In this document: one piece after another, positions 1 to 63,321 of the stretch
Numbering within the stretch: the first letter of the stretch is position 1
How the letters are laid out: the number at the start of each line of letters is the position of its first letter
Virus record (IMG/VR): IMGVR_UViG_3300030117_005840
Span: 1 to 63,321 of that record
Reading direction: 5' to 3' (one strand)
DNA from: a virus
Taxonomy: Duplodnaviria > Caudoviricetes
DNA length: 63,321 bases
Position numbers and translations under genes: made by a program
The notes under the pieces: generated by a model
Databases searched by the model: none
The model's input: the letters and a program-made list of their open reading frames with translations, nothing else
Told to the model about the DNA's origin: nothing

Positions 1-100
1 TTACATTGATCAATGGCATTTCCCGAAACAGATGCATCAGGTAAGTTCCTTCGCCAAAAACAAACGGCAAGACCACAATCCTCCTTTCAGGCGGCTAACG
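1..100. repeat. Terminal overlap with 63222-63321, indicating a circular or circularly permuted genome
   Basis: 1-98 is identical to 63222-63319, with one C/T mismatch at position 99. The ORF at 13 restarts at the window end. Confidence 0.93.
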
Positions 101-855
101 AAAGGCGTCTAGGTGTAGATAAGCAAAACGCGGCTAGAATGGGCATTTCACTAGATGCCTACCGCCGAGGACTGCATAAGGACTTAGGAGGAGAAGATTG
201 GGTTAACCAAATACCGGAAGGAGCAAGATATGAAGATTGGGCAAGGGGTATGGCTGACCTTAACGCTCAAATGGATGCAGAGAGAGCAGAGGAATCTAGA
301 CCACTCACCCAACAGGAGAAGGATGTAAAGGAATATAAGGATGCGATTGTGGAGTTTGAGAAAAGAAGGCTCCAAAAAGAATATAACGAACAGCAACGTG
401 CTTTAGGTCTAGGTGGTAGGAACGCTATGATGTCCAAACCTCCCGGTGGAGGCGGTTTCACAGTGGAAGATGTTGCGGACAGTGCGTTGACTGTGGCTGA
501 ATATGCCCCCACAACTGCAATTCCTGCTGGAATGATAAGAGGAGTAGTTGACCGTGACCCGCTCACAACCGGCTTTTTCGCGGCTGCTGCGGGAGGCGCA
601 TTAGCTGGTAAGACTAAGAAGGGTAAGCGATTCTTTAAGGCGGCAAAGGATTTAGCAGGTAGGGCTACACCATACTTGCCATTTCTCGGAATGCGCGGTC
701 AGCAGCTTAGGGAAATTTCGGACTTAGCGACAAAGGGAACTAGACCTGAGCCAAAGCCAAAGCCAAAGCCAACGCCAAAGCCAACGCCATACAAAGGACA
801 AGGCGTTCCTACAGGACATCTCCGTAAATATATTTATCGCGGGTTAGGTGGTTAA
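13..855 (+). CDS. Hypothetical protein with C-terminal Pro-Lys/Pro-Thr repeat, possibly virion-associated
   Basis: 280-aa ORF directly after the scaffold gene on the circle; PKPKPKPTPKPTP tail. Confidence 0.6.
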   Translation: MAFPETDASGKFLRQKQTARPQSSFQAANERRLGVDKQNAARMGISLDAYRRGLHKDLGGEDWVNQIPEGARYEDWARGMADLNAQMDAERAEESRPLTQQEKDVKEYKDAIVEFEKRRLQKEYNEQQRALGLGGRNAMMSKPPGGGGFTVEDVADSALTVAEYAPTTAIPAGMIRGVVDRDPLTTGFFAAAAGGALAGKTKKGKRFFKAAKDLAGRATPYLPFLGMRGQQLREISDLATKGTRPEPKPKPKPTPKPTPYKGQGVPTGHLRKYIYRGLGG

Positions 856-871
856 ATAGGTAAAGTAACCC

Positions 872-1159
872 ATGGCTTCATTTAAGAGATTACCTAGCGG
901 ACGTATTAAATTTAGGGGTGAGACATTTGCTGGATTTAATAAGCCTAAACGCGCACCTAAAGGAAGTAAGAAGAAATTCTTTGTCTTAGCGAAGCAAGGT
1001 GATAAAGTCCGCAAGATTGGTTTCGGTCATCGTGATTATAAAGACTTTACGCAACACAAAGACCCAAAGCGCAGGAAAAATTTCAGGGCGCGTCATAACT
1101 GCAAAACGGCCAAAGATAAACTAAGTGCCCGATATTGGGCATGCAAAGAATTATGGTAA
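872..1159 (+). CDS. Small basic viral protein (DUF5754-like)
   Basis: K..V.......FG...Y.D...HKDPKRR..FRARH and YW...LW pattern, typical of this small basic family. Confidence 0.6.
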   Translation: MASFKRLPSGRIKFRGETFAGFNKPKRAPKGSKKKFFVLAKQGDKVRKIGFGHRDYKDFTQHKDPKRRKNFRARHNCKTAKDKLSARYWACKELW

Positions 1160-1224
1160 CTACAGAACAATATAATAAAGCGAAGAAGCCAAAGCCAAAG
1201 CCAAAGCCAAAGCCTTCTTATTAG
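1153..1224 (+). CDS. Possible 23-aa basic peptide (MVTTEQYNKAKKPKPKPKPKPSY)
   Basis: Fills the gap exactly between neighbouring ORFs; encoded by GCCAAA tandem repeats. Confidence 0.35.
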   Translation: MVTTEQYNKAKKPKPKPKPKPSY

Positions 1225-1225
1225 T

Positions 1226-1435
1226 ATGAAAAAGAAAGAAGAACCTTTCAAGCCCCATGATATGTATAAAGATGGGGTTGCTGTAAAAGCTAATACTGTT
1301 GAGGAACACCTCGCATTGAAAAGTGCAGGGTATGGACATGACAAGCCGAAGAAGATAATAGCCACTATGTCTTTTAAAGAAGCCGTTAATGTGGCTAAAT
1401 CTTTTCTTGATGCAGTCGAATCACAGATGAAGTAG
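1226..1435 (+). CDS. Hypothetical protein
   Basis: 69-aa ORF in a tightly packed operon. Confidence 0.55.
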   Translation: MKKKEEPFKPHDMYKDGVAVKANTVEEHLALKSAGYGHDKPKKIIATMSFKEAVNVAKSFLDAVESQMK

Positions 1436-1436
1436 T

Positions 1437-1709
1437 ATGCCTTCTGACCACATATCAAATACAGATTATCATAACCACCTTAAATCCAGCCCACACATTA
1501 ATGGATACGGGATTAGGGAGGATTATGACGCCCTGAAAGAGCAGAAGATAGAATTACAGCATCGTTGCGCCTTATACAAAACAGGGCTACATAATGCTCT
1601 TGAGTGGTTGCAGCAACACACTGACTTGCCTGAAGGGGCAAAGGATAGCCACTTAGCTGAGAAGATGGTGTGGGATCGACTGAAAATTAATGAATCTGGA
1701 TTGGAATAA
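1437..1709 (+). CDS. Hypothetical protein
   Basis: 90-aa ORF in a packed operon. Confidence 0.55.
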   Translation: MPSDHISNTDYHNHLKSSPHINGYGIREDYDALKEQKIELQHRCALYKTGLHNALEWLQQHTDLPEGAKDSHLAEKMVWDRLKINESGLE

Positions 1710-1998
1710 AATCGTATGCAATGCCATTACTGTTCTCGTTGCTTCTGTATTTGTCGGCGCAGCCGCCCAATTATGGAGTGGTGTTCAGACTATAGATTCT
1801 AGGATAGAATCCAACCTAGTGGAGATAAAAGCCACTCAGGATGTCCTGTCTGCTCAGATAGACCGAGCTAACGGTAAACTATCTGAGATATTGCCCCTCA
1901 TCCTGATCGATGATACCTTTGAGGAACCCCAAAAAGGGGCAAAGAATCTGATCGATGAGCGAGTGCAAGACCAAATCCAGAAACAGTATCGACCCTAA
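1690..1998 (+). CDS. Membrane-anchored coiled-coil protein
   Basis: N-terminal hydrophobic segment followed by a heptad-like region. Confidence 0.55.
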   Translation: MNLDWNKIVCNAITVLVASVFVGAAAQLWSGVQTIDSRIESNLVEIKATQDVLSAQIDRANGKLSEILPLILIDDTFEEPQKGAKNLIDERVQDQIQKQYRP

Positions 1999-2284
1999 GT
2001 TCCTTATTTCTTTAGGGGTTGGGTTGGCACTACAAGCCGCCGGAATCATTTGGTGGGCGAGCAACCTGCAAAGCTCCGTCCAGCACAACGACTTTCAAAT
2101 CCAAATGATGGCGAAGGATGTGGAGAAGCATACTATCTTTGTAAGAGATTGGCCTGCTGGTAAATGGGGAAGTGGAAGCCTGCCAGATGACGTTAGGCAA
2201 AACCTGAAAATATCCATGCTGGAGTTGGATGTAGAGAAGTTAGCTGAGAAGATATCCAATGGCCATATACCTCCTAAAGACTAA
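1955..2284 (+). CDS. Membrane-anchored protein
   Basis: TM-like segment FLISLGVGLALQAAGIIWWAS. Confidence 0.55.
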   Translation: MSECKTKSRNSIDPKFLISLGVGLALQAAGIIWWASNLQSSVQHNDFQIQMMAKDVEKHTIFVRDWPAGKWGSGSLPDDVRQNLKISMLELDVEKLAEKISNGHIPPKD

Positions 2285-2514
2285 TGAACGAATCCAACAA
2301 ATCCGACCTCAATAGTATACAATGCCCTAAATGTTTCGGTAGTATTTGTATCTGCGGTGAATTACCGACAAGAAAGGCTAATGCTCATACACCCCCTAAA
2401 GACTAAATACCGTCCGGTAGCTGCCTTAACACTAACCACCAGTTTTGTGTTTAGTAGCATGATTCTTTATTTGATAGCATCCGTATTACTTATCATAAGC
2501 TCTTACCCTGATTA

Positions 2515-2811
2515 ATGTCCCATTTAAATCAAATATGGCAGCAGCTTAAAAAGAGCAGAGAAGAACGCCCCATGCGGGCGTCCGATATATTACGTAACAG
2601 ACGTAATTATTTAAAATACCAGAAACACCGCTCCCCGTATCGTGCAGAACTGAACCGTGTAGCCCGAAAGATGGGTCATTACGGGAATACCCCACCTAAC
2701 AGGGATTTGGTGCACCGTAACGGAAAGATTGTGGGTTTAGGTAACAGGCACCTGAATCGTGAGGATGGTGCCCGTAAAGCATCCCGCCAACGTCGTTGGG
2801 GAAGGTATTAA
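2515..2811 (+). CDS. Small basic protein, possibly a degenerate HNH
   Basis: Arg/Lys-rich; D-L-V-H...N-R pattern. Confidence 0.4.
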   Translation: MSHLNQIWQQLKKSREERPMRASDILRNRRNYLKYQKHRSPYRAELNRVARKMGHYGNTPPNRDLVHRNGKIVGLGNRHLNREDGARKASRQRRWGRY

Positions 2812-2819
2812 ATAGTGGC

Positions 2820-2848
2820 TTGACCTATATCAAAAGTCACTATATCTT
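2820..2848 (+). promoter_or_regulatory. Sigma70-like promoter for the capsid operon
   Basis: TTGACC-N17-TATCTT; predicted start near 2855. Confidence 0.6.
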
Positions 2849-2855
2849 ATAACAC

Positions 2856-3066
2856 GTTACAGGAATTAGGTTGCTCTAGCCGTTCAATTTAGTTCAGATT
2901 CCTGAAACAACATATCCAAGAAGTCTGTGTGGTTGCTCTAGCCCGACCTAAATAGTTCTAAGTAAACAGGCTTCACACTGAACTAGGCTATTTCCCGCCG
3001 AAGGGAGATGGTTTGCACCTTAATATAATTATTACACAGGCTGCTACGCATACGCGTAAGTAGTCT
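2856..3066 (+). ncRNA. Structured 5' leader of the capsid mRNA with two copies of GGUUGCUCUAGCC-N8/9-UAGUUC
   Basis: Motif at 2869-2895 and 2931-2958, each closed by a different outer stem; two further G-U-rich hairpins downstream. Confidence 0.6.
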
Positions 3067-3095
3067 ATCTTCAACAATCAACCATATTTAATATC

Positions 3096-4421
3096 ATGGC
3101 AGACGACTTTGAATTACCGCATAATTTTGCAACTAACGCAGCCGCCGCTGTGGATACGATCCTCGCACAAGAGGCTGGACGTATTGGCCAAGACATCCAC
3201 AAGGCAACCCTCCACACCTCACCGTGGATGGACCTTATCAAGCAGTCCACCTTCCCTGAAGGAATGGGGTATCAACTGAATACACTCATTTATGACCGTG
3301 CACTTCCTATTTCTCCGATCAATAAAGACCTTGCTGATGCTGGAATCACTGGAGTCGGTGCATCATGGTCTGCAATGGGAACTACTCACGCAACTGCACT
3401 TAACGGTTACTCTGCTGGCCAGCAAGACCAGACTCTTGCAATGGGTTCTGAAAAGGCAGCCGTCAACACTCTCGACTTCACTAAAGTCCAGAAGAACTAC
3501 AGCTTGAGCCGTTCAATTATTGAATCTCCACGCATCAACGTCGAGGAACTTCGTTATACTGCTCATCGCACTGAGCAACTCCGTGCTATCATGGATATTC
3601 TTAAAGAAGTTACCCGTAATACATGGGAAAGCCGCTACCGCGATGAGTATGGTAGGCTTTGCGACAACGTGGTGCAGTGTAAGACTGCTTCTTCCAGCAC
3701 TACCACCGGACAGGAAGCCACAGCCCTAACGGCTCTTGATGTTGACGCTTCTCCTGACGGATGCGACATCAATGCCAACATCTCTAATAAGGTGCTCGAT
3801 GATGCTTACTACAAGCTCGTTCGCGCTGGCGCAGGTGCTAATGCCTATGGCCGTGAGAATGGCCGTCCGGTATTCTCCATTGTCCTTTCGTCTGAGGCTT
3901 CTTACCAGCTTCAAACTGAGGCCGGTTTCCGCGACGATGTGCGTTATAACAATGCAAGGGTATCAGACCTTATTGCACCTCTTGGAATTGAGAAGTCCTT
4001 CAGGGGTTTCTACCATCTGATCGACGACCTTGCTCCGAGATACTCCTTCAATGGTTCCACCGACTTTCTGGAAGAAATCCAGCCTTATACGGTGGTTACT
4101 ACAGGCGGTGGTGATGTAGATAACAAGGTTATCGTTAACACGGCTTATGAATCCGCTCAGTATGAAGCTGCTTTCATTCTTGTTGATAACGTAATGGAAT
4201 CCCTCATTCCCGCTCCTGTGAGTGGCGTGAGTGGGCTGAAGTTTGATCCTGTTAACTACAAAGGTGAGTTCAAGTGGACCAACATCCCCGATGTTACACT
4301 TAACCCTGATGGAACTATTGGCTTCTTCAGAGGCATCCTTGCTTCTGCTTCCAAGCCGATCAAGACCAACTTTGGTTACGCGATCCTCTTTGACCGCACC
4401 AGCACTACTCCTGCTGCTTAA
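3096..4421 (+). CDS. Major capsid protein (putative)
   Basis: 441 aa; own promoter and leader, downstream hairpin; codon usage suggests high expression; lies between scaffold and tail genes. Confidence 0.75.
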   Translation: MADDFELPHNFATNAAAAVDTILAQEAGRIGQDIHKATLHTSPWMDLIKQSTFPEGMGYQLNTLIYDRALPISPINKDLADAGITGVGASWSAMGTTHATALNGYSAGQQDQTLAMGSEKAAVNTLDFTKVQKNYSLSRSIIESPRINVEELRYTAHRTEQLRAIMDILKEVTRNTWESRYRDEYGRLCDNVVQCKTASSSTTTGQEATALTALDVDASPDGCDINANISNKVLDDAYYKLVRAGAGANAYGRENGRPVFSIVLSSEASYQLQTEAGFRDDVRYNNARVSDLIAPLGIEKSFRGFYHLIDDLAPRYSFNGSTDFLEEIQPYTVVTTGGGDVDNKVIVNTAYESAQYEAAFILVDNVMESLIPAPVSGVSGLKFDPVNYKGEFKWTNIPDVTLNPDGTIGFFRGILASASKPIKTNFGYAILFDRTSTTPAA

Positions 4422-4427
4422 TCTAAA

Positions 4428-4456
4428 GCGGGGTTCCTCGTAAAGGGGAACCCCGC
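4428..4456 (+). terminator. GC-rich hairpin after the capsid gene (partial terminator or stabiliser)
   Basis: GCGGGGTTCCTC-GTAAA-GGGGAACCCCGC; weak U-tract. Confidence 0.6.
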
Positions 4457-4483
4457 ATAATTTAATTCAACAAGTAAAAAATT

Positions 4484-5071
4484 ATGCCAACTTTAGATGA
4501 TATAACAACGCTCCAGACCAACGCTGGAGTTGCTCCCAATGACGCATTCGCAGTCGTTGACAGAAGTTCAAGCGGGTCAAGTCGGGTCGAGCAGGTTCCA
4601 GCCGCGCTCCTTACCCAAGGGTATAGCCATGCGTGGGTAGTAAACTACGACCACCCAAACCTTACGGGGGCTGGCTCTTCCGCTACTACTGCCTTTGTTA
4701 ACTTAAAAGACTTCACTACTACTGACCACATAAGGAAAGTTAAGGTGATTGTTACTGAGGCATTTGCAGGTAGTGGAGGGACATTTACGCAGCTTGAAAT
4801 TGATGTGGGAGAGTCGGGCGACAGCGGTAAAGATAATTACGTTACCAATGCTGCTGGCAAAAGTTTATACACAATCGCAGAGAATACTGGTGGTTCACTA
4901 GCTGCACCTCCTAATGCGGTCTACGTTGAGACAGACGATGGCGGTAGCTTGCATCTTACATTGACCGCTACAGGTGGGCATAAGATTGATGTTTTGGCTG
5001 CTGGACAAGTTGTAGTCCTCGCTGACATTTTTGACCCAGCAGACTTTAAAGATATTGTTCCTCAAGTCTAA
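4484..5071 (+). CDS. Putative minor capsid or decoration protein
   Basis: Directly after the capsid gene; beta-rich composition. Confidence 0.5.
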   Translation: MPTLDDITTLQTNAGVAPNDAFAVVDRSSSGSSRVEQVPAALLTQGYSHAWVVNYDHPNLTGAGSSATTAFVNLKDFTTTDHIRKVKVIVTEAFAGSGGTFTQLEIDVGESGDSGKDNYVTNAAGKSLYTIAENTGGSLAAPPNAVYVETDDGGSLHLTLTATGGHKIDVLAAGQVVVLADIFDPADFKDIVPQV

Positions 5072-5093
5072 TCAGTAACAATCCATAATTCAC

Positions 5094-5145
5094 AAGAATC
5101 CCCGATCCTCTAACACTAGAGAGGGGATCGGGGTTCTTTATTTAT
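5094..5145 (+). terminator. Rho-independent terminator
   Basis: AAGAATCCCCGATCCTCT...AGGGGATCGGGGTTCTT followed by a T-rich run. Confidence 0.65.
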
Positions 5146-5159
5146 AACCATTTGATACA

Positions 5160-5636
5160 ATGCCAAGAGTAGGAGACAAAGAATTTCCATACACCGAAGA
5201 GGGAATGGCCGCTGCTGAAGCAGAAGCCGCCACGATGGAGCAACCCGCAATGGACGAAGCCGCCATGCTTGAACAGTTGCTGAACGAATTACCAACCGAA
5301 GTGCCTGATGAAGAGGGCGCATTGGAAGAGGCAATGGCCGAAGCTGAGCCGGAGGCTGAGATGGAGCTGCCTGAAGACATGCCCGAAGAGGAAACCGTTA
5401 TGCAGATATTTGAAGAAGTATTTGGTAATGCGTTTGATGATAGCTCTCCCGAAGATATCCAAAAACTGGAGTTTATTCTTATGGAGCTGGCATCTGACCC
5501 TGAACTGGTCGCTGGCCTTTCTTCCGGCGAAATCAGTATCTCAGAGTTTGCAATTCAGTTATATCGTAAAATGTCAGGAGAAGGCGAAGCCGAACCTGCA
5601 CAAGCTACTGCTGAGGAACCGATGCCCATGGGCTAA
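5160..5636 (+). CDS. Highly acidic hypothetical protein
   Basis: 158 aa, very Glu-rich; starts MPRVGDKEFPYT. Confidence 0.6.
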   Translation: MPRVGDKEFPYTEEGMAAAEAEAATMEQPAMDEAAMLEQLLNELPTEVPDEEGALEEAMAEAEPEAEMELPEDMPEEETVMQIFEEVFGNAFDDSSPEDIQKLEFILMELASDPELVAGLSSGEISISEFAIQLYRKMSGEGEAEPAQATAEEPMPMG

Positions 5637-5644
5637 TAAAGCAT

Positions 5645-6127
5645 ATGGGATACACAATAAGTGGGGAAGGACACACCACCCGATTTAGTGACGCAGCCCG
5701 TAAAAAGGCTGCCGAAACCGCTGAGTTCTTCGCTAAAGCGCGAGATAAACGACGCGCCGATGAATTGGCAGGGACAGCAATGACTCCCGCTCCTATCGGG
5801 AATGCAGCAGCCTCCATTGCAGAACAGAATAAGAAGATGGGTATACAAGACCCTGCACAAGCTGGAGGCGCAGCTCAGGCTGTTCCGCAAAACCAGCCCC
5901 CGATACAGGGCGCAGGACAGCCTCCTGTTGGAGCACCGCGTGGACGAGGAGCTACAGATGCTCCCTTTTCTAAAGCATACGTAGAAGGACAGGCAGCAAC
6001 CCAAAAGTTTTTTAATAACGCTAATACCAACCGGCAAAACCGGATGGCTAAAGAAGCAGAACAAAAACAAAAAAGTTCGGTAAGATTAGCAGACATGATG
6101 AGAAGAATCTCTCAGATAAATAGGTAA
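5645..6127 (+). CDS. Hypothetical protein (Ala/Gln-rich)
   Basis: 160-aa ORF. Confidence 0.55.
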   Translation: MGYTISGEGHTTRFSDAARKKAAETAEFFAKARDKRRADELAGTAMTPAPIGNAAASIAEQNKKMGIQDPAQAGGAAQAVPQNQPPIQGAGQPPVGAPRGRGATDAPFSKAYVEGQAATQKFFNNANTNRQNRMAKEAEQKQKSSVRLADMMRRISQINR

Positions 6128-6174
6128 GCCTTACTGGACATTCCCTCTACCGCACTTAAATTTAAAAACACGTT

Positions 6175-6762
6175 ATGAACCTTAGTTCAATCAGACTAAA
6201 GCAGACTTTATCAGCCCGTGTATCTTCAACGGGATTGCAAAGCTCCTTCCCCATAGGAGGAACCCTTAATCCCACGCTGACGACCACGAATGCTGATATA
6301 GCCTACGGGTTTTCTATGAAGAGTGGGCATGCAAATAATTCAGTCAAATGGACGTTGGATTCACATAAGTTAGAGTTTTCATCTGGTGGTGCTGATGTTA
6401 ATACCGGACTTACCTGCACCGAGACTGTAGGAGCTTACAATGCTAGTGTGGGAGAGGACGGAACAGCAATAGTAGATGTAAATGGTGATGCCATCCCTTC
6501 AGCAGAATGCGGTTTAGCTATTTATTACGAAATACCATCCGATACAGCTAATGGAGCTTGGGTCAAGGCAGCAGCTAGTTCAGAGGAATTCAGCACAGTT
6601 AAATTAGTAGGGACAGCCTCAGTTGAGGAAGAACAGATAGGCGTTAGGTCTGCTTTACTAGTCCCTCGTCAGAATTGCGTTTCTGACTACATCACATTTA
6701 CCTTTAGTGCCAGCGGCGTAAGAATCAACGTCGTATACCTAGCTAAAACCATCTTCACCTAA
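6175..6762 (+). CDS. Putative virion structural protein
   Basis: Ser/Thr/Gly beta-rich, within the structural block. Confidence 0.5.
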   Translation: MNLSSIRLKQTLSARVSSTGLQSSFPIGGTLNPTLTTTNADIAYGFSMKSGHANNSVKWTLDSHKLEFSSGGADVNTGLTCTETVGAYNASVGEDGTAIVDVNGDAIPSAECGLAIYYEIPSDTANGAWVKAAASSEEFSTVKLVGTASVEEEQIGVRSALLVPRQNCVSDYITFTFSASGVRINVVYLAKTIFT

Positions 6763-6769
6763 TAACTTC

Positions 6770-8239
6770 ATGCCTGTTTCGTCTAATAGAAGGCAACGGG
6801 TTATTAATTTTGCAACGCCCAAGGTTGCAGACTTGGTTATCATAGAGGTTGTCGATGCCAGTAAGAATGTAAGTTCTGCTGACGCAGCCGATAACACGGC
6901 CTACGGAACCGCGCATCCTGACACAACCAAGTTTCCCGACTTCAAGTTGGCGCATATAAAAAATGCCGATGACGATCAAGGCCAGTTTCAGTATTGGTAT
7001 TACGTAAAAGACCGAGCCAAGCAGGACGAGTATAATTGGGAGTATCAGGCGGCAGGAGCCAACAACCCCCACTATGATACGGTTATCCGAACATACATAA
7101 CTCCACGTCCTCTTGATGGTGTAGCTGGCGCGTTTGATGACGTAGATGATCCTGAGATCACGTCTGAGATGCCAGTAACGACAAGTGACCCTTTCGAGGA
7201 GGACGACGATTACATTCTTTTTGAGAAAAAGCAGACCCGATCTGGGGATGAGTTCTTGGATTCCTTGTATGTGGTCGAGCAGCATGTTTATGTCAAGCGC
7301 GTCCCTATGTGGCGCGTAGATGCTGACCCCCAATTCGCGGATTATGATGCGTTGATTTCCAAGGAGACTCTTTGGTATGTGGGCGAAACTCCAAAGGCTA
7401 CACGTAAATTTGAAGAAGACCCTGATGGAGATACAGGTCTAGAAACATCCGCACTTTTCGCGGACGGAGATGCGATTATAGATGTCCATTCTGATTTCGT
7501 GTCGGATGATGAGTCGAGTGGTGCAGAAACTTCTACGACTACGAATTTTTGGGGCGTAGACCAGCACGGTATACTGCGCGAGGGTAAGCAATTAACAGAT
7601 AACTGGTATGCTATAATAGAGAAGCAAGTTATAGGCAAGGTAGGTAAGATATCTGAAGTATTTACGTATCAGTCATATTCTTGGCCCGCCGTCCTTGACG
7701 GAAGCCCCTCCGGCTCAACGGATGCCGAGAAAACTCTTGAGGAAGGTTCCGAGGAAGGGGAAAATTCAGGAGGCATCTTTATGTATACTTGGACACGCAA
7801 GGAAGGAGGAGGTGATTCAGTAGCGGTTCCTATATTTAAACGGAATGCGTGGAGCGGTCCTACCAAAGTAAAGATAGAGCGTTTCTGGAGGAACACTAAG
7901 TGGACTATAGCAACTGGCGATAAGGATGGCACTGACCATCAATTAGCCGATATAATCCCTATGCTCCCTGAACCTATAAATTTTGTCACGCCATTAACTA
8001 CAATGAGGGTAAGTCCCTCACTACACAACAGAGTCCATCTATACGCTACTACGGGAACGGATCATCCTAAATGGGAGCTTGCAGGCGCATCATTCACATA
8101 TGACCGGACAAATTACACTGATTGGCCTGACGATATTGTTATATCAGACACTCAGACGGCTCATCGCGGGGGTTATTTAAGAGAACGCATCACGGCGTTT
8201 AAGCCCCGTGCAGACGTTAATGTCCTACCCCCCTCATAA
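6770..8239 (+). CDS. Putative tail structural protein
   Basis: 489 aa, acidic and beta-rich, within the structural block. Confidence 0.5.
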   Translation: MPVSSNRRQRVINFATPKVADLVIIEVVDASKNVSSADAADNTAYGTAHPDTTKFPDFKLAHIKNADDDQGQFQYWYYVKDRAKQDEYNWEYQAAGANNPHYDTVIRTYITPRPLDGVAGAFDDVDDPEITSEMPVTTSDPFEEDDDYILFEKKQTRSGDEFLDSLYVVEQHVYVKRVPMWRVDADPQFADYDALISKETLWYVGETPKATRKFEEDPDGDTGLETSALFADGDAIIDVHSDFVSDDESSGAETSTTTNFWGVDQHGILREGKQLTDNWYAIIEKQVIGKVGKISEVFTYQSYSWPAVLDGSPSGSTDAEKTLEEGSEEGENSGGIFMYTWTRKEGGGDSVAVPIFKRNAWSGPTKVKIERFWRNTKWTIATGDKDGTDHQLADIIPMLPEPINFVTPLTTMRVSPSLHNRVHLYATTGTDHPKWELAGASFTYDRTNYTDWPDDIVISDTQTAHRGGYLRERITAFKPRADVNVLPPS

Positions 8240-8276
8240 CACCCCTTGATCTGTAACCTTCAACAGTATTACTTAG

Positions 8277-9611
8277 ATGGCAGGTAGCCCACCAGTAGAC
8301 CCTCCAGACACAGGCGCGAGCGGTTTAGGAGGAGGAAATGTAGACCCCGAACACGCGTTAATTTATACGGGTAAGTGGCCTTTTGGCGACCCCAATAACC
8401 CACGCCCTGACGCGGACTCTCCCGGCGTTACCGAGCTAGGTGTAAACTCCTCCGAAGTAGGTGAAGGAAGCATATATGACGATATGTTTCCGTTCAAGCT
8501 CCAGTGGTTCATTGACGATGACCCTGAGTCGGAAACCTATAGGCAACGTAGGCTACGCATCTATACAGGTATGCTTACCGCAATGATAAACACGTTCACT
8601 TATCATAAGAGTAAGGATACGGATACTACCTATTCAGGCAGCGTCAACGTCACTATTCAAAGCTGCACCGGCCCCATGGCCGATTCGAACTGCAATGCGA
8701 TTACACCGTATACCGGGGAAAAGGGAGCCGAAACCCTCAGCACTTTCGCAGATACTGGTGAGAAAAATGCCAGATGGATTGATGCTGACGACGATGGGTC
8801 AATGGATGACCCTCAAGAAAACCCACACATCGCGGCAGCCGCTGGTGCGCGTAACGCAGCTACAGTGACTACAACAACAGGAACCGATACGGGTAGTCCC
8901 GGCACTAACAGTCTTTCACATACCCATCAGGTCACTATACCCGCAGAGGCTGATCATTCCCACACCATAGCCGATCATTTTCACAAGGTAACGGTCCCTG
9001 CCCATTCGCATTCAATGGCCGACCACAAACACTTTACTAAGGATTTTACTGATGGATCTGCCCCTGATCTGGTAGATGTAGACCTTAGTGTAACAGCCAC
9101 CCGTTGTGATATAGAGAAGTTCCTCACAGTCGATGGACAACCTTCGATAAAGGGACCACTACAGATAGAGCCTGATGGTTTCGTAGATATTACCAGAATA
9201 AATGTGGATGGCGTAGAAGTGCCAACCGGATTTAGGGCGCAGACACTTGGACATGCGTATGGTGATGTTTATTTAACGTGGGATTTAAACACAGATAAAG
9301 ATAAACTTGATGGGGCTGCTGACGGAGTAGTAACAAACGTAAATATAGCTATGATTAACCCTAACACGACTGACGCAGGCCAGTTAACGAGGACTGATTG
9401 GGCGGCATCACGTGACCCAGATATTGGGTCTTATAAACTTCTTATAGGCACTGCATTTGACCCTGATAGTGAAGACGAGCAAGAAGCCAGTAAGGGAATT
9501 GTGCAGGTAATTTATGAAAACGTCTACTATTCACCATTAATCCTCCCTGAAATTGAGGATACATCAGGCTCTCCGTCCTGTGACTCACCCGTAACTACAA
9601 CATGGGATTAG
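8277..9611 (+). CDS. Putative tail fibre or spike with HxH metal-binding repeats
   Basis: HTH...HSH...HFH...HSH...HKH repeats, as in trimeric phage fibre tips. Confidence 0.55.
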   Translation: MAGSPPVDPPDTGASGLGGGNVDPEHALIYTGKWPFGDPNNPRPDADSPGVTELGVNSSEVGEGSIYDDMFPFKLQWFIDDDPESETYRQRRLRIYTGMLTAMINTFTYHKSKDTDTTYSGSVNVTIQSCTGPMADSNCNAITPYTGEKGAETLSTFADTGEKNARWIDADDDGSMDDPQENPHIAAAAGARNAATVTTTTGTDTGSPGTNSLSHTHQVTIPAEADHSHTIADHFHKVTVPAHSHSMADHKHFTKDFTDGSAPDLVDVDLSVTATRCDIEKFLTVDGQPSIKGPLQIEPDGFVDITRINVDGVEVPTGFRAQTLGHAYGDVYLTWDLNTDKDKLDGAADGVVTNVNIAMINPNTTDAGQLTRTDWAASRDPDIGSYKLLIGTAFDPDSEDEQEASKGIVQVIYENVYYSPLILPEIEDTSGSPSCDSPVTTTWD

Positions 9612-10391
9612 ATGCAGCCCTTAACCGAACTATTTGATAGGGTTTACGTTATAAGCTGTTCTTACCGAAAGGATCGTTTAGATGCGTTGGAGGCTAATTT
9701 TAAGCGCATGGGAGTTGCTGACTTTTCACAAGTCAGGATTTTTAAGGGAATCGACGGGAATAAGGTAGGCTCACCACCTTATTGGAAATGGGGTAGGGGT
9801 GCTTGGGGCTGTTATCAGTCCCATTGCGGAGTTATAACTGATATACTTAACTCAGAAGAGAGATGCCGAAGCGCGCTAATTTTAGAAGATGACGTGTGTT
9901 TTAACACTTCCTCCCTTGTAGAAGCCAATTACCTAATGAACCACATACCTCCTGATTGGGATCAAGTTTATTTAGGAGGACAGCATTGCAAAACGCCGGA
10001 ATTTACAGACGACCCATTGATACTGAAAGGCACTTCCATTCACAGGACTCACGCGTATGGGCTAAACGAAAAAGTATTCAAGAAGTTTTATGCTCATTTA
10101 AGTAACGCTCCTGAGTTTATACAAGAGAAGGAAACCCACGTTGACCGTCACCTAGAAGCTGCACACCAAGAAAAGAAATGGAATGTATATTGTCCTCTTA
10201 AATGGGTAGCAGGGCAGGCATCAGGTGAAAGCGATATTGCCCATATCACTACGTCTGACGGGGTCTGTAGTAAGAAGATAGATTCTATTAGAAAATATTG
10301 GTTTTTATCCGACTCAAAGGCAGGGTTAGAAGCGCATAAGGCTGATTCTTACTTTATGGGAGACAAAGCTCCTATAGTTACCCCCTTGTAA
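9612..10391 (+). CDS. Glycosyltransferase family 25-like
   Basis: YVIS...R.DR, F.GIDG, GC.QSH, LILEDD, YLG and T.AY motifs. Confidence 0.8.
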   Translation: MQPLTELFDRVYVISCSYRKDRLDALEANFKRMGVADFSQVRIFKGIDGNKVGSPPYWKWGRGAWGCYQSHCGVITDILNSEERCRSALILEDDVCFNTSSLVEANYLMNHIPPDWDQVYLGGQHCKTPEFTDDPLILKGTSIHRTHAYGLNEKVFKKFYAHLSNAPEFIQEKETHVDRHLEAAHQEKKWNVYCPLKWVAGQASGESDIAHITTSDGVCSKKIDSIRKYWFLSDSKAGLEAHKADSYFMGDKAPIVTPL

Positions 10392-10421
10392 AAACGCCCA
10401 AAACCCCTATATTAACGAGTC

Positions 10422-11159
10422 ATGCCGAAAGGACAAGTAGGAACTATTAAGAGTAAATTCAGCCAGTATCTGGATGCGGGAGCCGCTACCGATGCTGATT
10501 GGTATATTGCTCTTAATGAGGTCATGCCCCGTATATACCATATGGGCTTTTGGCGGGATATGATGACCACGCTTGAGGAACAGGATGTCAGTAAGGGCTT
10601 ATATATACTACCTGAAGACAACGCCACAACAGGGGTAGGTTATGACAGTATTCTACACGCTATCTTAGATGATAGCCCAACGGATTTATTTTCCATTTGG
10701 CATGATTACCGGATTTTTGGTGAGCCTCACACAACTGCTGCGGCTGACGTTACTTCACTATCAGTAGGCGTGTATGATGATGGTTATACCTCCTTTGATG
10801 CTTACACAAGCCCTGAGTCTAATGGAGGCAAGGGAGCCGCCATTGATCCCGCACGAAGGAGGTATAGGATAGCCCCCGTCGATTCTACCACAAAAGCCAC
10901 GTTTCTAATGAAGAGGAAATGGGTAGATGTCTCTAGTAATAGCCACTACGTATTCCTTCCTAATGACCCCTCAGTCATTAAACACGCCCTTTTAGGCAAG
11001 CTCGCTGAAGACAACGCCGATGTCCAAAGGGCTGAATACCACTGGCAGACTTGCCAGAAACTTTTAGACGCTGACCTTGATTCTTACAGGGGTGGCGCAA
11101 GACCAAGACCTAATATCGCCCCGAGCGGACCGGGAGGCACAATATTAGGTATGTATTAA
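10422..11159 (+). CDS. Putative head-tail adaptor or tail tubular protein
   Basis: Helical N- and C-termini around a beta core; position among tail genes. Confidence 0.45.
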   Translation: MPKGQVGTIKSKFSQYLDAGAATDADWYIALNEVMPRIYHMGFWRDMMTTLEEQDVSKGLYILPEDNATTGVGYDSILHAILDDSPTDLFSIWHDYRIFGEPHTTAAADVTSLSVGVYDDGYTSFDAYTSPESNGGKGAAIDPARRRYRIAPVDSTTKATFLMKRKWVDVSSNSHYVFLPNDPSVIKHALLGKLAEDNADVQRAEYHWQTCQKLLDADLDSYRGGARPRPNIAPSGPGGTILGMY

Positions 11160-11186
11160 TTTCAAACAAACAAACAATAATTAGCT

Positions 11187-11504
11187 ATGGCTACAAACAA
11201 TATTGAAAAACAATCCTTCGGTCAGGCCGGAGCAACTGCCCTTTCGGGGACTGAAACTGTCGCCGCACGATGGGCCGCACTACATAGTGGAGAGACTGTC
11301 CCAGATATATGCGCCATTGTAGCTCTTGAGGATTCGGTGCTACACGCTACGAATACGGTATGGCCAGAGCTAACAGATTCAGCAACAAAGAATCTTATAG
11401 GTGATACTAGCCCTATTACCATACCAAAAGGAGTCACAATCTACGGACAGTTCACTGCTGTTGGGCTAGATAGCGGTTCAGTCCTCTGCTACCACGCCGC
11501 CTAA
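11187..11504 (+). CDS. Small virion protein
   Basis: C-terminal IPKGVTIYGQFT.V.L.SG.V..Y pattern of small phage structural proteins. Confidence 0.5.
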   Translation: MATNNIEKQSFGQAGATALSGTETVAARWAALHSGETVPDICAIVALEDSVLHATNTVWPELTDSATKNLIGDTSPITIPKGVTIYGQFTAVGLDSGSVLCYHAA

Positions 11505-11510
11505 AGAACA

Positions 11511-12476
11511 ATGGCTCCCCGACTTGGATTAGGTGGCGGCATAACCGCTGACCCGTCAAGCACACTGTTTGGCGAACCCAACTTGTTGCTGGACGATTAT
11601 CCCGGCGCAGATATAGCTTATTCGATACGAAAGCTATCGAAGAACTATGCAGGGTATGCTATGAATGTCAGGGTTGATATAAACGATGATGGGGACACCA
11701 CACCTGACAAAACCGCCGATGTAGCTTTTGACGATGACGGCTTCGTATCTGCCAGTTCAAAGATATACAATCCGTCCTCTGGTGGTTCTGATGGGGATAC
11801 TCTTGCGACCTTTGTAGGATCAGAAAATGAAGTTTATGTGGCCACATGGTATGATCAGTCAGGAAATAGTAAAAATGCTACGGACACATCAGGTTCGCCT
11901 ACTCTCGCGAATCAACCCAAGCTGTATACTAGTAACAGTCTTATAACGGATGTCACATCAGGCACAGCGCGAGCCGCCTTGCTTTGGGATGCCGCCGATT
12001 TAATGCACTTTAGCAACTCAGGGTTTGCCCTTGGGGGCAACACCACGTTTTTTGTTTCGCGCTCCACACGGGCGGACGATTCCATTCCGTGGACATTAAG
12101 TTTTGATAACATTACCCCAGCGCATTACTTACACTTTCAACAAAACATTGAAGCCCATTTTTATTACCAGAATGGTCTTGCTGGTGCCGCTTCAGTAGCT
12201 ATGAATAACGTAGGTAACCTTGATGAAAAACGAAGGCTTTTTTCCTATTTGGCTACCACATCAGCACAAACGATTACTGCTAATGGCGTGAGCAATTCCT
12301 CTGGCTTTCCTGACGCTGGAACGTCTTCTATGTCGGGAAGTTCTGGTCTTGGAAATTCAATTGGTTACTTTGGTTACCAAGGAAAGATGCAAGAGTTCAT
12401 CCATTACGATACCGATCAAACGTCCAATAGTTCTAATATTGCATCAGACATAAACACAGCTTTGGAGGTCTACTAA
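11511..12476 (+). CDS. Putative tail or receptor-binding protein with lectin-like (LamG/ConA) fold
   Basis: AYS.RKL...Y.G, V.TWYDQSGN...AT, QP and G.MQE.I.Y motifs. Confidence 0.6.
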   Translation: MAPRLGLGGGITADPSSTLFGEPNLLLDDYPGADIAYSIRKLSKNYAGYAMNVRVDINDDGDTTPDKTADVAFDDDGFVSASSKIYNPSSGGSDGDTLATFVGSENEVYVATWYDQSGNSKNATDTSGSPTLANQPKLYTSNSLITDVTSGTARAALLWDAADLMHFSNSGFALGGNTTFFVSRSTRADDSIPWTLSFDNITPAHYLHFQQNIEAHFYYQNGLAGAASVAMNNVGNLDEKRRLFSYLATTSAQTITANGVSNSSGFPDAGTSSMSGSSGLGNSIGYFGYQGKMQEFIHYDTDQTSNSSNIASDINTALEVY

Positions 12477-12715
12477 TGAACTTTTTAGTTTTTGATACTG
12501 AGCAAGAGGCCACTACCCGTTCTGAACAAGCGGCCACTGAAAAAGGCAACCCTGATTACTCTAGAGTATGGAGCGCAACGGTTGAGCATAATGACGGGAG
12601 AGCCGCCTTACAGGTCTACGGGGACTACCTCTACCTGCTGACAGATGATGAAAAGGATGCTTTAGTCGATGAGCTACCCGCCGATTGGAACCACCCACCC
12701 AACCCGTTTGAGTAA
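12476..12715 (+). CDS. Hypothetical protein, possibly a fibre chaperone
   Basis: 79 aa, translationally coupled to the fibre-like gene. Confidence 0.45.
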   Translation: MNFLVFDTEQEATTRSEQAATEKGNPDYSRVWSATVEHNDGRAALQVYGDYLYLLTDDEKDALVDELPADWNHPPNPFE

Positions 12716-12894
12716 TGAACACCGGAGAGATCATAACCAAGGGGACTACAGGGATTGCTGGCTCAGTTGTGGCGGTTCTCTCTCCGTATCAAGAGCATAT
12801 GGAGTGGGCGATTCAAGTATTAGGTGGGCTTTTAGGAATTGCAGTGGCAGTGGTTTCGCTGTATCATCTGTTAAAGAACAAAAATAAGAAATGA
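12715..12894 (+). CDS. Holin-like membrane protein (59 aa, not in ORF track)
   Basis: MNTGEIITKGTTGIAGSVVAVLSP...VLGGLLGIAVAVVSLYHLLKNKNKK; two hydrophobic segments, basic tail, TAATG coupling. Confidence 0.6.
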   Translation: MNTGEIITKGTTGIAGSVVAVLSPYQEHMEWAIQVLGGLLGIAVAVVSLYHLLKNKNKK

Positions 12895-13055
12895 GTAAAG
12901 AAGCTATTTTAGGAATCGTAAGACACATCCTCACCTTCGGGGGAGGCTTTATGACTCAGGCCGGAATCGCATCCGACGATCAGATCACCACTGGCGTATC
13001 AGCCATTGTGACCCTCGTCGGACTCGTCTGGTCGGTGCTGAACAAGAAGAAGTGA
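12891..13055 (+). CDS. Holin-like membrane protein (54 aa, not in ORF track)
   Basis: MSKEAILGIVRHILTFGGGF...GVSAIVTLVGLVWSVLNKKK; ATGA overlap with the previous gene. Confidence 0.65.
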   Translation: MSKEAILGIVRHILTFGGGFMTQAGIASDDQITTGVSAIVTLVGLVWSVLNKKK

Positions 13056-13237
13056 CTTTCTTCCGGCTTTTAACCGCCGCTTTAGAGGCTTACATCGCTT
13101 ACGCGAAGTGGCGTCAAAGAACTTATGTCTATGAACTGGAAGATGAAATTGATACTCTTGCTGCCGATGGTAGCCCTGCTGCAAAGCTGCGCATCGAAAG
13201 GCTCTCGCAACGCCTTAAACGAGAGCGCACTCCATGA
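13052..13237 (+). CDS. Putative i-spanin (Rz-like)
   Basis: N-terminal hydrophobic helix then a helical domain; overlapped out of frame by a lipoprotein gene. Confidence 0.45.
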   Translation: MTFFRLLTAALEAYIAYAKWRQRTYVYELEDEIDTLAADGSPAAKLRIERLSQRLKRERTP

Positions 13238-13373
13238 CCCCCCAACCGTGACCTTGATTGAGGGACGGGAGTATCAGTTTGTAGAAGGTAAGCTAGTGGG
13301 GCGAAAGAACCACAAATGGCATTCCGACTACTCTTATAGACGCGCTATAGTTATAGGTAACGGAGATGAGTAA
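13125..13373 (+). CDS. Lipoprotein, putative o-spanin (Rz1-like); start may be MKLILL
   Basis: Signal peptide with lipobox LLQS-C; overlaps the preceding ORF. Confidence 0.55.
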   Translation: MSMNWKMKLILLLPMVALLQSCASKGSRNALNESALHDPPTVTLIEGREYQFVEGKLVGRKNHKWHSDYSYRRAIVIGNGDE

Positions 13374-14365
13374 TGGCCACTAAAAAAGCTCCTAGAAGTA
13401 AAAAGTGGTGGGGTGATAGGGATAGGGCGATGAGTGGCCGCGAACGCCAGCCTATTATTTCTGATAATACGGCGAGCGACTTGCCAGAAGACCCGCGTGA
13501 TTTACGTCCTTTATCCACACCCAAAGGCGATCCGTGGTTTGGAGAGGACAGGAAAAGACCTCTCGAAACAGCGGGTAATGTGTTTAATAGGAAGCCCGCA
13601 AACCCCTACTCAAGCATAGCCGCCACAGATTTCCTTGATAAATACTATGGTGATGAATTAGTTAACCAGATTAATGAAGCCCGAGTAGCTGAGAAAGAGA
13701 ATAAGGCACTCGTAGGGGAGCGTATGCAGCGCGCAACGGATATTGTTCCTGTATATAGAGATAAAGAGTTATCGGCTTCATCTAGGATAGGTGGTAGTGT
13801 GCCATTAGGACGTTACTTCTCAGGGCAGTTTAGTGACCGCAGCACCCCTACCGCTAAAAGAAAGCTACATATTGAGCTTCCGTCCCGTGTTAAAAAGGGT
13901 CAGGATGTTACTTTGGAACATGAATCAGGGCATCACCTTAATTTATTTACGCCTGAATATTACAGGAAAATATCCCCAAATCTCCCGGAAAGAGGGGAAA
14001 AAGTTGGTGGTAGAAGGATTCACGCTTTTAACCAGCCACAAGAACTAGCCGAAGCTATAGGACGTATGCAAAGGCAATGGTATGCCTATACAAAAGCTAA
14101 TCCAAAAGAATACCCGGAAGGACCGCGCCGAATGTCGGATAAGGATTTTGATAGGCTAATGAATGAGAAATACCTACCTAAAGGATTTAAGTTGCTAAAA
14201 GGCATGGATAGTAGCCATGCAGGGCATTTTATAGAGGCTCTTAGAGATTGGAAAAAAGAAAACCCCAAAAAAGGTAAGGCTCTTATAGAACAAATACGTA
14301 AGGTAAAGGACTCCTTTGTCGATACAGGGGAATCTAAGTTTTTCCCTACAGAAAACATTGCTTAA
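13373..14365 (+). CDS. Hypothetical protein with HExxH motif
   Basis: TLEHESGHH. Confidence 0.5.
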   Translation: MATKKAPRSKKWWGDRDRAMSGRERQPIISDNTASDLPEDPRDLRPLSTPKGDPWFGEDRKRPLETAGNVFNRKPANPYSSIAATDFLDKYYGDELVNQINEARVAEKENKALVGERMQRATDIVPVYRDKELSASSRIGGSVPLGRYFSGQFSDRSTPTAKRKLHIELPSRVKKGQDVTLEHESGHHLNLFTPEYYRKISPNLPERGEKVGGRRIHAFNQPQELAEAIGRMQRQWYAYTKANPKEYPEGPRRMSDKDFDRLMNEKYLPKGFKLLKGMDSSHAGHFIEALRDWKKENPKKGKALIEQIRKVKDSFVDTGESKFFPTENIA

Positions 14366-14479
14366 ATGATACTTCGTTTCATCAACACCTTAATCATCCT
14401 GCTGATAATCATCTTGGCAATAGCCTCGTTGTTCATTGTCCCATTAACCGCGATATTCTTTGGAATCGGTCCCGCGTAA

Positions 14480-15034
14480 ATGATAGCAATCTGCGTAGGC
14501 CATAGCCGACAAGGGGTTAGTGGAGCCTCCGCAGTCGATGGCACTACTGAATGGGATTATAATTGCGATTTAGCCGAGAGGATAGCTTCTAAGTTAAGGC
14601 AGGAAGTAAGGGTTTATAATACGTATGGGGGCAAAAGTTATGCGAACTCCATGCGCTGGCTATCCCGAAAACTGCAAACTGATAACGCACAGTTTGCAAT
14701 AGAGCTTCATTTTAACGCAGCTAAGCCGTCAGAAACAGGGCATGAATGGGGTTATTGGCATAATAGCGAAAAAGGAAGGCTTCTAGCGCGCTCTCTACGG
14801 GATTCTATGGAGGATTCTTTCCCTATGCACACAAGCAGGGGTATTAAATTACATAAAAAAGGCAGTAAAGGAGCCGCTTTTCTACGGCACACGCATTGCC
14901 CAGCCGTAATTGCCCAACCCTTTTTCGGGACATCTAACGAAGATTGGGAGTTAGCTACTAAGCATAAAGATGGGCTGGCGATGACTATAACAGGAGGTAT
15001 ATTACTCTATAACGAATTAGCCAGTAGATGGTGA
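14480..15034 (+). CDS. N-acetylmuramoyl-L-alanine amidase (Amidase_3 type) with atypical catalytic residue
   Basis: GH, TE and ELHFNA zinc ligands; PAVIAQPFFG where Glu is expected. Confidence 0.8.
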   Translation: MIAICVGHSRQGVSGASAVDGTTEWDYNCDLAERIASKLRQEVRVYNTYGGKSYANSMRWLSRKLQTDNAQFAIELHFNAAKPSETGHEWGYWHNSEKGRLLARSLRDSMEDSFPMHTSRGIKLHKKGSKGAAFLRHTHCPAVIAQPFFGTSNEDWELATKHKDGLAMTITGGILLYNELASRW

Positions 15035-15040
15035 GTCCCT

Positions 15041-15349
15041 ATGAATTTCCCAAAAACAGTCAAAATAGCTGGACGCAGAATACGTTTAGTTATAAAACCG
15101 TTTAGGGGAGAAGATAGGGATACATTCGGGGAATACTTCCACGATGATAAAACCATACAGATTAATGCTGGTCTTTCTGATGAAGTAGCTTTAACCACGC
15201 TCAGGCACGAAATGATGGAAGCCAGCCTGTTCATATCTGGACTAGCTTGGTCAGAGAGATATGAGCAAGAACCCATCGTCCGTTGTATGGAAGAGATTTT
15301 TTTTCCGGCATGGGAGGCATTCTTAAAAAGGATACAACGTGAGTTATGA
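15041..15349 (+). CDS. Small zincin-like phage metallopeptidase
   Basis: G.Y......I.I and TLRHEMMEA (HExxE variant) with a downstream E. Confidence 0.55.
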   Translation: MNFPKTVKIAGRRIRLVIKPFRGEDRDTFGEYFHDDKTIQINAGLSDEVALTTLRHEMMEASLFISGLAWSERYEQEPIVRCMEEIFFPAWEAFLKRIQREL

Positions 15350-16086
15350 ACAAAAATGATAAAGATAACTTGGCTCGGGTTTCACCTCCCGCGCCATCAC
15401 AGTCACAGCAATTCCAACAAAACAGATACCAAGCTAGTGATGTTCTAGAAATACTTAAAGAGGCTGAAGGCTTTTATGACTCCCCTTACCGAGACTCATA
15501 CGGTAAGTGGACGGTTGGTTACGGAACATTGATAGGCGACGGCGGCGATAAGGACTTCGCAGCGTCTCCGTATGCCGGTGGCCGTTCAGTTAGTCAGATC
15601 AGCTCATTCACTAAAAAATATACCCCTTATACTGCCGGACGATCCATAAGTCAGTTGCATAACACTAAGGATATTGATGAGTCTAAGGAAGTAGCTCTAG
15701 GAATGGCTGAGGGCGAGGCTAAAGAAAAACTTAGGCGTGTAAGAGGGGAAGGCGAATGGGCTAAGTATCCCAATTTAGGGGCAGACACATTTGACGCCTT
15801 ACCAAAAAAACTACAGAACCTTATATTGAGTAGTGCATACAGGGGTGGGATAACTGGATCGCCTAAAACAATCGAGATGATAAAGGATGGAGATTTTATA
15901 GGGGCTTCCGCAGAATTTCTTAATAATGCAGAATATAGGAAAGCACGCCAGCCGGGGTCTGATGCGCTAGGAGTGGCTATACGAATGGAGAAGTTATCAA
16001 ACGCGTTACGGGAACATGGGCAAGATATGAAAAGGAATTGGGGGGATGATACAATTAGGCGCATACTAGGTAAGCTGCCTCAATAA
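15346..16086 (+). CDS. Lysozyme (GH24/T4-type)
   Basis: EG....PYRDS.GKWTVGYG catalytic E-D-T motif; A..EFL and R.E at the C-terminus. Confidence 0.75.
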   Translation: MNKNDKDNLARVSPPAPSQSQQFQQNRYQASDVLEILKEAEGFYDSPYRDSYGKWTVGYGTLIGDGGDKDFAASPYAGGRSVSQISSFTKKYTPYTAGRSISQLHNTKDIDESKEVALGMAEGEAKEKLRRVRGEGEWAKYPNLGADTFDALPKKLQNLILSSAYRGGITGSPKTIEMIKDGDFIGASAEFLNNAEYRKARQPGSDALGVAIRMEKLSNALREHGQDMKRNWGDDTIRRILGKLPQ

Positions 16087-16095
16087 CCCAAAGAC

Positions 16096-16635
16096 ATGAG
16101 CCGCGCACGAAGAAACAAAAGGCGGTTCAAATACGAGAAAGGTATAGCCGTATACTCAACTACAAGCGATGATGTCGCTTTAGCCCATACTAGGTCATGT
16201 CAATTAGGAGTCCCAAGAGGCTCATACATGTATGGCATGGGCAGGATGACGGGTTTTTTAGGAGAAATAGCCGTCAATGCCTACTTGCCCAGAAGCCATT
16301 ATGTAGGTGATAACGAATTTACGCACGATATTGTATACAAAAAGAGACGTGTTGAGGTAAAAAGTAAGACCTGCGGGGGGTGTCCAGAACCTGAATATAG
16401 CGCGTTTGTTAATGGAAAAGAGCATATGTCTCCTGACAACGACGTTTATTTCTTCACCCGTGTTAGAAGGGACATGCAACGCGTTTATATCTGCGGTTGG
16501 CTACCTACATCAAAACTATTTAAAGAAGCCAAATTCGTCCACAAAGGACATACAGACGATAAAGGATACACGTTCAAGGCATCAGGATACCATATAGAGA
16601 TAGGTAAACTAAACGCTCCTAAAACATTTAAATAA
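16096..16635 (+). CDS. PD-(D/E)XK restriction-endonuclease-like protein
   Basis: G.LGE.AV ... D ... VEVKS ... CGW pattern. Confidence 0.6.
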   Translation: MSRARRNKRRFKYEKGIAVYSTTSDDVALAHTRSCQLGVPRGSYMYGMGRMTGFLGEIAVNAYLPRSHYVGDNEFTHDIVYKKRRVEVKSKTCGGCPEPEYSAFVNGKEHMSPDNDVYFFTRVRRDMQRVYICGWLPTSKLFKEAKFVHKGHTDDKGYTFKASGYHIEIGKLNAPKTFK

Positions 16636-16636
16636 A

Positions 16637-16903
16637 TTACGTAGGAGTATTAATGAATACAGGAGCGTGCTCCCCCATATAGGAAGCCCCACGCTCTACG
16701 TTGTAATAGAAATATTCTTCAGCTTCCGCTTTAGACATGCTTTTAGCTAATTCTGATATACACAGCTCAACACTGTAAACCGCACGTGCTGGTTCAAACA
16801 TTACACCTATGAAAGCTCTATCTAAATCATCGGCTATTAATATTTCGTCTACATGCTCTGGAGCCATTAGCTCTATGAATTCATCTACTTCGTCTCTGGT
16901 CAT
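16637..16903 (-). CDS. Small conserved phage protein, paralog of 25530-25799
   Basis: D.AFIG...YS...EAEEY...G..AP.F. Confidence 0.6.
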   Translation of the reverse strand: MTRDEVDEFIELMAPEHVDEILIADDLDRAFIGVMFEPARAVYSVELCISELAKSMSKAEAEEYFYYNVERGASYMGEHAPVFINTPT

Positions 16904-19074
16904 GGTGTGTTTATTTTAGTGGGTGTTTTTCCTTTGCTAATATCATATTTTTCGTCCAAAGCTATTTCCCAAATCTTACCGCCTCCGTGCCCTACTGATT
17001 TTATAGGGCGTAGCTTTTTGTTATTTTGCGCGGACTCTTCCATTATTTGCATGCCCCTACGCATGAATTCTAGACTACTGCTCATACCTACAGCACGCCC
17101 CCCATTAAATTCATGTATAGCCACTTGAAATTCTGTAAGAGTGCCCCACCATATTTTTTCGGTTGTATACATACGTGAGCGTTTAACAAAAAATTCAACA
17201 AGCTCTGCTATAGACGACCTACTTGAATTATCATAAGCGGCAGATGCTATAGATTGATCTATATAGCTTACCACGCCGAACCTAGATAACCCTTTTACCT
17301 TCTTAGGCACATCCCACTCAAGTAGCCACTTAGCAAAGTAAGGTAGTTCCTCCCTTATTGATGCCTCCACAACGGCGTTAGCGGGAAATTTATTAGTGGC
17401 TTTATCGCAAATACGTAAAGCCATTAACTTGTCTCTATTAGAACTATCCAGAGCCGGTATAACACTCAGGCTGTTTGCGTCCATATTCACGCTGAAGATC
17501 ACCCGACCAGCCCATGGTATGGCTATGGCATCTACGTATTTAGCATGATAATCAATACGTGGATTTGCCACGGTTCTCTTAATGAGTTCTGTAGCTTTCC
17601 TTTGGTCTTGGAAGGAAGCGGCACTGGTTGTATCATCAATTACCCATGCCGCTTTACCAGCTAAGTCTTTGTTAAAATTACTTTGACCACTCAGGTAGTC
17701 AGAAGCATCTGCAAATCCTCCTACCATTCCAGATATTATGCGATTAGAGAGTAATGACTTCCCCTTACCCACGCCTCCTACCAATAGCAGAGCCTGTCCC
17801 TGCATGGGTTCTTTGTTGAGCACGGATATCAGGAAACGCTTCATCCACGCGAAGAAGTATTCAATTGTATCAGGCTTACCCGTAGCGTTAGAGAATAACT
17901 GATGTAAGAACTTATGGATAAAAGGCCAGTTAGCAGGATCACCATTATCTGCCGGTTCCACTGGTTTTATATTGCCGTTATTAAGTATGCGCTGGCTATT
18001 ATATTCAACTACACGGTCATCGCTAAAAATAACAGGAGCTATCTCATCTATCCTGTTTTCGTTACTTATAGCTAATATTGCGTTTTCAACTTCAGATAGG
18101 TTCTGCCCCTTCTTAGCTCGGGGGGAAAAACCCGCTTTACGTAGCTCCAGTATAACTTGATCCTTCGGCGTAGCATGGGCTTTCCCATAGATCAGTTTGT
18201 AAAACATTTTCCCATTGAACCAATACTCATCCAGAATTCCTCCCATTTTTTGGGCTTCGTATTGTTTCACAAAGGCAGAGCCCAAAATCTCACGCCATGT
18301 CATAAAACCTTTCCCCGCACGGTCGCTATAACAAACTATGCCGTCCTCAACAATCTGACATCCATCCCTATCAATTCCGTCGTTAATCCAGAACAACGGG
18401 CCTCTCGCACCAACTTCAAATGTATTAGTCCATCTATTAGGAAATTTCCTTTCTACTTCTTCCGCGACAACGTCTATAGGAATCGAAACCTCTGAAGTTT
18501 GCGGGGGCTTATCCATAGACGCCTTTAACAAAGCCGTCTGGTAAAAAGACTTTGGTAGTGGGTCACCTATCTTCACCCAATTAGTCCCTAGCTCGAAATA
18601 CTGAGTGGCTTTTAATGAAGAAGAATCAAAACCCGGTAATATACGTTCTAGGCTAAGCTGCACAGACATCTGCTTCATAAAAGCAGGGAACATCTCAGGA
18701 CTTATAGGCATCTTAGACTCGAAAGGAAAAACTAGCCTGACGTATCCAGAGTAAGTCTCACTACGCCACATAGGCATGTGCTGCTTACACTGTGCCTTTA
18801 GTAGTTTATCTATAACAGCCCAATCCGTAGGCGCGTCATAATCTACAACTATACCTCCTATAGCGTTGGGAGGGTTATCTCCTGTTACACGTGCAGACGG
18901 GCTATTCCCTTCCACCATTGTATAAAAACAATGGTCAGTATTAGGGTCTGCACACCAATCCCTGAATTGCGATTTAGATTTAAATTGAGGTCTTGTCTTA
19001 TTAAGTTTTGATAAGTCGGAGGTCTTGTAGAGTTTGACTTGTTCACGTAGGTTTTTTAAGTATCTATATTGCAT
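16900..19074 (-). CDS. Primase-helicase (PrimPol-like N-terminus with SF3-type helicase)
   Basis: VVDYD and T.SG.R primase-like motifs; Walker A GGVGKGKS, Walker B VIDD; adjacent to PolA. Confidence 0.75.
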   Translation of the reverse strand: MQYRYLKNLREQVKLYKTSDLSKLNKTRPQFKSKSQFRDWCADPNTDHCFYTMVEGNSPSARVTGDNPPNAIGGIVVDYDAPTDWAVIDKLLKAQCKQHMPMWRSETYSGYVRLVFPFESKMPISPEMFPAFMKQMSVQLSLERILPGFDSSSLKATQYFELGTNWVKIGDPLPKSFYQTALLKASMDKPPQTSEVSIPIDVVAEEVERKFPNRWTNTFEVGARGPLFWINDGIDRDGCQIVEDGIVCYSDRAGKGFMTWREILGSAFVKQYEAQKMGGILDEYWFNGKMFYKLIYGKAHATPKDQVILELRKAGFSPRAKKGQNLSEVENAILAISNENRIDEIAPVIFSDDRVVEYNSQRILNNGNIKPVEPADNGDPANWPFIHKFLHQLFSNATGKPDTIEYFFAWMKRFLISVLNKEPMQGQALLLVGGVGKGKSLLSNRIISGMVGGFADASDYLSGQSNFNKDLAGKAAWVIDDTTSAASFQDQRKATELIKRTVANPRIDYHAKYVDAIAIPWAGRVIFSVNMDANSLSVIPALDSSNRDKLMALRICDKATNKFPANAVVEASIREELPYFAKWLLEWDVPKKVKGLSRFGVVSYIDQSIASAAYDNSSRSSIAELVEFFVKRSRMYTTEKIWWGTLTEFQVAIHEFNGGRAVGMSSSLEFMRRGMQIMEESAQNNKKLRPIKSVGHGGGKIWEIALDEKYDISKGKTPTKINTP

Positions 19075-20837
19075 TATTTTTCATACCTTTCTAAAATTTT
19101 ACCCTCAGCATCAAGCGGGATGTCGGGTATCCAAGCAGGGGGAGTCCGCATGGTGTCGATTACTTTGGCGAGGATTTCTTCCGCGTCTTCTTTTTTTGCT
19201 TCTATGACAACTTCGTCATGCACGTGCATAATGATATCCATACCAGCCGCTTCCAAACGGAGCATAATATCGACAAAAATATCTCTAGCTAACGCGGATG
19301 CAGCATTCTCAGCTAACAAACCGCCCCATAGATGCATACGCATCTTCTTAGAGCCCTTTACAACAGAGTCGGAAAAAAAGGATATTCTACCATCTCCTAT
19401 CTTAGATTTAACTGCCCCATAGTTTAATACCCTTCCTGACGGAAGATTTATTACGTAATCCTCAAAATTATCGTGGGCAGGGCGTAGACCTCTATATAAC
19501 AAGTTCCAGTATTTAACAACCAACTGCATCTGAGTTTGATATAACGTAACGGCGTCTTTGGCTTCTTGAAAATCCATGCCCGACATAGATGCAAAGCGCG
19601 TAGGGGATGCCCCATACCCACACCCTAGAACCATGGTCTTTACCTTATGGCGCAATGCAGAATCCTCGTCCTTCAATACGCCTTTAGAAGAATCCCAAAG
19701 ACCAAACCTAACTGCGAACGCTTCGTAGATATCATCACTTCTCCTAATTTCATCAAGTGTTACCTCATCTTGTGATAACCAACATAATGTCCTCACCTCT
19801 ATCTGCGAAAGATCAACCACTATGAGTCGTTTATCAGGTTTGGGAGCTATCAGGCTACGTAAGTTTGTCCCAAACAAATCTCCTCTAGGTAAGTTTTGTA
19901 AGTTTAAGTTTCCTCCAGAACCACTAAACCTTCCTGTATGAGCACCAAAATACATTATCCCCCCGTAATACCTATCATCGGATAGCGTTGCGAAATCGAA
20001 CGACTCCAGTTTCCTTTTTAACGCATTAATACGTCTGTAATTACGGACTGAATGAACCCATTGATATTTAGTTCCATTTACCCTAATCCATTCGTTAGCA
20101 TCCTCATCAGTCATAGCTAGGCTTGCAGGAGGCTCTAAACCCATTTTCCGGCATTCATCGTTAAAGGCCGTGCGCGACAGAATGGGCGCGTCGTTTATCC
20201 AAGGTATGGTATTCTCTACCTTAAATAGCTCTTCCGTAATACTGTCCTTTTGCTTCTTTAATTCCTTAACATCTATGGGCAAACCACGTTGCACTATTTT
20301 ACGATTCATGCGGCTTACCTGCTTTTCATGCTCAGGCCATTTTGGAGCTAATTTATTCCATAAATCTAGGCAATATACGGAATCCTTTAGCGCGTATTCC
20401 ATCACTTCCTTTTGGAAGTCTTCCGTCATATTATCCCACCGCTTCCCACTCATGTTATCTCGGGTGGATTTATCCATCTGGACGCCTAGCACATCTTCTG
20501 CTGCTTTTTTGAGAGCCCTTGGATGACCGCAGTAAGCTGACAGGTCAGCAGTGCAGTGCCATTCAGCGTAATCCACATGAGCCCACCACCCCTTTTCTAC
20601 ACCAAATAAATATAAAGTTTCATCAAACGATGCGTTATGAGATAACACTCGTTGTCCTTTAAGTTTAGACCACTCAAAGTCTTTCGGATGGCCTACAAAT
20701 GAGGTTCCTTCATCGCCTACCACAGATACCATGTAGGCATCAAATTCAGGGTGGCTAAAATATCCAAGAGGACCAAGTGTCCTTATACTACATGATTTAT
20801 CGTAGTATGTCTCATAATCGAGAGCGTAAGTGTCCAT
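19074..20837 (-). CDS. polA: DNA polymerase, family A
   Basis: Exonuclease DYET and HNASFD; TGRFSG; motif A DLSQIE; motif B R...K...LG.GYG; motif C HVHDE. Confidence 0.92.
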   Translation of the reverse strand: MDTYALDYETYYDKSCSIRTLGPLGYFSHPEFDAYMVSVVGDEGTSFVGHPKDFEWSKLKGQRVLSHNASFDETLYLFGVEKGWWAHVDYAEWHCTADLSAYCGHPRALKKAAEDVLGVQMDKSTRDNMSGKRWDNMTEDFQKEVMEYALKDSVYCLDLWNKLAPKWPEHEKQVSRMNRKIVQRGLPIDVKELKKQKDSITEELFKVENTIPWINDAPILSRTAFNDECRKMGLEPPASLAMTDEDANEWIRVNGTKYQWVHSVRNYRRINALKRKLESFDFATLSDDRYYGGIMYFGAHTGRFSGSGGNLNLQNLPRGDLFGTNLRSLIAPKPDKRLIVVDLSQIEVRTLCWLSQDEVTLDEIRRSDDIYEAFAVRFGLWDSSKGVLKDEDSALRHKVKTMVLGCGYGASPTRFASMSGMDFQEAKDAVTLYQTQMQLVVKYWNLLYRGLRPAHDNFEDYVINLPSGRVLNYGAVKSKIGDGRISFFSDSVVKGSKKMRMHLWGGLLAENAASALARDIFVDIMLRLEAAGMDIIMHVHDEVVIEAKKEDAEEILAKVIDTMRTPPAWIPDIPLDAEGKILERYEK

Positions 20838-20869
20838 GCCTTTTTATGTAATATGCCTTTAGGGTAAGA

Positions 20870-20909
20870 ACCCCCGGCAGCTTGAAAGGCATTAAAAGCT
20901 GCCGGGGGT
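20870..20909. terminator. Stable hairpin upstream of polA
   Basis: ACCCCCGGCAGCTT...AAGCTGCCGGGGGT. Confidence 0.55.
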
Positions 20910-20943
20910 ATGTAGCAGGAGTCCCTACACAAGCCTGCTAAGT

Positions 20944-21135
20944 TTATGAGGTCTTATCCCCTAAATCTAACTCCAATTGCTCCTCTTCGGGAGGAAGCTC
21001 CACCTTGTTAAGTGCGTTTATCAAATGAGATAAGCGTTCTTTCTGGGCTTCTGCTAATGCAATTTGTTCAGTTAGTTCTCCCTGAAATTTACTCATTTCA
21101 GCAATCTCTTTTTTTACTGCTTCAGATAAAGTCAT
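20944..21135 (-). CDS. Small coiled-coil protein ending in QLELDL
   Basis: 63 aa; clamp-binding-like C-terminal motif. Confidence 0.5.
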   Translation of the reverse strand: MTLSEAVKKEIAEMSKFQGELTEQIALAEAQKERLSHLINALNKVELPPEEEQLELDLGDKTS

Positions 21136-21136
21136 A

Positions 21137-21775
21137 TCAGGAAGTTAAACGGCCAACGAATTCGATAACGTCATCGGATGGCTTCTCTTTTGTTATTGTT
21201 AACGATGGGGCATACCAACTATGTTTACCCTTGGTCAGCAGCTCAGCGGCAAATGTCCATTTGCGGTGACTGAACGGCGTTGACGGATTAAACGTGCTAA
21301 AGGTGGCAAGCCTTTTATAAGTCATACGATACGCATCCTTAGCGGCATTCAGTTTGCCAATGGCATACATAGAATCCTCAATAGGCACCGTATAAGCAGC
21401 CTCGTTATCATCGCCCTCTGGTTGAGGGATTAATAGAATGATATCAGCGAATTCAATAGTCCCCCATTCGGAGTTCTTTTCGATTGCTTCTTTCTGAGTT
21501 TCATTCTCTGCAATTCGTGGTAGCTCATCTGAGCCGTAAGGGATATTCTCCCTCCAGCGTTTTAGAGCTGTTACCACTATTACTTCTCTTGTGTCCTCTG
21601 GTTCCATAAGGATATGGGTTTTATCAAGGACGATAGAACCGACAGGCCCATCAATTGAACTGGTCTTTTGGACGATATTCAATCTAGGGATGTCGATGTC
21701 GCTGGGAGTTATTGTTAATTGCTGAGCCCCAGCCAGCTCATTTTTCTTTACTTCAACTACTTCTTGCTTCGGCAT
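21137..21775 (-). CDS. Putative ssDNA-binding protein
   Basis: D..IPRL.IVQ.TS and K..G..WY.P motifs; lies between exonuclease and polymerase. Confidence 0.6.
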   Translation of the reverse strand: MPKQEVVEVKKNELAGAQQLTITPSDIDIPRLNIVQKTSSIDGPVGSIVLDKTHILMEPEDTREVIVVTALKRWRENIPYGSDELPRIAENETQKEAIEKNSEWGTIEFADIILLIPQPEGDDNEAAYTVPIEDSMYAIGKLNAAKDAYRMTYKRLATFSTFNPSTPFSHRKWTFAAELLTKGKHSWYAPSLTITKEKPSDDVIEFVGRLTS

Positions 21776-21814
21776 AATGCGTTTACTTTTTATTGTTTCC
21801 TGTTTCTTGTTTAA

Positions 21815-22948
21815 TTATGAGAGCGTATACCGCGTCTCGGAGACATCGATAATAGACGCATCTTCGACTGCGTCAAGAAAATCTTTGGTCTTTTGTAATT
21901 TCTCCCCTTCTTCCGCTGTTTGCCCCGCAAGCCCAGCTAATTTCTTGAGCGGGACACTTGCTAAATCCAACATATCTTCTTGGGTAACTCCAAACTCCTC
22001 GGCTATATCTAGCAGTTTATTATTGTCCGTGCACTTACGAGTAGCTCCCATGGAGCGTAGTCGGAGAGACGGAAACTCCATACCATCCTTAGCTTGCGCG
22101 ACAGCCTGAGCTTTCACCCTTGAAGCCCAATTCGTAACTACCTTTGCAACTAGCCAAAGCTGCTCAACCACTTCGGGGTCTTTAGGATTATTTATATCAA
22201 TGTCTTTTGGTATCGTTTCTGATACGCGAGTGGCTACTTCAATAGCTAGACCGCCCAAAGCTGGGCAATGTCCTTCGTGACGACAGAACCGACAGTTTAC
22301 CGTCGGGTTTAAGTCATCCATATCAGGCTGACCACCTTCCCACTGTGGTCTGATCACTTCACCTCTACTAATAACGTCCGATAACTCTTTAACTAGCAAC
22401 GGAACATCATCGCGTGTGAATACATCACTTAATACTTGATCCCTGACAGGGATATAGAATACGAATATAATTTCTTCAATTTCAGGGTATTTTTGAAATG
22501 CGCCTAAAGCATATGCTTTCGCCTGCCAGTTTTCTTTTGGAGTGTCGATAACCGATATGCCAGTTTTATAATCCCCCATAACAGCTCGCTTACCTGCTAT
22601 AGTAAGTCGGTCACACGTCCCCCATGTAGCGACTCCGTCTAATTCCACATCTACTTGAACTTCGTTAAGTTCTACCGCGTCTTCTAAGGCTTCCTCATCC
22701 AACACGCTTGATAGAAAGGCTTCTTCATCCTTTACAATCTGCCAGTAAATTTCAAGTTCTTCCTCGTCATGCAAGGCACTAGGGTCAAGCTCTTCCAACG
22801 CTTCATGGATACGGGTTCCTTTTTCGGCTGCTGCGCTTGTCCCGTCCCTGCCTTGGTAACCAGCACAACCGGCTACGTATTTGAGAGATGAGGGCGAAAA
22901 TTCCGCATGATCGCGGTTTGCGTGGTCTGGTTTATTATCCGTGCTCAT
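21815..22948 (-). CDS. Cas4-like PD-(D/E)XK exonuclease (DUF2802/DUF2800-like); likely start MSTDNK
   Basis: HA.FSPSS...C, A..GT..H, GT.D, DYKTG, Q...YA and C..C.....CP motifs. Confidence 0.8.
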   Translation of the reverse strand: MSTDNKPDHANRDHAEFSPSSLKYVAGCAGYQGRDGTSAAAEKGTRIHEALEELDPSALHDEEELEIYWQIVKDEEAFLSSVLDEEALEDAVELNEVQVDVELDGVATWGTCDRLTIAGKRAVMGDYKTGISVIDTPKENWQAKAYALGAFQKYPEIEEIIFVFYIPVRDQVLSDVFTRDDVPLLVKELSDVISRGEVIRPQWEGGQPDMDDLNPTVNCRFCRHEGHCPALGGLAIEVATRVSETIPKDIDINNPKDPEVVEQLWLVAKVVTNWASRVKAQAVAQAKDGMEFPSLRLRSMGATRKCTDNNKLLDIAEEFGVTQEDMLDLASVPLKKLAGLAGQTAEEGEKLQKTKDFLDAVEDASIIDVSETRYTLS

Positions 22949-23405
22949 TTTTAATTCTTTCTCTTTCTGCGGCTTTATATTCATCAGAGCCCCATTCATA
23001 GAATTTAAACTTTTCCGGTTTTTCAGAGCTATGTCTTTCTTCATAGCTATGCGCGAATACTAGCTTGCCTTCATCGTCATATTTTAAATCATACTTACCA
23101 TAGTAACTTTCACTATAACAATCATCCCAAGGTTTAACTGTTTTGCCTGCGTATTCTTTAAAGAATTCTACGTCGTCGTCATCTAAGTTAAACCACTCCC
23201 CCCGTATCCTTTTTTCTTTAAAGTGATCATGCAGGTATTTTTCATCTTCACAGCAACCAACAAAACACAGTAGCAACTCTATCGTGGGCTTCTCTGCCTG
23301 TAATGTCCTTTCCCTATATCTAGGTTTTTGCGATCTACCAATCTTGTAAAAGTTATTGGTAGTATCTTGCATAAGATACACCTGTGTTTCTTTAAACTCA
23401 GCCAT
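22935..23405 (-). CDS. GIY-YIG nuclease (T5orf172/MUG113-like)
   Basis: VYL....YKIG.S..P..R...LQ; E..LH..F...R..GEWF. Confidence 0.85.
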   Translation of the reverse strand: MAEFKETQVYLMQDTTNNFYKIGRSQKPRYRERTLQAEKPTIELLLCFVGCCEDEKYLHDHFKEKRIRGEWFNLDDDDVEFFKEYAGKTVKPWDDCYSESYYGKYDLKYDDEGKLVFAHSYEERHSSEKPEKFKFYEWGSDEYKAAERERIKNEHG

Positions 23406-24756
23406 GGAGCATATGTAGGTTAGCCATTTTCCGGTTAATGGCTTTTATTATGTTTTCCTCTACGCTACCGGAAGCGACTAGAATTTTTTGTAATGCATGG
23501 GATTTTGCACCATTACGATGAATCCTACCCAATGCCTGTGCGTGGTCTTTGGCTGAGAACGTAGGAGATATAAGACTAACACGCGCATGGTTACCGTTTA
23601 TGTCGTGCAGGGAGAGTCCTGTCCCTCCAGCTTTTATGTTAACCACTACGGCTCTAACCTCGTCGTTTTGAAAAGCGTCAACAACACTTTGTCTTTCGTC
23701 TATTGTCTGTGACCCGTCTATTCTAGGGCATTTTAACTTCTTACATAGCGCGTCTACCGTGTCCTTAAAGTTAACGAATATAACAACTGATTTGTTCTGC
23801 GACAAAAGGTCAGAAGCCATGTCAGCTATGTCATGGGTCTTGAATGATTCCGCTAGTTGCCGTGCTTTTAAAATATTAACTAGCACGTGCTCGCTATTTG
23901 TAACTACACCATCCTCTATATAATCCTCGACAATAGATGGTGTTATGCCTAGATCATCATAGGCTTTTAGTATCTTCGAAGATTCTTTGAATTCTATAGG
24001 CTCTATGAATACCCTGTTATTCTTAAACGAATCGGGAAATTGCTCTACAGTCAATTTCTGCGCACGCGCCCGATTAACAAACCGGCCTTTAGATGATATC
24101 TCATCTTTATATAAATGATCATGTAACTCAGTTAATCTCTTTCTACTTAAAAGCCTCCACTTACCCCACTCATCTTGTGAACAGCCAAACTGCTTCATCC
24201 ACGTAAACCAATTTACCTTATCCCTAATTATTTGGCGGTTTTGCCCATGAAGCCCCAACATATAACCCAACGCCCTCATCTCTGTTGGGTCTTCCGCAGC
24301 GGTAGCTGACATGGCGTGTATACGATAGCCTTGATAATTATGGGCGTGGTTAACTAAACTAATTAGTAATTCAGCATTTATAGTCCACGGTCCTTTACAT
24401 TTATGCACTTCGTCAACAAGGACGAGTGTCCCTTTAGGCAGCCCCCATCGGAATATTTTTTTCCCTTTTTTGGTTAAGTATGGAGTCTTGCCTGTCCTTA
24501 TTTTTTCGTAGTTCATTACGAACAATGGCTCAACGCCCATCTCGTCCAGCTCCCGTTCCCATGAGGGTATGACCGCTTTAGGGCATATTACCGCAACAGG
24601 CGATGCAAGCTGCCTCTTTAACTCCTTAGCAATATGAGCCGCTACGACGGTTTTACCGGTGCCTACATCACTTGAATCTAGCGTGTGCCGCCCGTCTAAT
24701 AAATGGTGTAGGAATCGTTTAGCCGCAGCGGCCTGAGTAGGGAACAGGGTTTTCAT
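23398..24756 (-). CDS. SNF2/SF2 helicase
   Basis: GTGKT, DEVH, SAT, GG.GL.L and QA.GRIHR motifs. Confidence 0.88.
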   Translation of the reverse strand: MKTLFPTQAAAAKRFLHHLLDGRHTLDSSDVGTGKTVVAAHIAKELKRQLASPVAVICPKAVIPSWERELDEMGVEPLFVMNYEKIRTGKTPYLTKKGKKIFRWGLPKGTLVLVDEVHKCKGPWTINAELLISLVNHAHNYQGYRIHAMSATAAEDPTEMRALGYMLGLHGQNRQIIRDKVNWFTWMKQFGCSQDEWGKWRLLSRKRLTELHDHLYKDEISSKGRFVNRARAQKLTVEQFPDSFKNNRVFIEPIEFKESSKILKAYDDLGITPSIVEDYIEDGVVTNSEHVLVNILKARQLAESFKTHDIADMASDLLSQNKSVVIFVNFKDTVDALCKKLKCPRIDGSQTIDERQSVVDAFQNDEVRAVVVNIKAGGTGLSLHDINGNHARVSLISPTFSAKDHAQALGRIHRNGAKSHALQKILVASGSVEENIIKAINRKMANLHMLHG

Positions 24757-24806
24757 GCAGCAAAGGCTTACATGGAAAATAACTGAATGTCCAGAAAAAT
24801 ATTGAA

Positions 24807-25286
24807 CTACAACCTTTTACGCAAGTAGTGGGCGATCAAATACGCATCAATCATCCCATCGTGGGGCTTAGAAGCCCGCTTACTTTTTTGCCAACACTCG
24901 TCAGGAGCTAAGGTGTTGGCTACGGCAAGAGCTACCTCTTTTGTCTTTCCTTTTGGAATCATACCCAGCATCTCTTTTTGCCATTTATGCACGCTTACGC
25001 AGTTTATTTCCCATTGACGGCATTCGGCCATGCCTAGAATTTTTCCAAATGATATAGCCATTGATCGTATGGCTTGCGATGATCGCGCATGGCGTAAAGG
25101 TTCTTCAATAGCTACGGTGAATGGGGTGTTAAGCCCCATTATCCAATCGTAAATTTTACGGGAATCGACTTCTCGCTTACCTAGCCTATGAAAAGTAGGC
25201 ATTACTGTTTTATCAATAACTGAACCAGTGTGTTTAGATATAGCCACAAGACCGCCATCAAGACCGTTATCGATACCAACTATCAT
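24807..25286 (-). CDS. RuvC-like Holliday junction resolvase
   Basis: GIDNG..G, IEE, WQK and DG..DA motifs. Confidence 0.8.
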   Translation of the reverse strand: MIVGIDNGLDGGLVAISKHTGSVIDKTVMPTFHRLGKREVDSRKIYDWIMGLNTPFTVAIEEPLRHARSSQAIRSMAISFGKILGMAECRQWEINCVSVHKWQKEMLGMIPKGKTKEVALAVANTLAPDECWQKSKRASKPHDGMIDAYLIAHYLRKRL

Positions 25287-25531
25287 TAGTCGCTTAATAC
25301 AGGAGTGTATAGATAGTCTATGGCCTTTCTTTTAATCAACAACCCCTCACCCGTATAAGGGAGAAATATATCAATATTCTTACCCAGCATTTGTAAAAAG
25401 AATACTTCCTTAGCTCGTTGTGGCTTTACAAGGTAAAACTCTCCTTTACAGCGCATGCTTACGAACCGGAAATCCCTTGGTGGCAAATCCTCCCTTATTA
25501 ACACTAACGGGTCTATTACCAACAGCCTGTC
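25286..25531 (-). CDS. Hypothetical protein (start uncertain)
   Basis: Part of ORF 25286-25612; the upstream portion overlaps the next gene. Confidence 0.4.
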   Translation of the reverse strand, partial: DRLLVIDPLVLIREDLPPRDFRFVSMRCKGEFYLVKPQRAKEVFFLQMLGKNIDIFLPYTGEGLLIKRKAIDYLYTPVLSD

Positions 25532-25799
25532 AGGAAATAGATGGGATTTCTTCATCGTCAAGAAATGAGGGTGTTGCATCCCCATAGTCATTTTGAAGAT
25601 ATTCATATTCATAACGCTCGCGTGCTTCTCTAGGAGTTAGCTTATATTCTGTCTCCAAAATTTTAAGCGTTATTTTTTTAGAGTAACACGCAACGGGTGC
25701 TTTACCAAACGTCTCTACGTTCCCTATGTATGCGTCATTAAGGCCCGAATAGAGTAGGATACAATGTTCAGCATTTTCGGTAGTCTCAGGAGTGCTCAT
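25530..25799 (-). CDS. Small conserved phage protein, paralog of 16637-16903
   Basis: DAYIG...YS...EARE.Y...YG.ATP.F. Confidence 0.55.
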   Translation of the reverse strand: MSTPETTENAEHCILLYSGLNDAYIGNVETFGKAPVACYSKKITLKILETEYKLTPREARERYEYEYLQNDYGDATPSFLDDEEIPSIS

Positions 25800-26407
25800 T
25801 ATTCAGAGTCTAGTTCCTCAACGTCGATAACTTTATCAGGGTTTACTTTTATAGAGCCTTTACCCCTATCAGCTTTCGCGTTATTGAGTATTGATATGTC
25901 TATCTGAACCTTCCCAGTCCCGCCACCGGTCTTAGCATTTAGACCGAGGTTTCGTCGTATTAGTTGATCCAGTTCAGATAGTTCACGGACGGTTTTAGGT
26001 CCGCGAAGATTTTTCATAGCATCGCGTAGCAGCTTTATTCCCGCCGCTGCGATATAACTTTGGTATTTCTCTGCCGGTGAGGATTGGGACTCCGCTATCT
26101 CCATCATGGATTTATCCTCCGCTAAGCGTGCATCGTGTTTAGCCAGCTTGACAGCATCATCAGTTGTCTCTTTCAGATTTTTGTCAACAGCCGTCCCCAA
26201 CGGATCAGGGTCTTTTGGTTTAGGATTAGATTCTGCGTGAGAGTTTGTCTTTGGAGCTACTCCCATTTCCCTTAGCCATCTACGTAACGTAGCGGGGTGA
26301 ATATCCAACTCCTTGCAGATATTCACCAACTTGTAATCCTTATTATACATGTCGAGAGCCCGTTTAATGAGTTCCGACTTTTTGGCTTTTTTGGCTTTTT
26401 TACTCAA
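25799..26407 (-). CDS. HTH protein, possible terminase small subunit
   Basis: HTH ICKELDIHPATLRRWL; C-terminal VIDVE; divergent from terL. Confidence 0.5.
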   Translation of the reverse strand: MSKKAKKAKKSELIKRALDMYNKDYKLVNICKELDIHPATLRRWLREMGVAPKTNSHAESNPKPKDPDPLGTAVDKNLKETTDDAVKLAKHDARLAEDKSMMEIAESQSSPAEKYQSYIAAAGIKLLRDAMKNLRGPKTVRELSELDQLIRRNLGLNAKTGGGTGKVQIDISILNNAKADRGKGSIKVNPDKVIDVEELDSE

Positions 26408-26450
26408 AGCATTTAATATATACTATTTAAATTGCTATAGTTCAAGTTGG

Positions 26451-28214
26451 ATGGGATCAAAATTACACGTTTACGAACCGCGCATAGACCCCACAACAAA
26501 GAAGATGGATGTAGGTGGTTTATTTATACCGCCCACTAATACCTTAACGGCTCTGTTGTATGGCTTCGCTAATCACGAACTGCCTAAAGCCAGAGAGTAT
26601 TATTTCTGGAGGTTGTGTGATGAGTTATGGAATCATCCTGACTTACCTGAACCTTTAATGGTTAAACACCCTTGGGCAGTCGATATGATACGGGCTGTGA
26701 TAAGGAATAAATACGTAGCTATCGGAGGCGCAGCCAACAGTGGTAAGTCTCATACTATGGCCGCATGGGGAATCCTGAACTGGTTAGCCCAGCCCCGCGA
26801 TACCCTGATCCTTCTAACCTCAACCACGTTACGTGAAGCACGAAAAAGGATTTGGGGTTCAGTGATCAGCTTGCTGATGGTGATTGAGGGAGCACCGATC
26901 AGGATTCGGGATTCGATTGGTAATGCTGCTTATATAACAGAAGGAGGAAACCTAGTAGAGCGGGCAGGTCTATCCCTTATTGCGGCAGAAAAGTCTAAAA
27001 CAAGGGAGGCTGTCGGCAAATTCATCGGTATCAAACAAAAAAAAGTGGTCGTCATCGCGGACGAATTGTCCGAACTCAGCGAGGCAATCCTACAAGCTGG
27101 TCTGTCGAACTTATCCAAAAACCCATCATTTCAAATGATTGGTATGTCGAACCCCTCTAGTCGGTTTGACGCCTTCGGGGTTTGGAGCGAGCCAAAAAAC
27201 GGGTGGGATTCCGTAGATACTAATGTTGATGAAAAGTGGACAACTAAGTGGAATGGTAAATATATCCGGTTTGATGGGGAGCGTAGTCCTAATATAACAG
27301 CAGGCGAGGTTATATATCCTTGGTTACCTACGATAGAAAAGATCAATGAAGATAAAGCCTTATTAGGACAAGAGTCGCGGGGCTATATGAGAATGGTCCG
27401 CGCCGTGTTCTTCGACTCGGACGAAACAGAGGGTATATACTCAGAAGCAGAATTATCCCGATCAGGATCATTAGGTAAAATAGAATGGAGCGGAAAACCC
27501 ACAGCTATAGCCGGACTCGACCCCGCATTCACGAATGGAGGGGATAGAACTATACTGTATACAGGTTTTGTCGGATATGATTCAAATGGGCAGTATTGCG
27601 TTATGCTGGATGAAGCGTTGCAGCTCAACGACGATGCCACCAACCACGCGGTGCCTCGCACTTATCAGATCGTCCGGCAGGTGAAAGAGGCGTGTCAGAA
27701 GAGGAAGATACTTCCGCAGGATGTTGCGGTGGATGCCACAGGAGCCGGTGCGCCTTTCTGCGATGTATTGGCGGGGGAGTGGTCTGACGAGATACTTCGC
27801 GTTTCATTCGGTGGAAAAGCGTCTGATAAACGGGTTTCGGCAAATTCTAAATTAATAGGCACAGAATTATACGTCAATAGAGTTAGCGAGTTATGGTTTG
27901 TAGGGAAAGAACTGGTAAGAACCAAGCAATTGTTTGGAATAGATAATGCGCTCGCTCAGGAAATAACAGGACGTAACTACGAAATGATCAAAGGGTCTAC
28001 TCTTCGCATGAAGATCGAGTCTAAGCCTGATTATAAGGCGCGGTTTGGACGCAGTCCTGACTTAGCGGACGCTGCCTTTCTGTGCTTAGACTTAGCTAGG
28101 CAAAGACATGGGCTTGTAGCTGTTGAGCCAGTGGAAGATAGCTCGATTAATAAGGCACGTCCACGGCGGGATATAAAAGGACTTTCTAAGATTTTAGCGG
28201 TAGATCAAATCTAA
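26451..28214 (+). CDS. terL: Terminase large subunit
   Basis: Walker A GAANSGKS, Walker B IADE, MSNP, nuclease GLDPA, VDATG and SPD.ADA; ATG at 26451 preferred over 26349. Confidence 0.88.
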   Translation: MGSKLHVYEPRIDPTTKKMDVGGLFIPPTNTLTALLYGFANHELPKAREYYFWRLCDELWNHPDLPEPLMVKHPWAVDMIRAVIRNKYVAIGGAANSGKSHTMAAWGILNWLAQPRDTLILLTSTTLREARKRIWGSVISLLMVIEGAPIRIRDSIGNAAYITEGGNLVERAGLSLIAAEKSKTREAVGKFIGIKQKKVVVIADELSELSEAILQAGLSNLSKNPSFQMIGMSNPSSRFDAFGVWSEPKNGWDSVDTNVDEKWTTKWNGKYIRFDGERSPNITAGEVIYPWLPTIEKINEDKALLGQESRGYMRMVRAVFFDSDETEGIYSEAELSRSGSLGKIEWSGKPTAIAGLDPAFTNGGDRTILYTGFVGYDSNGQYCVMLDEALQLNDDATNHAVPRTYQIVRQVKEACQKRKILPQDVAVDATGAGAPFCDVLAGEWSDEILRVSFGGKASDKRVSANSKLIGTELYVNRVSELWFVGKELVRTKQLFGIDNALAQEITGRNYEMIKGSTLRMKIESKPDYKARFGRSPDLADAAFLCLDLARQRHGLVAVEPVEDSSINKARPRRDIKGLSKILAVDQI

Positions 28215-28230
28215 CGTAAATTTGACTTAA

Positions 28231-28308
28231 AAAGTTTCTCATGTGCATGTTTCCAGTTGTTTCTGTAATAGAAACAACTGGAAATGTTTAATAGAAGAAA
28301 TTTTATAT
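28231..28308. repeat. Nested palindrome, copy 1
   Basis: TTTCCAGTTGTTTCT-GTAAT-AGAAACAACTGGAAA (28250-28284); the 38 bp at 28250-28287 recur identically at 58862. Confidence 0.85.
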
Positions 28309-28323
28309 GGGCACTCCAGTGTG

Positions 28324-28351
28324 TTGACTTACTGGATAAATCCCTTAAATT
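28324..28351 (+). promoter_or_regulatory. Sigma70-like promoter giving a near-leaderless transcript
   Basis: TTGACT-N16-TAAATT, with ATG 7 nt downstream. Confidence 0.5.
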
Positions 28352-28358
28352 TTAAGTT

Positions 28359-28721
28359 ATGGCAGGTTCAAAGATAGCATCTTCATTTCTAAAAAAGTTA
28401 AAGGTAAAACCGACACCAGTAGTCCCACCCGAAGTATTGGATAAGGTTAGTAGGAAATCCCTCGGGGCTGCTAAAACTACGGCCAAAGCTAAGCCATCTT
28501 TGCGGGAATCAATGGCTATGGCTAAACCCGATAAAAAGGCTCTAGCCGCCGCTAGGAAAGCAAACCAACCGGCAGGCAGGACACAGAAGGATCGTCTGAG
28601 AGAGTATATGGAAGCAGGCGGCGTTAACGTCCCCGCTGGAGGGTTTCCCGACGATAACACACTCCGTATGGCTATGGAAAAATTAAAAACGCCAAAAGGT
28701 AAAAACCCCCCTAAGAAGTAA
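28359..28721 (+). CDS. Basic hypothetical protein, possibly internal virion
   Basis: 120 aa, Lys/Ala-rich. Confidence 0.55.
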   Translation: MAGSKIASSFLKKLKVKPTPVVPPEVLDKVSRKSLGAAKTTAKAKPSLRESMAMAKPDKKALAAARKANQPAGRTQKDRLREYMEAGGVNVPAGGFPDDNTLRMAMEKLKTPKGKNPPKK

Positions 28722-29929
28722 TGGCAGCTCCTGAGTTTAAAGCTAAACCTAAAGGTATTAAAGGTAATATAGTTAGGGCGGTTTTTAATAAATTTAGATC
28801 GAAACCCACTGCACGCGATAAGGCATTAAGTAAATACCCTAAAGACTCCCCCGCTTTCGATACACAACGAAAGCTAGAGGATAGGATAGATGCCCAGAAG
28901 ACTTCCCTATCCGCCGCTGAACGCGCAAAGGTATTAAACAATCAGCTAAAAATGGAGGCTGCGCGAAAGCAGGGAGCCCCGCCTTTACAACGTAGGCAAG
29001 CACCCGCCACTACACCCACCCCTACACCTACACCTACACCTGCACCCGTTACACGCCCACGCACAGAACCTATTAGTATTGATAGGTTTGATAAAATGTT
29101 ACCACCCAAAGAGTTTGTAGCACGGCAACGCGCAGCATACGGTAACAAAGTGCCTAGTTGGCAAGTTTTAAAGAAAGAAGCTGAGGGATATGGATTCGTC
29201 GTCCCTGACAGCCCTAAAGACGTTGTAGAACACAACCGTTTAATGAACCGCAACCTTCAGTATCGAAAATACAAAAGGCAAGAGATTCAAAAGATATTAT
29301 CAGGCGACCCTGAAAGAGCCAAGGCCGAGATATTAGATATGAAACGGAAGGGGGTTGATGTGGATATCGAAAGCCCAATGCCTAAGCATTTAGCTGCGTC
29401 TACAAAAACGGATGAGTTAGGACGAATGGTCCCCGACAGACCACCTATCCAACACAGTGCTGAAAAAAATGCCAGACTTTTATTTGAAGCCCGCAGAAAA
29501 GCAGCAGCCGAAGCAGCAGAAAAACGATTAGCAGGACAACCTGATAACCTGATTCAAGACCTAGCTGAAACTGTTGCATCACAACAACCGCCCAAACCGG
29601 CTTCTTTAAGGATGGGGGGTGATCCCTTCGCAGAAGCCGAAGCTCAAATAAAATTCGGACGTAATATACCTCAAGTTAAGCGGCAAGGCACAGGAGGGGC
29701 GAGCAGTAAAACAACGCCGACTATTGATCGTCCTGTAGGACAGCCTAAGAAGATGTCTAAAAAGAAAAAGGCAGCTTTAGGAGCACTTATTGGAAGCCCA
29801 GCTCTCATCCCCGCTGCCGCTTACTGGGGTAGTGAAGATGAAGAAGAAGAAGAGCCACCGCAAAGGTCTTGGAAAGAAGGAGAGAGGGATAAATATCTAA
29901 AGTCACTAGGGATAAGCATAAAAAATTAA
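28721..29929 (+). CDS. Putative internal virion or ejection protein
   Basis: 402 aa, PT repeat, C-terminal hydrophobic segment; upstream of the giant gene. Confidence 0.5.
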   Translation: MAAPEFKAKPKGIKGNIVRAVFNKFRSKPTARDKALSKYPKDSPAFDTQRKLEDRIDAQKTSLSAAERAKVLNNQLKMEAARKQGAPPLQRRQAPATTPTPTPTPTPAPVTRPRTEPISIDRFDKMLPPKEFVARQRAAYGNKVPSWQVLKKEAEGYGFVVPDSPKDVVEHNRLMNRNLQYRKYKRQEIQKILSGDPERAKAEILDMKRKGVDVDIESPMPKHLAASTKTDELGRMVPDRPPIQHSAEKNARLLFEARRKAAAEAAEKRLAGQPDNLIQDLAETVASQQPPKPASLRMGGDPFAEAEAQIKFGRNIPQVKRQGTGGASSKTTPTIDRPVGQPKKMSKKKKAALGALIGSPALIPAAAYWGSEDEEEEEPPQRSWKEGERDKYLKSLGISIKN

Positions 29930-29933
29930 GTAA

Positions 29934-30860
29934 ATGGCTGTTAATTATAACTCCCCATATTTTGTAGACGAGGAAAATAAAGTAGTCGGTCCCGAAGTCT
30001 TTATAACTCCTGAGATGGCCGACGCCGGATGGAAGGGCGGTAAAACCGTAAAACTAACGAATAGTAATGCGAAGAAATTTTTAGCTCCTATCAAACGCAT
30101 TCAGCAAAGACTTTCATACCCATTAATAACCGCTAAAACTAAAGACCCCAAAACGGGCGAGGAAATAGACGAACCCGATTACGCCAAGACCCACAATTGG
30201 GATGCTGAAAAGAAGAAGTGGGTTCCTAAAGAAGTCAAAGAACCTGATTACGGTTACGATATCGAAGCTGAAAAAGCCAGCCGCGCTGAGCGTGGGCTTC
30301 CTGAACGGATATCTATTAGAGAGCAACCCCTTCCTGCATGGACTGACCCAACATATACAGGCCCAGCAGTAGCTCCTGACTTACCGTTTCCTATCGAAAG
30401 GAAGCCAAAACCAGTAACTCCCTTGACGGGACGCCGCCGCGCACTACACCGTCAACGATATGGCAAAGAGTTAAGTGGTAGGTTATCGGAAGGATTAAAG
30501 ACGGGAAAATTTAATACGGTAAATGAGGAAGATGAGGCAAGGCGCAAAAAACTAGCACTCACGGATGATCAATCCACCCTATTCTTGAAGAAGGAACTAG
30601 CTAGGACGATAGAAGACAACATCGCCGCCGATAAAGATTACTATAAGAAAGCAGATAATCTGGACGAACTAGAGAATATTTTTGCTATTGGCGAACAGAT
30701 TGACCCGTGGTCTGGTAACATGACTCAGGCCAATATTGAGAGGTTTATAAATAAGATCGAAACTCGCAAACCATCGAAGCAGGAAATTTATGAGCAGGGT
30801 AAAGCACGCTTAGCACGCCAGCACGCTTCTCGTTTTGGACCTGCACCATGGGATAAATAA
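29934..30860 (+). CDS. Hypothetical protein
   Basis: 308-aa ORF in the operon. Confidence 0.55.
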   Translation: MAVNYNSPYFVDEENKVVGPEVFITPEMADAGWKGGKTVKLTNSNAKKFLAPIKRIQQRLSYPLITAKTKDPKTGEEIDEPDYAKTHNWDAEKKKWVPKEVKEPDYGYDIEAEKASRAERGLPERISIREQPLPAWTDPTYTGPAVAPDLPFPIERKPKPVTPLTGRRRALHRQRYGKELSGRLSEGLKTGKFNTVNEEDEARRKKLALTDDQSTLFLKKELARTIEDNIAADKDYYKKADNLDELENIFAIGEQIDPWSGNMTQANIERFINKIETRKPSKQEIYEQGKARLARQHASRFGPAPWDK

Positions 30861-30865
30861 GCAAA

Positions 30866-32194
30866 ATGGCTGAAGGAGATATAGCATACGACCCGAATTA
30901 TATGTCGGGTATGGCAGCGGCAGTCCCGACTGGACGGCAATCCTCTCGTCTACGAAGAGCCGCAGAAAGATTACGCAGACAAGGTTATAGGTCTGAAGCA
31001 GGCAAAATGATGCTTGAGGCAGAAAATATGCGTCTCAATGAGCCGTCCATAATGACGCCTGCATTCCGCTCTGCCGTAGAACAAGGAAGAGAAACTGTAG
31101 CCGCCGCCCGTCGATCCCATTTCGACGATACGATAGATTTTGAAAGGGACATAGTTCCCATGAGGCAGCAGTTCTTTCAGGATATAGCTCGTCCCGGCAT
31201 ACCAATAGGCCAACAGGAAATGTTAGCTAACAGATTTATGCCGTTATTAGATAACGAAGTGTTTGAAAGGCAACAGCGAGCGCAAAAACTACGAAGAGAT
31301 GAGGTTGCGTTTGAGCAAGCCCAATTGAATTTGCAAACTGCCAGAGACGCTACTAAACGACAACGCGAAGTGGAAGGCATATTACCTAATGTGGTAGATC
31401 AGATTAACCCCATAATTAGTGCCGACGCTACCAGTTCAGATAAGATTTCAGCTTTATCAGCTCTTAAACTTAAACACCCCACAGCGATTACTGACCCCCG
31501 TTTATCGGCTGTATTCAATACCGCGTATACGCAGGTAGCTGGGCAGAGAGAGGATGAGAAAACATCTGCTAGGCAGAAGTTTGATACCGCACTTGCCGCT
31601 GCTAGAACGGGATCAACGGAGGTCGTAAACGAATTTTACGCGCCAGATGATTCAATAGGAAGAGATTTAAGTGCCCTAGCCCGAGCCGTTAATAGTGGGG
31701 CTGTATCTAAAGCAGAACTGAAGAGAGCAGAGGACGCCTTGGTGCAAAAGCAATCTGGTTTGGAATATTACCTAACCCGTTTATCAGAGGCAGATAAGGA
31801 AGTTAACAGCTCCATGACTGCATTCGCTAAAGGCAGGGATGAGTTAGCTATGCCCTCACAAACAGGAGAAGCTGCGGGAGCCCCTCTATCTGTAGAAGAC
31901 TTCCGTAAGATGCAATTTGTCCGTGTATCCCGAGTTCTTAGGGATGTCATAGGACAAGAACGATTCGATAAAACGGATTTCGCAGACGTTGATTTAGAAA
32001 AAATCAGCTCTGACGAGTTAGTAAAACAATTTGCAGCGTTATTACGTCAGACGCGTGACGCCATTTCCTCTAAACGAGATGAGTTAAGTGGCCGCCGTTA
32101 CTCTTCGCTACCATCTTCAGGGGATCAGCCATCCACGGCTAGTGGGAGGCAAAGTCTCTTTGAACGCAAATTTGGGATTTCCCCAATCAGATAA
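30866..32194 (+). CDS. Putative ejection protein
   Basis: 442 aa, helical Ala/Gln/Arg-rich, directly before the giant protein. Confidence 0.5.
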   Translation: MAEGDIAYDPNYMSGMAAAVPTGRQSSRLRRAAERLRRQGYRSEAGKMMLEAENMRLNEPSIMTPAFRSAVEQGRETVAAARRSHFDDTIDFERDIVPMRQQFFQDIARPGIPIGQQEMLANRFMPLLDNEVFERQQRAQKLRRDEVAFEQAQLNLQTARDATKRQREVEGILPNVVDQINPIISADATSSDKISALSALKLKHPTAITDPRLSAVFNTAYTQVAGQREDEKTSARQKFDTALAAARTGSTEVVNEFYAPDDSIGRDLSALARAVNSGAVSKAELKRAEDALVQKQSGLEYYLTRLSEADKEVNSSMTAFAKGRDELAMPSQTGEAAGAPLSVEDFRKMQFVRVSRVLRDVIGQERFDKTDFADVDLEKISSDELVKQFAALLRQTRDAISSKRDELSGRRYSSLPSSGDQPSTASGRQSLFERKFGISPIR

Positions 32195-32234
32195 TGAGGT
32201 AATATACCTTTTAACTTTAACAACCTAATCTGCT

Positions 32235-35200
32235 GTGCCAGACGCTCCTATTCCACCACTTGGTGGGGTCAATGACCCCGTATTATCTCCTATTAAACAG
32301 GAGGACACGTTCAATGATTATGAATCATGGTCAAATGCCCGAGGGATGACCACTGAGGAGCCGGTTGAAAGCATAAGAAACTACGCAGATTATGTAAGGG
32401 AGTGGCACCTCAATACAGGCGAGCTGACTGACGAGATCGACGCGTCGATAAATACCGCCTTACTGCAAAAAGCACAGCAAATAGGAGCTATAGGGACTCC
32501 TGACGTAGACCCTGATTTTGAGGCTAACGCGGTAAACTTAGTAGGTGCACGTGATATTTCCTCTGACAGAAAGATTTCTCTTGTGCGTCAAGCGTTAGGG
32601 GATTTAGAGGCAGATAACTTTTCACAGAAGTTAGAAGCAGACCCTACAGACCCCTACGTCAATAACCGCTTAAATGAATCTAAAGCATTATTAGTTCGCA
32701 CAGGCGAAATCCCATTTGCTACCATTTCAAGTATTGATGGAAACGAGCGGAGTATAATAGGCGGGCCTGCTAGTAGAGGTGCTCATTTAGGGGATGCCTT
32801 TAAACGGTCAGCCATGGCAGGGACTGTCAGTTACGCAGACGCAGCACAAGCACTTAGATTTTCCCAGACCAAGAATAGTGACGGGCTTAATGTTTTTGAA
32901 CAGCAGGAACTGTCCGAATTAATGGTCGAGATGGCCGCAGCTAAGGCCGATAAATCCAATTACGATGTAATGGGAGGGGCTTTAAAAGATGTAAAAGAAG
33001 CCATTAGTAAAGCCGATAAGATAAACAAAGAGTTCATCGACACGCCTTACAAATCTATAGAGGACGCCAGGGAAGCACTACAACGTCATTATAGCAAGAC
33101 ACGAAATTCTTACGGAGCTAAGGCTCACGGTAGGTTTTCAGATAGGGACATAGGGAGAGCACTTCAGGTATTTGCAGCGCAGGACTTAAACCATTCGGGA
33201 GCATTTGAGTTTTACGATGACCCAGAAGAAGATAACCGGAACATCCGCATGTTTGGTGGTGTGCCTATGGCTCACCCCACGCTCATGCTAAGGCGTGACC
33301 GCTTTGAAAGCGCGGTAGATAAAGACACACGTCTTACGGACGAACAACGTATCTCCTTAAAACAACGCAGACAGGCTTATGTAGCAGGTGCGTTTGACCA
33401 CTATAAAGATATTTTAGATGAAACCAGTGCCACAGGTTCTAAATGGCGGGCTGCTTTGCAGGCAGGACGAGTTAAGGGAACTCCTGATGTAGACATATTA
33501 GATAATTTCTTAGCAGACCCTGAGAATTACAGCCATTTCAAAAACCAATTAACTCAATTCGGATCGTCTATAGAAGCATCGATAGCACAACTTTGGTCAT
33601 TCCCTGCTCAAATATTTGGCAGCTCTTCTGCACGTGAGTATAATGAAAAGGAAGCCAAGGAAGACGCAAGACGCAGAGAAGTTGCAGCCTTGTTCGGGGA
33701 AGAATTCAGTTGGGTGCTAGACGCCGCAGGAACAGCTTCTGCTGTTGTCGTAGATGCTTTGGTATCGTTAGGATTAGCAGCATTTACGGGAGGTGTTGTG
33801 GGTCTGGGTTACCTATCCACACAGGCTGGATCACGTGTGACTGCTAAGGGTTTAGCAAAGAAGTCTATGGGACTTACTTTATTGAAACCCAAATTTTACC
33901 AATCCCCTAAGCAACTTGCTGATGACCTGATAGCCAACAACCTGATTAAGACTTCAGGAACCGACGCTGCCAAAGTCGGAGTGGAGAAGGCTATCGAAGC
34001 ATATACCCGCGCCATGTCTAATCGCTTTATGCGTCAGACTACCATGGCAATTCCATGGGGAACACGTTCAGGTGGTGGGATGTTTGTGTCCGTATATGGC
34101 AGCCTGCCTGATACAATGTCACATGAGGAAAAACATGCCATTGCATTAGGTGCTGGACTAAAGGCAGCGGCATCGACCATCCTTATAACATCAGCATTTA
34201 GCAAGATGGGGTTGGGTGGTTTCGAAGATTCTTTATTGAATCGTGGGCTTTCCTATAAGGAGATGAAACAAGTCCTTACCAAACTATCAGGTCAAAAGGT
34301 AGGAAACAAGGAAGCTGAGGCTTTAATTAAGAGCCGCATGGCAGAGGCTATACACGAATTGGACCGACCCTTTAATAAAGGTGTAGGTAAATTCCTTAAA
34401 GCTAGGGCTAAGGACGCGTTGCCTGAAGGCATGGAGGAGGGTCTGGACGAATTTGTGCAGAGCTTTATTGAAGCCGCTGCGTTGGACGAAGAACGCCCAC
34501 TAATTGAACACATAAATAGAGCGTTAGTAGGAGCGAGAGCGGGAGCCTTGATTGGCGGCACACTCACGCCTGCCATGCGCGCCGTTAACCGGTTCGCTAC
34601 AGGAGCAGGAATAAAAGATGCTGAGTCATACGAGCGCGATCAAATTCAGAATATAATTTCGACACTGGAAGAAAACGACAGCCCATTAGCTGCTGCCGAG
34701 CTACGTAACTGGACACGCACCGCGTTGGCAAGAGGACCACGGGAAGCCCTGCCACCAAGACCTGAAGGCGCGCCCTCACTTGAAGAAGACGTAGAAGCAG
34801 AAGCCACAGAAATCACACCACCCGTAGAAGAAGATGCAGAACTTATTCCAGCATCTCCTGCTAAACAAAAACACCACAGGCAGGTTAACAAAACATTTGC
34901 AAATTACTACGCGACAGATGGAGCGACCATATTACCATCTGTCCTACCGCGCATAACTGATGAGGCTGAACTTCAGGCAGCGCGCAACGACGCCGACTAT
35001 AATATAGATTCGGATGGAGTCATTTATGGAGTCCGCATTGGCGGGACTTGGGTGGGTTTCCCTACGCGGAAAGCTACACGGAAAGATTCGCCCGAAACAT
35101 TAGGGCAGGACGAAATGCCATTCATTGATGAGGTCATGGCACAAGGCGGCCCTTCACCTAGACCGGGATTCCGTAGAGTAAAACGTAAGACAATTATTGA

Positions 35201-38200
35201 ATCGCTTGAAAAGGATGGCGTTGATGAAGACGGTAAAGATAAATACAAAACCGTCGAAAGAGAAGTCGAGGATTTTGAATGGGTTCCTATGTTTGAGCAG
35301 GAAGCCCCTGCAATACCTAAAGCATACACCACTGAAAGTGGCGAAGTGCAATATGAATTCCCTTTCTCAGCAGCGTTGGATAGGCCGGTAGAACAAAAAA
35401 TACAGCAGCTTTTACTGCCTTTAAGTGAGCAGACAAGTTTACCATTAGGTGAAGGTGAGGCTGTAACTGAACCCGACCCATCTGCAATACCGGAATTTGC
35501 TAAGTTAGCCGAAGGCGACGAGCGTGAGCTATTTGAACGTGCGTTGGAAATACTATCCAACTCAATTAAGAATGAAGGGCGTATCCAATCTAAGCCTGTA
35601 ATTGATTGGTTAGATAATCAGTTTGAACGCAACGGCACAATATCTCCTCAATTACTGGATTACATAACTCAGACCATTGAGGTAGCGGTTCAGGAATCAG
35701 GGACGGTGGACTCTGAAATGGCTGATTTCAGGGAAGCCATTTTCACTTCATTCAACACAAGTATGTCTCTCATGCTGGAAGATCGGCTACGTAAAAAGGA
35801 CGTAGCTAAAAACCAGTCTGACCAGTTTACTGACTGGCAGAAAAAGAAAGAGGAAGATGAAAAAGTATACGAACAACTGGAATTCAACTTGAGTGATAAG
35901 GGGCAAGAGGATTTTAATAATGAGGTAACTAGCGCAAGACAGAAGATAAAGGAGCTGTGGGACGTAGACCCCAATACCTTCCCCGAATACGTAAAATTTG
36001 AGGATGAGTGGCCTGACGTAGCCGCAGATATATCTCCTGAACTATTGGAAAAGTGGAAAAACCGTATAACGGAATTCTATACTAGATACCTGAACCCTAA
36101 TTTGTTTGCGGGTGAACCTATTTCCAAAGCAGAGGACAAACGCTACTTAGATCATAAGAACATATTAAACGACTATAAAAATAGGGAGGGTGCTTTTTCA
36201 GATGGAGCAGTAGAAAATCTGTATGACGAAATACTTGATGCAGAGCGGTTCATTCTACAAGCATACGACCTTTATATCCAGAACCCCGAAGGGCAGAGCA
36301 TTATAGCACTACCTAAAGAACAAGCTGGCAACCAAATCCTAATCGTAGAAGATACATCCAAGATTAATTTTGAAGAGGGTGTAATAGGTGATTCGCAATT
36401 CGCATTTAACATAGGGCCAATAAAGAGGCTTGAGGCGGCACCCGCCGAAGATGAAGCCGTCATAGATGATATGACAGAGGTTGAGATAGGCGTAAACCTA
36501 GAAGACGCTGATTCATCTACCGAATATGCTGAATACTTATATTTCGCGTTAGAGGAGGTGCGCAATAAGGAAGACTATGATGACGAGGGAGCGGATAAGT
36601 CAGTAATAGAAACCGCCGGTTTCCGAGAACTAGCTAGTTTTTTAAGAGATAAACGTGCAACAGATTCACCTATATTAGCGAATGATAAATTACCCCGTGC
36701 TTCAGTAAAAATACTTGGTGACGAGCTAAAGCGGTTAGCAAATATAGCATCAACGGCAGATGGGTATGCGTCGGTAGTTGATCCGCTCAACAACAAAGCG
36801 GATGAGATTCTAGCGAACTTAAAAGCTACTAAGCCCACCACCCCCACCGCTTCGACGGTGATTGAAAGTAAGATCAGTCGGACTGAAGATGGTGGAAGAG
36901 AAGATGAACTTTCATTAGATGTCGCAACTCTAGGATTAAACATCTTTGGAGGGCATACATTGGAGGGATCAGATAAAGCTGACTCATCAGCCAATTTACG
37001 CTTCGATAATGCACTGAATGCTGAGATGCAGCTTTGGAAGTCAGAGGCGGTTAGTCGTTGGGAGAGAGCTTTCGAGTTAGGCGATAAGGAAGCCATGAGG
37101 GTTGAGAATACATATTTAGCTGCGCTAAACTCTGGTTCTCTATCGGGGCGGTTCGGCGGCAGCTTCGTCGGTATGTCTTTTATAGGTAATTTAAGCGCAT
37201 CGGATGGCATTCCTATAGCCCTTTTAGAGAGGTTATATTCTGATATAAAAGAGTCATATGAATATTGGAGGGGTGCTAAAAAATATGATTGGTTCCTCCC
37301 AGATGTAGTGCGGAGGGACAAGCATCCCGAAGACGTAGACTTATTAAGGGATAAGCTAAAGTTACTCAGCGATCATTTATCAGAAGTAAGGAATGATCCC
37401 AGCCAGCTATCGCCTAATTCACAAGAAGAATTACCTATATTCGTCGGAAACACAGACACAGAGGATTACCATTATAACGCATCATGGAAGAAAGCCGGAG
37501 GTAATGACTTATATATAGAAATAGATACAGGGTTTATCGCAGACCCATTGGAAAAAGCAGCCGCTGATAAGTTCGTTGGTGCCTTCAGCAGACTTAAAGT
37601 TGAGAAGGTGGGCGAAGGCACCGGAAGGCATATAAGATGGCGCGCTACCTTGGATGGCGAGACTTTAACTAAGAATGATGGGAGTGAGGCTATCTTCAAG
37701 AAACTGAAAGAGGCCAAAGAATTTGTATTCAACGACGATAATACTCAGCCCCCAGACGAATTAACTGTCCTTTTAAATAACGTCGTATACGAACCAACTT
37801 CAGCTCTCCCAGACCCTAAGTTTATAGTTGCCTCTGGGCTAAGGACGCGTTTCCTGACGGAAGAGGACAAAGCGGAGATACTAGCAAGACCGGATGCAGC
37901 CGCTGCGGAACCAGTTACTGATGGCATCACCGTCTTTAATAGTAAGTGGTCAACAGAGCGGTTAGAAACTGAACACGGCACCGAAAGATTCCCCAAAGAA
38001 ACGCAGCAAGGACGCTTGGATAACGCCAGAGACTATTTCGGTTCCGGCTATGAGCTAGGTTTGTCGGGAGCGCAGTATGAAGCCCCCAGATGGAAATGGA
38101 TTTATGAACTGACTGCCTTCAAAGAAGGGTATGCAAGTGGTCGTGAACAATCTGACGCGGACGAAACTCTCGAAACATCAATAGGTTCATACGAACCATC

Positions 38201-41200
38201 TCCTAATTCAGTTTACTCAACCCATCTTAGTGGGGATGACGGCGGTGACCACATCCAACCCTTGCTGAGCGGAGCCAATTCAACAGAGGAGAGGCAAGCC
38301 ATTCTGTCTGAATGGACGAAAAGAAACCCATTAGCATCTGCCCAGCTAAGTTCATTTATGACCAAGTGGGCTAGGATAATGGCTTATAGACCAATCTTCG
38401 TAACAAAGAAAGAGGATGGCACATCTGTTTATACCTACCATGAGGATTGGGAGGCAATGGTTGCAGAGGAGTCGGAGAGACTCCGCAAAGAAAACCCCGA
38501 TATAACTGAAGTCGAGGCGTATGATAACGCAGCTAAGTCCCTTATAGGTGACGATTACAGAGAGCGCATGCGCTACGCATCATTACTGAACAGCGCAGTT
38601 CTTGGAGGTTTTGAAGAAACCCGCATGCCTAGTGGTTATAAGGAGGATGAAATACCTATTTTGGATGAGCCGGATATGTATTTCGGTATTAACTCAAGCG
38701 TCCTTGAGGAGTATAAGCAAGAAGCTGAAACAAATATTAGAGAGGAATACAACCTATCACTTAATTCAACATTGGTTGGGTATGAAGAGTATATAAGGCT
38801 AGAGCAGCAAAGACTGGCTGAGGTAGCTTGGTCGGAAAAGATGACTCAAAACCCAACGGGAGTTATGGCTGAGGCCGACGCTCCCTTGTTGGTTAAAGCT
38901 ATTTCTTCTGTTTTAGCTATAGCAGAATCCCCCGGCTCACCTTTGAATGGAAGAGGGTTAAACACAGATATATCAACTGATAGCTTTAAGAAGGTTCTTG
39001 AGATGGCAGATGAAGCCGCGCCTTTCTCAGAGTTTGTCGAGTTCCTTGAGTCGGATGAAATGTTCGGTGAATCTGAGGCAACCCAAGAAGCTATTAACGG
39101 TATACTCAACTACTTGGGTTACGACTCTGTTATTGATCTTCGGGCAGTTGATCCGATGCAGCCAAGTGGAATGCGGAGAGACACGCCAGCCACACTTGTG
39201 GTATTTGATTCACGCCGCGTGAAGTCCGGCAACCCAATCACATTTGACGATGATGGGCAGATCATACTACCCGAAGACCGAATTGATTTAAGGGATTACG
39301 ATGAGCGCAGGACACAAGTAGCTGCTTTTGAGTCAACCACCCCGCCGCCAATGATTTCAGGAACCCATAATGGGATGGAGGCTATCGCGGCAGATGATTC
39401 AGAAAACACAGCAACTGATATAAAGCGCAGGGTTAACGACAACGTAGGACTAGCATTAGACGTAGCTTCATCGAATGGAGTAAACACAACGGTTGTCCGC
39501 AGCTTAGATTACGCGCCCGGAGGCTCTAAACAGAATGCACCCCCTATGTGGGCGAAGGGTAATATGGTCTACATCAACCCTTACGGAGTAGCCCGAGCCA
39601 TAAGTGGATTGCAGGATAAAGATGCCCTGCACTTATCCGTTACGATGGTCAGTGAGGAGATGGCGCACGTAGCCAGTTGGAACGTCCTTACAAGGGCTGA
39701 AGTTCAGGAAGTAATCGATAGCTTAGGTGACGGTGACTTTACAGATATAGCAGATGAATATTACCAAGACCAATCCTCTAAAGAGGCTTCGTTTGCGAGA
39801 CTCAACTCACCTGACCCTACCGTATCCGGTAAGGAAAAGTATAGGCTAATTGAGGAGAAGATGCGTATGCACGCACAACGAGTGGTGCGTGGCTTTACTA
39901 CTGAAGAAGATAACAAGTTTTTTAGGAGTAACCCCAATCTGCTCCAGCGTGCAATCCGTTACATGAAAGGATTCCTACGCCGGTTACTTGAGCTTCGTAA
40001 AGTCCAACGCCAGAACCCTCATCTCGCCAGAGCGACTGACCGCATTGTTACCCAATTAAGGATGATGAGAGGTAACTTCAAAGCTCCAGATATAGAGCCG
40101 TTTGATGTTAACAATCCTGAATCCGGTATGGTGGCTCTTGCAACTCAGATCGATAGCACGGCAGAGCTAAATGATACGTCGATGATTCCGGTAAAGTATG
40201 ACGAGGATGATAATATTATCCAACAGCCATATGACTTGTTAGGTTCTCCATTGCTCACTGGTAAAGGGTTCAGGAATAAGGGTGCAAGGGATTTCACAAA
40301 GCCCGACTACGTGGAACTACCCTATGCCGTAATTAAACCTGACAGGGCTAAAGTAGAAGCTGCTATCGACAGTGGAGCCATAGACCGAGCCGCCGCATTG
40401 CTTGCCAAACAAGCTGAGGAATCACTTAGTGACCCCGAACTGCCTGAAGATATCGGGCAGGCACGCTTCGGTGTATGGGGAGCGCGCTCACTCCGTAGAC
40501 TTTTATATAAAGCACCCGTTAAAGCATCCCAATCCCGTTGGCGTATCCAACCACCAGCCGAGCAGGGTATATCCGGTGGGGACTTACTAGCAGCAGAACT
40601 GATCTTTAACAGGGCAGCTAAACAATTGGATATGGATACTGCGGAACTACACGCGGTTATGCAGTTTGCTGAGAAAAAGATATGGGCAGGTAATGGATGG
40701 GTTGACGATGTAGGTGTAAAGGAACCCGAGGACACCGCCCTACATACTTCGATCTCATTGGTGGGTGTGCCGGATGATGCGAGCGAAGCCATAGAGAACA
40801 TAAGGTCTTTAGGAACCACTGCGGTGGCCTTTGCAGGTCTTTCAAATGAACCGGTAACAGCAGTGCGCCCTTCCAGTTTAGGGTTCCCTAAAGAATGGGA
40901 TGCTGCATACGACAGTTTTAAAGAGGTAGCAGAGAGGGGAGGACTCCCTATCGGTGTAGAGAACATCTACTTTAAAGTGAAGCCGGGGGTGAACTATAAA
41001 AATGAAGTAGAATTGTCTCTTCTTTGGGTTCCGCATACAATGCAGAGAAAGGGCGTGGCTAAGGCTTTATTAAAAGCCTTATTCAAAAAGGCCGATAAAA
41101 CAGGTGCCATGGTTTCTGCTTTAGCGAAGGCGTATACCACAGACGGCCCCCAAGGAAAGGAACTGGTTTCTTTCTACCAGAGAGCAGGAATGACGGGCGT

Positions 41201-44200
41201 GGGTAGAATGGAACCGCAAGCAATTACCGACCCCGAAGGATTCATTGCCGACACAATAGACTCTTGGCAGGATATAAGAGATAATGAATATGAGGACGAA
41301 CTGGATTGGAGGAAAGCGGATGACAGTCCGTTGACTTCGGAGGAGCAGCGGATATTGACAACCAGCCCTAATGAGTATTATAGCTCAACAGGGTCGAGGG
41401 ATAGATTGACGTTCCCTCTGATAGACCCCGTTCCGTCCGATGAAGCATTGGAAATAGCGGTTAGAAGGAAACAGAAAGATGAGGCTGCGAGACACTACAT
41501 GGATGAGGGTCTTCAAATATACCGCCCATATAGGGGTAAAGAAGATGCCGCTCCAGAAAGTTATTTCCCAGACCTTTACACTTCAATAGGCGACCCACCG
41601 ATACCACCAGCCACGAAACGGTTCGTGGAAGGCGAGATGGGTTCATTCTCTACAGACAAACTTCTGTATACGATTATGAATAACGGTGACCCTTTCACTA
41701 GGGAATCCGCAGAAGCCCTTAATTACACCCTCAACGTCCTGCCGGACATGGATGATGCGGATCGCTTGCGACAGCAGAACCCTGATCTGTCTGAGGAAGA
41801 GATTGAGATGCTGGCAGAATGGCCTTGGGAATCACAACCTACGCCGATTAAGGGATTGAACGCTACCATGGATGATAGGGGTAACCTTTATATAGGTGCG
41901 TTTGAAGACCCAATGACAGGTGAAGTTGAGGGTGAGGGAGGTATGTATGGTTACTTACCCAAGTCGCGTGTAGATGAAGTGTTCGACACCTTCCGCTCAG
42001 GAGCTGCCGTAAACCTGCATCATTTAAAGAAAGCTATAATGGGCACGATGTCAATCGGTGCGCAGGCTCAATCTATACATAAACGAAACTACGAGAAACA
42101 ACCTAAGACGGATGGGGTTCATGCACCGGGAGAAGGGTTCAGGGCACGTCACGGGCGATTATTGCAATATTGGTTTAGAGGAGGCAGAGTATTTCTGGAT
42201 AGCGGAGCCTTTGCGGCATTCTCTGCTAAGAACAATATTCTGGATGCGGGTAGTGTGGATGCGGCTATTAAAGCGGGCTATCCGAAAACTATTGTTGAAC
42301 AGGTATATAACAACCCGAAAAGCTCTCTGCTTAATTGGGAGGAGATAGTATCTTTTTACGAGGAATGGGCTGCGTTATCAATAAACCCAACAGATGCATT
42401 AAACCTTACTGTGGTTGCTCCTGATATAATAGGCGACCCGATAGGCACTAAAGAATTACTAGAGCAGTATAAAGATAGACTGCTAGGTTTAATGGACAAA
42501 GGAGTAACCGTAGTTGTTCCGGCGCAACGACCCAACGCGCCTAGAGACGAGGCATCGTTTGCTGATGCGGTAGGTGATATAACATCTATATTCGGGGAAG
42601 ATTCCCGCAGATGGAACTTCGTTGTAGGCGCACCTTCCGCTAAAGCTGTTTGGTCTAAGAAAGAATTAGAAACTTACGTCGATCAGGTAAGTCGGAATGA
42701 TATACCGGAAAACCAACAAGCATACAGGATTCATATGCTGGGGGCTAATGACGAGCGTGTAAGAGGATTATCTAAAAAATCAACACACGTATTAATTACC
42801 GGAGACACCACAGCCGATTTTGTCAAAGAAGATCAGTTCGATAGAACAGGACGGCCTTTAAGAAAGCTAGAAACAGAAGCCCAATGGAATAAGTATGAGA
42901 AGGTGGCACGCGACTTCGCTAAGATGGGTCAGGCTATCGCAAAATACAGCACAGCCAGACCTTTAACTAGGGGAGCCGGACAACCACTAACGGGTGTGGC
43001 TACCACCCCGACTTCATCGGACGAGCAGCTTGAGCTTTGGTCATCATTAGGAGGTATGGATTTATGGGATAGCCAAGACCCCAACGCTACCAAATTCCCT
43101 GATTGGAACCTTGATATAGCTAAGTTGGATGACCCGAGGATGCGGGGCATAACCATGAGGCATACAGGGGTTTCTGAAGCTACAGCACCAGCGGGGGAGC
43201 GTTTACATATACAACGATATCCTAGCTTCCTTATGTGGGATACGTTCTCCTTTGATAAGGACGAGGATGGCAGGCCGCAGCCTTCAATAAGTGATCCGGT
43301 ATCCGTTAAGGACATGCGGTTATTGAACAATGCTCCTGATACAAATGCTCCTACAATAGTTCGGGAAGCCCATAAGCAGAAAAAGCTAAATGGATTAAGA
43401 TATAGAGGTGCTTTGCTTGATGATATGGGGTTTGATGCAAACACCTTACAGCCCGAGGATATACGAGTTTTAGGGCAATCAGGCCGAAGGACAATTGTCG
43501 AAGTCTCATTGCCAGAAGGCATGAAACAGGTATTCTACTTGTCATCCGGTAGGGGGCGTAAGGCAGGCATCGGTGGGACAACTGCCGGACAGTGGCAACC
43601 GTTCGGTGGGTTCATGGATAATATCAGCCCACGTTCGGGTAATGTTATTCCGAGGTGGTTTATCAAAGATGCAGATTACCTGACATTACCTGATGGCTCT
43701 AATTTAGTTGAAAAATCAGCAGACTGGCTTGAAAGAAACCAAGAAATTGTTTCACAAGCTAGGTTATATGGTAGCGCGTCATTCACTGAAATATCAGAAC
43801 GTCTCGATGAGTTAGTAGAAAAAGTCGCTCCAGATAAACCTATGTGGATTAGTGGCGGCATCAACGCAGCTATTGGAGGAGGCGCATCGCAAGAGGCAAC
43901 TAACATACTACTCAACCGGCATGGAGTTACTAATGTAGTTTATGACCCAGCTAATCGTAGTCCAGAGCATAACGAAGAGGCGGCCAAACTAATTAGAGGC
44001 GGGCAGGCAGATACCGCTACAGTAGCTTCCGTAATGAATAGTGGTGTATCAGACGATGTCAGAGCGCATGCGATTGAATTGGCCGCAGATGCCATCAAGC
44101 CTAATGGCTCTGCTTATTTCTGGGTTACTGAACACGCAGCTAATCGCTACGCCGAATCTTATAGAGGATTTGTAAATCAAGTTAAGAAGAATTTCGGTGA

Positions 44201-47200
44201 AGTAATCACTAACGAATCCACAGCTTATAAAGATGGTGAGCGGATAGGTTCCTATGACCGCCTTATTGTAGCACGTAAACCTATCAAAGAATTAGACGGT
44301 GAAGAACCTGTAGAGTTAGCTTCCAGCATAGGATCACGCCCGCCTACAGATGAGGAGATTCTGAACGCCACTGAATTTCGGCATGTGCTGGACTTGTTCG
44401 ACCTGCCTGTCCTGAAGGCCGGAGGCTATAAGAAGCCTTTCAAATACAAGTTTATGCGGTGGTTAGCGGGATCGTTAGACCCACGTGTCCGCTCGCTTGA
44501 TGACCAGCGTAAGTTTATGATGAACCAATCGTTGCGCACGGTTACCAAGTTCCATGAAAATCTTAAAGCGCAGACTATTGAAGCCTACGGCTCTTTAGGT
44601 AAAGCACCTATAAAGGTTATAGCAGCGGCAATCGGAAACACCAGAGGTGCCCGACCATCTAGCGCAGATGCTAAACGTATAGAGGATTACGTTATGCAAG
44701 GAGTGGCCGCAATAGATGCTAAACTCAAGGAGCAAGAACGTATAGCTAAGAAGGGTGACATAACATACAAGGAAGTTAGGGAAGCCCGCAAGCAGGCGAA
44801 GCAACAGAAAGCCCTACTAGAAGAAGAGGCTAACGCTGAGTATGCAGTTCTAACTGAGCAAGATAGACAACGGATTATCAGGGATCGTGCAGATGCTCTT
44901 GACCTACTCCGAAATGGGAATGACACCATACCCGCCGCGCCTGAACTGGTGGATACCTTGGACAGAATGCGTAAGTATATTGATGCCTTATCAGTTAAGG
45001 TTAAGCAATTATATGGAGTCAGCCCAGAGCTTGAGGCGCGTATCGATGACCAATTGGGAATATACCTTACCCGTAGCTACAGGATATTTAATGAATCAGG
45101 TTGGGCAGATAAAGTTCTCACCGATCCGAGCGAGGAGTTCCAGCGAATAAGGGAGAAAGGTGAAGGTTACTTTAGAGAGCAGTTCATCAATGCGCAGACG
45201 GCTATGCTTTTAGATAAATCTAGAAGGGATAAGTCGAAAGCCTTGAAAGCGAAGGATGAAGTTGCTTTCGCAGATGCGGAAATGTCTGCATCCGAAGCGG
45301 CTGCCATGGCTGAATCTCAATACAATGCATTATCTGAAGGTAATAGGACGTATGGACAACAACAGGTAGAAGCCTTTATTGAAGCCTATAGGAATAAAGG
45401 TTACATGCCCGCAGGTTTAGCGGGCAAGAGTGAAGGGTATAAACCTCTCACCGACAACCTGAAAAGGAAAAAGGATTTAGACCCAAGACTACAGGAACTG
45501 CTGGGCGTTTATGGAGAAGAGAGCTTCTTCGATAACATGTTTAGGACGTTTATGACGTTGTCCACCATGGCTGCCAATCAGAACTTCTTGGTTCGCGTTG
45601 CGGAAATGGGTAGAGAACAAGGGTGGTTGTTAACTCAGGAAGAACTGAATAAGAAAGCAGCGGAAGACCCTGATACATATGGGGGTGGAAACTATGTTGC
45701 CGTAAGACCTAATGTTAGTAGCAACGATAGGAAACCAAATACCTTATATGATCCGTTCGTTAACTACATAGACAGGAAGACAGGAGAAGAATTGGATTAT
45801 GGCAAAGCTAATGTAAGCGTAGCCAGCCCGCTATTCGCGCCCAAGGAGTTCAAGGAAGCAATGGAGAAAACCTTCGAACCTTCCTTAGTAAGCCAAATGC
45901 AGGATGAAGCATCTGAAGTAGCGCAGACCATGCACAAGATAGCGAGCCGCGCCACTGGACTTTCTATGGCAACTAAGACATTAGGTTCCGTAGGTTTCTA
46001 TATCCGCAACATTGCAAGTAACATGTTGTTTTTTGCGCCCGCTCAAGGGTTCTTCAGCTACCGGCACATGACCAAGCACCTTATCAAAGAAGGGCGCAGA
46101 ACCTTGCGGTGGAGTTCGCCTGAAAAGATAGATTCGTATTACGCGGAGCTAGATGCGTTAGGTATCATAGGGGATGAGCTTAGACCATCCGTCCTTAAAG
46201 AGTTAGTTATGGGTGAGACTACGCCTGAAACTATGATGAAGGACTTGGATACCATGTTAGCGGATGCCGAAGGGAATAAAGCATTAAAGCAAAGCAAAAA
46301 GTTCGTCGAGAAACTTCAGGAGCTTTCCCGATCTGTGGATGCTTTCTATAAGATTGCTTACTTCGAACATGAGTTAGATGTCTTACGCAAAGCCCAACGA
46401 AAATCCAGGGACGCGGGTATCAGTGATTCTATATCTGAGTTGTCAGAGTCTGAGTTAAAGCGGGAAGCCGCTCGCAAGGTTTTGATGACGGCACAGAGTT
46501 ACAGCCAAGCTCCTCCATTTGTTAAGGGCGCGCTTAAATCATGGTATGGGGTTGTGTTTGCGCCGTTCCTTCGATTCAAGATTGAAGTCCCCCGTATTAT
46601 GATAAACACGGGTAGGCTTATCTGGGAAGAGATAAAAAGTGATAACAGCGTTATCAGAAATAGGGGCTACAGAAGATTGAGTGGGTTCACATTCGCCGTC
46701 GGTGGATTAGGAACCGGCATGTCTTATCTGATCTCCCATATGTTCGGAGGATTGACGGATGAGGAGGAAGAAGCTAACCGAGCTTCGATGCCACATTATT
46801 TAAGATCACATACGTTCATTACGTATAAGCGTGATGGTGAACTTAGATCACTTGACCTGACTTATATTAATCCGTTCGCTACGATGCTCGACCCAATGAT
46901 GCGTGCGTTCCCTGAGATCATGCGCGGGGATGTGCCTGAAGCTACGCGTGAGTTTATGACTGCGTTATTCGCTAACCAGTTCTTAGATGAGCAGATCATG
47001 TTCGGAACCATACAGTCTATGATTAAGAACAAGAACCCAGATACTGACCAGCCTATTGTGGAAGCTACGGATTCCGCAGAAGATGCGTTATATAAATGGG
47101 GGCGTTTCTTATTTAGTGAAGCTATTGTCCCTCCATCAGTGGAACGTATCGGCAAGGGGAGTGACATAATGCAACTGTTGATGGGCGACAACGCCGCTGG

Positions 47201-47672
47201 CAATTTCGACCCAATCTTCGCATTAGGTAGGGAGTTCTATCCCGCCAGAGAGTATACAATCAAACCGGTTGATCAGCTTGAGCGTTACCTAAGAACCCGA
47301 AGTGAGGAAATGAAAAGGGCTAAGATGCTTACACGCCGTTTAAGATGGGAAAATATCTCAGATGAAGATGTCCGTAAGATAGCACAGAGGGATGTAGAAA
47401 AACGTAAGCGCATCAATAAAGATATGCAGCGCATGTTTAAAGGGTTTGAGAGCATGGGAATTTCCGAAGGTAAGATTTACGATATCGCTAAGTCCAAGAA
47501 CTTTGGTAAGCGTAGGCTCGCGCTCCTGCACAGGGGTTACATGGAACGGCCAGTCTTATCTAAAGAGTTTCAAAGAGAGTTAGTCGGCAAGGGTGAGGAG
47601 TATGCCCGACGACTTCAAATCTTCACAGATGAAGTCAATAAGATGCCGCGCTTCATTCCATTAGATGACTAA
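32235..47672 (+). CDS. Giant polyvalent internal virion/ejection protein with ART-like, peptidase-like, GNAT, TGT/DpdA-like and SAM-MTase-like domains
   Basis: 5145-aa uninterrupted ORF. Gly/Ala TM-like segments and EG.EE..DEF near the N-terminus; GYDS..VVFD..VKS.NP.TFDD; EEMAH; QRKGVA..FY..G; FLDSGAF/APDIIGD/IHMLG; IGGG..YDP.NR..ADTAT..KPNG; C-terminal F.PF..F helical region. Confidence 0.8.
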   Translation: MPDAPIPPLGGVNDPVLSPIKQEDTFNDYESWSNARGMTTEEPVESIRNYADYVREWHLNTGELTDEIDASINTALLQKAQQIGAIGTPDVDPDFEANAVNLVGARDISSDRKISLVRQALGDLEADNFSQKLEADPTDPYVNNRLNESKALLVRTGEIPFATISSIDGNERSIIGGPASRGAHLGDAFKRSAMAGTVSYADAAQALRFSQTKNSDGLNVFEQQELSELMVEMAAAKADKSNYDVMGGALKDVKEAISKADKINKEFIDTPYKSIEDAREALQRHYSKTRNSYGAKAHGRFSDRDIGRALQVFAAQDLNHSGAFEFYDDPEEDNRNIRMFGGVPMAHPTLMLRRDRFESAVDKDTRLTDEQRISLKQRRQAYVAGAFDHYKDILDETSATGSKWRAALQAGRVKGTPDVDILDNFLADPENYSHFKNQLTQFGSSIEASIAQLWSFPAQIFGSSSAREYNEKEAKEDARRREVAALFGEEFSWVLDAAGTASAVVVDALVSLGLAAFTGGVVGLGYLSTQAGSRVTAKGLAKKSMGLTLLKPKFYQSPKQLADDLIANNLIKTSGTDAAKVGVEKAIEAYTRAMSNRFMRQTTMAIPWGTRSGGGMFVSVYGSLPDTMSHEEKHAIALGAGLKAAASTILITSAFSKMGLGGFEDSLLNRGLSYKEMKQVLTKLSGQKVGNKEAEALIKSRMAEAIHELDRPFNKGVGKFLKARAKDALPEGMEEGLDEFVQSFIEAAALDEERPLIEHINRALVGARAGALIGGTLTPAMRAVNRFATGAGIKDAESYERDQIQNIISTLEENDSPLAAAELRNWTRTALARGPREALPPRPEGAPSLEEDVEAEATEITPPVEEDAELIPASPAKQKHHRQVNKTFANYYATDGATILPSVLPRITDEAELQAARNDADYNIDSDGVIYGVRIGGTWVGFPTRKATRKDSPETLGQDEMPFIDEVMAQGGPSPRPGFRRVKRKTIIESLEKDGVDEDGKDKYKTVEREVEDFEWVPMFEQEAPAIPKAYTTESGEVQYEFPFSAALDRPVEQKIQQLLLPLSEQTSLPLGEGEAVTEPDPSAIPEFAKLAEGDERELFERALEILSNSIKNEGRIQSKPVIDWLDNQFERNGTISPQLLDYITQTIEVAVQESGTVDSEMADFREAIFTSFNTSMSLMLEDRLRKKDVAKNQSDQFTDWQKKKEEDEKVYEQLEFNLSDKGQEDFNNEVTSARQKIKELWDVDPNTFPEYVKFEDEWPDVAADISPELLEKWKNRITEFYTRYLNPNLFAGEPISKAEDKRYLDHKNILNDYKNREGAFSDGAVENLYDEILDAERFILQAYDLYIQNPEGQSIIALPKEQAGNQILIVEDTSKINFEEGVIGDSQFAFNIGPIKRLEAAPAEDEAVIDDMTEVEIGVNLEDADSSTEYAEYLYFALEEVRNKEDYDDEGADKSVIETAGFRELASFLRDKRATDSPILANDKLPRASVKILGDELKRLANIASTADGYASVVDPLNNKADEILANLKATKPTTPTASTVIESKISRTEDGGREDELSLDVATLGLNIFGGHTLEGSDKADSSANLRFDNALNAEMQLWKSEAVSRWERAFELGDKEAMRVENTYLAALNSGSLSGRFGGSFVGMSFIGNLSASDGIPIALLERLYSDIKESYEYWRGAKKYDWFLPDVVRRDKHPEDVDLLRDKLKLLSDHLSEVRNDPSQLSPNSQEELPIFVGNTDTEDYHYNASWKKAGGNDLYIEIDTGFIADPLEKAAADKFVGAFSRLKVEKVGEGTGRHIRWRATLDGETLTKNDGSEAIFKKLKEAKEFVFNDDNTQPPDELTVLLNNVVYEPTSALPDPKFIVASGLRTRFLTEEDKAEILARPDAAAAEPVTDGITVFNSKWSTERLETEHGTERFPKETQQGRLDNARDYFGSGYELGLSGAQYEAPRWKWIYELTAFKEGYASGREQSDADETLETSIGSYEPSPNSVYSTHLSGDDGGDHIQPLLSGANSTEERQAILSEWTKRNPLASAQLSSFMTKWARIMAYRPIFVTKKEDGTSVYTYHEDWEAMVAEESERLRKENPDITEVEAYDNAAKSLIGDDYRERMRYASLLNSAVLGGFEETRMPSGYKEDEIPILDEPDMYFGINSSVLEEYKQEAETNIREEYNLSLNSTLVGYEEYIRLEQQRLAEVAWSEKMTQNPTGVMAEADAPLLVKAISSVLAIAESPGSPLNGRGLNTDISTDSFKKVLEMADEAAPFSEFVEFLESDEMFGESEATQEAINGILNYLGYDSVIDLRAVDPMQPSGMRRDTPATLVVFDSRRVKSGNPITFDDDGQIILPEDRIDLRDYDERRTQVAAFESTTPPPMISGTHNGMEAIAADDSENTATDIKRRVNDNVGLALDVASSNGVNTTVVRSLDYAPGGSKQNAPPMWAKGNMVYINPYGVARAISGLQDKDALHLSVTMVSEEMAHVASWNVLTRAEVQEVIDSLGDGDFTDIADEYYQDQSSKEASFARLNSPDPTVSGKEKYRLIEEKMRMHAQRVVRGFTTEEDNKFFRSNPNLLQRAIRYMKGFLRRLLELRKVQRQNPHLARATDRIVTQLRMMRGNFKAPDIEPFDVNNPESGMVALATQIDSTAELNDTSMIPVKYDEDDNIIQQPYDLLGSPLLTGKGFRNKGARDFTKPDYVELPYAVIKPDRAKVEAAIDSGAIDRAAALLAKQAEESLSDPELPEDIGQARFGVWGARSLRRLLYKAPVKASQSRWRIQPPAEQGISGGDLLAAELIFNRAAKQLDMDTAELHAVMQFAEKKIWAGNGWVDDVGVKEPEDTALHTSISLVGVPDDASEAIENIRSLGTTAVAFAGLSNEPVTAVRPSSLGFPKEWDAAYDSFKEVAERGGLPIGVENIYFKVKPGVNYKNEVELSLLWVPHTMQRKGVAKALLKALFKKADKTGAMVSALAKAYTTDGPQGKELVSFYQRAGMTGVGRMEPQAITDPEGFIADTIDSWQDIRDNEYEDELDWRKADDSPLTSEEQRILTTSPNEYYSSTGSRDRLTFPLIDPVPSDEALEIAVRRKQKDEAARHYMDEGLQIYRPYRGKEDAAPESYFPDLYTSIGDPPIPPATKRFVEGEMGSFSTDKLLYTIMNNGDPFTRESAEALNYTLNVLPDMDDADRLRQQNPDLSEEEIEMLAEWPWESQPTPIKGLNATMDDRGNLYIGAFEDPMTGEVEGEGGMYGYLPKSRVDEVFDTFRSGAAVNLHHLKKAIMGTMSIGAQAQSIHKRNYEKQPKTDGVHAPGEGFRARHGRLLQYWFRGGRVFLDSGAFAAFSAKNNILDAGSVDAAIKAGYPKTIVEQVYNNPKSSLLNWEEIVSFYEEWAALSINPTDALNLTVVAPDIIGDPIGTKELLEQYKDRLLGLMDKGVTVVVPAQRPNAPRDEASFADAVGDITSIFGEDSRRWNFVVGAPSAKAVWSKKELETYVDQVSRNDIPENQQAYRIHMLGANDERVRGLSKKSTHVLITGDTTADFVKEDQFDRTGRPLRKLETEAQWNKYEKVARDFAKMGQAIAKYSTARPLTRGAGQPLTGVATTPTSSDEQLELWSSLGGMDLWDSQDPNATKFPDWNLDIAKLDDPRMRGITMRHTGVSEATAPAGERLHIQRYPSFLMWDTFSFDKDEDGRPQPSISDPVSVKDMRLLNNAPDTNAPTIVREAHKQKKLNGLRYRGALLDDMGFDANTLQPEDIRVLGQSGRRTIVEVSLPEGMKQVFYLSSGRGRKAGIGGTTAGQWQPFGGFMDNISPRSGNVIPRWFIKDADYLTLPDGSNLVEKSADWLERNQEIVSQARLYGSASFTEISERLDELVEKVAPDKPMWISGGINAAIGGGASQEATNILLNRHGVTNVVYDPANRSPEHNEEAAKLIRGGQADTATVASVMNSGVSDDVRAHAIELAADAIKPNGSAYFWVTEHAANRYAESYRGFVNQVKKNFGEVITNESTAYKDGERIGSYDRLIVARKPIKELDGEEPVELASSIGSRPPTDEEILNATEFRHVLDLFDLPVLKAGGYKKPFKYKFMRWLAGSLDPRVRSLDDQRKFMMNQSLRTVTKFHENLKAQTIEAYGSLGKAPIKVIAAAIGNTRGARPSSADAKRIEDYVMQGVAAIDAKLKEQERIAKKGDITYKEVREARKQAKQQKALLEEEANAEYAVLTEQDRQRIIRDRADALDLLRNGNDTIPAAPELVDTLDRMRKYIDALSVKVKQLYGVSPELEARIDDQLGIYLTRSYRIFNESGWADKVLTDPSEEFQRIREKGEGYFREQFINAQTAMLLDKSRRDKSKALKAKDEVAFADAEMSASEAAAMAESQYNALSEGNRTYGQQQVEAFIEAYRNKGYMPAGLAGKSEGYKPLTDNLKRKKDLDPRLQELLGVYGEESFFDNMFRTFMTLSTMAANQNFLVRVAEMGREQGWLLTQEELNKKAAEDPDTYGGGNYVAVRPNVSSNDRKPNTLYDPFVNYIDRKTGEELDYGKANVSVASPLFAPKEFKEAMEKTFEPSLVSQMQDEASEVAQTMHKIASRATGLSMATKTLGSVGFYIRNIASNMLFFAPAQGFFSYRHMTKHLIKEGRRTLRWSSPEKIDSYYAELDALGIIGDELRPSVLKELVMGETTPETMMKDLDTMLADAEGNKALKQSKKFVEKLQELSRSVDAFYKIAYFEHELDVLRKAQRKSRDAGISDSISELSESELKREAARKVLMTAQSYSQAPPFVKGALKSWYGVVFAPFLRFKIEVPRIMINTGRLIWEEIKSDNSVIRNRGYRRLSGFTFAVGGLGTGMSYLISHMFGGLTDEEEEANRASMPHYLRSHTFITYKRDGELRSLDLTYINPFATMLDPMMRAFPEIMRGDVPEATREFMTALFANQFLDEQIMFGTIQSMIKNKNPDTDQPIVEATDSAEDALYKWGRFLFSEAIVPPSVERIGKGSDIMQLLMGDNAAGNFDPIFALGREFYPAREYTIKPVDQLERYLRTRSEEMKRAKMLTRRLRWENISDEDVRKIAQRDVEKRKRINKDMQRMFKGFESMGISEGKIYDIAKSKNFGKRRLALLHRGYMERPVLSKEFQRELVGKGEEYARRLQIFTDEVNKMPRFIPLDD

Positions 47673-47678
47673 ACAAAA

Positions 47679-47716
47679 ACTCCTTGCCCATACAAATAGT
47701 AAAATGGGCAAGGAGT
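47679..47716. terminator. Hairpin terminator between convergent units
   Basis: ACTCCTTGCCCAT...ATGGGCAAGGAGT. Confidence 0.7.
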
Positions 47717-47867
47717 CTGTGTTGCTGTTACAAAAAAGGATGTTTAATGGACAGTAAACCAAAACTGAAATCTGCCGTCCAGAACTCTCTTCTGGCACTA
47801 TTTCCTTTTAAGTAATCAGCGCGACTGATCTACGTCAGTATAGATATAATTCACCTATACAGACATG

Positions 47868-48104
47868 TCAATTTTTTTCCTGTGAAGGAATATTAGCACC
47901 TGCGCCCAAGGTAAAAACGGCGAACCCTACTTTGTTTCCTTGCACGTCAACTAGCTTATTCTTAATACTTACATCTGAAGGCGCATCATCTTCCATGTTC
48001 CAAACAGCGGATTCAGTTACCTGCTCAAATATGTGTCTGAGTGATTCAGCGGGGCGTGGATAGAACGCACCTTCCGTAAGGTCAATTTTTACGTCAATAA
48101 TCAT
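47868..48104 (-). CDS. Hypothetical protein
   Basis: 78 aa; L.D.QGNKVG motif. Confidence 0.55.
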   Translation of the reverse strand: MIIDVKIDLTEGAFYPRPAESLRHIFEQVTESAVWNMEDDAPSDVSIKNKLVDVQGNKVGFAVFTLGAGANIPSQEKN

Positions 48105-48418
48105 GCTTCATTCCTCCGTCCTAGCACTTCTTCCCTGACATCGTTCACTGCTTTAAGCACAGTCTCGTCTCCTGCTTTAATCCGGTTCTTTATCTTACGC
48201 ACGGCAACGTGACATGTTGCGGGGGCTCTGTTAAATACGGTCGCGGCATCATCTAGATTAGCTCCCATCTCCCTTGCGACATACATTCCAATAGCCGCCC
48301 AATTAGCGAACATATGCTTGTTATTAAATACTATGTCATGCGATTTAAATCCACTTACAGCCGCAGTTGCCTTGGCTAGATTATTTATATCTTTTTGTCT
48401 TATCAATTTCAGGTTCAT
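48101..48418 (-). CDS. DnaA domain IV-like HTH protein
   Basis: IGMYVARE...L...A..FNR...T...AVRKI resembles the DnaA C-terminal HTH; start at MNLKL. Confidence 0.55.
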   Translation of the reverse strand: MNLKLIRQKDINNLAKATAAVSGFKSHDIVFNNKHMFANWAAIGMYVAREMGANLDDAATVFNRAPATCHVAVRKIKNRIKAGDETVLKAVNDVREEVLGRRNEA

Positions 48419-48419
48419 T

Positions 48420-48668
48420 TTATATGTTAAGGTTAGGTAAGTTAAACATTTCGGGGTGATCTTGTATACTGTCTTGAGTCTCCTCAATTATCTCGTCATC
48501 AAATGGATGTGAAGGCAATGCTGTCATTATTGTTTTGCCCATTACTGGATGCACCTTCATCTCGGTAACGCAACCCTCATCATCTATTGTAAAGTCCGCT
48601 ATGACAGGCAGGCCAGCAGGGGATATGTGTCTTATGATATTCATTAAAGCGTTACCTCCTCTGTCCAT
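48420..48668 (-). CDS. Hypothetical protein
   Basis: Packed ORF. Confidence 0.45.
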   Translation of the reverse strand: MDRGGNALMNIIRHISPAGLPVIADFTIDDEGCVTEMKVHPVMGKTIMTALPSHPFDDEIIEETQDSIQDHPEMFNLPNLNI

Positions 48669-48895
48669 TTAGGTAATGGTTGGTTGGTCGCGGCGCGGAT
48701 GGTTTCAAGAACCTCCATACACGCCCATTCAAGATTGACGTTCGGAGGATTGTCGTCCGATGCCCTATGTAATATCTCAGCAACCCACATAAGCCGTTTC
48801 AGCATTTCGGGAGCATTCCGGTATATCCGTTCTGTCTCCTCATCAGGCAATCGCCAAAGAGGAATCTTTGTTTTCTGTTCTTCGCTATGTTTCAT
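48644..48895 (-). CDS. Hypothetical protein
   Basis: APE.L..L motif common in small early phage proteins. Confidence 0.5.
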   Translation of the reverse strand: MKHSEEQKTKIPLWRLPDEETERIYRNAPEMLKRLMWVAEILHRASDDNPPNVNLEWACMEVLETIRAATNQPLPKWTEEVTL

Positions 48896-48905
48896 GTTAA
48901 ATGAA

Positions 48906-49265
48906 TCAGGGTTCAGGGTTCAGGTTACCAATATAAGTATTCGCCACTTCGTCGATGATATCGTCAAAATTCAGTTGAGTGAAGTCCAAGTCCAGCGTGC
49001 CGTCTACAGCCTCGCGGATCAGTTTTTGTTTGATCTTCTTCGCCGTTTCAACGGCAACCTCTCTCGCGCCTTGTTCCTCGACGGGGGTGAGCATATCAGC
49101 CAACTGCTCCTCGCCGTAGTCGTTGAATGATTCTGCGACCCATGAATAATCGCAGTCTATCGCCTCGTAGACGATTACATTTCCTTGCTCATCCACCTCT
49201 GGGTTACCGTTATCATCCACTCTCTCGAAAGAGATATCGTGCAGGATTATTGTGAAGTTTTTCAT
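48906..49265 (-). CDS. Acidic hypothetical protein
   Basis: 119 aa, Asp/Glu-rich. Confidence 0.55.
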   Translation of the reverse strand: MKNFTIILHDISFERVDDNGNPEVDEQGNVIVYEAIDCDYSWVAESFNDYGEEQLADMLTPVEEQGAREVAVETAKKIKQKLIREAVDGTLDLDFTQLNFDDIIDEVANTYIGNLNPEP

Positions 49266-49303
49266 AATATTTTTGTATGTGTTTAGGGTTCAGGGTTCAG
49301 GGT

Positions 49304-49636
49304 TCAGCAGTCTATGTTCAAGTTCATCTTCACCTCATTCAATGTATTCAATAGCTCATCCGCGTATTCTTTAACCTCGTCCGTGTAATTGACGGTGATA
49401 GCATAGTAATTACCATCCTCACAGGGATCACAGGGACTAGGTGTTGTTTCATAATGCTTGTCCAGTTCATAGTATTTCACTAATGCCTCTTTGTAGGTAT
49501 CGAAGATGTGGCCTTCGACATAAGTAGAGTCGAAGATGCCTCTATTGGCATCCACTTTATCCTCACGGACATCGACATAGAAGTCATCATCATCTCCAAA
49601 TCTAAGGAATATTTCGTATTCTATTTTAAACTTCAT
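49304..49636 (-). CDS. Acidic hypothetical protein
   Basis: 110 aa, preceded by an AGAAAGGCAA leader. Confidence 0.55.
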   Translation of the reverse strand: MKFKIEYEIFLRFGDDDDFYVDVREDKVDANRGIFDSTYVEGHIFDTYKEALVKYYELDKHYETTPSPCDPCEDGNYYAITVNYTDEVKEYADELLNTLNEVKMNLNIDC

Positions 49637-49783
49637 ATTCTATTGCCTTTCTTGTCTTGTGTATTTGTTATCCAATTGGCGTTGTTTCTTCTTACGCCTT
49701 CTTTTAAGAGCCTTTTCATCTGTTCGGGACAGACTGTTAACCGTTTCACGTATCTCCTTTTTCATTTTACTCCCTCTCCGTTG

Positions 49784-50002
49784 TTAATTGACTTCAGGTG
49801 GGTCGGTAGGATCGTGGTCATTGAATTCCTCCAGATGAAAGTCAATGTCATCTTCTTTTATCCTCTCTATGAATTTGCGAAGTGCGACTTCTCTGATCTT
49901 TTCGTAAACATCAGCATCCCTTAAATCCCAATGAGCGGGATATGAGACGTTTACAAACGAGTCCATAAGGACATCGACTCCAGCAGTTTTTTCTTTACTC
50001 AT
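49784..50002 (-). CDS. Hypothetical protein
   Basis: Preceded by the full leader repeat. Confidence 0.55.
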   Translation of the reverse strand: MSKEKTAGVDVLMDSFVNVSYPAHWDLRDADVYEKIREVALRKFIERIKEDDIDFHLEEFNDHDPTDPPEVN

Positions 50003-50026
50003 TTTGTTGCCTTTCTGTTTTGGTTA

Positions 50027-50929
50027 TTAACTCTTTAACTTTATCTTAACGTGGTCAATTTCTTTTCGATCTTCGGGTATCTCAAAATAAGAAGATAGGA
50101 TGTCCCAATCTGCATTTCGTATAGTCCGAACTTCGCCCAAATGGAAGCTCACCCACGAATCTCCTATTTTTGAGTCGGACTTAACTCTCTCTAATTTCGT
50201 CTCACAGATTTGTTTATACTCTTCGTTCAAATCAAAACCGATATAGCGTCTGCCTAATCGCTTCGCCGCTATTGCTGTTGTGCCAGTTCCCATGAAAGGA
50301 TCAAGGACAATGTCATCTTCATCGGTCGTCATTAAGATTAGCCGTTCCAACAAAGGAATAGGTAATTGACATGGGTGTTCGTCTCTATACTTGTTGTGTT
50401 TTATTCGATGGATGTCAGTCCATACATCAGATATTAAGCAACCAAAGGGATGCATACTTGCTTTTTTCCCACCATAATCCTTTTTTAAATGGGTAGATTT
50501 TCTGTCTCTCTCATGGGGCATTCGCATCTCATAAATCTTCGCTTGTTTAGTCTCTTTTACATAAAAAAGAATTCCGTAGTGCGCGGGTTGCAAGCTCTTA
50601 CCCATAGGTGAAGTAGGGGCGTTCCAAGATATCCAATGTTTGAATTCCGCGTATTCGTTTAATGATGCGCTAAAGAACGATAACCATTTTGGTATGTTAT
50701 GGACTAATATAGAGCCTGTAGGTTTAGTTACCCTGACCATCTCAGATATCCATTCATCGCACCAATCCAGATACTCTTTGAACTCTAAAGAGTCGCTATA
50801 ATTGGTGTATTTCTTTTTTAAATTAAAGGGCGGATCGGCAAAGGCCATATCCACAGAGTCGTCAGGAATCCCTTTTAATAACTCCAAACAGTCGCCTGTT
50901 ATTATTTTGTTAATCATATCCGTAATCAT
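50027..50929 (-). CDS. Amino-DNA methyltransferase (N6A/N4C, beta class), orphan
   Basis: GDC.E, motif IV DPPF, HP.Q.P..L..R, motif I VLDPFMGTGTT. Confidence 0.92.
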   Translation of the reverse strand: MITDMINKIITGDCLELLKGIPDDSVDMAFADPPFNLKKKYTNYSDSLEFKEYLDWCDEWISEMVRVTKPTGSILVHNIPKWLSFFSASLNEYAEFKHWISWNAPTSPMGKSLQPAHYGILFYVKETKQAKIYEMRMPHERDRKSTHLKKDYGGKKASMHPFGCLISDVWTDIHRIKHNKYRDEHPCQLPIPLLERLILMTTDEDDIVLDPFMGTGTTAIAAKRLGRRYIGFDLNEEYKQICETKLERVKSDSKIGDSWVSFHLGEVRTIRNADWDILSSYFEIPEDRKEIDHVKIKLKS

Positions 50930-50946
50930 TTTGTTGCCTTTCTTTT

Positions 50947-51339
50947 TTACACTTGCGGGAGTTGCTCGGGATCGACGGCCTGAGTGTTCCCGTAGATAGG
51001 CAATCCCAAGTTGGTTAGGGGGGCGAGCTTATACTCACCGGACTTCACTTTGGCGCGGAGTTCCGTCACCCTCGGGTCACCCACAGCATGTCCATGGTGC
51101 CTCTCCAGCCACCCTAACCATCTACACAGCCATTGGGTGTCTGCCGTAGTGCGTTCCTCATCCTCCCACCAACCTTGGTCTATTATTATCCCGAAATCGC
51201 CCTTAAACGCGACGGTGGTTCCTTTAGATTGGAACCAATTCCCTAGGGGAGTGGTTATATTGGATTGGGTTTTGTAGGCATCGATGCCGTCTCTAATGTC
51301 CATTACGTATGGAGCTATTAGTTTTTCTTCAGTTTGCAT
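50947..51339 (-). CDS. Hypothetical protein
   Basis: Preceded by the leader repeat. Confidence 0.55.
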   Translation of the reverse strand: MQTEEKLIAPYVMDIRDGIDAYKTQSNITTPLGNWFQSKGTTVAFKGDFGIIIDQGWWEDEERTTADTQWLCRWLGWLERHHGHAVGDPRVTELRAKVKSGEYKLAPLTNLGLPIYGNTQAVDPEQLPQV

Positions 51340-51363
51340 AGGTATGTTGCCTTTCTGTTTTGG

Positions 51364-51672
51364 TTAGCGAATTGCGGATGTATCCACACCCTCCCAATAG
51401 TTCAGTCTACTTGATGCGATATGCTGTTTTGTATAGTTGTCCAACAAGGCCGCATATTCTTGATGTGATATTTCAACTACTGATTCCCTGTGTAAGAAAT
51501 AGGCTGGAAGCACTCCCGCCGCTTCCGGTATGAACTCAGCTATGGTTACCCAATTACCTGTGAAGGAAGGCCACACACCTTCTGTATTTTTAAAGTAAAA
51601 ACTTATCTCTGCTGTTTTACTCCACGCACCTTTGAGTTGTGCGGTTTGTTTTGCTTGTTTTACTGTAATCAT
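51364..51672 (-). CDS. Hypothetical protein
   Basis: Preceded by the leader repeat. Confidence 0.55.
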   Translation of the reverse strand: MITVKQAKQTAQLKGAWSKTAEISFYFKNTEGVWPSFTGNWVTIAEFIPEAAGVLPAYFLHRESVVEISHQEYAALLDNYTKQHIASSRLNYWEGVDTSAIR

Positions 51673-51700
51673 TTTGTTGCCTTTCTGTTTTGGTCTTGGT

Positions 51701-52159
51701 TCATTTTTGCGGGGTATCTGAGAATGTTGGTCGGGGTCGTTGCTTCGACGCGCCCTGCTCGTCGTTGGACACCATTCGGCCTTGGCTGAAACCGGTGGGG
51801 ATTTGCCTGCCCTTATCTTTAAGCACCCACAAGTGGTATTGATTAGCAGTATCCACCAAACGGGACTCAGCGGGATAGAGTTCTAGGCCTTCGTGTTCTG
51901 CTCCAACGAGATCATTTTTGATCTGCTGGAAGTCACGCCAATCACGGGACGGACGACGGTCATGGGTCTTGATTGATAGATGATACATTTCTGTATAAGG
52001 GGATATGAAAACCTGATAGTATCCGTTGCGAAACCATCGCTCACCCTCATGTGGTTCGTATCCAGAAGACGTATCGACGGGGCATTCAAACCATGCCCAT
52101 TTAGGATTGGTAGCGGGATTGTATTTATCCCACATCTTATCTTTTTTACGTTTAGCCAT
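51701..52159 (-). CDS. Conserved phage hypothetical protein
   Basis: HLSI....R...DWRD.Q.IKN.L.G...E..E.YP.ESRLVD.AN.YHLW. Confidence 0.65.
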   Translation of the reverse strand: MAKRKKDKMWDKYNPATNPKWAWFECPVDTSSGYEPHEGERWFRNGYYQVFISPYTEMYHLSIKTHDRRPSRDWRDFQQIKNDLVGAEHEGLELYPAESRLVDTANQYHLWVLKDKGRQIPTGFSQGRMVSNDEQGASKQRPRPTFSDTPQK

Positions 52160-52566
52160 CGGTTTATTTTTTCTTTTCTAGGACTGCTAAAACAATTACT
52201 AAGATGACAATTATTACCGGAAAGCTAAGTAGCGATAAGAAGTGTTCAATGTTTCCATTATGAATATATAGTTTTCCCATGATTACCTTTTAATATATCA
52301 GCTTCTAATGGTCAAATATATTATTCAATTATTTTCTAGGTGACAGTATGCGCTTACTCCCTATCGACGTGACAGTATGCGATGACAGGGGTTAATCTAC
52401 GGGGTTCAGGGTTCAGGAAACGGGGTTCGGGAAACAGGGTGCGGGTTTCGAATTACTCCAGGCATTTGATAAAACACAGGCAGGCCGCTCAACCGTTAGT
52501 AAAAGATTAATTAGAATTAATTTACTAAATACTTGTAAAATAACCTTATTAGATGATAGTCCGCGC

Positions 52567-53667
52567 ATGAAATTACCTTTATGTAAAATCAAACAACTGG
52601 GGCGCATTGCAAAAGCTGCATATGATGCCGGTCGTCAATTCTCAATATATGGACAAGGCGGGACGGGTAAAACAACCGTTCTAAGGGAAGTGGTAGCACC
52701 TGCCTTAAACATTGCGCCAGAGAACGTCTGGCTTGTTAACCTGTCCGGCAGCGCGCCGCAGGAATGCCTAGGCTATGGCATCCCCGATAGCGCAACGCGT
52801 GATATGTGGTTTAGCAGGCCGGAGATATGGCCAACTCCGGACAGGGTGCCGGACGGCACGCGCACAATGCTGATCCTTGATGAGCAAAGTGATTATGATC
52901 CGGCCGTCAATAGCTTATTGCGCGGCCTATTCAACCCGACAGGCGGCCGCAGTAAAGTTGGTTCGCATGAGTTAACGAGTGACTTGTTTGTTTGCTCAAC
53001 CGGTAACCGGCGCACCGATGGATCAAATCGCTCTGGCATTCCATCTGCGCCGCAGGTTGAGCGTGCGGTATCGGTTGAATTACAGCCGGACTTAAACGGT
53101 TGGCTTGAGTGGGCAAGCAACGTGGATGGAATTAAAAATTCACCCTTGCTGGCCTTTCTATCATACTCAAATGGGCTTGAGGGAATCGATCATTTCTGCC
53201 CACCGGTAGAGCAACCGTGGGAAGGTTCGCCGCACCCATGCCCTAGAACGTGGGAAGCGGCCGCGAATATGGAGCGCACGCTTACCGCAGATAATGCAGA
53301 CATCTCGCTTATTAGCCTCGCCATACGTGGCGCAGTTGGCGAGCAAGCAGGTAATGCAGCTTTTGCATTCACTGAAACGGTGCATAAAGATTTACCGTTA
53401 TTGGCGAAAATACGCGCAGGGCAGGCTAACTTACCTGATGATGATCCTAGCCGACAATACGGCCTACTTTATACCGGTATAAGACAATGCTCTAAAGAGA
53501 GCAACGCCGACCCGGAAGCGGCGGTCGCATCCGGCGCAGTTGATTGGCTTGCCGATATGATATGCTCAGCGGCCGGAGATATCCGCGTCTGGGCTTTTGA
53601 ATCTGCAATGCGCGCAGGCTTGCCACTTGATCAGCATCCGCGAAGGGAAGATATGCAAGGCGTTTAA
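52567..53667 (+). CDS. MoxR-type AAA+ ATPase
   Basis: Walker A GQGGTGKT, Walker B ILDE, TGNR, PRTWE. Confidence 0.85.
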   Translation: MKLPLCKIKQLGRIAKAAYDAGRQFSIYGQGGTGKTTVLREVVAPALNIAPENVWLVNLSGSAPQECLGYGIPDSATRDMWFSRPEIWPTPDRVPDGTRTMLILDEQSDYDPAVNSLLRGLFNPTGGRSKVGSHELTSDLFVCSTGNRRTDGSNRSGIPSAPQVERAVSVELQPDLNGWLEWASNVDGIKNSPLLAFLSYSNGLEGIDHFCPPVEQPWEGSPHPCPRTWEAAANMERTLTADNADISLISLAIRGAVGEQAGNAAFAFTETVHKDLPLLAKIRAGQANLPDDDPSRQYGLLYTGIRQCSKESNADPEAAVASGAVDWLADMICSAAGDIRVWAFESAMRAGLPLDQHPRREDMQGV

Positions 53668-53709
53668 TTGTGACAGAATTAATTCTCATTATATACCTTT
53701 TATTCATAT

Positions 53710-53741
53710 ACTTGCGCGCGTTTTACATAGCGCGCGCAAGT
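53710..53741 (+). terminator. Intergenic hairpin
   Basis: ACTTGCGCGC...GCGCGCAAGT followed by a T-rich run. Confidence 0.5.
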
Positions 53742-53783
53742 TTGATTTTTCAATAAACTCCAGGCATTCGAAAAAACCGGCGA

Positions 53784-54713
53784 ATGCCTCTTAATAAACT
53801 AACCGGACACAAAACTATAAAAATGAAAACCGTAAACCAACCCGCACCAGCACAAGCACCGGTGCCATTAAAAACAATAAATAGCCTTGTGCTTTTTTCT
53901 TTTAGGACAAAGCAACCGGCCACTACAAAACTAAATCGCCGCGCAGGAGTTCAAGCCGCAATCAATAACGGTGCAAGCCGCAATGCCGCGCGCCTTTATA
54001 ACCGCTTTCTGGAATCCAGAGGCACTGTTATTGGCAAGATCAGCACGTTGTTTAATCAAACGAGTAAGAAAATGAGGGAGCGCGCTTTGCCGAATGCCTC
54101 CGGAGGCTATTACCTGCGCGCCAAAGATGTTGATCATGTGCAAGGTGTATTTGATGAGGCTTTAAATGATCTTGATCATTTAAAGCAGATATTACTTAAT
54201 GACTGGGATCAACTGCCTAGGCCGGAACTTGGCCAGTTTGCGCAGGATATTAAAATGCCGAGTAAATATGAGTTCGCAGACGCTTACCATATGGAACTGG
54301 ACTGGATGCGCCAACCGGCCGCGATTGAGGGAACCGTTCTGGAAGGCGTAAGCACAGAGACGGCCGCACGCGTCCGCGCCGAATCGCAGAAAAGCACAGA
54401 ACGCAGTTTGATTGCCGCGCATGCCGAACCTGTCCGCGAAACGCTCAAGATGTTAACCGGTGCAATCGATCATTTAGCTACCGGTAAACGGTTACGTTCC
54501 GAACGGTTCAAAGCATTGCAGGATCAGATCGGCAGACTAGATGACATGAACTGGCTAGACTTGCCGGAGTTAAAGCAATTAACTAATACCTTACGCCCCT
54601 GTGTCATAGATACAGATCAGCTTGATGATTCAACCGATAAGCACAAGGCAGTAAGCACGCTATCAGAGGCGCAACGAATTGCAGAGCAAACCCTTAAAGA
54701 CTTAGGTATTTAA
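53784..54713 (+). CDS. Helical hypothetical protein (DUF3150-like); start may be 53823
   Basis: Lies between the AAA+ and vWA genes, as in known phage MoxR clusters. Confidence 0.5.
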   Translation: MPLNKLTGHKTIKMKTVNQPAPAQAPVPLKTINSLVLFSFRTKQPATTKLNRRAGVQAAINNGASRNAARLYNRFLESRGTVIGKISTLFNQTSKKMRERALPNASGGYYLRAKDVDHVQGVFDEALNDLDHLKQILLNDWDQLPRPELGQFAQDIKMPSKYEFADAYHMELDWMRQPAAIEGTVLEGVSTETAARVRAESQKSTERSLIAAHAEPVRETLKMLTGAIDHLATGKRLRSERFKALQDQIGRLDDMNWLDLPELKQLTNTLRPCVIDTDQLDDSTDKHKAVSTLSEAQRIAEQTLKDLGI

Positions 54714-54719
54714 TCAAAC

Positions 54720-54752
54720 GCGCAGGCCGGTGATAATCGCACCGGCCTGCGC
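54720..54752 (+). other. Intergenic GC hairpin
   Basis: GCGCAGGCCGGTG-ATAATCG-CACCGGCCTGCGC. Confidence 0.6.
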
Positions 54753-54767
54753 TAACCCTTTGAAATT

Positions 54768-56330
54768 ATGACATTAAAACCAGAAGTAGATCATTCAATT
54801 GATCAATCAGTTAAGCCGGAATCGCTTGAAAAGGTGATTTTCGCACAAAGCAGCCTAGCCGCACGCGCACTGCGCCGGTTACGGAAACACGCGCCGCGCC
54901 AATATATCAAAGCAATTGCGCTTGATTGGCGTTATTGCGACTTTACACCGTTCGCGGCCACAGATGGCCGTTACTTCTTTGTAAACCGGAAAGGACTGGA
55001 GTATTTAGCAGAGCAAGACGACCCTGTCGGCCTTATTGCATTCTTATTCCTGCATGAAACCTTTCACGCCGAACGCTTGCACCCTTTACGCTTGAGCCCT
55101 GCAAAATATAAGGATAGGCAGCGCGCCAACTTTGCCGCCGATTACGTTACAAACGCGGATATTCACCGGCTTAACGTGGCGGCCGGTATGGTCTGCGCAG
55201 GCCGTTACCCGTTCCCATTAATTGAGGGATGCCTGCATGATCCACAAATTAGCAAAGATTACTCTGTGGAAGAACTTTATAGACGACTTAAGCAACCGGA
55301 ACTCCCAAAGGGAAAAAAGCAGGCGGCAGGCGGGGATCAGGACGGGGATCAGGAAAATGAAACTAATCCCACAGATGCAGGTAATACGGATCAGGACACA
55401 GGCGGCAATGGATCAGATGCCGGTAATGGTGAGATCAAAAGCGAAAATGATGCAGACGGCAAGGAAACTGGAGGTGCGGCCGGAGACTCCGGCGCAGGCG
55501 CGCAGGACGGGGATCAGGCTGCCGACACTAATCCGGAGGCCGGAGGCGCAGATGGCGGCGCGGATCAGGCGGGAACCGGTGCCGGAGGCGGCGCAGGCGT
55601 AAATGATCCATCGCTGTCCAATTTACCCGGAACGGGCGCGCCCGATCTGCGGCAACCAACCGTAAAGCCTAATGAATCATTAGCCGATATTGAGCAAGGA
55701 TTGAAAAAAGAGAATGAGCGGATCAGGCTACAGGAATCATTGCGCAGTATCGGGGACGGTGAGGGCGGTTTTGATAGAGAAGTATTTGATAGGCCGCCTG
55801 TGCGTCTTGATTGGCGGGAATATCTAGCACATTGGCTGCTTGCACGCGCCTGCACAGCTTGGGATAAGCCTATAAACGTGCCAATCTATTCAGCAACCGG
55901 TCTTGTGAGCGCAGGCAGAGATCAGGCAACGCTTGATACGCTTGTGATAGGTATCGACACGTCCGGCAGTGTAAATGATGATGAACAAGGCGAAATGCTT
56001 GCAAGTATCCGGCATGCAGTGGAAACCATTAAATTTGAGACTCTGCACTTACTCGCATGTGATAGCGGTATAAGGCAGCACAATGAAATTCAGGCTTGTG
56101 ATTTGTCGGCAATGCCTAATTACGTGCGGGGCGGCGGCGGCACGCGGTTTAGGCCTGTATTTGATTGGCAGGCAGAGAACGCACCGGATGCGCCTATTAT
56201 ATACCTTACAGACGGGCATTCTTATGACCTGAAAAGCATAAGGGAACCGGACGTTCCGGTTCTGTGGCTATCGTGGGATGCTCCAGTTAATCATTACCCA
56301 TTTGGCGAGGCTGTGCGCATATGGCTATAA
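54768..56330 (+). CDS. Metallopeptidase-vWA protein (DUF2201-like)
   Basis: AATDG, LHETFH (HExxH), N.AAD; Gly/Asp linker; MIDAS DTSGS, GGGT.F.P.F, LTDG. Confidence 0.85.
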   Translation: MTLKPEVDHSIDQSVKPESLEKVIFAQSSLAARALRRLRKHAPRQYIKAIALDWRYCDFTPFAATDGRYFFVNRKGLEYLAEQDDPVGLIAFLFLHETFHAERLHPLRLSPAKYKDRQRANFAADYVTNADIHRLNVAAGMVCAGRYPFPLIEGCLHDPQISKDYSVEELYRRLKQPELPKGKKQAAGGDQDGDQENETNPTDAGNTDQDTGGNGSDAGNGEIKSENDADGKETGGAAGDSGAGAQDGDQAADTNPEAGGADGGADQAGTGAGGGAGVNDPSLSNLPGTGAPDLRQPTVKPNESLADIEQGLKKENERIRLQESLRSIGDGEGGFDREVFDRPPVRLDWREYLAHWLLARACTAWDKPINVPIYSATGLVSAGRDQATLDTLVIGIDTSGSVNDDEQGEMLASIRHAVETIKFETLHLLACDSGIRQHNEIQACDLSAMPNYVRGGGGTRFRPVFDWQAENAPDAPIIYLTDGHSYDLKSIREPDVPVLWLSWDAPVNHYPFGEAVRIWL

Positions 56331-56481
56331 ATGCATTAATGCAGGTTAGAATACCTGCGCGCCTGTGGCGGGAAAATGGCCAGTGGTGCATTGCGCCAAA
56401 TGCGCGCCCGACTAGCGTTATGCGCTTTGATAGTGTTAAGGATGCGCGCAGGATGGCACGCGCCTTGCATTGGCGCATAAT

Positions 56482-56521
56482 GTGACAGAACGTGACAGAA
56501 CGTGACAGAACGTGACAGAAC
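56482..56521 (+). repeat. Tandem 10-mer GTGACAGAAC x4
   Basis: Read directly; followed by a hairpin at 56519-56548. Confidence 0.9.
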
Positions 56522-56625
56522 CGGCACACGGGCAACTGTGTGCCGGTTTCATTATACAGGGATCAGGATAAAGGGTGCGTTTTGGGTTATTCCTGGCTAA
56601 TCAGAAAATCGCAGGCAGCCTGCGC

Positions 56626-56711
56626 CGATCCTGTCCGGCCTTAACCGGTGACGATCCTGTCCGGCCTTAACCGGTGACGATCCTGTCCGGCCTTAACCGG
56701 TGCCGATCCTG
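56626..56711 (+). repeat. Tandem 26-mer CGATCCTGTCCGGCCTTAACCGGTGA x3.3
   Basis: Read directly. Confidence 0.9.
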
Positions 56712-56770
56712 CACTGGCCGCAGGCGAGTTGCGCCTTGTGCGCATCTGTAATCTATGCTTTTATAGGGGC

Positions 56771-57166
56771 ATGGATAACCAAAACAAGCCGGACGCGCTA
56801 ACCGGCCTTAACAAACAAGCGCAGAAACGCGGGGTGATTGATACCCGCTCATTAAACAAACGGCCTTTTAAGAGCAGTCCGGCCGGACAAGACCCTAAAA
56901 AGCCGTTTGAGTGTTGTATATGCGGCGCAGGCGTGATTGATGGAACTTGGCCGCATAACCCAGACCCGTTTGAGGGTGAGGCATGCTGCACAGATTGCAA
57001 TGATACGCAGGTAATACCTGCGCGCCTGCTGATCCATTCAACCGGCCTGCGGCCGCCTGCCTCCGGCATTGTCGTTGGCGGACGTGAGCATACGCTTATT
57101 AACCTGCTATCGAACGCGATCTATTCAGGTGCGGCCGATCCAGTGCTAGATGGAGGTGATGAATAA
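56771..57166 (+). CDS. Zn-finger-containing phage protein
   Basis: C..C...HNP.P....CC..CN..VIPAR; ATG at 56771. Confidence 0.6.
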   Translation: MDNQNKPDALTGLNKQAQKRGVIDTRSLNKRPFKSSPAGQDPKKPFECCICGAGVIDGTWPHNPDPFEGEACCTDCNDTQVIPARLLIHSTGLRPPASGIVVGGREHTLINLLSNAIYSGAADPVLDGGDE

Positions 57167-57342
57167 TGAATGCAGACACAGATGGCCGCTACTTCTTTAT
57201 TGAAGCGGATAATGAGCAAGAAGCCTTATTCCGTAAATGGGCGCGTGAGGAATACGAACCATTTACAGAAATCAAACCCGTATGGCATCCTGTCGTGAGA
57301 GACGAGTGTCACAAAATAAACACTGAACAAGCAAGTAAATGA
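57166..57342 (+). CDS. Small hypothetical protein (58 aa, not in ORF track)
   Basis: MNADTDGRYFF...FRKWARE...WHPVVRDEC; coupled to neighbours at both ends. Confidence 0.55.
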   Translation: MNADTDGRYFFIEADNEQEALFRKWAREEYEPFTEIKPVWHPVVRDECHKINTEQASK

Positions 57343-57548
57343 GCTATAATATCATTAAATTCTATAGAGAGGGTAAGCCCTCGGAAATCGTTAAACGCGG
57401 CCTGTCATTGGATGAGGCAAAAGAATATTGCAATAGGCCGGACACAGCCGGTGACGGTTGGTTCTGCGGCTTCCAGTGGTATCATCCCGATAATCCGCAT
57501 GATGACGAACCAGTAGACCTTTACCCGTTAGAGGGGGACGAACGATAA
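57339..57548 (+). CDS. Small conserved phage protein
   Basis: Y.I..F.......I.KRGL.L.EA...C..P.T....WF.G. Confidence 0.6.
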   Translation: MSYNIIKFYREGKPSEIVKRGLSLDEAKEYCNRPDTAGDGWFCGFQWYHPDNPHDDEPVDLYPLEGDER

Positions 57549-57570
57549 ACACTAAACATTAAACCCGATT

Positions 57571-57609
57571 AAAGAGGCCGGTTGCGTTAACGCGTAACCG
57601 GCCTCTTTT
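57571..57609 (+). terminator. Rho-independent terminator
   Basis: AAAGAGGCCGGTTGCG-TTAA-CGCGTAACCGGCCTCTTTT. Confidence 0.75.
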
Positions 57610-57635
57610 GTGGCCGTAAAGGTGAAATAACGCGG

Positions 57636-58006
57636 TTTAAAGGCGCGTATACTTCCATATTCGGCACCGGCCAAGGCCATTGCCTGCACTGTGGCAATTT
57701 GGATTTGCTCCAGGTATCTCATATTACACTAAGCAGCCTGCGCCGATCCTGTCCGGTGCTGATCCTGTCCGGTGCTGATCCTGTCCGGCCTTGCCGGTGC
57801 TGATCCTGTCCGGTGCTGATCCTGTCCGGTGCTGATCCTGTCCGGTGCGGATCCTGTCCGGTGCTTATCCTGTCCGGTGCTGATCCTGTCCGCCTGTGCC
57901 GCGTTTTTTTGCAGGCAGCGTCTCAACCGGTGCTGATCTCAATCTAGCAAAATGTGCGTTTTAAAGGCGCGTATACTTCCATATTCGGCACCGGTTAAGG
58001 CCATTG
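57636..58006 (+). repeat. About 9 copies of 16-mer GATCCTGTCCGGTGCT (57745-57892) flanked by a 47-bp direct repeat
   Basis: Flanks at 57636-57682 and 57960-58006 differ at 2 nt. Confidence 0.9.
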
Positions 58007-58458
58007 TCCGCGTTAAGGCCGGTTATGAGATCGTCAAACCATGCAATGCGCTTACATGCTGCCTGCAATATTTTGCGATTGTGACAGAACGTGACACAGC
58101 CGTTACCGGTTAAAGGTATCAGGAATAAGGGTGCAGGAATCAGGGTGCGGGGTGCAGGATCGATCTATACCTGGTTATCGATAAGGCCGGGAGGCTGCCT
58201 AGCGAATCAGCACCGGTTAAGCTTTCGACATCGTGCCAACGGCAGGCCGTTCTCCTGATCCGGGCGCGCACCGGCCAACTTGAACACCGGACAATGCACC
58301 ATGTTTCCGGCTTCATTATTGAGTGATAATGACCAATGATGCAGGAAGCAGGAAACACGCCACGGGTGGGGTGTCACTTTTTTTGAGCGCGTCATGCGTA
58401 GTATATACACGCGTAGGAAAAAATTTGACTGTAATCCCGTAATGAATTTCAATTACTC

Positions 58459-58713
58459 ATGGCAGATGAGGCTAAACAGAAATATTACCAAGATAACAAA
58501 GAGGCGCGTCTAGCCTATCAGCGTGCTTATTACAGGAAAAACAAGGCTTTGATTAAACGTAGAGCAGAGCTGAAAAAGGAAAATGATCCGTCATGGGAGG
58601 ATGCGCGGAAGGAATATAACCGGCTCTATTACCGAAAAAACCGCGCAAAAATCCGTGAAAACCGCGCGCGTTTACGCAAAAACCGCGCAGAAAGTGAGTC
58701 CGAAAAGGCGTGA
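58459..58713 (+). CDS. Basic helical protein with YY..N repeats
   Basis: KYYQDNKE, AYYRKNKA and LYYRKNRA. Confidence 0.55.
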   Translation: MADEAKQKYYQDNKEARLAYQRAYYRKNKALIKRRAELKKENDPSWEDARKEYNRLYYRKNRAKIRENRARLRKNRAESESEKA

Positions 58714-58843
58714 AACGTGCTCCATATGAGCGGTTTCTGCCATAAATGAGCGGTTTTGTATGCGCGACCAAAAACCGCGCAAAAACGCTATTCTTGTATT
58801 TTAATCGAAGGAAAAACTAATTGTTGGAATCTGAACAAGTTGA

Positions 58844-58915
58844 AAAGTTTCTCAGAGCCAATTTCCAGTTGTTTCTGTAATAGAAACAACTGGAAATGTA
58901 TAATAGAGAAACTTT
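58844..58915. repeat. Nested palindrome, copy 2
   Basis: Core at 58862-58896; outer arms AAAGTTTCTC (58844) and GAGAAACTTT (58906). Confidence 0.85.
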
Positions 58916-58970
58916 ATATATAGGGGGTGGACTCAATTCTTTTCTATGCTATTGTGTTCAATAATTTGAT

Positions 58971-59447
58971 ATGACTCAATTCCCTACCACCGCGCAATTA
59001 GATAACCCCCGCAGAACACGTCTACCCAGAGCGTCTCAATATGAGATAGATGAGTTTGGTTTCGTTTACCGGCTCAACCGAAAGCTGCGGCTGCAAAACC
59101 GTAGCGGGAAGTGGTTTGCCCAAGTCTACAGGGACGATGGCACTCGCTGGTCTTTCGATACCGATAAGATGGTCAAAGAGCTGTTGGGGGAGCCGGACGA
59201 AGAACTCACCCGCGCTGATGTAGAGGAGGTAATCGGAGCACGTCGGATACCGGACTATCCTCGTTACGCCGTAACATCTTATGGAGCTGTCTACTGCATA
59301 GAACCTCCTTCAAGGGGACCAAATGCCGGTAAGGTATATCTCTTACAAGAGATATTGCGAAACGGCGCATCTTACGTTACCCTTACTAGCTCAGATAAAA
59401 CCAGAGCCCCTGTTCGTGTTTCCGATATTGTAGAATCCGTTTGGTAG
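58971..59447 (+). CDS. Tandem NUMOD4-like DNA-binding protein without a nuclease domain
   Basis: LP....YEID..G.VY and IPDYP.Y.V..YG.VY. Confidence 0.5.
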   Translation: MTQFPTTAQLDNPRRTRLPRASQYEIDEFGFVYRLNRKLRLQNRSGKWFAQVYRDDGTRWSFDTDKMVKELLGEPDEELTRADVEEVIGARRIPDYPRYAVTSYGAVYCIEPPSRGPNAGKVYLLQEILRNGASYVTLTSSDKTRAPVRVSDIVESVW

Positions 59448-59493
59448 GATTAAACCTTGAAGCTGACGAAAAAAGCCTTAAATTTTCGCTTAC

Positions 59494-61728
59494 ATGGAAG
59501 AGTTGGATGCAAAACTGGATGCCTTAGATTCACTAGGCTCTTTAGATAAAAAAGGCAAGCCCGTAAAAACACGCCTAAAGGACGTTAAAAGTGCCTTATC
59601 ACTTTTCCATACTCTAAGGAAGGCTGACGAAAAGTCATCCTACAATCGTGCTCGGGTAGATGCTATGTTCGACGGAGCATCGCCATATGATAGCGGAAGT
59701 CTCGCGGCCAGCGGGCAAGGGTTGAAGACTAACCTGAATTTCGGGGAAGCTCAGCGTTTGCTTGACGTGTCACTTTCCGCTTATGTTGACCTGTATTCAT
59801 CTCTAGAGCGTCTCGTTGAGGTTAAGGGGACTGAGGGTGAGGCTTCAGAGATAAAACCACAGGAAGACATAGTCGCGGAGGAGATTACGCATCTACTCCG
59901 AAGCTGGCCGGAATTTCACAGCAGCTATTTGCGGCTGTGCACCACTTTCATCAAACATGGCGTAGGTATTTCATATTTTGATACACCAGAGGATTGGCGA
60001 TTTAGAGTTGGTTCTTTTGCAGACATGCTGATCCCCCGCCAAACACCATCGTCAGAAGGGCTAATTGACGTAGCCATAGGACGACGCGAATACCATCTAC
60101 ACGAACTGTATGCCTTTATCCGCAACGAAGAGGCAGCAGAACGTGTTGGATGGAACGTGGCTGAGGTTAAACGCGCCATTTTAAAGGGCTCAGGGACGTA
60201 TGGGCGTAACGGGCGAGTTGGCACGTCTCTGACTGATTGGGAGCAATTACAGCAGGAACTGAAGAACAATGACGTTTACCAAGGGTATCAGAACCCCACC
60301 GTCAGCGTATTGCATTTCTGGATCAGGGAAATGGACGGTTCTGTATCGCACTACATTGCGTGTGAGAAGGACGGTAAAAAAGATCAGGAGTTCCTTTATA
60401 AGAAGATATCCCGATATGAATCCCCCGAACGTGCATTTGTTATGTTCACATACGGAGTGGGTTCTAACGGCACATACCACTCTATCCGTGGTTTAGGTCA
60501 CCGTATCTTTAACCATATACAAACAAGTAACAGGCTACGCTGCCAGATGGTTGACGGAGCTATGCTAGGATCAGCCGTTATGATCCAGCCGGAGTCTCAA
60601 CGTGCGTTGGATGAGTTAGGGTTTACTTACTACGGCGCATATGCAGTCCTTAGCCCGAACGTCAACATAATCGAAAAGGCAGTCCCGAATCTAGGAACGG
60701 CTGTGCAACCCGCTCTTGAGGACATCTCTAACCAGCTTGCTATGAACACGGATACCGTGAGCACGTATGGGCAGCAGGGATCACCTTACAGGAATCAGAT
60801 GCAGGTTGTGGCTGATATGGATGTTAGCACACGCCTATCCGGTGCCAGCCTTAACTTATTTTACGCGAGTTGGAATAGATTGATGCGGGAGGTTGTCAGA
60901 CGCATATCCACTAGCACAAAGAATGACCCCGCCTTAGCTACATTCATAAGCCGCTGTGAAGCCAGAGGCGTCCCCGAATCCTTTATCCGCACCCTTGACG
61001 TGGAACGGACAAGGGCTGTTAGGTCAATTGGATCGGGATCATACGCTAATCGATTAGTGGCTCTTAGAGAACTTCAGGCTATCTCAGGTTCGTTTGACGA
61101 GGTAGGCCGCAGAAACCTTACACGCGACATCGTATCTACGCGTGTAGGACACGATCTTGCAGACCGATACACTCCTCAGCTTGAGGGAGCGCGTCCTACG
61201 GTTGATAACAAGATTGCTTACTTTGAAAATCAGGAGTTGACGGCAGGTAGCCCTGTTCCTGTAATTACAAATGAACTACATGGTTCGCATTTACAGATTC
61301 ATTTACCAGCTCTAGGCGAGTTGCTTGAGCAACTTAACGCAGGGGCTGCTGATCCTATGCAAGCCCTACCTGCCTTGCAGGCTTTCTACCAGCACATTGC
61401 TGAGACAGTAGAGTTACTGGCAGGTGATCCATCCCAACAGGTGCTTATAGGAGAAGCGAAACAAGCTCTCCAATACGCTGAGGAGATGATAAATAATACC
61501 AGCAAGAAAGTTCAAAAGATGCAACGGGACGCGGCTCAGGAAGGAGCACCCGAAGGTCAACAGCCAGACCCAGCTATACAAGCTAAAATGGCTGAGCATG
61601 ACATGAAGATGCAGATGGCTCAGCAGAAAGCCCAAATGGATTTGCAAATAAAGCAAGCCAAGTTTGAGCAGGAGCAAGCTATGCGTGACGCAAAGAATGC
61701 AATGGAGCTACGTCAGCTCCAGCAGTAA
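59494..61728 (+). CDS. Portal protein (putative)
   Basis: 744 aa; podoviral portal size; Gln-rich coiled-coil C-terminal barrel; precedes scaffold. Confidence 0.7.
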   Translation: MEELDAKLDALDSLGSLDKKGKPVKTRLKDVKSALSLFHTLRKADEKSSYNRARVDAMFDGASPYDSGSLAASGQGLKTNLNFGEAQRLLDVSLSAYVDLYSSLERLVEVKGTEGEASEIKPQEDIVAEEITHLLRSWPEFHSSYLRLCTTFIKHGVGISYFDTPEDWRFRVGSFADMLIPRQTPSSEGLIDVAIGRREYHLHELYAFIRNEEAAERVGWNVAEVKRAILKGSGTYGRNGRVGTSLTDWEQLQQELKNNDVYQGYQNPTVSVLHFWIREMDGSVSHYIACEKDGKKDQEFLYKKISRYESPERAFVMFTYGVGSNGTYHSIRGLGHRIFNHIQTSNRLRCQMVDGAMLGSAVMIQPESQRALDELGFTYYGAYAVLSPNVNIIEKAVPNLGTAVQPALEDISNQLAMNTDTVSTYGQQGSPYRNQMQVVADMDVSTRLSGASLNLFYASWNRLMREVVRRISTSTKNDPALATFISRCEARGVPESFIRTLDVERTRAVRSIGSGSYANRLVALRELQAISGSFDEVGRRNLTRDIVSTRVGHDLADRYTPQLEGARPTVDNKIAYFENQELTAGSPVPVITNELHGSHLQIHLPALGELLEQLNAGAADPMQALPALQAFYQHIAETVELLAGDPSQQVLIGEAKQALQYAEEMINNTSKKVQKMQRDAAQEGAPEGQQPDPAIQAKMAEHDMKMQMAQQKAQMDLQIKQAKFEQEQAMRDAKNAMELRQLQQ

Positions 61729-61731
61729 TTT

Positions 61732-62037
61732 ATGGCAAAAAATACACCCCTGCCGATCCCATTGGATCGGTGGTTTAAAGATGTCAAACGAATTGAGGAA
61801 TTGCGAGCTATCTTGGATTCTCCGACTTTCCAAGAGGCAGCACTCACGCTTAAAGAAGTCGCAGGCCCGTCCTTCAGCAGCCTCGACCCCGAAACCTCTA
61901 CCAATAGCCAAAGGCTTGCTTGGTATGCAGGATACCGTGATGCTTTTGCTGATCTTCACAAACTCACCAAAGTAAGGGCAGACAAACAAACACAACCCAT
62001 AAATACTGAATGGACTCACATACAGACACAGCAGTAG
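61732..62037 (+). CDS. Small portal-adjacent protein
   Basis: L..ILDSP.F..A and AGY..A...L pattern. Confidence 0.55.
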   Translation: MAKNTPLPIPLDRWFKDVKRIEELRAILDSPTFQEAALTLKEVAGPSFSSLDPETSTNSQRLAWYAGYRDAFADLHKLTKVRADKQTQPINTEWTHIQTQQ

Positions 62038-63200
62038 CTGAAACACCCGCAGACCCCGTAGCCGCTATTCCTGATAGCAACGAACCCACCGATTTCGCAT
62101 CAGCCATTGAAGGCGCATTGGCTTCATTGGAAGCAACCCCTGAGCCGACGCCTGAGCCGACTCCAGAACCCGTAGCGGAAGCAACGCCTGAGCCCGTAGC
62201 GGAAGCAACGCCTGAGCCCGTAGCGGAAGCAGAACCCGCAGCAGAAGCTTTAGAGGAGGATAATGCAGCCGACCCTGACTTGCTAGAGAACCTATCTGAA
62301 GAAACCGGTGACTGGACGCCAAAAGCGGCAAACAGGTTTAAACAGCTAAAAACTGAGCTTAAAGCAAGTCGTTCCGATATGGATCAATTGCGCCAGACTA
62401 TAGCTGAGCAGGAATCTAAAATTCAGGAGATGTCTGGTTTGGTTGAAAACCGCGACATTGACCAGCTACAGGAACGTGTATCTGCTTACGAACATGAGCA
62501 AACCTTTTCAAATCTGGAAAACACAACTGCCTATAAACAGGCCGTAACTGAACCACTACAAAATATTCTGGATAAAGCATCCAGCATCGCTGAGAAATAC
62601 GAAATAGATTCCGATAATCTCATAGATGCTTTAGCTATTGAAGACCCCGCTCAACAGGATGATGCCCTAGAAGGTATTCTAGCAGGAGCATCAGACAGAG
62701 ATAAAGCCACCATTTACAGAGCTATTGAGGATATAGCTCCTATCCTCGACCGCAGGGAGACTTTAATTGAAAACGCTGAGGCTGCTTTAAGCGAAGCTCT
62801 TATGCTAGAGGAGCAACGCCGCAACACAGAAGCAGCGGAGCAGGCGCAGTTACGTTCCAATATTACCCGAAATGTTGTCAAACGAATTGGGGAAAAGCTA
62901 CCATTCCTTAGTGGTGTGGAGAATCTCGACATGAATGCCATTGGGGAAAAGGCTGCTTCTTTAGACCCTACCGTAGTGCACCCTGTAGACTTTGCCTATA
63001 ACGCGGTAGCGGCACAACTTGTCCCCACCCTTGTCCGTGAATACTTGACCTCTACTAAAGAGGTTGAAGCCTTAATGGATAAGCTGGCGGCCTATGAAGG
63101 AGCTGAGCCTACCATGTCCGGCGCACCAGCCGCTGACGGAACCCGCTCTCCAGCAGATGTTAGTTTCGCAGAAGCCATTGAAGCGGCTCTAGGAGGCTAG
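62010..63200 (+). CDS. Capsid scaffolding protein (putative)
   Basis: Acidic; N-terminal EATPEPVA repeats; coiled coil; follows portal. Confidence 0.6.
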   Translation: MDSHTDTAVAETPADPVAAIPDSNEPTDFASAIEGALASLEATPEPTPEPTPEPVAEATPEPVAEATPEPVAEAEPAAEALEEDNAADPDLLENLSEETGDWTPKAANRFKQLKTELKASRSDMDQLRQTIAEQESKIQEMSGLVENRDIDQLQERVSAYEHEQTFSNLENTTAYKQAVTEPLQNILDKASSIAEKYEIDSDNLIDALAIEDPAQQDDALEGILAGASDRDKATIYRAIEDIAPILDRRETLIENAEAALSEALMLEEQRRNTEAAEQAQLRSNITRNVVKRIGEKLPFLSGVENLDMNAIGEKAASLDPTVVHPVDFAYNAVAAQLVPTLVREYLTSTKEVEALMDKLAAYEGAEPTMSGAPAADGTRSPADVSFAEAIEAALGG

Positions 63201-63321
63201 TTGCAGGATTCAGGGATCAGGTTACATTGATCAATGGCATTTCCCGAAACAGATGCATCAGGTAAGTTCCTTCGCCAAAAACAAACGGCAAGACCACAAT
63301 CCTCCTTTCAGGCGGCTAATG

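Follow-up and report, generated by a model that had tools for sequence, protein, structure and literature searches.

The leader of the major capsid protein gene in the window (the whole stretch of DNA analysed, a complete virus record of 63,321 bp from IMG/VR) contains an uncatalogued, widely conserved structured RNA. This RNA is built from two similar units, each of which is almost certainly a selected RNA structure, an H-type pseudoknot closed by an outer helix (P1). The leader RNA probably acts in cis on capsid expression. A more specific proposal, on which we are evenly poised, is that it represents a new family of cis-acting leader RNAs that serves as a docking site for a conserved factor and controls the amount of capsid protein. 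That the partner is a protein or other macromolecule rather than a metabolite is put forward somewhat more tentatively.

Architecture and covariation of the tandem units

Two copies of GGTTGCTCTAGCC can be read in the sequence of the capsid leader, at 2869-2881 and 2931-2943, and this 13-mer has exactly these two copies in the 63-kb genome. TAGTTC follows 8 nt after the first copy (2890-2895) and 9 nt after the second (2953-2958). Each copy has its own outer stem: CAGGAAT (2860-2866) pairs with ATTCCTG (2898-2904) around copy 1, and GAAGTCTGT (2920-2928) pairs with ACAGGCTTC (2966-2974), including one U.G pair, around copy 2. The composite pattern TTGCTCTAGCC-N6-12-TAGTTC matched twice in the window, compared with 0.00 matches expected from 100 shuffles, and the 13-mer with two or fewer mismatches matched five times, compared with 1.28 expected. 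The tandem motif and its coordinates, as set out in a preliminary description of this DNA, are confirmed. The motif is located 135-225 nt upstream of the 441-aa gene, just downstream of a sigma-70-like promoter, and its 3' end falls about 120 nt short of the AUG. The features of the leader and gene are as follows:

2820-2848, plus strand: sigma-70-like promoter (TTGACC at 2820-2825, 17-nt spacer, TATCTT at 2843-2848)
2860-2904, plus strand: unit 1 (match to the single-unit covariance model R1 at 2859-2905, 23 bits, E 0.023; covariation)
2860-2866 with 2898-2904, plus strand: unit 1, outer helix P1
2869-2871 with 2879-2881, plus strand: unit 1, helix P2
2872-2875, plus strand: unit 1, loop L1 (UGCU)
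2876-2878 (CUA) with 2890-2892 (UAG), plus strand: unit 1, pseudoknot helix S2
2882-2889, plus strand: unit 1, linker L3
2893-2897, plus strand: unit 1, tail UUCAG
2920-2974, plus strand: unit 2 (match to model R1 at 2921-2973, 31.3 bits, E 1.5e-4)
2920-2928 with 2966-2974, plus strand: unit 2, P1
2931-2933 with 2941-2943, plus strand: unit 2, P2
2934-2937, plus strand: unit 2, L1
2938-2940 with 2953-2955, plus strand: unit 2, S2
2944-2952, plus strand: unit 2, L3
2956-2960, plus strand: unit 2, tail UUCUA
2980-2990, plus strand: candidate switch strand GAACUAGGCUA, the 3' part of which is the 5' strand of hairpin 3a
2984-3015, plus strand: hairpin 3a (several G.U pairs; -16.8 kcal/mol, z -3.61, equalled by none of 200 shuffles)
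3038-3066, plus strand: hairpin 3b (-15.5 kcal/mol, z -4.32)
3067-3095, plus strand: pre-AUG stretch, G-poor and unstructured, without a Shine-Dalgarno sequence
3096-4421, plus strand: major capsid protein gene (441 aa; HK97 fold by AlphaFold2 and Foldseek)

Each unit comprises P1 enclosing a compact H-type pseudoknot, which is made up of P2, loop 1 ((U)GCU), S2, loop 2 (0-1 nt), an A-rich loop 3 (5-9 nt) and a UUC(U)A tail. The minimum free energy of unit 2 is -15.4 kcal/mol (z -2.04). P1 is proven by covariation. The 140 distinct units carry 95 distinct 5'-flank 10-mers, and real flank pairs had a mean duplex energy of -10.3 kcal/mol compared with -5.35 kcal/mol for swapped flanks (p 3e-51). 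In a model-based alignment, both sides changed at eight of eight P1 pairs and 91% of cells were paired, compared with 71% in shuffles (0 of 500 reached the real value) and 21-45% when slid. That alignment was fitted to the model; the flank-swap test is independent of it. The earlier reading of the outer stems as elements whose structure is kept while their sequence changes is borne out by both the flank-swap test and the covariation.

P2 is a helix of 3 bp (GGU/GCC), in which core positions 1-3 pair with positions 11-13. It is revealed by the rare variants GAGUGCUCUACUC, GGUUGCUCUAACC and GGCUGCUCUGCC, which retain pairing in the forms GAG/CUC, GGU/ACC and GGC/GCC. The P2 loop has 7 nt, UGCUCUA, and its last three bases (positions 8-10, CUA) pair with the UAG of UAGUUC to form S2. 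TAGCC and TAGTTC had previously been viewed as separate blocks awaiting a third strand; this view is superseded, as the CUA in GCUCUAGCC pairs with the UAG of UAGUUC within each unit.

In an alignment of 50 cores, S2 was paired in 148 of 150 cells (98.7%), with changes on both sides at three of three pairs (31 cells). In none of 500 shuffles did the share of paired cells, the covariation score or the tally of cells changed on both sides come up to the real value; 197 of the 500 equalled the real number of covarying pairs. Slides of -3 to +2 gave 5-31% pairing, and a slide of +3 gave 90%, over only 52 cells. The cores were picked without requiring S2 complementarity, except for locus L061, which was misaligned in this alignment and scored as unpaired, and no recognisable unit was found in L049. 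Variants of S2 include CUC/GAG and CUU/AAG (L073), CUG/CAG (L051, L054, L065 and L079), UCG/CGA (L040), UUG/CAA (L053) and CGG/CCG (L082), together with the clade-specific forms CCA/UGG (L025 clade) and CCG/CGG (L032 clade). A loosely anchored scan, in which many anchors were spurious, found 20 of 48 non-CUA units complementary, compared with a mean of 6.9 and a maximum of 13 in shuffles. Furthermore, RNAalifold independently predicted S2 and a pair between G5 and the C of UUC; the sole variant at this C is the U of L057, where a wobble pair is retained. This additional G5 pair is a possibility, and S2 may be extensible to 6 bp with a C.U/U.U internal loop.

About 21 nucleotides are near-invariant in each unit. 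GCU and UUC were invariant in 50 of 50 cores, and UUC(U)A is invariant or nearly so. The sequence of loop 3 is not conserved; many linkers contain AAAU, and linkers end in AA-N. The UUCAG form of the tail is restricted to first copies (15 of 140 units), which shows that the two copies evolve under separate selection. Two other readings of the repeated core were considered and rejected. We take GUUCUA to resemble G53-A58 of the T arm, and a T-loop or tRNA-elbow mimic was set aside on finding UUCAG with P1 starting directly after it in 15 of 140 units. Solitary CRISPR-like repeats (identical over 28-37 nt) do not fit an internal linker that varies from 5 to 9 nt and flanks that covary as a stem.

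The strand that carries the structure can be judged from its pairs. G.U outnumbered A.C in P1 (58:14), and the U.G pair of P2 is near-fixed (71 of 74 rows) where the opposite strand would have a C.A mismatch. Minus-strand folds were no better than those of shuffles (z -0.36 and -0.74), and all 95 matches to model R1 were on the gene's strand. The G.U excess, the fixed U.G pair, the poor minus-strand folds and the common orientation of the matches therefore favour the sense RNA. The duplex energies of the P1 flanks were -10.34 and -10.03 kcal/mol on the two strands (p 0.24). A 191-nt contig from a marine metatranscriptome, 94% identical to the window, spans 2856-3042, which shows presence in an RNA library only. 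The RNA run X1 consists of contigs only, with 2600-2843 uncovered and the gene patchily covered, and RNA ends and levels are not readable from contigs.

Distribution among related phages

A search with the capsid protein retrieved 80 related loci (42-98% identity). The exact 13-mer was present in 45 of the 80 leaders, in two copies in 40 of these 45, and it extended to phages with only about 50% identity in the capsid protein; a generalised form of the motif was present in 75 of the 80. A pattern scan of IMG/VR recovered 87 stretches, of which 72 have the motif twice and 15 have it once. A capsid homologue started 77-266 nt downstream in 79 of the 87, and the other 8 end too soon. Model R1 gave 95 matches in 619,675 nt, all in leaders and none elsewhere, and four near-complete related genomes had exactly two matches each, in or beside the stretches that carry the capsid gene. 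The model had no match in genome G005, and it missed the divergent single-unit clade described below. The recurrence of the motif in homologous capsid leaders, with covariation, which the preliminary description had named as a check, is borne out by the 45 of 80 loci, the 87 IMG/VR stretches and the covariation of P1 and S2.

The tandem arrangement is not universal, given that a divergent clade (L025-L048 type) has one unit with a weak P1, the loop 3 of which carries an inserted GAAA-type hairpin. In this clade (e.g., L032, about 1330-1400), a second strongly conserved domain, GAAGCU..GGCC.AUGCGCC.GUCGCC.GCUUC.GCGAC, replaces unit 2. This domain is not recognisable as a pseudoknot unit, and Rfam gave no match to it in L025 or L040. 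In L034 (about 2729-2776), as well as in L032, L035 and L043, the -35 element TTGAC of the capsid promoter is flanked by the arms of a long and perfect inverted repeat, AGCTTCGTRCAAATTTG ... CAAATTGTACGAAGCT, which could be an operator or could terminate the upstream gene. An extra small hairpin with the conserved loop GCUGYGUU lies between the units of L004 at 2839-2860 (e.g., UUGG-GCUGCGUU-CCAA). It is also seen in L005, L007, L010, L020, L021, L042, L063 and L070, and its stem covaries by eye.

A scan of bacterial genomes returned 14 stretches, 5 tandem and 9 single. The five tandem stretches are short contigs in metagenome-assembled genomes (MAGs) assigned to Opitutae (two), Verrucomicrobiales, Blastopirellula and Acidimicrobiaceae, and this binning offers at most a faint hint of the host. 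The nine single matches were rejected as true copies, as they look like chance. On our reading, seven of them lie within coding sequence, and the other two are in Wolbachia and Kitasatospora. Six of the seven are identical (in Methylophaga and a gammaproteobacterial MAG; L172, L176, L178, L180, L182 and L183) and lie on the reverse strand of the start of a conserved ORF beginning MARATARHILV..., presumably a parvulin-type isomerase, with a match length of 23 nt. The Amphibacillus match falls in an ABC-type ORF.

No known RNA family accounts for the motif. A search of Rfam 15 with positions 2400-3500 of the window at E up to 10 returned two chance snoRNA matches on the minus strand (17.1 and 13.2 bits, compared with gathering scores of 43 and 40), and four related loci (29,232 nt) gave no match at E up to 1. 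The novelty claimed at the outset stands against Rfam after this covariance-model check, and the idea that the capsid mRNA starts with a tandem structured RNA not described before is supported. In a full-text literature search, GGTTGCTCTAGCC was not found as DNA or as RNA, and keyword searches returned no description. A catalogue of 8,495 candidate virus RNAs from IMG/VR, some of them upstream of capsid genes, has been published (Fremin et al., 2023; PMC10690425). In the portion of this source that was accessible, the capsid examples are linked to domain PHA00201, whereas the capsid protein here has no Pfam or PHROG match; the motif may already be present in that catalogue without a name.

Promoter, remaining leader and gene context

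The TTGACC-17-TATCTT arrangement places the predicted transcription start at about 2855, 5 nt upstream of P1. Promoter-type matches in the window are at chance level (25 compared with 26.2 expected over 17 kb). Among 79 distinct upstream segments of relatives, TTGAC or TTGCA is kept in 76, 65 score at least 9 of 12, and the end of the -10 element lies 14-25 nt before the core in 61. From the conserved promoter and spacing, the 5' end of the transcript is predicted to coincide with the start of P1 in unit 1 or to lie immediately ahead of it. The placement of the element at a predicted transcription start was already part of the preliminary description, and promoter conservation (76 of 79) backs it.

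Downstream of the units, the G-U-rich hairpin noted earlier at about 2985-3014 is real, as judged by the fold of 2984-3015 at -16.8 kcal/mol. Hairpin 3b corresponds to a hairpin of the relatives with the 3' strand GGAGYGGUCU, and GGAG[CT]GGTCT was found in 20 of 76 leaders, compared with 0.0 expected. Hairpin 3 is duplicated in the clade of the window (AGGCUAUUUCCC.../AGGCUGCUACGC...) and is present as a single copy in most relatives. In L010 (2928-2962) and L017 (2886-2920), its 5' part (GGCCGCUUUAAGCC) resembles P2 of a unit, with GGC/GCC and a GCU-containing loop; this region could form a P2-like mini-hairpin or part of the long hairpin, and the S2 strand is absent. The pre-AUG stretch is UUAACUU-rich in many relatives.

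A built-in switch strand had been proposed at 2980-2990, where GAACTAGGCTA is the exact reverse complement of TAGCC and TAGTTC joined. The strand itself is present in the window, but it does not hold as a feature of the family: only 7 of 76 distinct leaders have GAACTA downstream of copy 2, and six of these belong to the close clade of the window, which makes the strand clade-specific. A conserved terminator was not found either, as only 12 of 76 leaders have five or more T among the first 10 nt beyond the best hairpin, and the reading of hairpin 3 as an attenuator was dropped on this count. With U tracts and the anti-strand both rare, no conserved expression platform is seen. Shine-Dalgarno-like motifs precede 2 of 36 genes checked (window GC content 46%), so the host probably initiates translation without a Shine-Dalgarno sequence.

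The 441-aa ORF matched no Pfam or PHROG family. An AlphaFold2 model built with 34 homologues (mean pLDDT 61) had its best Foldseek matches in the HK97-fold capsids of phages Moo19, N4, B2 and DEV (E 2e-8 to 7.5e-8, probability 1.0). These matches indicate that the earlier assignment of the downstream gene as capsid is right, with N4-type capsids closest, the identity coming solely from predicted structure. The leader and capsid gene had no match among 50,697 cultured-phage records (blastn, tblastn). Other genes of the genome encode a large terminase, a family-A DNA polymerase, a helicase, a PD-(D/E)XK nuclease, an amidase and a DNA methylase.

The capsid leader heads a same-strand block of structural genes of about 13 kb. 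Terminator-like sites in 1-17000 were not enriched (20 compared with 15.2 +/- 4.0 in shuffles), and none was found on the plus strand directly after the leader or the capsid gene. ARAGORN detected no tRNA or tmRNA genes in the window. Pfam and PHROG recognised no RNA-binding protein in 45 ORFs of the window and in a giant ORF scanned in three pieces. This ORF of 5,145 aa (32235-47672, plus strand) had no Pfam or PHROG family other than a weak acetyltransferase match in its middle third (E 5e-4), and it is preceded by TTTAACTTTAAC (32210-32221), which in our view resembles the T7 'epsilon' translation enhancer. Two small proteins match domains of the DUF series: DUF5754 at 872-1159 on the plus strand (E 5.5e-12) and DUF7694 at 51701-52159 on the minus strand (E 3.4e-15).

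Candidate functions and closest known systems

The 21-nt core is near-invariant while the capsid protein has fallen to about half identity, which suggests that something very specific reads the RNA. In the docking-site proposal, the tandem element would form the first 120 nt or so of the capsid mRNA, transcribed from a sigma-70 promoter of the host type. Displayed on the pseudoknot scaffold, the invariant GCU and UUC(U)A may constitute a specific binding site, and the retention of two sites would suit a dimeric or cooperatively binding partner. Binding at the 5' end could shield the mRNA from 5'-end-dependent decay, or determine how efficiently ribosomes load onto it in the absence of a Shine-Dalgarno sequence, or both. 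The partner might be a conserved phage head protein, which would provide feedback, or conserved host RNA machinery. Several observations weigh against this proposal. Genome scans recognised no RNA-binding protein, one clade has a single unit, direct translational repression is difficult to envisage so far from the AUG, and the transcription start is a prediction from sequence. In addition, the invariance of GCU and UUC(U)A alongside capsids of down to 42% identity would also fit a small ligand, or an RNA-only role in tertiary structure or catalysis.

Protein-mediated post-transcriptional control is exemplified by the operator of T4 gene 32. In the operator as in the capsid leader, a phage mRNA carries a 5'-proximal pseudoknot, between which and the AUG lies an A/U-rich tract without structure; the leader differs in its two copies, near-invariant loop bases and closing stem, and in preceding a capsid gene rather than that of a single-strand-binding protein. 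The gene 32 pseudoknot is mentioned in the part of PMC10690425 that was accessible. In the tisB mRNA of E. coli, as described in the available text of PMC7708055, a 5'-proximal pseudoknot and an upstream single-stranded region aid ribosome loading at a distance. The ribosome-binding site of tisB is sequestered, whereas the start region of the capsid leader is open and without a Shine-Dalgarno sequence; the two have no sequence relation, and the leader is tandem and highly conserved in sequence. A consensus for the ribosomal protein S1 pseudoknot was not found in the accessible part of PMC7038950.

A bolder reading, which we regard as unlikely, is that the leader RNA founds a new class of RNAs that bind a ligand, or polymerase or the ribosome, either a riboswitch-like aptamer that times or doses capsid production by a cellular signal or a put-like RNA that reprograms host machinery. 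On this reading, the class would be shared by an entire family of uncultured marine phages with N4-type capsids. Taken by itself, a tandem riboswitch, in which both pseudoknots would act as aptamers that recognise a small molecule or ion and the duplication would sharpen the gating of capsid expression, is rather doubtful. Tandem aptamers are known in several riboswitch classes, and preQ1-I riboswitches occur as tandem copies in some bacteria. The small H-type pseudoknot with an A-rich loop 3 and near-invariant unpaired bases has the topology of the smallest riboswitches, and its invariance is independent of phage clade. The preQ1-I fold (RF00522), described in the accessible part of PMC7038950, is likewise a tiny H-type pseudoknot with the order stem 1, loop 1, stem 2 and an A-rich loop 3 along stem 1. 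Such a pseudoknot was found here, with P2 and S2 covarying and linkers ending in AA-N. However, loop 2 of preQ1-I bears the ligand-reading C, whereas loop 2 of the leader unit has 0-1 nt. Furthermore, the conserved bases here are GCU and UUCUA, P1 is extra, and the gene encodes a capsid protein rather than queuosine functions. Neither the preQ1-I model nor any other Rfam riboswitch model matched at E up to 10. A classical platform is also wanting, with U-rich tails in 12 of 76 leaders, the GAACTA anti-strand in 7 of 76 and Shine-Dalgarno motifs before 2 of 36 genes, which leaves no such motif to sequester. Finally, the regulated gene is structural rather than metabolic, and the motif ends about 120 nt ahead of the AUG.

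An RNA-only role, as a stabiliser, an RNase processing signal or a small self-cleaving ribozyme without a trans factor, appears improbable. Stem-loops at the 5' terminus stabilise bacterial mRNAs, as in the ompA leader, and a role of this kind would agree with the position of unit 1 within a few nt of the predicted 5' end in most leaders and with the very large amounts of capsid protein needed. A plain hairpin would nevertheless suffice for stabilisation, which leaves the 21 near-invariant nucleotides and two covarying pseudoknots unexplained, and no known ribozyme model matches.

Processive antitermination of the put type, in which the nascent tandem RNA would bind host RNA polymerase and permit readthrough of the late operon, is quite improbable. 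In HK022, put comprises two adjacent structured modules in the nascent RNA directly downstream of a phage promoter, and closeness to a start codon is not needed. The capsid leader similarly has two modules right after a host-type promoter at the head of the 13-kb structural block; the invariance would be accounted for by a universal partner, of which RNA polymerase is an example, and proximity to the AUG would be unnecessary. However, put has two different stem-loops rather than repeated pseudoknots, and terminators that would need to be bypassed were not found enriched in 1-17000 of the window (20 compared with 15.2 +/- 4.0).

The leader RNA could also be a trans-acting decoy, an abundant transcript that titrates a host factor, e.g., a defence nuclease, in the manner of ToxI, and we give this very little weight. 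Tandem pseudoknot antitoxin RNAs of the ToxI type neutralise toxins, and this is the basis of both resemblances, namely tandem pseudoknots upstream of a protein gene and AAAU in many linkers. In the capsid leader, though, the core alone is repeated rather than the full unit, the linker sequence is not conserved and the downstream gene encodes a capsid protein. A type III antitoxin of the ToxI type, in which nearly identical repeats of the complete unit precede a gene for an endoribonuclease toxin, was rejected: the two copies have no more than the 13+6 nt core in common, with different P1 stems and linkers, and the following gene is an HK97-fold capsid gene. A DNA-level element (an operator, origin or packaging site acting through a cruciform or single-stranded DNA) would fit the similar P1 flank duplex energies on both strands (p 0.24), but it is highly improbable in view of the 58:14 ratio of G.U to A.C in P1, the near-fixed U.G pair of P2, the minus-strand folds (z -0.36 and -0.74) and the placement in gene sense downstream of a conserved promoter.

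Beyond T4 and the lambdoid phages, little is known of structured 5' leaders that regulate the structural genes of phages, and the motif described here is conserved in abundant, uncultured marine phages with N4-type capsids. The model of P1, P2 and S2 supplies compensatory mutants and a bait of 45-55 nt for the partner. If this partner is a metabolite or core host machinery, the leader would represent a new class of regulatory RNA; if it is a head protein, the leader would be a clear example of a double-stranded DNA phage controlling its capsid autogenously.

Follow-up and report, generated by a model that had tools for sequence, protein, structure and literature searches.

In polymorphic toxins, a short peptide (PxxxxDPxGL in Rhs, VENN in CdiA) separates the conserved delivery part from variable, recombining cassettes, and these systems comprise one C-terminal toxin and an adjacent immunity gene. 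Viral polyproteins, such as those of picornaviruses (3C) and potyviruses (NIa), are single precursors whose units are split at a short site specific to their own protease. The MARTX multi-effector toxins carry a cis-acting cysteine protease, and their effector cassettes are exchanged between strains. For phage polyvalent proteins, autoprocessing by MPTase domains was already predicted (Iyer, Burroughs, Anand, de Souza, Aravind, 2017; PMC5512222). In the main text of that study no cleavage or delimiter motif was found, and no cleavage code was found described in the literature searched. The 2,811 aa protein gp47 of phi24B (LPD5, LPD1, LPD38 and MuF-C metallopeptidase) was detected in virions by proteomics, was not visible in the capsid and tail density and was proposed to be an ejection protein; the accessible part of the preprint reports neither a delimiter motif nor processing (bioRxiv 10.64898/2026.04.10.717836).

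The window analyzed here, i.e. the whole stretch of 63,321 bp, is a virus record rated complete by CheckV, and 24.4% of it is occupied by one uninterrupted ORF of 5,145 aa with a GTG start (32235..47672, + strand). Its relatives are likewise encoded by a single ORF in all 42 complete copies from IMG/VR. The best explanation for this ORF is a phage 'polyvalent' polyprotein of a large clade of marine phages that is uncultured and has genomes of approximately 55–66 kb. As in the polyvalent proteins outlined in the main text of PMC5512222, many unrelated enzyme domains, including ART-PolyVal-like, GNAT and putative zincin-like MPTase domains, are combined in one polypeptide next to late or packaging genes, and the C-terminal fold is common to LPD- and LPD38-containing viral proteins. 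The large terminase TerL (26349..28214, + strand; phrog_2, 8.9e-14) is a conserved neighbor, located 1.9–3.9 kb upstream of the giant gene with 61–79% identity in 65 of 67 related loci. Compared to the proteins in that text, the giant family differs in the repeated, clade-specific delimiter at domain borders and swap points and in the first MPTase ligand, which is mostly Glu. The interpretation as a polyprotein and a modular injected-effector system, put forward in the initial annotation, is compatible with the known polyvalent proteins and with the fold of the C-terminal module.

The repeated lineage-specific site between units and the flanking of the protease itself by such sites resemble viral polyproteins and MARTX toxins. 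Unlike these, the ORF belongs to a dsDNA tailed phage and its putative protease is metallopeptidase-like, with cleavage inferred and no relation in sequence or fold. In contrast to polymorphic toxins, there are 2–7 internal delimiters and several cassettes, and the conserved module follows them on the C-terminal side. The podoviral phi24B gp47 is similar in that it is giant and, as described in the accessible text, combines LPD38 with a metallopeptidase domain, but tblastn against phage records gave no sequence similarity between it and the giant ORF. The only deposited phage with a relative detectable by this search was Pseudoalteromonas phage vB_Pun_Y3 (OR779980.1), for which no publication was found in the literature search. 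Its 1,027 aa 'ADP-ribosyltransferase' ORF matches residues 469–1094 of the C-terminal module (aa 4496–5121) with 25% identity (E 4e-19) and follows a 3,421 aa 'DdrB-like ParB' ORF. In this lambda-like 48.9-kb genome the gene is split in two, and no repeated delimiter was found.

Delimiter copies and cassettes of the giant ORF

The ORF contains exactly five matches to the pattern L-x-[TS]-S-[IL]-[GS], all on the + strand: LETSIG (aa 1979; 38169..38186), LHTSIS (aa 2836; 40740..40757), LYTSIG (aa 3114; 41574..41591), LWSSLG (aa 3601; 43035..43052) and LASSIG (aa 4028; 44316..44333). This confirms the five copies and their positions reported in the initial annotation. The chance expectation for the five hexamers is 0.0665 on average and none of 2,000 composition-preserving shuffles reached five copies. 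Since the pattern was picked post hoc from the same data, the independent tests in relatives described below weigh more. A possible sixth-type copy, RPSSLG (aa 2878), was found 42 aa past LHTSIS.

Three weaker variants had also been proposed. RRTQVA (aa 2358; 39306..39323, + strand) and LATQID (aa 2635; 40137..40154, + strand) are regarded as true delimiter variants, since they align, upstream and downstream of a conserved core domain, with RPTQVA/RVTQVA and IATQFG/IATQLG/LASQIG of other lineages, respectively. YSTHLS (38214) is unsupported as a delimiter. The coordinates of these variants as well as those of EEMAH (39654) and QRKGVA (41043) agreed with the initial annotation.

Between conserved N- and C-terminal modules and around the conserved xExxH...E domain, the ORF contains a variable array of GNAT, SAM-methyltransferase-like, ART-PolyVal-like and further unlabeled cassettes and a rare core, possibly TGT/DpdA-like, separated by the short delimiter peptide. 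The cassette of aa 1985–2357 (38187..39305, + strand) has no match in Pfam. Its C-terminal half is similar to the ART-PolyVal cassettes of relatives (family HMM from 39 ART cassettes, aa 2145–2344, 37.2 bits), and the proposed ART-like label is supported for this half only. The cassette of aa 2641–2835 (40155..40739, + strand), also without a Pfam match, shares a part with the LQSAIG lineage (45% identity over 86 aa to P0023/L026). The GNAT label of the following cassette (40758..41573, + strand) was corroborated by Pfam Acetyltransf_1 (E 6.5e-5; 23.6 bits, cut-off 20.7; envelope aa 2899–2985, nt 40929–41189) and by a PHROG acetyltransferase (3.2e-5).

Cassette D (aa 3120–3600; 41592..43034, + strand) contains a rare enzyme-like core with the motif DSGAF at aa 3322. 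The proposed TGT-like label is only a lead, given by the ESM Atlas (0.91; DpdA in 17% of the top cluster), while Pfam and PDB gave no match. In a set of 5.8 billion proteins the only homologue was P0181, a free-standing protein of 367 aa with 51% identity over cassette residues 124–445, which indicates that cassettes can function as separate proteins. For cassette E (aa 3607–4027; 43053..44315, + strand), the last ~160 aa (nt 43830–44315) are class I SAM-methyltransferase-like. This label is partly supported, namely by the ESM Atlas alone (0.94; 198 shared features; Methyltransf_23 in 65–69% of members). A paralogue or homologues were found in P0004, P0122, L011, P0153 and P0038, and an internal piece of 180 aa is missing in P0008.

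Conserved modules and the xExxH...E core domain

BLAST HSPs to all distant relatives span the N-terminal module (aa 1 to ~880; 32235..34874, + strand), which according to hydropathy has Gly-rich, moderately hydrophobic segments near aa 494–522. It is followed by a lineage-specific region (aa 881–1978; 34875..38168, + strand) without a family match in Pfam, PHROGs or BLAST, whose indels near aa 1403 and 1514 are located away from delimiters.

The large, mostly alpha-helical C-terminal module (aa 4034–5145; 44334..47669, + strand) directly follows LASSIG, and homology to distant relatives starts at this copy or within ~20 aa of it. At E<=1e-3, 1,469 representative proteins are related to the module. 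Its AlphaFold model (mean pLDDT 77.2, pTM 0.72) had 112 matches in BFVD at E<=0.001, LPD- and LPD38-containing proteins among them, so the predicted fold matches the one found towards the C-terminus in viral 'large polyvalent proteins'. The similarities to the C-terminal part of N4 vRNAP gp50 (Z 5.2, rmsd 5.6, 188 aligned) and to the PhiM1 ejectosome 8vb2_A (Z 5.0, rmsd 6.8, 237 aligned) are below noise level.

The core domain 'MPTase-2' (confident fold aa 2437–2612; 39543..40070, + strand) contains EEMAH (39654–39668) and is a putative zincin-like metallopeptidase, as judged by motif conservation and the predicted helix arrangement. The invariant residues are E2475, H2478 and the downstream Glu E2541, and the four columns [H/E]-E-H-E were identified in 160 of 177 domains of the family. 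However, the first metal ligand position is Glu instead of His in 123 of the 177 domains, which counts against a peptidase. Glu at this position is unusual for zincins. In the AlphaFold model (core blocks with pLDDT 74–93) the motif lies in helix 104–127, which two short strands precede, and a later helix (171–195) holds the downstream Glu. The peptidase-like label thus agrees with motif and model, but sequence and profile searches in Pfam, PHROGs and PDB gave no match, Foldseek found nothing at E<=0.001, and the similarity to ArdC 6sna_A (Z 5.2, rmsd 5.0, 129 aligned) is below the noise level of the tool.

MPTase-2 was found in 164 of 174 giants and is the sole such domain in the lineage of the window. 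A second, unrelated xExxH domain (MPTase-1; hhalign probability versus MPTase-2 24%) is present in 135 of 174 relatives; the lineage of the window has lost it and kept seven delimiter copies. Several proteins with degenerate MPTase-2 columns contain other xExxH segments.

Delimiter variation and cassette exchange among relatives

The form of the peptide is specific to the lineage (e.g. VGTSFG, [LI]ATQFG, LQSAIG, SGIT, LQSRYG), and it is repeated 2–6 times. Within single proteins VGTSFG, TQAG, SQFG and LETR(FG) were counted four times each, LQSAI and QSRYG three times and SGIT six times. Across the family, the final copy invariably directly precedes the C-terminal module. The peptide preceding this module recurs as an exact match of at least five residues in 20 of 64 giants, where 6.07 would be expected, and in 12 of 43 representatives at 50% identity (3.97 expected). 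In a tree of 111 C-terminal modules, 12 delimiter classes need 23 changes, whereas shuffling gave 75.2 on average and, in 200 shuffles, never a value this low. The VGTSFG clade is the sister of the [LI]ATQFG clade. In the sequences compared, the delimiter is clade-specific and common to all copies within a protein. However, under these post-hoc classes 19 of the 111 giants have no recognizable delimiter, and an exact 5-mer recurrence is missing in 24 of the 39 giants from IMG/VR.

The alignment of homologous giants proposed in the initial annotation revealed homology breakpoints on the delimiter in four independent lineages: 14 of 50 (1.89 expected), 13 of 31 (0.70), 4 of 10 (0.19) and 11 of 24 (0.52), i.e. 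7 to 25 times chance. P0003 lacks exactly the 278-aa GNAT cassette and has the hybrid LYTSIS at this junction, while the identity to P0004 stops exactly at LYTSIG and homology returns at the next delimiter copy. An extra ~130 aa lie between LETS.. and LATSLG in P0008. IMG/VR genes provide more such cases: L053 and L069 share 97% identity up to aa 2213, with homology back exactly at LYSAP. The delimiter after the ART-PolyVal tail (...GNVIPLSQRF) varies by lineage, being LYTSIG, RYTQFG, RYSAFG or LFSAP, and in L011 the methyltransferase cassette is located between VGTSFG copies. These enrichments and the exact P0003 and P0004 junctions strongly support the proposed swap point for cargo domains: across the aligned relatives, the delimiter marks cassette borders at which cassettes are gained, lost or exchanged. 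Nevertheless, since ~60–70% of the breakpoints lie away from any delimiter and on one side of some insertions there is no delimiter (e.g. for the 181 aa inserted behind GWVDD in P0004 or the indel of 180 aa within cassette E), the motif represents many module borders, but not all.

Synonymous codons vary between the five copies, and the longest DNA word common to any two neighborhoods is at most 8 nt, so the peptide is conserved and not the DNA. In other lineages, the same codon was used at 21 of 65 (L066), 8 of 19 (L026) and 14 of 35 (L007) identical-residue pairs. In relatives, the hexamer is kept while the flanking sequence diverges. The three modeled copies, RRTQVA, LATQID and LASSIG, have pLDDT values <50 next to confident cores: residues 1–27 (RRTQVA side) and almost all of 257–315 (LATQID side) of the core-domain model are <50, and LASSIG (residues 29–34 of the C-module model) lies within a segment (1–35) of this kind. 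In the models these copies are thus located in low-confidence linkers and not inside folded domains. The flanks of 99 delimiter copies are richer in P/G/S/T/D/E/N/Q (0.56 versus 0.47), and the median spacing between delimiters is 290 aa.

Function of the delimiter

With a probability of roughly 0.5, the ORF encodes a polyvalent polyprotein that is packaged and ejected, and the delimiters are cleavage sites of the zincin-like domain encoded in cis. Cleavage at the motif by this domain is what we infer best, and it is plausible because of peptide-level conservation, concerted lineage variants, low-confidence linkers and the cis-encoded xExxH...E domain. The cut would place the conserved hydrophobic fifth residue at P1' and Gly/Ala at P2'. 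The giant precursor would yield separate effectors and the C-terminal delivery module, either in the capsid or after ejection; packaging and ejection may be expected by analogy to other polyvalent proteins. Swaps would sit at the delimiter because recombinants survive only if their cassettes are whole and their sites intact. The polyvalent protein N4 vRNAP has an MPTase but is described as packaged unprocessed (PMC5512222, main text), which counts against cleavage. This would suit short linear motifs which are bound but uncut in a giant acting as one chain, for example by docking to the capsid interior, the portal or a chaperone, or as pause or translocation signals during ejection. Peptide conservation, linker position and clade variants would fit any co-evolving reader, protease or not, and the C-terminal module is weakly similar to the ejected N4 gp50 and PhiM1 8vb2_A, both below noise level. 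We consider bound, uncut motifs unlikely, since no candidate reader was identified, the arrangement, with the motif between unrelated enzymes and a copy on either side of a conserved metallopeptidase-like domain, is that of a polyprotein, and a cassette core has a free-standing homologue (P0181).

Cleavage by a protease other than the core domain, such as a prohead or other phage protease encoded elsewhere, MPTase-1 of the relatives or a host protease, is rather improbable. The frequency of MPTase-1, the other xExxH segments in proteins with degenerate MPTase-2 columns and the many window ORFs without an assigned function would be in line with it. However, seven delimiter copies persist in the lineage without MPTase-1, no prohead protease family was found in the window ORFs scanned, and the change of the motif by clade among close phages argues against a conserved host enzyme. 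Cleavage by the cis-encoded domain also fits better than a peptide without function, left as a junction scar or microhomology by cassette-inserting recombination. Such a scar would explain the coincidence of breakpoints with the motif and the hybrid LYTSIS of P0003, but it is very improbable given the absence of a common DNA word >8 nt, the differing synonymous sites and the hexamers kept between diverging flanks. Furthermore, sister clades differ in all copies of a protein at once, and the last copy is fixed at the C-module border across 1,469 representatives.

Delimiter peptides as cassette borders

The giant ORF (32235..47672, + strand), whose product of 5145 residues takes up 24.4% of the genome, encodes a modular precursor in which clade-specific delimiters, conserved as peptides, stand at the cassette borders. 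Five copies of L.[TS]S[IL][GS] are present at nt 38169, 40740, 41574, 43035 and 44316 (aa 1979, 2836, 3114, 3601 and 4028), where the initial annotation had placed them. Occurrence at chance frequency was rejected, as shuffled versions of the protein contained 0.0665 copies on average and 0 of 2000 shuffles reached five. Since the pattern had been fitted to the same data, greater weight is placed on the tests in relatives described below. The five copies encode the same residues with different synonymous codons, and their neighbourhoods share no exact DNA word longer than 8 nt; the peptide is therefore conserved and a DNA-level repeat or recombination site was rejected. In the relatives, delimiter copies within one gene also differ at synonymous sites.

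Three weaker variants had been proposed in addition. RRTQVA (aa 2358) and LATQID (aa 2635) are true copies, because they align with RPTQVA/RVTQVA and IATQFG/IATQLG/LASQIG, the delimiters on either side of the conserved core domain (see below) in other lineages, whereas YSTHLS as a delimiter found no support. A further delimiter-like peptide, RPSSLG (aa 2878, window 40866-40883), lies 42 aa past LHTSIS and before the Pfam GNAT envelope, and is conserved in the relatives P0004-7. If it were cut, a 36-aa peptide would be released.

AlphaFold models were used for the proposed check that the delimiters lie outside folded cores, and all three modelled copies are in segments with pLDDT <50. The model of the core domain (aa 2358-2672; mean pLDDT 65.4, pTM 0.64) is confident at model residues ~80-255, with RRTQVA (residues 1-6) and LATQID (278-283) in such segments. 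In the model of the C-terminal module (C-module; aa 4000-5145; mean pLDDT 77.2, pTM 0.72), residues 1-35 have pLDDT <50; LASSIG falls within them (29-34), ahead of the first helix, which begins at residue 40. In 99 delimiter copies from 25 proteins, the flanks are enriched in P/G/S/T/D/E/N/Q (0.56 vs. 0.47 at random positions) and are slightly more hydrophilic than random positions. A TOP-IDP profile of the window protein tentatively agrees with a linker position. The spacing between neighbouring delimiters ranges from 101 to 1443 residues, and its median of 290 corresponds to the size of a domain.

From 1245 scored candidates, a word-indexed search yielded 30 giant relatives with lengths of 3374-5334 aa. 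According to BLAST, the parts conserved throughout are aa 1 to ~880, aa ~2440-2655 and aa 4028-5145, and the C-terminal homology begins at LASSIG or at most ~20 residues from it. The close relatives used for the analysis of junctions are 81-99% identical. Protein P0003 is without exactly the 278-residue GNAT cassette and has a single hybrid LYTSIS at the junction. In P0004 the identity runs through LYTSIG, is followed by 247 unrelated residues (an ART-PolyVal cassette) and is regained at the next copy; P0008 carries ~130 additional residues between LETS.. and LATSLG. Among IMG/VR loci, L053 and L069 are 97% identical to aa 2213, and homology is back exactly at LYSAP. Further exact junctions were found for L007 vs. 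L008, for L010 vs. L011 and L012, for L038, L039 and L042, and for L061 vs. L066.

The suggestion that the delimiters serve as swap points was borne out by the homologue alignments, in which breakpoints at delimiters (≤12 residues away) exceeded expectation in four lineages, with each member taken as reference in turn. They made up 14 of 50 breakpoints in the window's own TSIG lineage (expected 1.89), 13 of 31 in the TQFG (0.70), 4 of 10 in the LQSAI (0.19) and 11 of 24 in the SAP lineage (0.52), where the counts are not independent, as the same events were counted from several references. However, ~60-70% of the breakpoints lie away from delimiters, which speaks against a simple border picture, as do the indels near aa 1403, which do not coincide with delimiters either, and the 180 residues missing from P0008 inside cassette E (aa 3607-4027). 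In P0004, an insert of 181 residues (aa 2827-3007) has no delimiter on its left side and was inserted 10 aa before LHTSIS. This insert is a second unit of the methyltransferase-like type and shares 44% identity with window aa 3871-3990.

Distant relatives have no TSIG and carry their own repeated peptide instead. This is RPTQVA / [LI]ATQFG / LASQIG in P0010-16, and in other relatives LQSAI[GA] (2-3 copies), [VLR][YF]SAFG (3), VGTSFG (4), TQAG (4), SGIT (6), LQSRYG (3), SQFG (4), LETR(FG) (4) or [FY]SELG (2-3). The C-module is always preceded by the last delimiter copy. In 20 of 64 giants, the 26-residue segment at this border contains a peptide of five or more residues that is repeated exactly at another position of the protein, compared to 6.07 predicted from random segments of the same proteins. 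Among 50%-identity representatives alone the recurrence was 12 of 43 (predicted 3.97), and in the IMG/VR genes 15 of 39, three of which look spurious.

A maximum-likelihood tree was calculated from 111 C-modules after exclusion of the delimiter columns. On this tree the 12 delimiter classes (defined post hoc) need 23 changes; the shuffled mean was 75.2 and 0 of 200 shuffles reached so small a number. The VGTSFG and [LI]ATQFG clades are sisters, thus all copies changed together. Such concerted change is the prediction of a shared reader and would not be yielded by gene conversion of 18-nt tracts with different codons. Similar cassettes are bordered by different delimiters: the ART-PolyVal tail ...GNVIPLSQRF is followed by LYTSIG, RYTQFG, RYSAFG or L[FY][SA]AP, depending on the lineage, and in locus L011 the window's methyltransferase-like cassette is found again, there flanked by two VGTSFG copies. 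A conserved tail, ...IKSADPVTxDxxGNVIPLSQRF, closes ART-type cassettes 6-8 residues before the delimiter. The window protein has degenerate copies of this tail, GNPITFDDDGQIILPEDRI and IPVKYDEDDNII (~39234-39290 and ~40188-40220), before RRTQVA and after LATQID.

Cassette contents and the conserved xExxH domain

Apart from the GNAT, neither the core domain nor the cassettes gave a match in sequence or profile searches of Pfam, PHROGs or the PDB. The GNAT label given initially to the cassette between LHTSIS and LYTSIG was confirmed by PF00583 (23.6 bits, cut-off 20.7, E 6.5e-5) and by a PHROG acetyltransferase match; five more GNAT-clan Pfam models stayed below their cut-offs. The methyltransferase label may apply to the last ~160 residues of cassette E by ESM Atlas, but has no Pfam match. 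This end (0.94, 198 shared features, recognition 2958) resembles a small viral class I SAM methyltransferase; Methyltransf_23 was present in 65-69% of members and 16 of 30 matches were in Methyltransf_23 clusters. The ART label is partly supported by an HMM derived from 39 ART-type cassettes found in relatives, which scored 37.2 bits at aa 2145-2344, mainly in the C-terminal half, but again no Pfam match was found. In the relatives, Pfam ART-PolyVal is on record for P0004-7 and reached 31.1 bits in P0013 (cut-off 31.2). PF18760 and DUF7178 occur among the relatives.

For cassette D (aa 3120-3600), neither Pfam (E≤0.1 or E≤5) nor the PDB gave a match. Its single relative in 5.8 billion proteins is a free-standing protein of 367 residues, 51% identical over cassette residues 124-445. 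ESM Atlas placed the cassette at 0.91 to a cluster with DpdA in 17% of members, with a recognition of 1928, below the mark of 2300. The cassette contains a DSGAF motif which may be TGT-like. We regard a TGT/DpdA-like function as a lead only.

A conserved xExxH...E domain, here called the core domain (MPTase-2, confident fold aa 2437-2612), is flanked by two delimiters. E2475, H2478 and E2541 were invariant in an alignment of 15 sequences. In the window motif EEMAH (39654-39668) the first ligand position is Glu and not His. The four columns aligned to the family HMM read EEHE in 123, HEHE in 37 and other combinations in 17 of 177 domains. Most relatives have a second xExxH domain (MPTase-1, LL[HE]EYxHA) ~280 residues upstream of the core domain, e.g., at aa 1762-1769 of P0010, with HEH in 86 and EEH in 61 of 149 domains. 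This domain was lost from the window's lineage. Among 174 giants of ≥2300 aa, 135 have both domains, 29 the core domain only, eight MPTase-1 only and two neither. In both families, either His or Glu occupies the first metal-ligand position, while the catalytic Glu, the second His and the distal Glu are fixed; replacement of a His ligand by Glu is unusual for a zincin-like site. Homology between MPTase-1 and MPTase-2 was not shown (hhalign probability 24%).

In the core-domain model, strands 81-84 and 87-90 precede the motif in helix 104-127 and the downstream Glu in helix 171-195. The same order of strand, motif helix and later Glu helix is described for zincin-like MPTases in PMC5512222. A Foldseek search of the model against the PDB gave nothing at E≤0.001. 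In an exhaustive structural search (VIA) of 48,161 chains the best Z was 5.7, and the ArdC metalloprotease domain 6sna_A ranked fourth (Z 5.2, rmsd 5.0, 129 aligned), below the noise level of the tool, as was 6mdx_A (Z 4.2). Given the lack of library or Foldseek matches and the sub-noise level of the ArdC match, the core domain is taken as a putative zincin-like metallopeptidase, which is likely but unproven.

At E≤0.001, BFVD gave 112 matches for the C-module model. Most of them are C-terminal fragments of viral proteins annotated as "Large polyvalent protein associated domain", LPD38 among them, and others are fragments of proteins whose names refer to ART-PolyVal, zeta-toxin, RelA/SpoT, lytic-transglycosylase or helicase domains; Cellulophaga phage phi19:3 (8.2e-22) and the "tail protein" of Anabaena phage A-4L (1.5e-9) were matched too. 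The LPD structural domain was thus found at the fold level, which puts the window protein in the polyvalent-protein class by fold; the Pfam LPD models gave no match to the giant protein. As in other polyvalent proteins, several unrelated enzymatic or effector domains (GNAT, methyltransferase-like, ART-PolyVal-like half, xExxH) are present in one polypeptide, and the gene lies among late/virion genes, 4 kb downstream of the large terminase gene (TerL; 26349-28214, + strand; phrog_2, 8.9e-14) on the same strand. Foldseek gave no PDB match for the C-module model at E≤0.001. In VIA re-alignments, which are dominated by long-helix matches, the C-terminal part of the N4 virion RNA polymerase (Z 5.2, rmsd 5.6, 188 aligned) and the PhiM1 ejectosome (Z 5.0, rmsd 6.8, 237 aligned) were matched weakly.

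Rhs/CdiA polymorphic toxins have a single variable C-terminal toxin after a demarcating motif and an adjacent immunity gene. In contrast, the cassettes of the window protein are internal and multiple, and its C-terminus is a conserved module. For the LPD38 protein gp47 of phage phi24B, which has a metallopeptidase domain, presence in virions by proteomics and a proposed ejection are described in a preprint (bioRxiv 10.64898/2026.04.10.717836). By analogy, we infer that the window protein is packaged in the virion and ejected with the DNA.

Predicted processing at the delimiters

A repeated lineage-specific site between functional units, as in autoprocessing polyproteins, is present in this family. 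We predict, with a probability of about 0.5, that the delimiters are sites cut by the cis-encoded xExxH...E domain. Thermolysin-type zincins prefer a hydrophobic residue at P1' and a small residue at P2'. With the core domain as the protease, P1' would correspond to the conserved hydrophobic residue at position five of the delimiter (I/L/F/V/Y) and P2' to the small one at position six. Cutting would free the GNAT, the methyltransferase-like, ART-like and other effectors, and the C-terminal delivery module. The recombinants that survive would then be those broken at the delimiters, since each cassette has to remain enclosed by intact sites.

That all copies changed in concert between sister clades points to a shared reader, and such a reader might bind the motif and leave it uncut, although we consider this unlikely. 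Cleavage by another protease is rated slightly lower. A functionless scar would agree with the exact junctions at the delimiters, but is very improbable, as concerted change is what a reader predicts. A complex predicted between the core domain and a peptide of 40 aa spanning LASSIG scored 0.28 (mark 0.32) and counts neither for nor against cleavage. The comparison of catalytic-set loss with delimiter loss (89/102 vs. 0/5, Fisher 8e-5) is not relied on, as the delimiter patterns were post hoc (false-positive rate 4.1%) and the five proteins represent about four lineages and also carry other xExxH segments outside the two HMMs.

Processing of the delimiters by the core domain may be part of a wider picture, which is tentative but quite conceivable: tailed phages might have true polyproteins, each an ejected giant precursor with its own metallopeptidase and a clade-specific cleavage code that admits any cassette between two sites, resulting in many natural pairs of protease and site that are orthogonal to each other. 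In that case the delimiter would act as a processing signal and also as a grammar by which the anti-host arsenal becomes freely exchangeable, and would co-evolve with the protease as in RNA-virus polyproteins. Polyvalent proteins and their predicted processing by their MPTases are already in print (PMC5512222). A delimiter or cleavage code was not found described in the main-text parts of that article or in full-text literature searches.

Few phage proteins are as large or as poorly understood as the polyvalent proteins. The lineage-specific delimiter opens three points to testing, namely the exact products that it predicts for the 570-kDa precursor, a rule for dividing giants into cassettes for annotation and expression, and an explanation of how cassettes can be swapped while the protein stays intact. 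Should cleavage be confirmed, the 1469 representative clusters with at least a dozen delimiter classes would form a large natural protease/site set, and a rare case of a phage clade in which enzyme and substrate sites can be traced while co-evolving.

Family extent and genomic neighbourhood

With the C-module as query, an exhaustive HMMER search returned 1469 representative proteins at E≤1e-3. Of these, 956 remained at ≤1e-10 and 193 at ≤1e-30, and many members are 3000-6000 aa in length. A scan of IMG/VR gave 195 stretches confirmed by tblastn, and 67 loci were returned. The giant gene is complete in 42 of these 67 and is one uninterrupted ORF of 2325-5060 aa in all 42; in the remaining loci it runs off the contig end. 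TerL is 61-79% identical in 65 of the 67 loci (L004-L070) and lies 1.9-3.9 kb upstream of the giant gene, whereas the conserved modules of the giant protein share ~30-35% identity among relatives. The loci therefore form a coherent phage clade in which one gene evolves very fast. So large a difference in rate between two neighbouring genes marks the giant gene as an arms-race locus of an abundant, uncultured marine phage group.

Family members of 1.0-1.5 kaa were considered as natural splits at the delimiter and rejected, as their start positions vary and some of them are evidently gene calls cut short. A host assignment from the MAG contigs L071-L073, which carry the giant gene, was also discarded; these point to three phyla (Acidimicrobiaceae, Porticoccaceae, Opitutae) and are probably mis-binned phage contigs.

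Among deposited phages, megablast of the giant region and tblastn with TerL and the N-terminal 888 residues gave no match, and tblastn of the cassette region gave one match of 72 aa. The C-terminal 1118 residues matched solely Pseudoalteromonas phage vB_Pun_Y3 (25% identity). In this lambda-like genome the counterpart (OR779980.1, 3468-16842) is split into proteins of 3421 aa and 1027 aa, annotated as "DdrB-like ParB" and "ADP-ribosyltransferase", respectively; no repeated delimiter or delimiter array was found in it.

The window record of 63,321 bp is a complete virus genome according to CheckV. No tRNA genes were found in the window, and no portal, capsid or prohead protease was recognised by Pfam or PHROGs. 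In the N-module (aa 1 to ~880; window 32235-34874), moderately hydrophobic, Gly/Ala-rich segments of 19 residues occur at aa 494-522, and similar segments are found in the C-module (44334-47669 in the window) of relatives, too. These segments would be compatible with, though far from proof of, membrane insertion during ejection. The replication genes (family A DNA polymerase, primase, helicase and exonuclease) are located on the strand opposite to the giant ORF. Other recognised genes encode a family 25 glycosyltransferase (9612-10391, + strand; 2.5e-8), an Amidase_3 endolysin (14480-15034, + strand; 9.3e-18), a weakly matching phage lysozyme (15346-16086, + strand), an N6/N4 DNA methylase (50027-50929, − strand; 3.8e-53) and a protein of an HNH endonuclease PHROG (54768-56330, + strand; 3.6e-44).

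Follow-up and report, generated by a model that had tools for sequence, protein, structure and literature searches.

A predicted TGT/DpdA-like barrel within a giant phage protein: homology, active site and possible use in base exchange

Five subfamilies of DpdA are named, and a plasmid LC-MS/MS assay has already been applied to two of them, DpdA1 (phage 9g) and DpdA2 (nt-1 and VH7D). One proposal makes DpdA the signature protein of viral 7-deazaguanine DNA modification (PMC10516641). Phages that carry DpdA without the pathway have been counted (76), and the DpdA of phage 9g on its own inserts host-made preQ0 in E. coli (PMC6884629). For the bacterial enzyme, active-site roles are assigned to Asp95, Asp130, His181, Asp256, Phe99 and Leu236; three active-site aspartates (acid/base, base recognition and nucleophile) define the TGT/DpdA superfamily, and a structural zinc site (CXCX2CX22H) is conserved in TGTs and bacterial DpdA (PMC10164549). 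Polyvalent proteins, which join highly disparate enzymatic domains, were catalogued in 2017 (Iyer et al., PMC5512222), in a main text that mentions no TGT, queuine, TIM barrel or deazaguanine. Here, a phage locus is described in which a barrel resembling phage DpdA lies inside a giant protein.

The giant protein and its surroundings

The window, that is, the whole stretch of DNA analysed, is a virus record of 63,321 bp with a CheckV completeness of 100%. Its main features for the present purpose are the following.

26349..28214, + strand: terminase large subunit (phrog_2, E 8.9e-14), four genes upstream of the giant open reading frame
32235-47672, + strand: giant open reading frame (15.4 kb, GTG start), encoding a multi-domain polyvalent-type protein of 5,145 aa
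40929..41189, + strand: GNAT acetyltransferase-like domain, weak and borderline (giant residues ~2899-2985)
41979..42948, + strand: TGT/DpdA-like (beta/alpha)8 barrel with C-terminal helix, predicted (giant residues ~3249-3571)
44982..47669, + strand: C-terminal 896 aa of the giant, containing hydrophobic segments; resemblance to LPD38-type polyvalent-protein tails as a lead

Only residues ~3130-3750 of the giant are common to other proteins or giants. The GNAT-like segment matched Pfam Acetyltransf_1 at E 6.6e-4 with 20.4 bits (cut-off 20.7) and the acetyltransferase family phrog_1249 at E 4.8e-4. A first, sequence-only reading of the window had taken the giant for an ejection protein. This part was not sustained: portal, MuF and LPD domains were not found in the giant by Pfam at E<=0.1, and the claim is left with a language-model lead to LPD38 and the analogy with other giants. 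The lead comes from the C-terminal 896 aa, which had no Pfam match and gave ESM Atlas feature scores of 0.97-0.98 to viral clusters, PF18857 (LPD38) being present on 92% of the members of one cluster; a resemblance to LPD38-type phage polyvalent-protein tails is taken from this as a lead only. The four genes lying between terminase and giant had no annotation, and ESM Atlas scores for the gene that follows the terminase (402 aa) stayed <0.8, with no portal recognised. No tRNA genes were found in the window, and no DpdB/ParB-like partner among its 48 ORFs.

Fold, homology and active site of the barrel

The motifs that the sequence-only reading had assigned to a TGT/DpdA-like domain were found where it had placed them, each as a single copy in the giant ORF and all in frame, together with a further motif, ITGDTT, that carries the second catalytic Asp. 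The span given for the domain (42040-42820) lies within it, and the domain is somewhat wider, the modelled barrel and C-terminal helix covering about 41980-42950. Motifs are listed below by first nucleotide; residue numbers refer to the 347-aa query and counts to 169 family domains.

42189, + strand: VFLDSGAF, from aa 3319 of the giant
42198..42200, + strand: Asp of DSGAF (D87, giant D3322), predicted general acid/base, aligned with D72 of 9g DpdA; D in 169/169
42411, + strand: VVAPDIIGD
42423..42425, + strand: Asp of APDIIGD (D162), predicted to recognise the base, aligned with the LDGIGD Asp of DpdA1; D in 168/169
42513, + strand: VVPAQ
42525..42527, + strand: Gln of VVPAQ (Q196), aligned to H141 of 9g DpdA, where DpdA1 has its base-recognising His; Q in 152/169, H in 6, P in 9
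42624, + strand: VGAPS
42729, + strand: IHMLG
42732..42740, + strand: H-M-L of IHMLG (H265 and L267), equivalent to HGFG of DpdA1 in the profile alignment; H in 165/169, L in 163/169
42795, + strand: ITGDTT
42804..42806, + strand: Asp of ITGDTT (D289), predicted nucleophile, aligned with the invariant D215 (CDSS) of DpdA1; D in 155/169, the others being 11 gaps in truncated rows and 3 substitutions

Both catalytic aspartates are present and conserved, as is the base-recognition Asp, so that the three superfamily aspartates are all found in the window's domain. D87 is equivalent to Asp95, the general acid/base of bacterial DpdA (PMC10164549), and H265 aligns with the conserved His of HGFG (His196 of 9g DpdA). 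Judged from the alignment, the aspartates for acid/base catalysis, base recognition and nucleophilic attack and the stacking Phe/Leu pair are kept across the clade to which the domain belongs.

An AF2 model of the domain (pLDDT 84.2, pTM 0.84) showed an eight-stranded barrel, and the top three structures in VIA-align all belonged to the TGT superfamily (ArcTGT, DpdA and TGT at ranks 1, 2 and 3). In Foldseek against the PDB, TGT was among the matches (E ~1e-3), but generic TIM barrels scored better (E ~1e-4), with psicose epimerase and class II aldolase giving the best E-values, and Foldseek is therefore not decisive. Profile comparison by hhalign placed the family profile against 13 diverse phage DpdA1 proteins at 97.3% probability (E 1.7e-11, 148 columns), the alignment running from DSGAF through the nucleophile Asp with six motifs in register. 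Family profile A1 reached 93.7% against phage 9g DpdA, and 89.3% was obtained with the singleton DpdA of Salmonella phage 7-11; values were weak and not significant for DpdA4 of HVTV-1 (8%) and candidate DpdA3 of CP220 (9.6%), and E. coli TGT alone gave no significant alignment (2.8%, 24 columns). The family itself had been gathered with phmmer (E<=1e-3) among 1.84 billion proteins, which yielded 95 representatives, and the motif positions are invariant or near-invariant columns of it. Because the motifs coincide with these conserved columns and the family aligns with DpdA1 at the above E-value, the motif resemblance goes beyond chance.

The PHROGs family phrog_887 ('queuine tRNA-ribosyltransferase') was matched by 27/49 relatives (best E 2.2e-10), over only ~55-75 residues around DSGAF, and by the window's domain not at all at E<=0.01; nor did the latter match the HMM of 13 DpdA1 proteins, and no relevant direct match was obtained with Pfam (TGT), NCBIfam, PHROGs, a PDB phmmer or a PDB profile search. 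PF01702 gave no match over its gathering score in the domain or the window. As a control, PF01702 was run on phages nt-1, HVTV-1, CP220, 7-11 and phi19:2 (the last as a stand-in for phiST, assumed from the shared species name) and found nothing at E<=1. The first four of these have been assigned DpdA2, DpdA4, DpdA3 and a singleton DpdA, respectively (PMC6884629, PMC10516641), and since Pfam misses them too, its failure here excludes nothing. A further family, phrog_15826, was matched by 29/49 relatives and had no match in the five reference phages or any control genome. The domain is devoid of Cys and no Cys is conserved across the clade, so the structural zinc site is absent; the phage DpdA1 alignment contains no invariant Cys either.

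The Foldseek ranking and the want of any direct HMM match to TGT models would both suit a generic TIM barrel unrelated to TGT/DpdA, with motifs alike by chance. We regard this as very improbable in view of the six motifs in register, the VIA ranking, weak HMM cross-matches that run in both directions between clade and DpdA1, the operon context of one member (locus L051, see below) and the blindness of PF01702 to four phage genomes with assigned DpdA. Model and profile comparison together support the identification of the domain as a TGT/DpdA-type TIM barrel homologous to phage DpdA, as the sequence-only reading had proposed.

Distribution of the clade and its neighbouring genes

A profile search of a 5.8-billion-protein set gave at least 5 matches among 8,000 candidates, and a search of IMG/VR with a 10-row sub-alignment yielded 99 confirmed stretches, of which 80 were kept; the clade is common in metagenomic viruses. 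With the window's domain and its relative P0009 as tblastn queries, no match was found in 50,697 GenBank phage records. Scores were bimodal: with the HMM of the clade, its members reached 130-340 bits and DpdA1 proteins <=23, and with the DpdA1 HMM, DpdA1 proteins reached 240-470 bits and clade members <=34. The clade is an apparently undescribed one within the TGT/DpdA superfamily, with phage DpdA1 as its nearest relative. A FastTree of 150 clade domains and 9 DpdA1 proteins was poorly resolved (70/156 inner branches open), placing the window's domain only with P0002 and leaving the L051 protein without a supported position.

The domain belongs to an open frame of >=1,000 aa in 47/80 viral loci. 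In 39 frames of this size it is variously flanked by ART-PolyVal, Zeta_toxin, LPD1/3/5/23, DarA_C, RadC, ddrB-ParB and InPase domains, and also by C5 and N6 DNA methylase, Mom-like and FtsK gamma domains. The module is shuffled between otherwise unrelated giant phage proteins bearing polyvalent-protein domains. Stand-alone copies adjoin portal genes in 3/28 loci and often lie amid replication and recombination genes (RecT, YqaJ, Thy1, DNA polymerase A).

Genes for 7-deazaguanine synthesis had been reported missing from the window, and this holds: a six-frame search of the full 63,321 bp gave no match to Pfam TGT, QueC, GTP cyclohydrolase I, PTPS/QueD or radical SAM (control genomes were matched), and Pfam and PHROGs scans of the 48 ORFs >=100 aa found no pathway gene. 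It is, however, no peculiarity of this phage. Across the clade it is the rule, QueC over the Pfam cut-off being absent from 78/79 other family-carrying records (one with a sub-cut-off match) and from all 37 records that are >=90% complete. The exception is locus L051, where QueD, QueC (E 2.6e-58), FolE (E 1.6e-63) and a radical-SAM gene stand directly 5' of the clade member, which forms the last gene of this QueD-QueC-FolE-QueE operon beside a DNA polymerase gene. With the clade HMM the L051 protein reached 172 bits, and the DpdA1 HMM did not match it; by BLASTP it aligned with the window's domain at E 5e-12 and 26% identity. The link to the operon stands on this one locus, given the 78/79 records without QueC and a poorly resolved tree that does not put L051 near the window's domain.

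Such scarcity of QueC would also fit if the fold served a chemistry without free 7-deazaguanine, as a hydrolytic DNA glycosylase, in the removal of a modified base installed by host or defence, or with protein-linked deazaguanine like Cap10 of type IV CBASS. In TGTs the 7-substituent is bound by the loop that follows strand 6 (PMC10164549); that loop points the same way, reading G-x-P-S/F/M here and not being Gly-rich. We hold such a chemistry to be quite unlikely, as the exchange residues are all kept under strong conservation, both base-recognition positions and the stacking pair among them, the L051 member lies within an operon for preQ0 synthesis, and accepted DpdA1 enzymes already occur commonly in DpdA-only phages (PMC6884629).

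The target might alternatively be host tRNA, with a TGT-like enzyme exchanging or removing G34/Q34 or another guanine after injection and so reprogramming or damaging translation. The base-recognition residue of bacterial TGT is a Gln (Gln203 of Z. mobilis), the state also seen at Q196. An enzyme living on host tRNA and host base pools would need no phage-encoded pathway, and the disparate domains joined in polyvalent proteins (PMC5512222) would accommodate it. This reading is decidedly unlikely all the same, because the sequence link leads to phage DpdA1 (97.3%), which acts on DNA, while E. coli TGT shows none (2.8%), the zinc subdomain of TGTs is missing, the neighbours in other giants are often DNA-directed (C5/N6 methylases, Mom-like, ddrB-ParB, FtsK gamma), and L051 combines a DpdA-type operon with an adjoining DNA polymerase gene.

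Proposed function and comparison with known systems

The reading to which we lean, at somewhat better than even, is that giant residues ~3250-3570 form a member of this clade, predicted to be catalytically intact, that exchanges guanine for a 7-deazaguanine in double-stranded DNA with a host-derived base and is possibly packaged. DNA as target, a host-made base and virion delivery are what we infer from the comparisons above. The domain would use the double-displacement mechanism of DpdA/TGT, and the incoming base would be preQ0 or preQ1 drawn from the host queuosine pathway, since the phage, like nearly all phages with the clade, encodes no preQ0 pathway. Packaging may apply because a polyvalent-type giant is encoded just after the terminase gene; the giant would then enter the cell with the DNA and shield it from restriction. 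DarB of phage P1 probably enters with the DNA and protects it in this manner. Equally possible in timing would be a late action on progeny DNA.

The same enzymology might thus belong to a giant that is not injected and acts late, in the cytoplasm, on replicated phage DNA, its size reflecting gene fusion. The lack of portal, MuF and LPD matches to the giant in Pfam (E<=0.1), the lack of annotation for the four genes that separate it from the terminase and the replication and recombination genes around stand-alone members fit this variant. It is nevertheless somewhat unlikely: the module occurs in giants alongside InPase and ddrB-ParB, which Iyer et al. place in packaged polyvalent proteins (PMC5512222), and alongside ART-PolyVal, DarA_C and LPD domains, which belong there by their Pfam names, portal genes adjoin some stand-alone copies, and the giant's C-terminus gave the Atlas lead to LPD38. 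What the sequence-only reading observed is confirmed by the present analysis; its interpretation is partly supported.

A wider proposal, tentative and in our estimate rather unlikely, is that the clade is a sixth DpdA-like one carried as cargo of virion-delivered giants that mark the incoming genome with 7-deazaguanine from host preQ0/preQ1. If true, it would be the first injected base-exchange anti-restriction enzyme. In that case the domain could, moreover, imitate the 'self' mark of host Dpd-type systems, and the clade's near-total want of a pathway of its own would have an explanation. A home in giant proteins without pathway genes would point to another use of base exchange, as a delivered or fused anti-restriction module dependent on host metabolites, and would add an enzymatic module that the 2017 catalogue of polyvalent proteins does not mention in its main text (PMC5512222). 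Surveys by Pfam TGT, PHROGs or the DpdA1 HMM would overlook phages of the clade, since Pfam TGT misses the clade, PHROGs and the DpdA1 HMM miss the window's copy and tblastn of two members was blank.

The window's domain shares with phage DpdA1 (9g DpdA, phrog_887) a length of ~250-320 residues and a series of motifs in matching order, DSGAF, (L/P)D-x-x-GD, P-x-(H/Q), H-x-(F/L)-G and x-D-(S/A), and with 9g DpdA the lack of a visible Zn-Cys cluster in its alignment row. It differs from DpdA1 in that the clade has Gln in place of the His of P-x-F-H, lies mostly within giant multi-domain proteins and is accompanied by QueC in 1/79 records. The three active-site Asp and the stacking Phe/Leu pair are common to it and the bacterial DpdA of Dpd restriction-modification (PDB 7UI4; PMC10164549), whereas it has neither the CXCX2CX22H zinc site nor any Cys and is phage-borne and fused into a giant, with no DpdB/ParB-like partner among the 48 ORFs. 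Bacterial and archaeosine TGTs (PF01702) have the fold and the DSG-x-F motif with the acid/base Asp (aligned to TDSGGF of E. coli TGT) in common with it, but PF01702 does not match it, hhalign finds no significant alignment with E. coli TGT and the zinc subdomain is missing. The window's giant recalls polyvalent proteins (Iyer et al. 2017, PMC5512222; for example the DarB-type anti-restriction proteins of P1) by its great length and by what may be a union of unrelated enzymatic modules, a borderline GNAT-like and the DpdA-like domain; no hallmark domain such as LPD or MuF is seen in it by Pfam, and the Atlas gives the lead to LPD38. Other giants with the same module do carry hallmark domains, with ART-PolyVal, Zeta_toxin, LPD, DarA_C, ddrB-ParB and InPase found among them.

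Giant ORF and genome context

The record (63,321 bp, CheckV completeness 100%) encodes a family-A DNA polymerase, primase, helicase, exonuclease and large terminase subunit as well as lysis enzymes and an N6/N4 DNA methylase; no tRNA genes were found in the window. The giant ORF starts four genes past the terminase gene. The motifs from which a sequence-only reading had proposed a TGT/DpdA-like domain were each found there once, where that reading had placed them, and one motif was added:

32235–47672, +, giant ORF, 5,145 codons
42189, +, VFLDSGAF, single occurrence in giant ORF
42411, +, VVAPDIIGD, single occurrence in giant ORF
42513, +, VVPAQ, single occurrence in giant ORF
42624, +, VGAPS, single occurrence in giant ORF
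42729, +, IHMLG, single occurrence in giant ORF
42795, +, ITGDTT, additional motif, giant ORF

The sole Pfam match in the giant was a borderline GNAT domain (residues ~2899–2985), and its last 896 residues led in the ESM Atlas to viral clusters, one with LPD38 on 92% of members. By analogy, the giant with its DpdA-like domain may be delivered with the virion; purely late action in the cytoplasm may equally apply.

Elsewhere in the window, a family-25 glycosyltransferase (9612–10391, Pfam E 2.5e-8) lies amid head and structural genes, an ATPase (phrog_1297) and a protein with DUF2201_N (putative metallopeptidase) and DUF2201 (VWA-like) domains are close together (52567–53667 and 54768–56330), and a MUG113/T5orf172-domain ORF (22935–23405, −) sits between the helicase and exonuclease genes, overlapping the start of the latter. 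The MUG113/T5orf172 domain is typical of homing-endonuclease-like genes. A 250-residue stretch of a 50,480-bp IMG/VR contig (L010, 10001–10750) was 100% identical to that of the window, which means that more than one assembly exists of this phage or a near-twin.

Giant phage proteins are the usual setting of the clade

The domain query (window 41940–42980, 347 aa) matched no entry of Pfam, PHROGs, NCBIfam or the PDB sequences. PF01702 had no match in any of the six frames of the record, and tblastn of the domain against 50,697 GenBank phage records gave none. With phmmer against 1.84 billion representative proteins, 95 relatives were obtained at E ≤ 1e-3, as 250–450-aa proteins and as stretches within 2,000–7,000-aa proteins; the single close relative (P0002, from a 2.4-kb contig) had 53% identity and the others 27–49%. 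Alignment A1 (49 rows) comprised the query and 48 shorter relatives. IMG/VR was searched with a 10-row sub-alignment, giving 99 confirmed stretches; 80 loci were retained. In 47 of these 80 the match lay in a stop-to-stop open frame of at least 1,000 aa (43/73 with seven near-duplicates dropped), and many of these frames extend past the fetched flank. In 39 of the 43 giants, ~550 residues either side of the domain were scanned (E ≤ 0.001); 17 of the 39 had no flank match, and the domains found were:

ART-PolyVal, 2 giants; Zeta_toxin, 1
LPD1, LPD3 and LPD5, 1 giant; LPD23, 1
DarA_C with RadC, 1 giant; ddrB-ParB, 1
InPase, 2 giants
C5 DNA methylase, 1 strong and 5 weak
Methyltransf_23 with N6_Mtase, 1 giant; Mom (below cut-off), 1
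ResIII helicase, 1 giant; FtsK gamma, 1
DUF6884, 2 giants

DUF6884 (E ~1e-23), for which two titles and abstracts in the literature search made no function evident, lay upstream of the module at a distance of a few hundred residues (L086:6351–9107, L087:1439–4336). The polyvalent-type inorganic pyrophosphatase domain PF18823 was repeatedly fused or adjacent to it (P0016, P0087, L072, L083; E 1e-31 to 1e-58). Residues ~3130–3750 are the only part of the window's giant with a match in these other giants, which indicates shuffling of the DpdA-like module among giants that are otherwise unrelated. In its main text, the polyvalent-protein paper (PMC5512222) contains none of the terms TGT, queuine, TIM barrel and deazaguanine, and in the literature searched, DpdA or TGT domains are nowhere assigned to a polyvalent or ejection protein; one paper uses both 'DpdA' and 'polyvalent protein', in separate contexts, and describes TGT homologues, occasionally GNAT-fused, in a BREX-related defence system.

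Homology to DpdA, active site and fold

The PHROG family phrog_887 ('queuine tRNA-ribosyltransferase') was matched by 27 of the 49 A1 members (best E 2.2e-10), over only ~55–75 residues around DSGAF. Invariant in A1 were D87, G89, Y140, P161, Q196, H265 and G268, while S88, D162, G165, P194, P232, L267 and D289 were kept in at least 90% of rows; these are the motif positions of the sequence-only reading plus a final Asp. A1 was compared by hhalign with single proteins and with A2, an alignment of 13 DpdA1 sequences (annotated phage 9g DpdA, eight diverse phage DpdA from tblastn and four database relatives).

hhalign comparisons of A1 (probability; E; columns)
A2: 97.3%; 1.7e-11; 148
9g DpdA alone: 93.7%; 2e-7; 80
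Salmonella phage 7-11 singleton DpdA: 89.3%; 2.1e-6; 151
CP220 candidate DpdA3: 9.6%; 0.0033; 66
HVTV-1 DpdA4: 8%; 0.0042; 160
E. coli TGT: 2.8%; 0.016; 24 (not significant; columns exactly on TDSGGF)

Conservation was counted on the A1 HMM in 169 somewhat redundant clade domains, 72 from proteins of at least 1,000 aa and 97 from shorter ones.

Query residues, A1–A2 register and conservation
D87 = 9g D72 (DSGAF); D 169/169
F91; F 158/169, Y 9/169
D162 = D of LDGIGD; D 168/169
Q196 = 9g H141; Q 152/169, H 6/169, P 9/169
H265 = 9g H196 (HGFG); H 165/169
L267; L 163/169
D289 = 9g invariant D215 (CDSS); D 155/169, 11 gaps from truncated rows, 3 substitutions

Excerpts of PMC10164549 give these roles in bacterial DpdA: general acid/base for Asp95, base recognition for Asp130 and His181, nucleophile for Asp256, and stacking on the base for Phe99 and Leu236; according to them, the three Asp are invariant across TGT and DpdA. 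The first Asp (D87) and the second (D289) are both present and aligned with DpdA1 Asp. Judged by sequence, clade copies inside giant proteins keep the full catalytic residue set, and conservation across the 169 domains argues that these copies are catalytically intact; alternatively, the chemistry of the domain may have changed.

An AlphaFold2 model on A1 (pLDDT 84.2, pTM 0.84) had eight strands alternating with helices, with the conserved residues at the C-terminal ends of strands 3–8 or just past them. In the PDB, Foldseek ranked psicose epimerases and class II aldolases first (E ~1e-4) and then Z. mobilis TGT (~1e-3), whose rmsd values were the lowest; this ranking was not decisive. VIA-align against 48,161 PDB representatives was clearer (top three ArcTGT, DpdA, TGT). 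The proposed TGT/DpdA-type barrel is supported by the fold model, the DpdA1 homology and the catalytic residues. Directly after DSGAF the window's domain carries a ~30-residue insertion (window 42225–42320, query residues ~96–127), modelled as extra helices, relative to every other clade member in the alignment rows shown, P0002 not being among them.

Pathway genes and relation to known DpdA

Pathway genes are nearly always absent from the clade's records. QueC (PF06508) over the Pfam cut-off was found neither in the window, where the sequence-only reading had recognised no queC either, nor in its near-identical twin contig, and control phages 9g and MS1 were both positive. It was over cut-off in 1/47 family-bearing records (G034) and in 0/32 further ones, and in none of the 37 among them that are at least 90% complete; G036 had one match under cut-off (19.3 bits). 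That one positive lies at locus L051, where the genes below, on one strand, come after a DNA polymerase A gene:

5838–6275, operon strand, QueD
6275–6883, operon strand, QueC
6870–7406, operon strand, FolE
7393–7986, operon strand, radical-SAM gene
7971–8768, operon strand, 266-aa clade member (172 bits on A1 HMM, nothing on A2; direct BLASTP to the window's domain E 5e-12, 26% identity)

Neighbours were scanned at 28 loci with a containing frame below 1,000 aa (139 ORFs, being 183 minus those <115 aa or ≥1,400 aa and two duplicates). Portal genes lay beside the clade member in 3/28, one portal being fused to Zeta toxin, and in 3/28 (L027, L031, L033, where the clade members are mid-size) the gene of the DpdA-like domain had a RelA_SpoT-domain gene immediately upstream; others were LPD29, ddrB-ParB, DNA methylases and replication and recombination genes. 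In E. coli, host preQ0 is inserted by 9g DpdA acting alone, and 76 phages are DpdA-only (excerpts of PMC6884629); on this precedent, we infer that the domain would exchange guanine in DNA for 7-deazaguanine, the incoming base being supplied by the host. The target may instead be tRNA.

HMM scores were bimodal, clade members reaching 130–340 bits on A1 and at most 34 on A2, and DpdA1 proteins 240–470 bits on A2 and at most 23 on A1. At E ≤ 1, PF01702 found nothing in phages nt-1, HVTV-1, CP220, 7-11 and phi19:2 (NC_021529, NC_020158, FN667788, NC_015938, KC821621); the first four are said to encode DpdA2, DpdA4, DpdA3 and a singleton DpdA (excerpts of PMC6884629, PMC10516641), and phi19:2 was counted as DpdA-encoding by assumption from a shared species name. 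A Pfam miss therefore excludes nothing, and viral DpdA enzymes would be undercounted by Pfam-based surveys. In these five genomes the A1 profile matched only the phage 7-11 protein. The CXCX2CX22H Zn site, conserved in TGTs and bacterial DpdA (excerpts of PMC10164549), is missing from the window's domain because it has no Cys, a likeness to DpdA1, whose alignment is also without invariant Cys. Beside the subfamilies in print (bDpdA, DpdA1, DpdA2, DpdA3 and DpdA4 in excerpts of PMC10516641), and allowing that supplementary tables of the key papers may list members under another name, the window's domain belongs to a new clade and is a DpdA-like barrel in which the catalytic set is complete.
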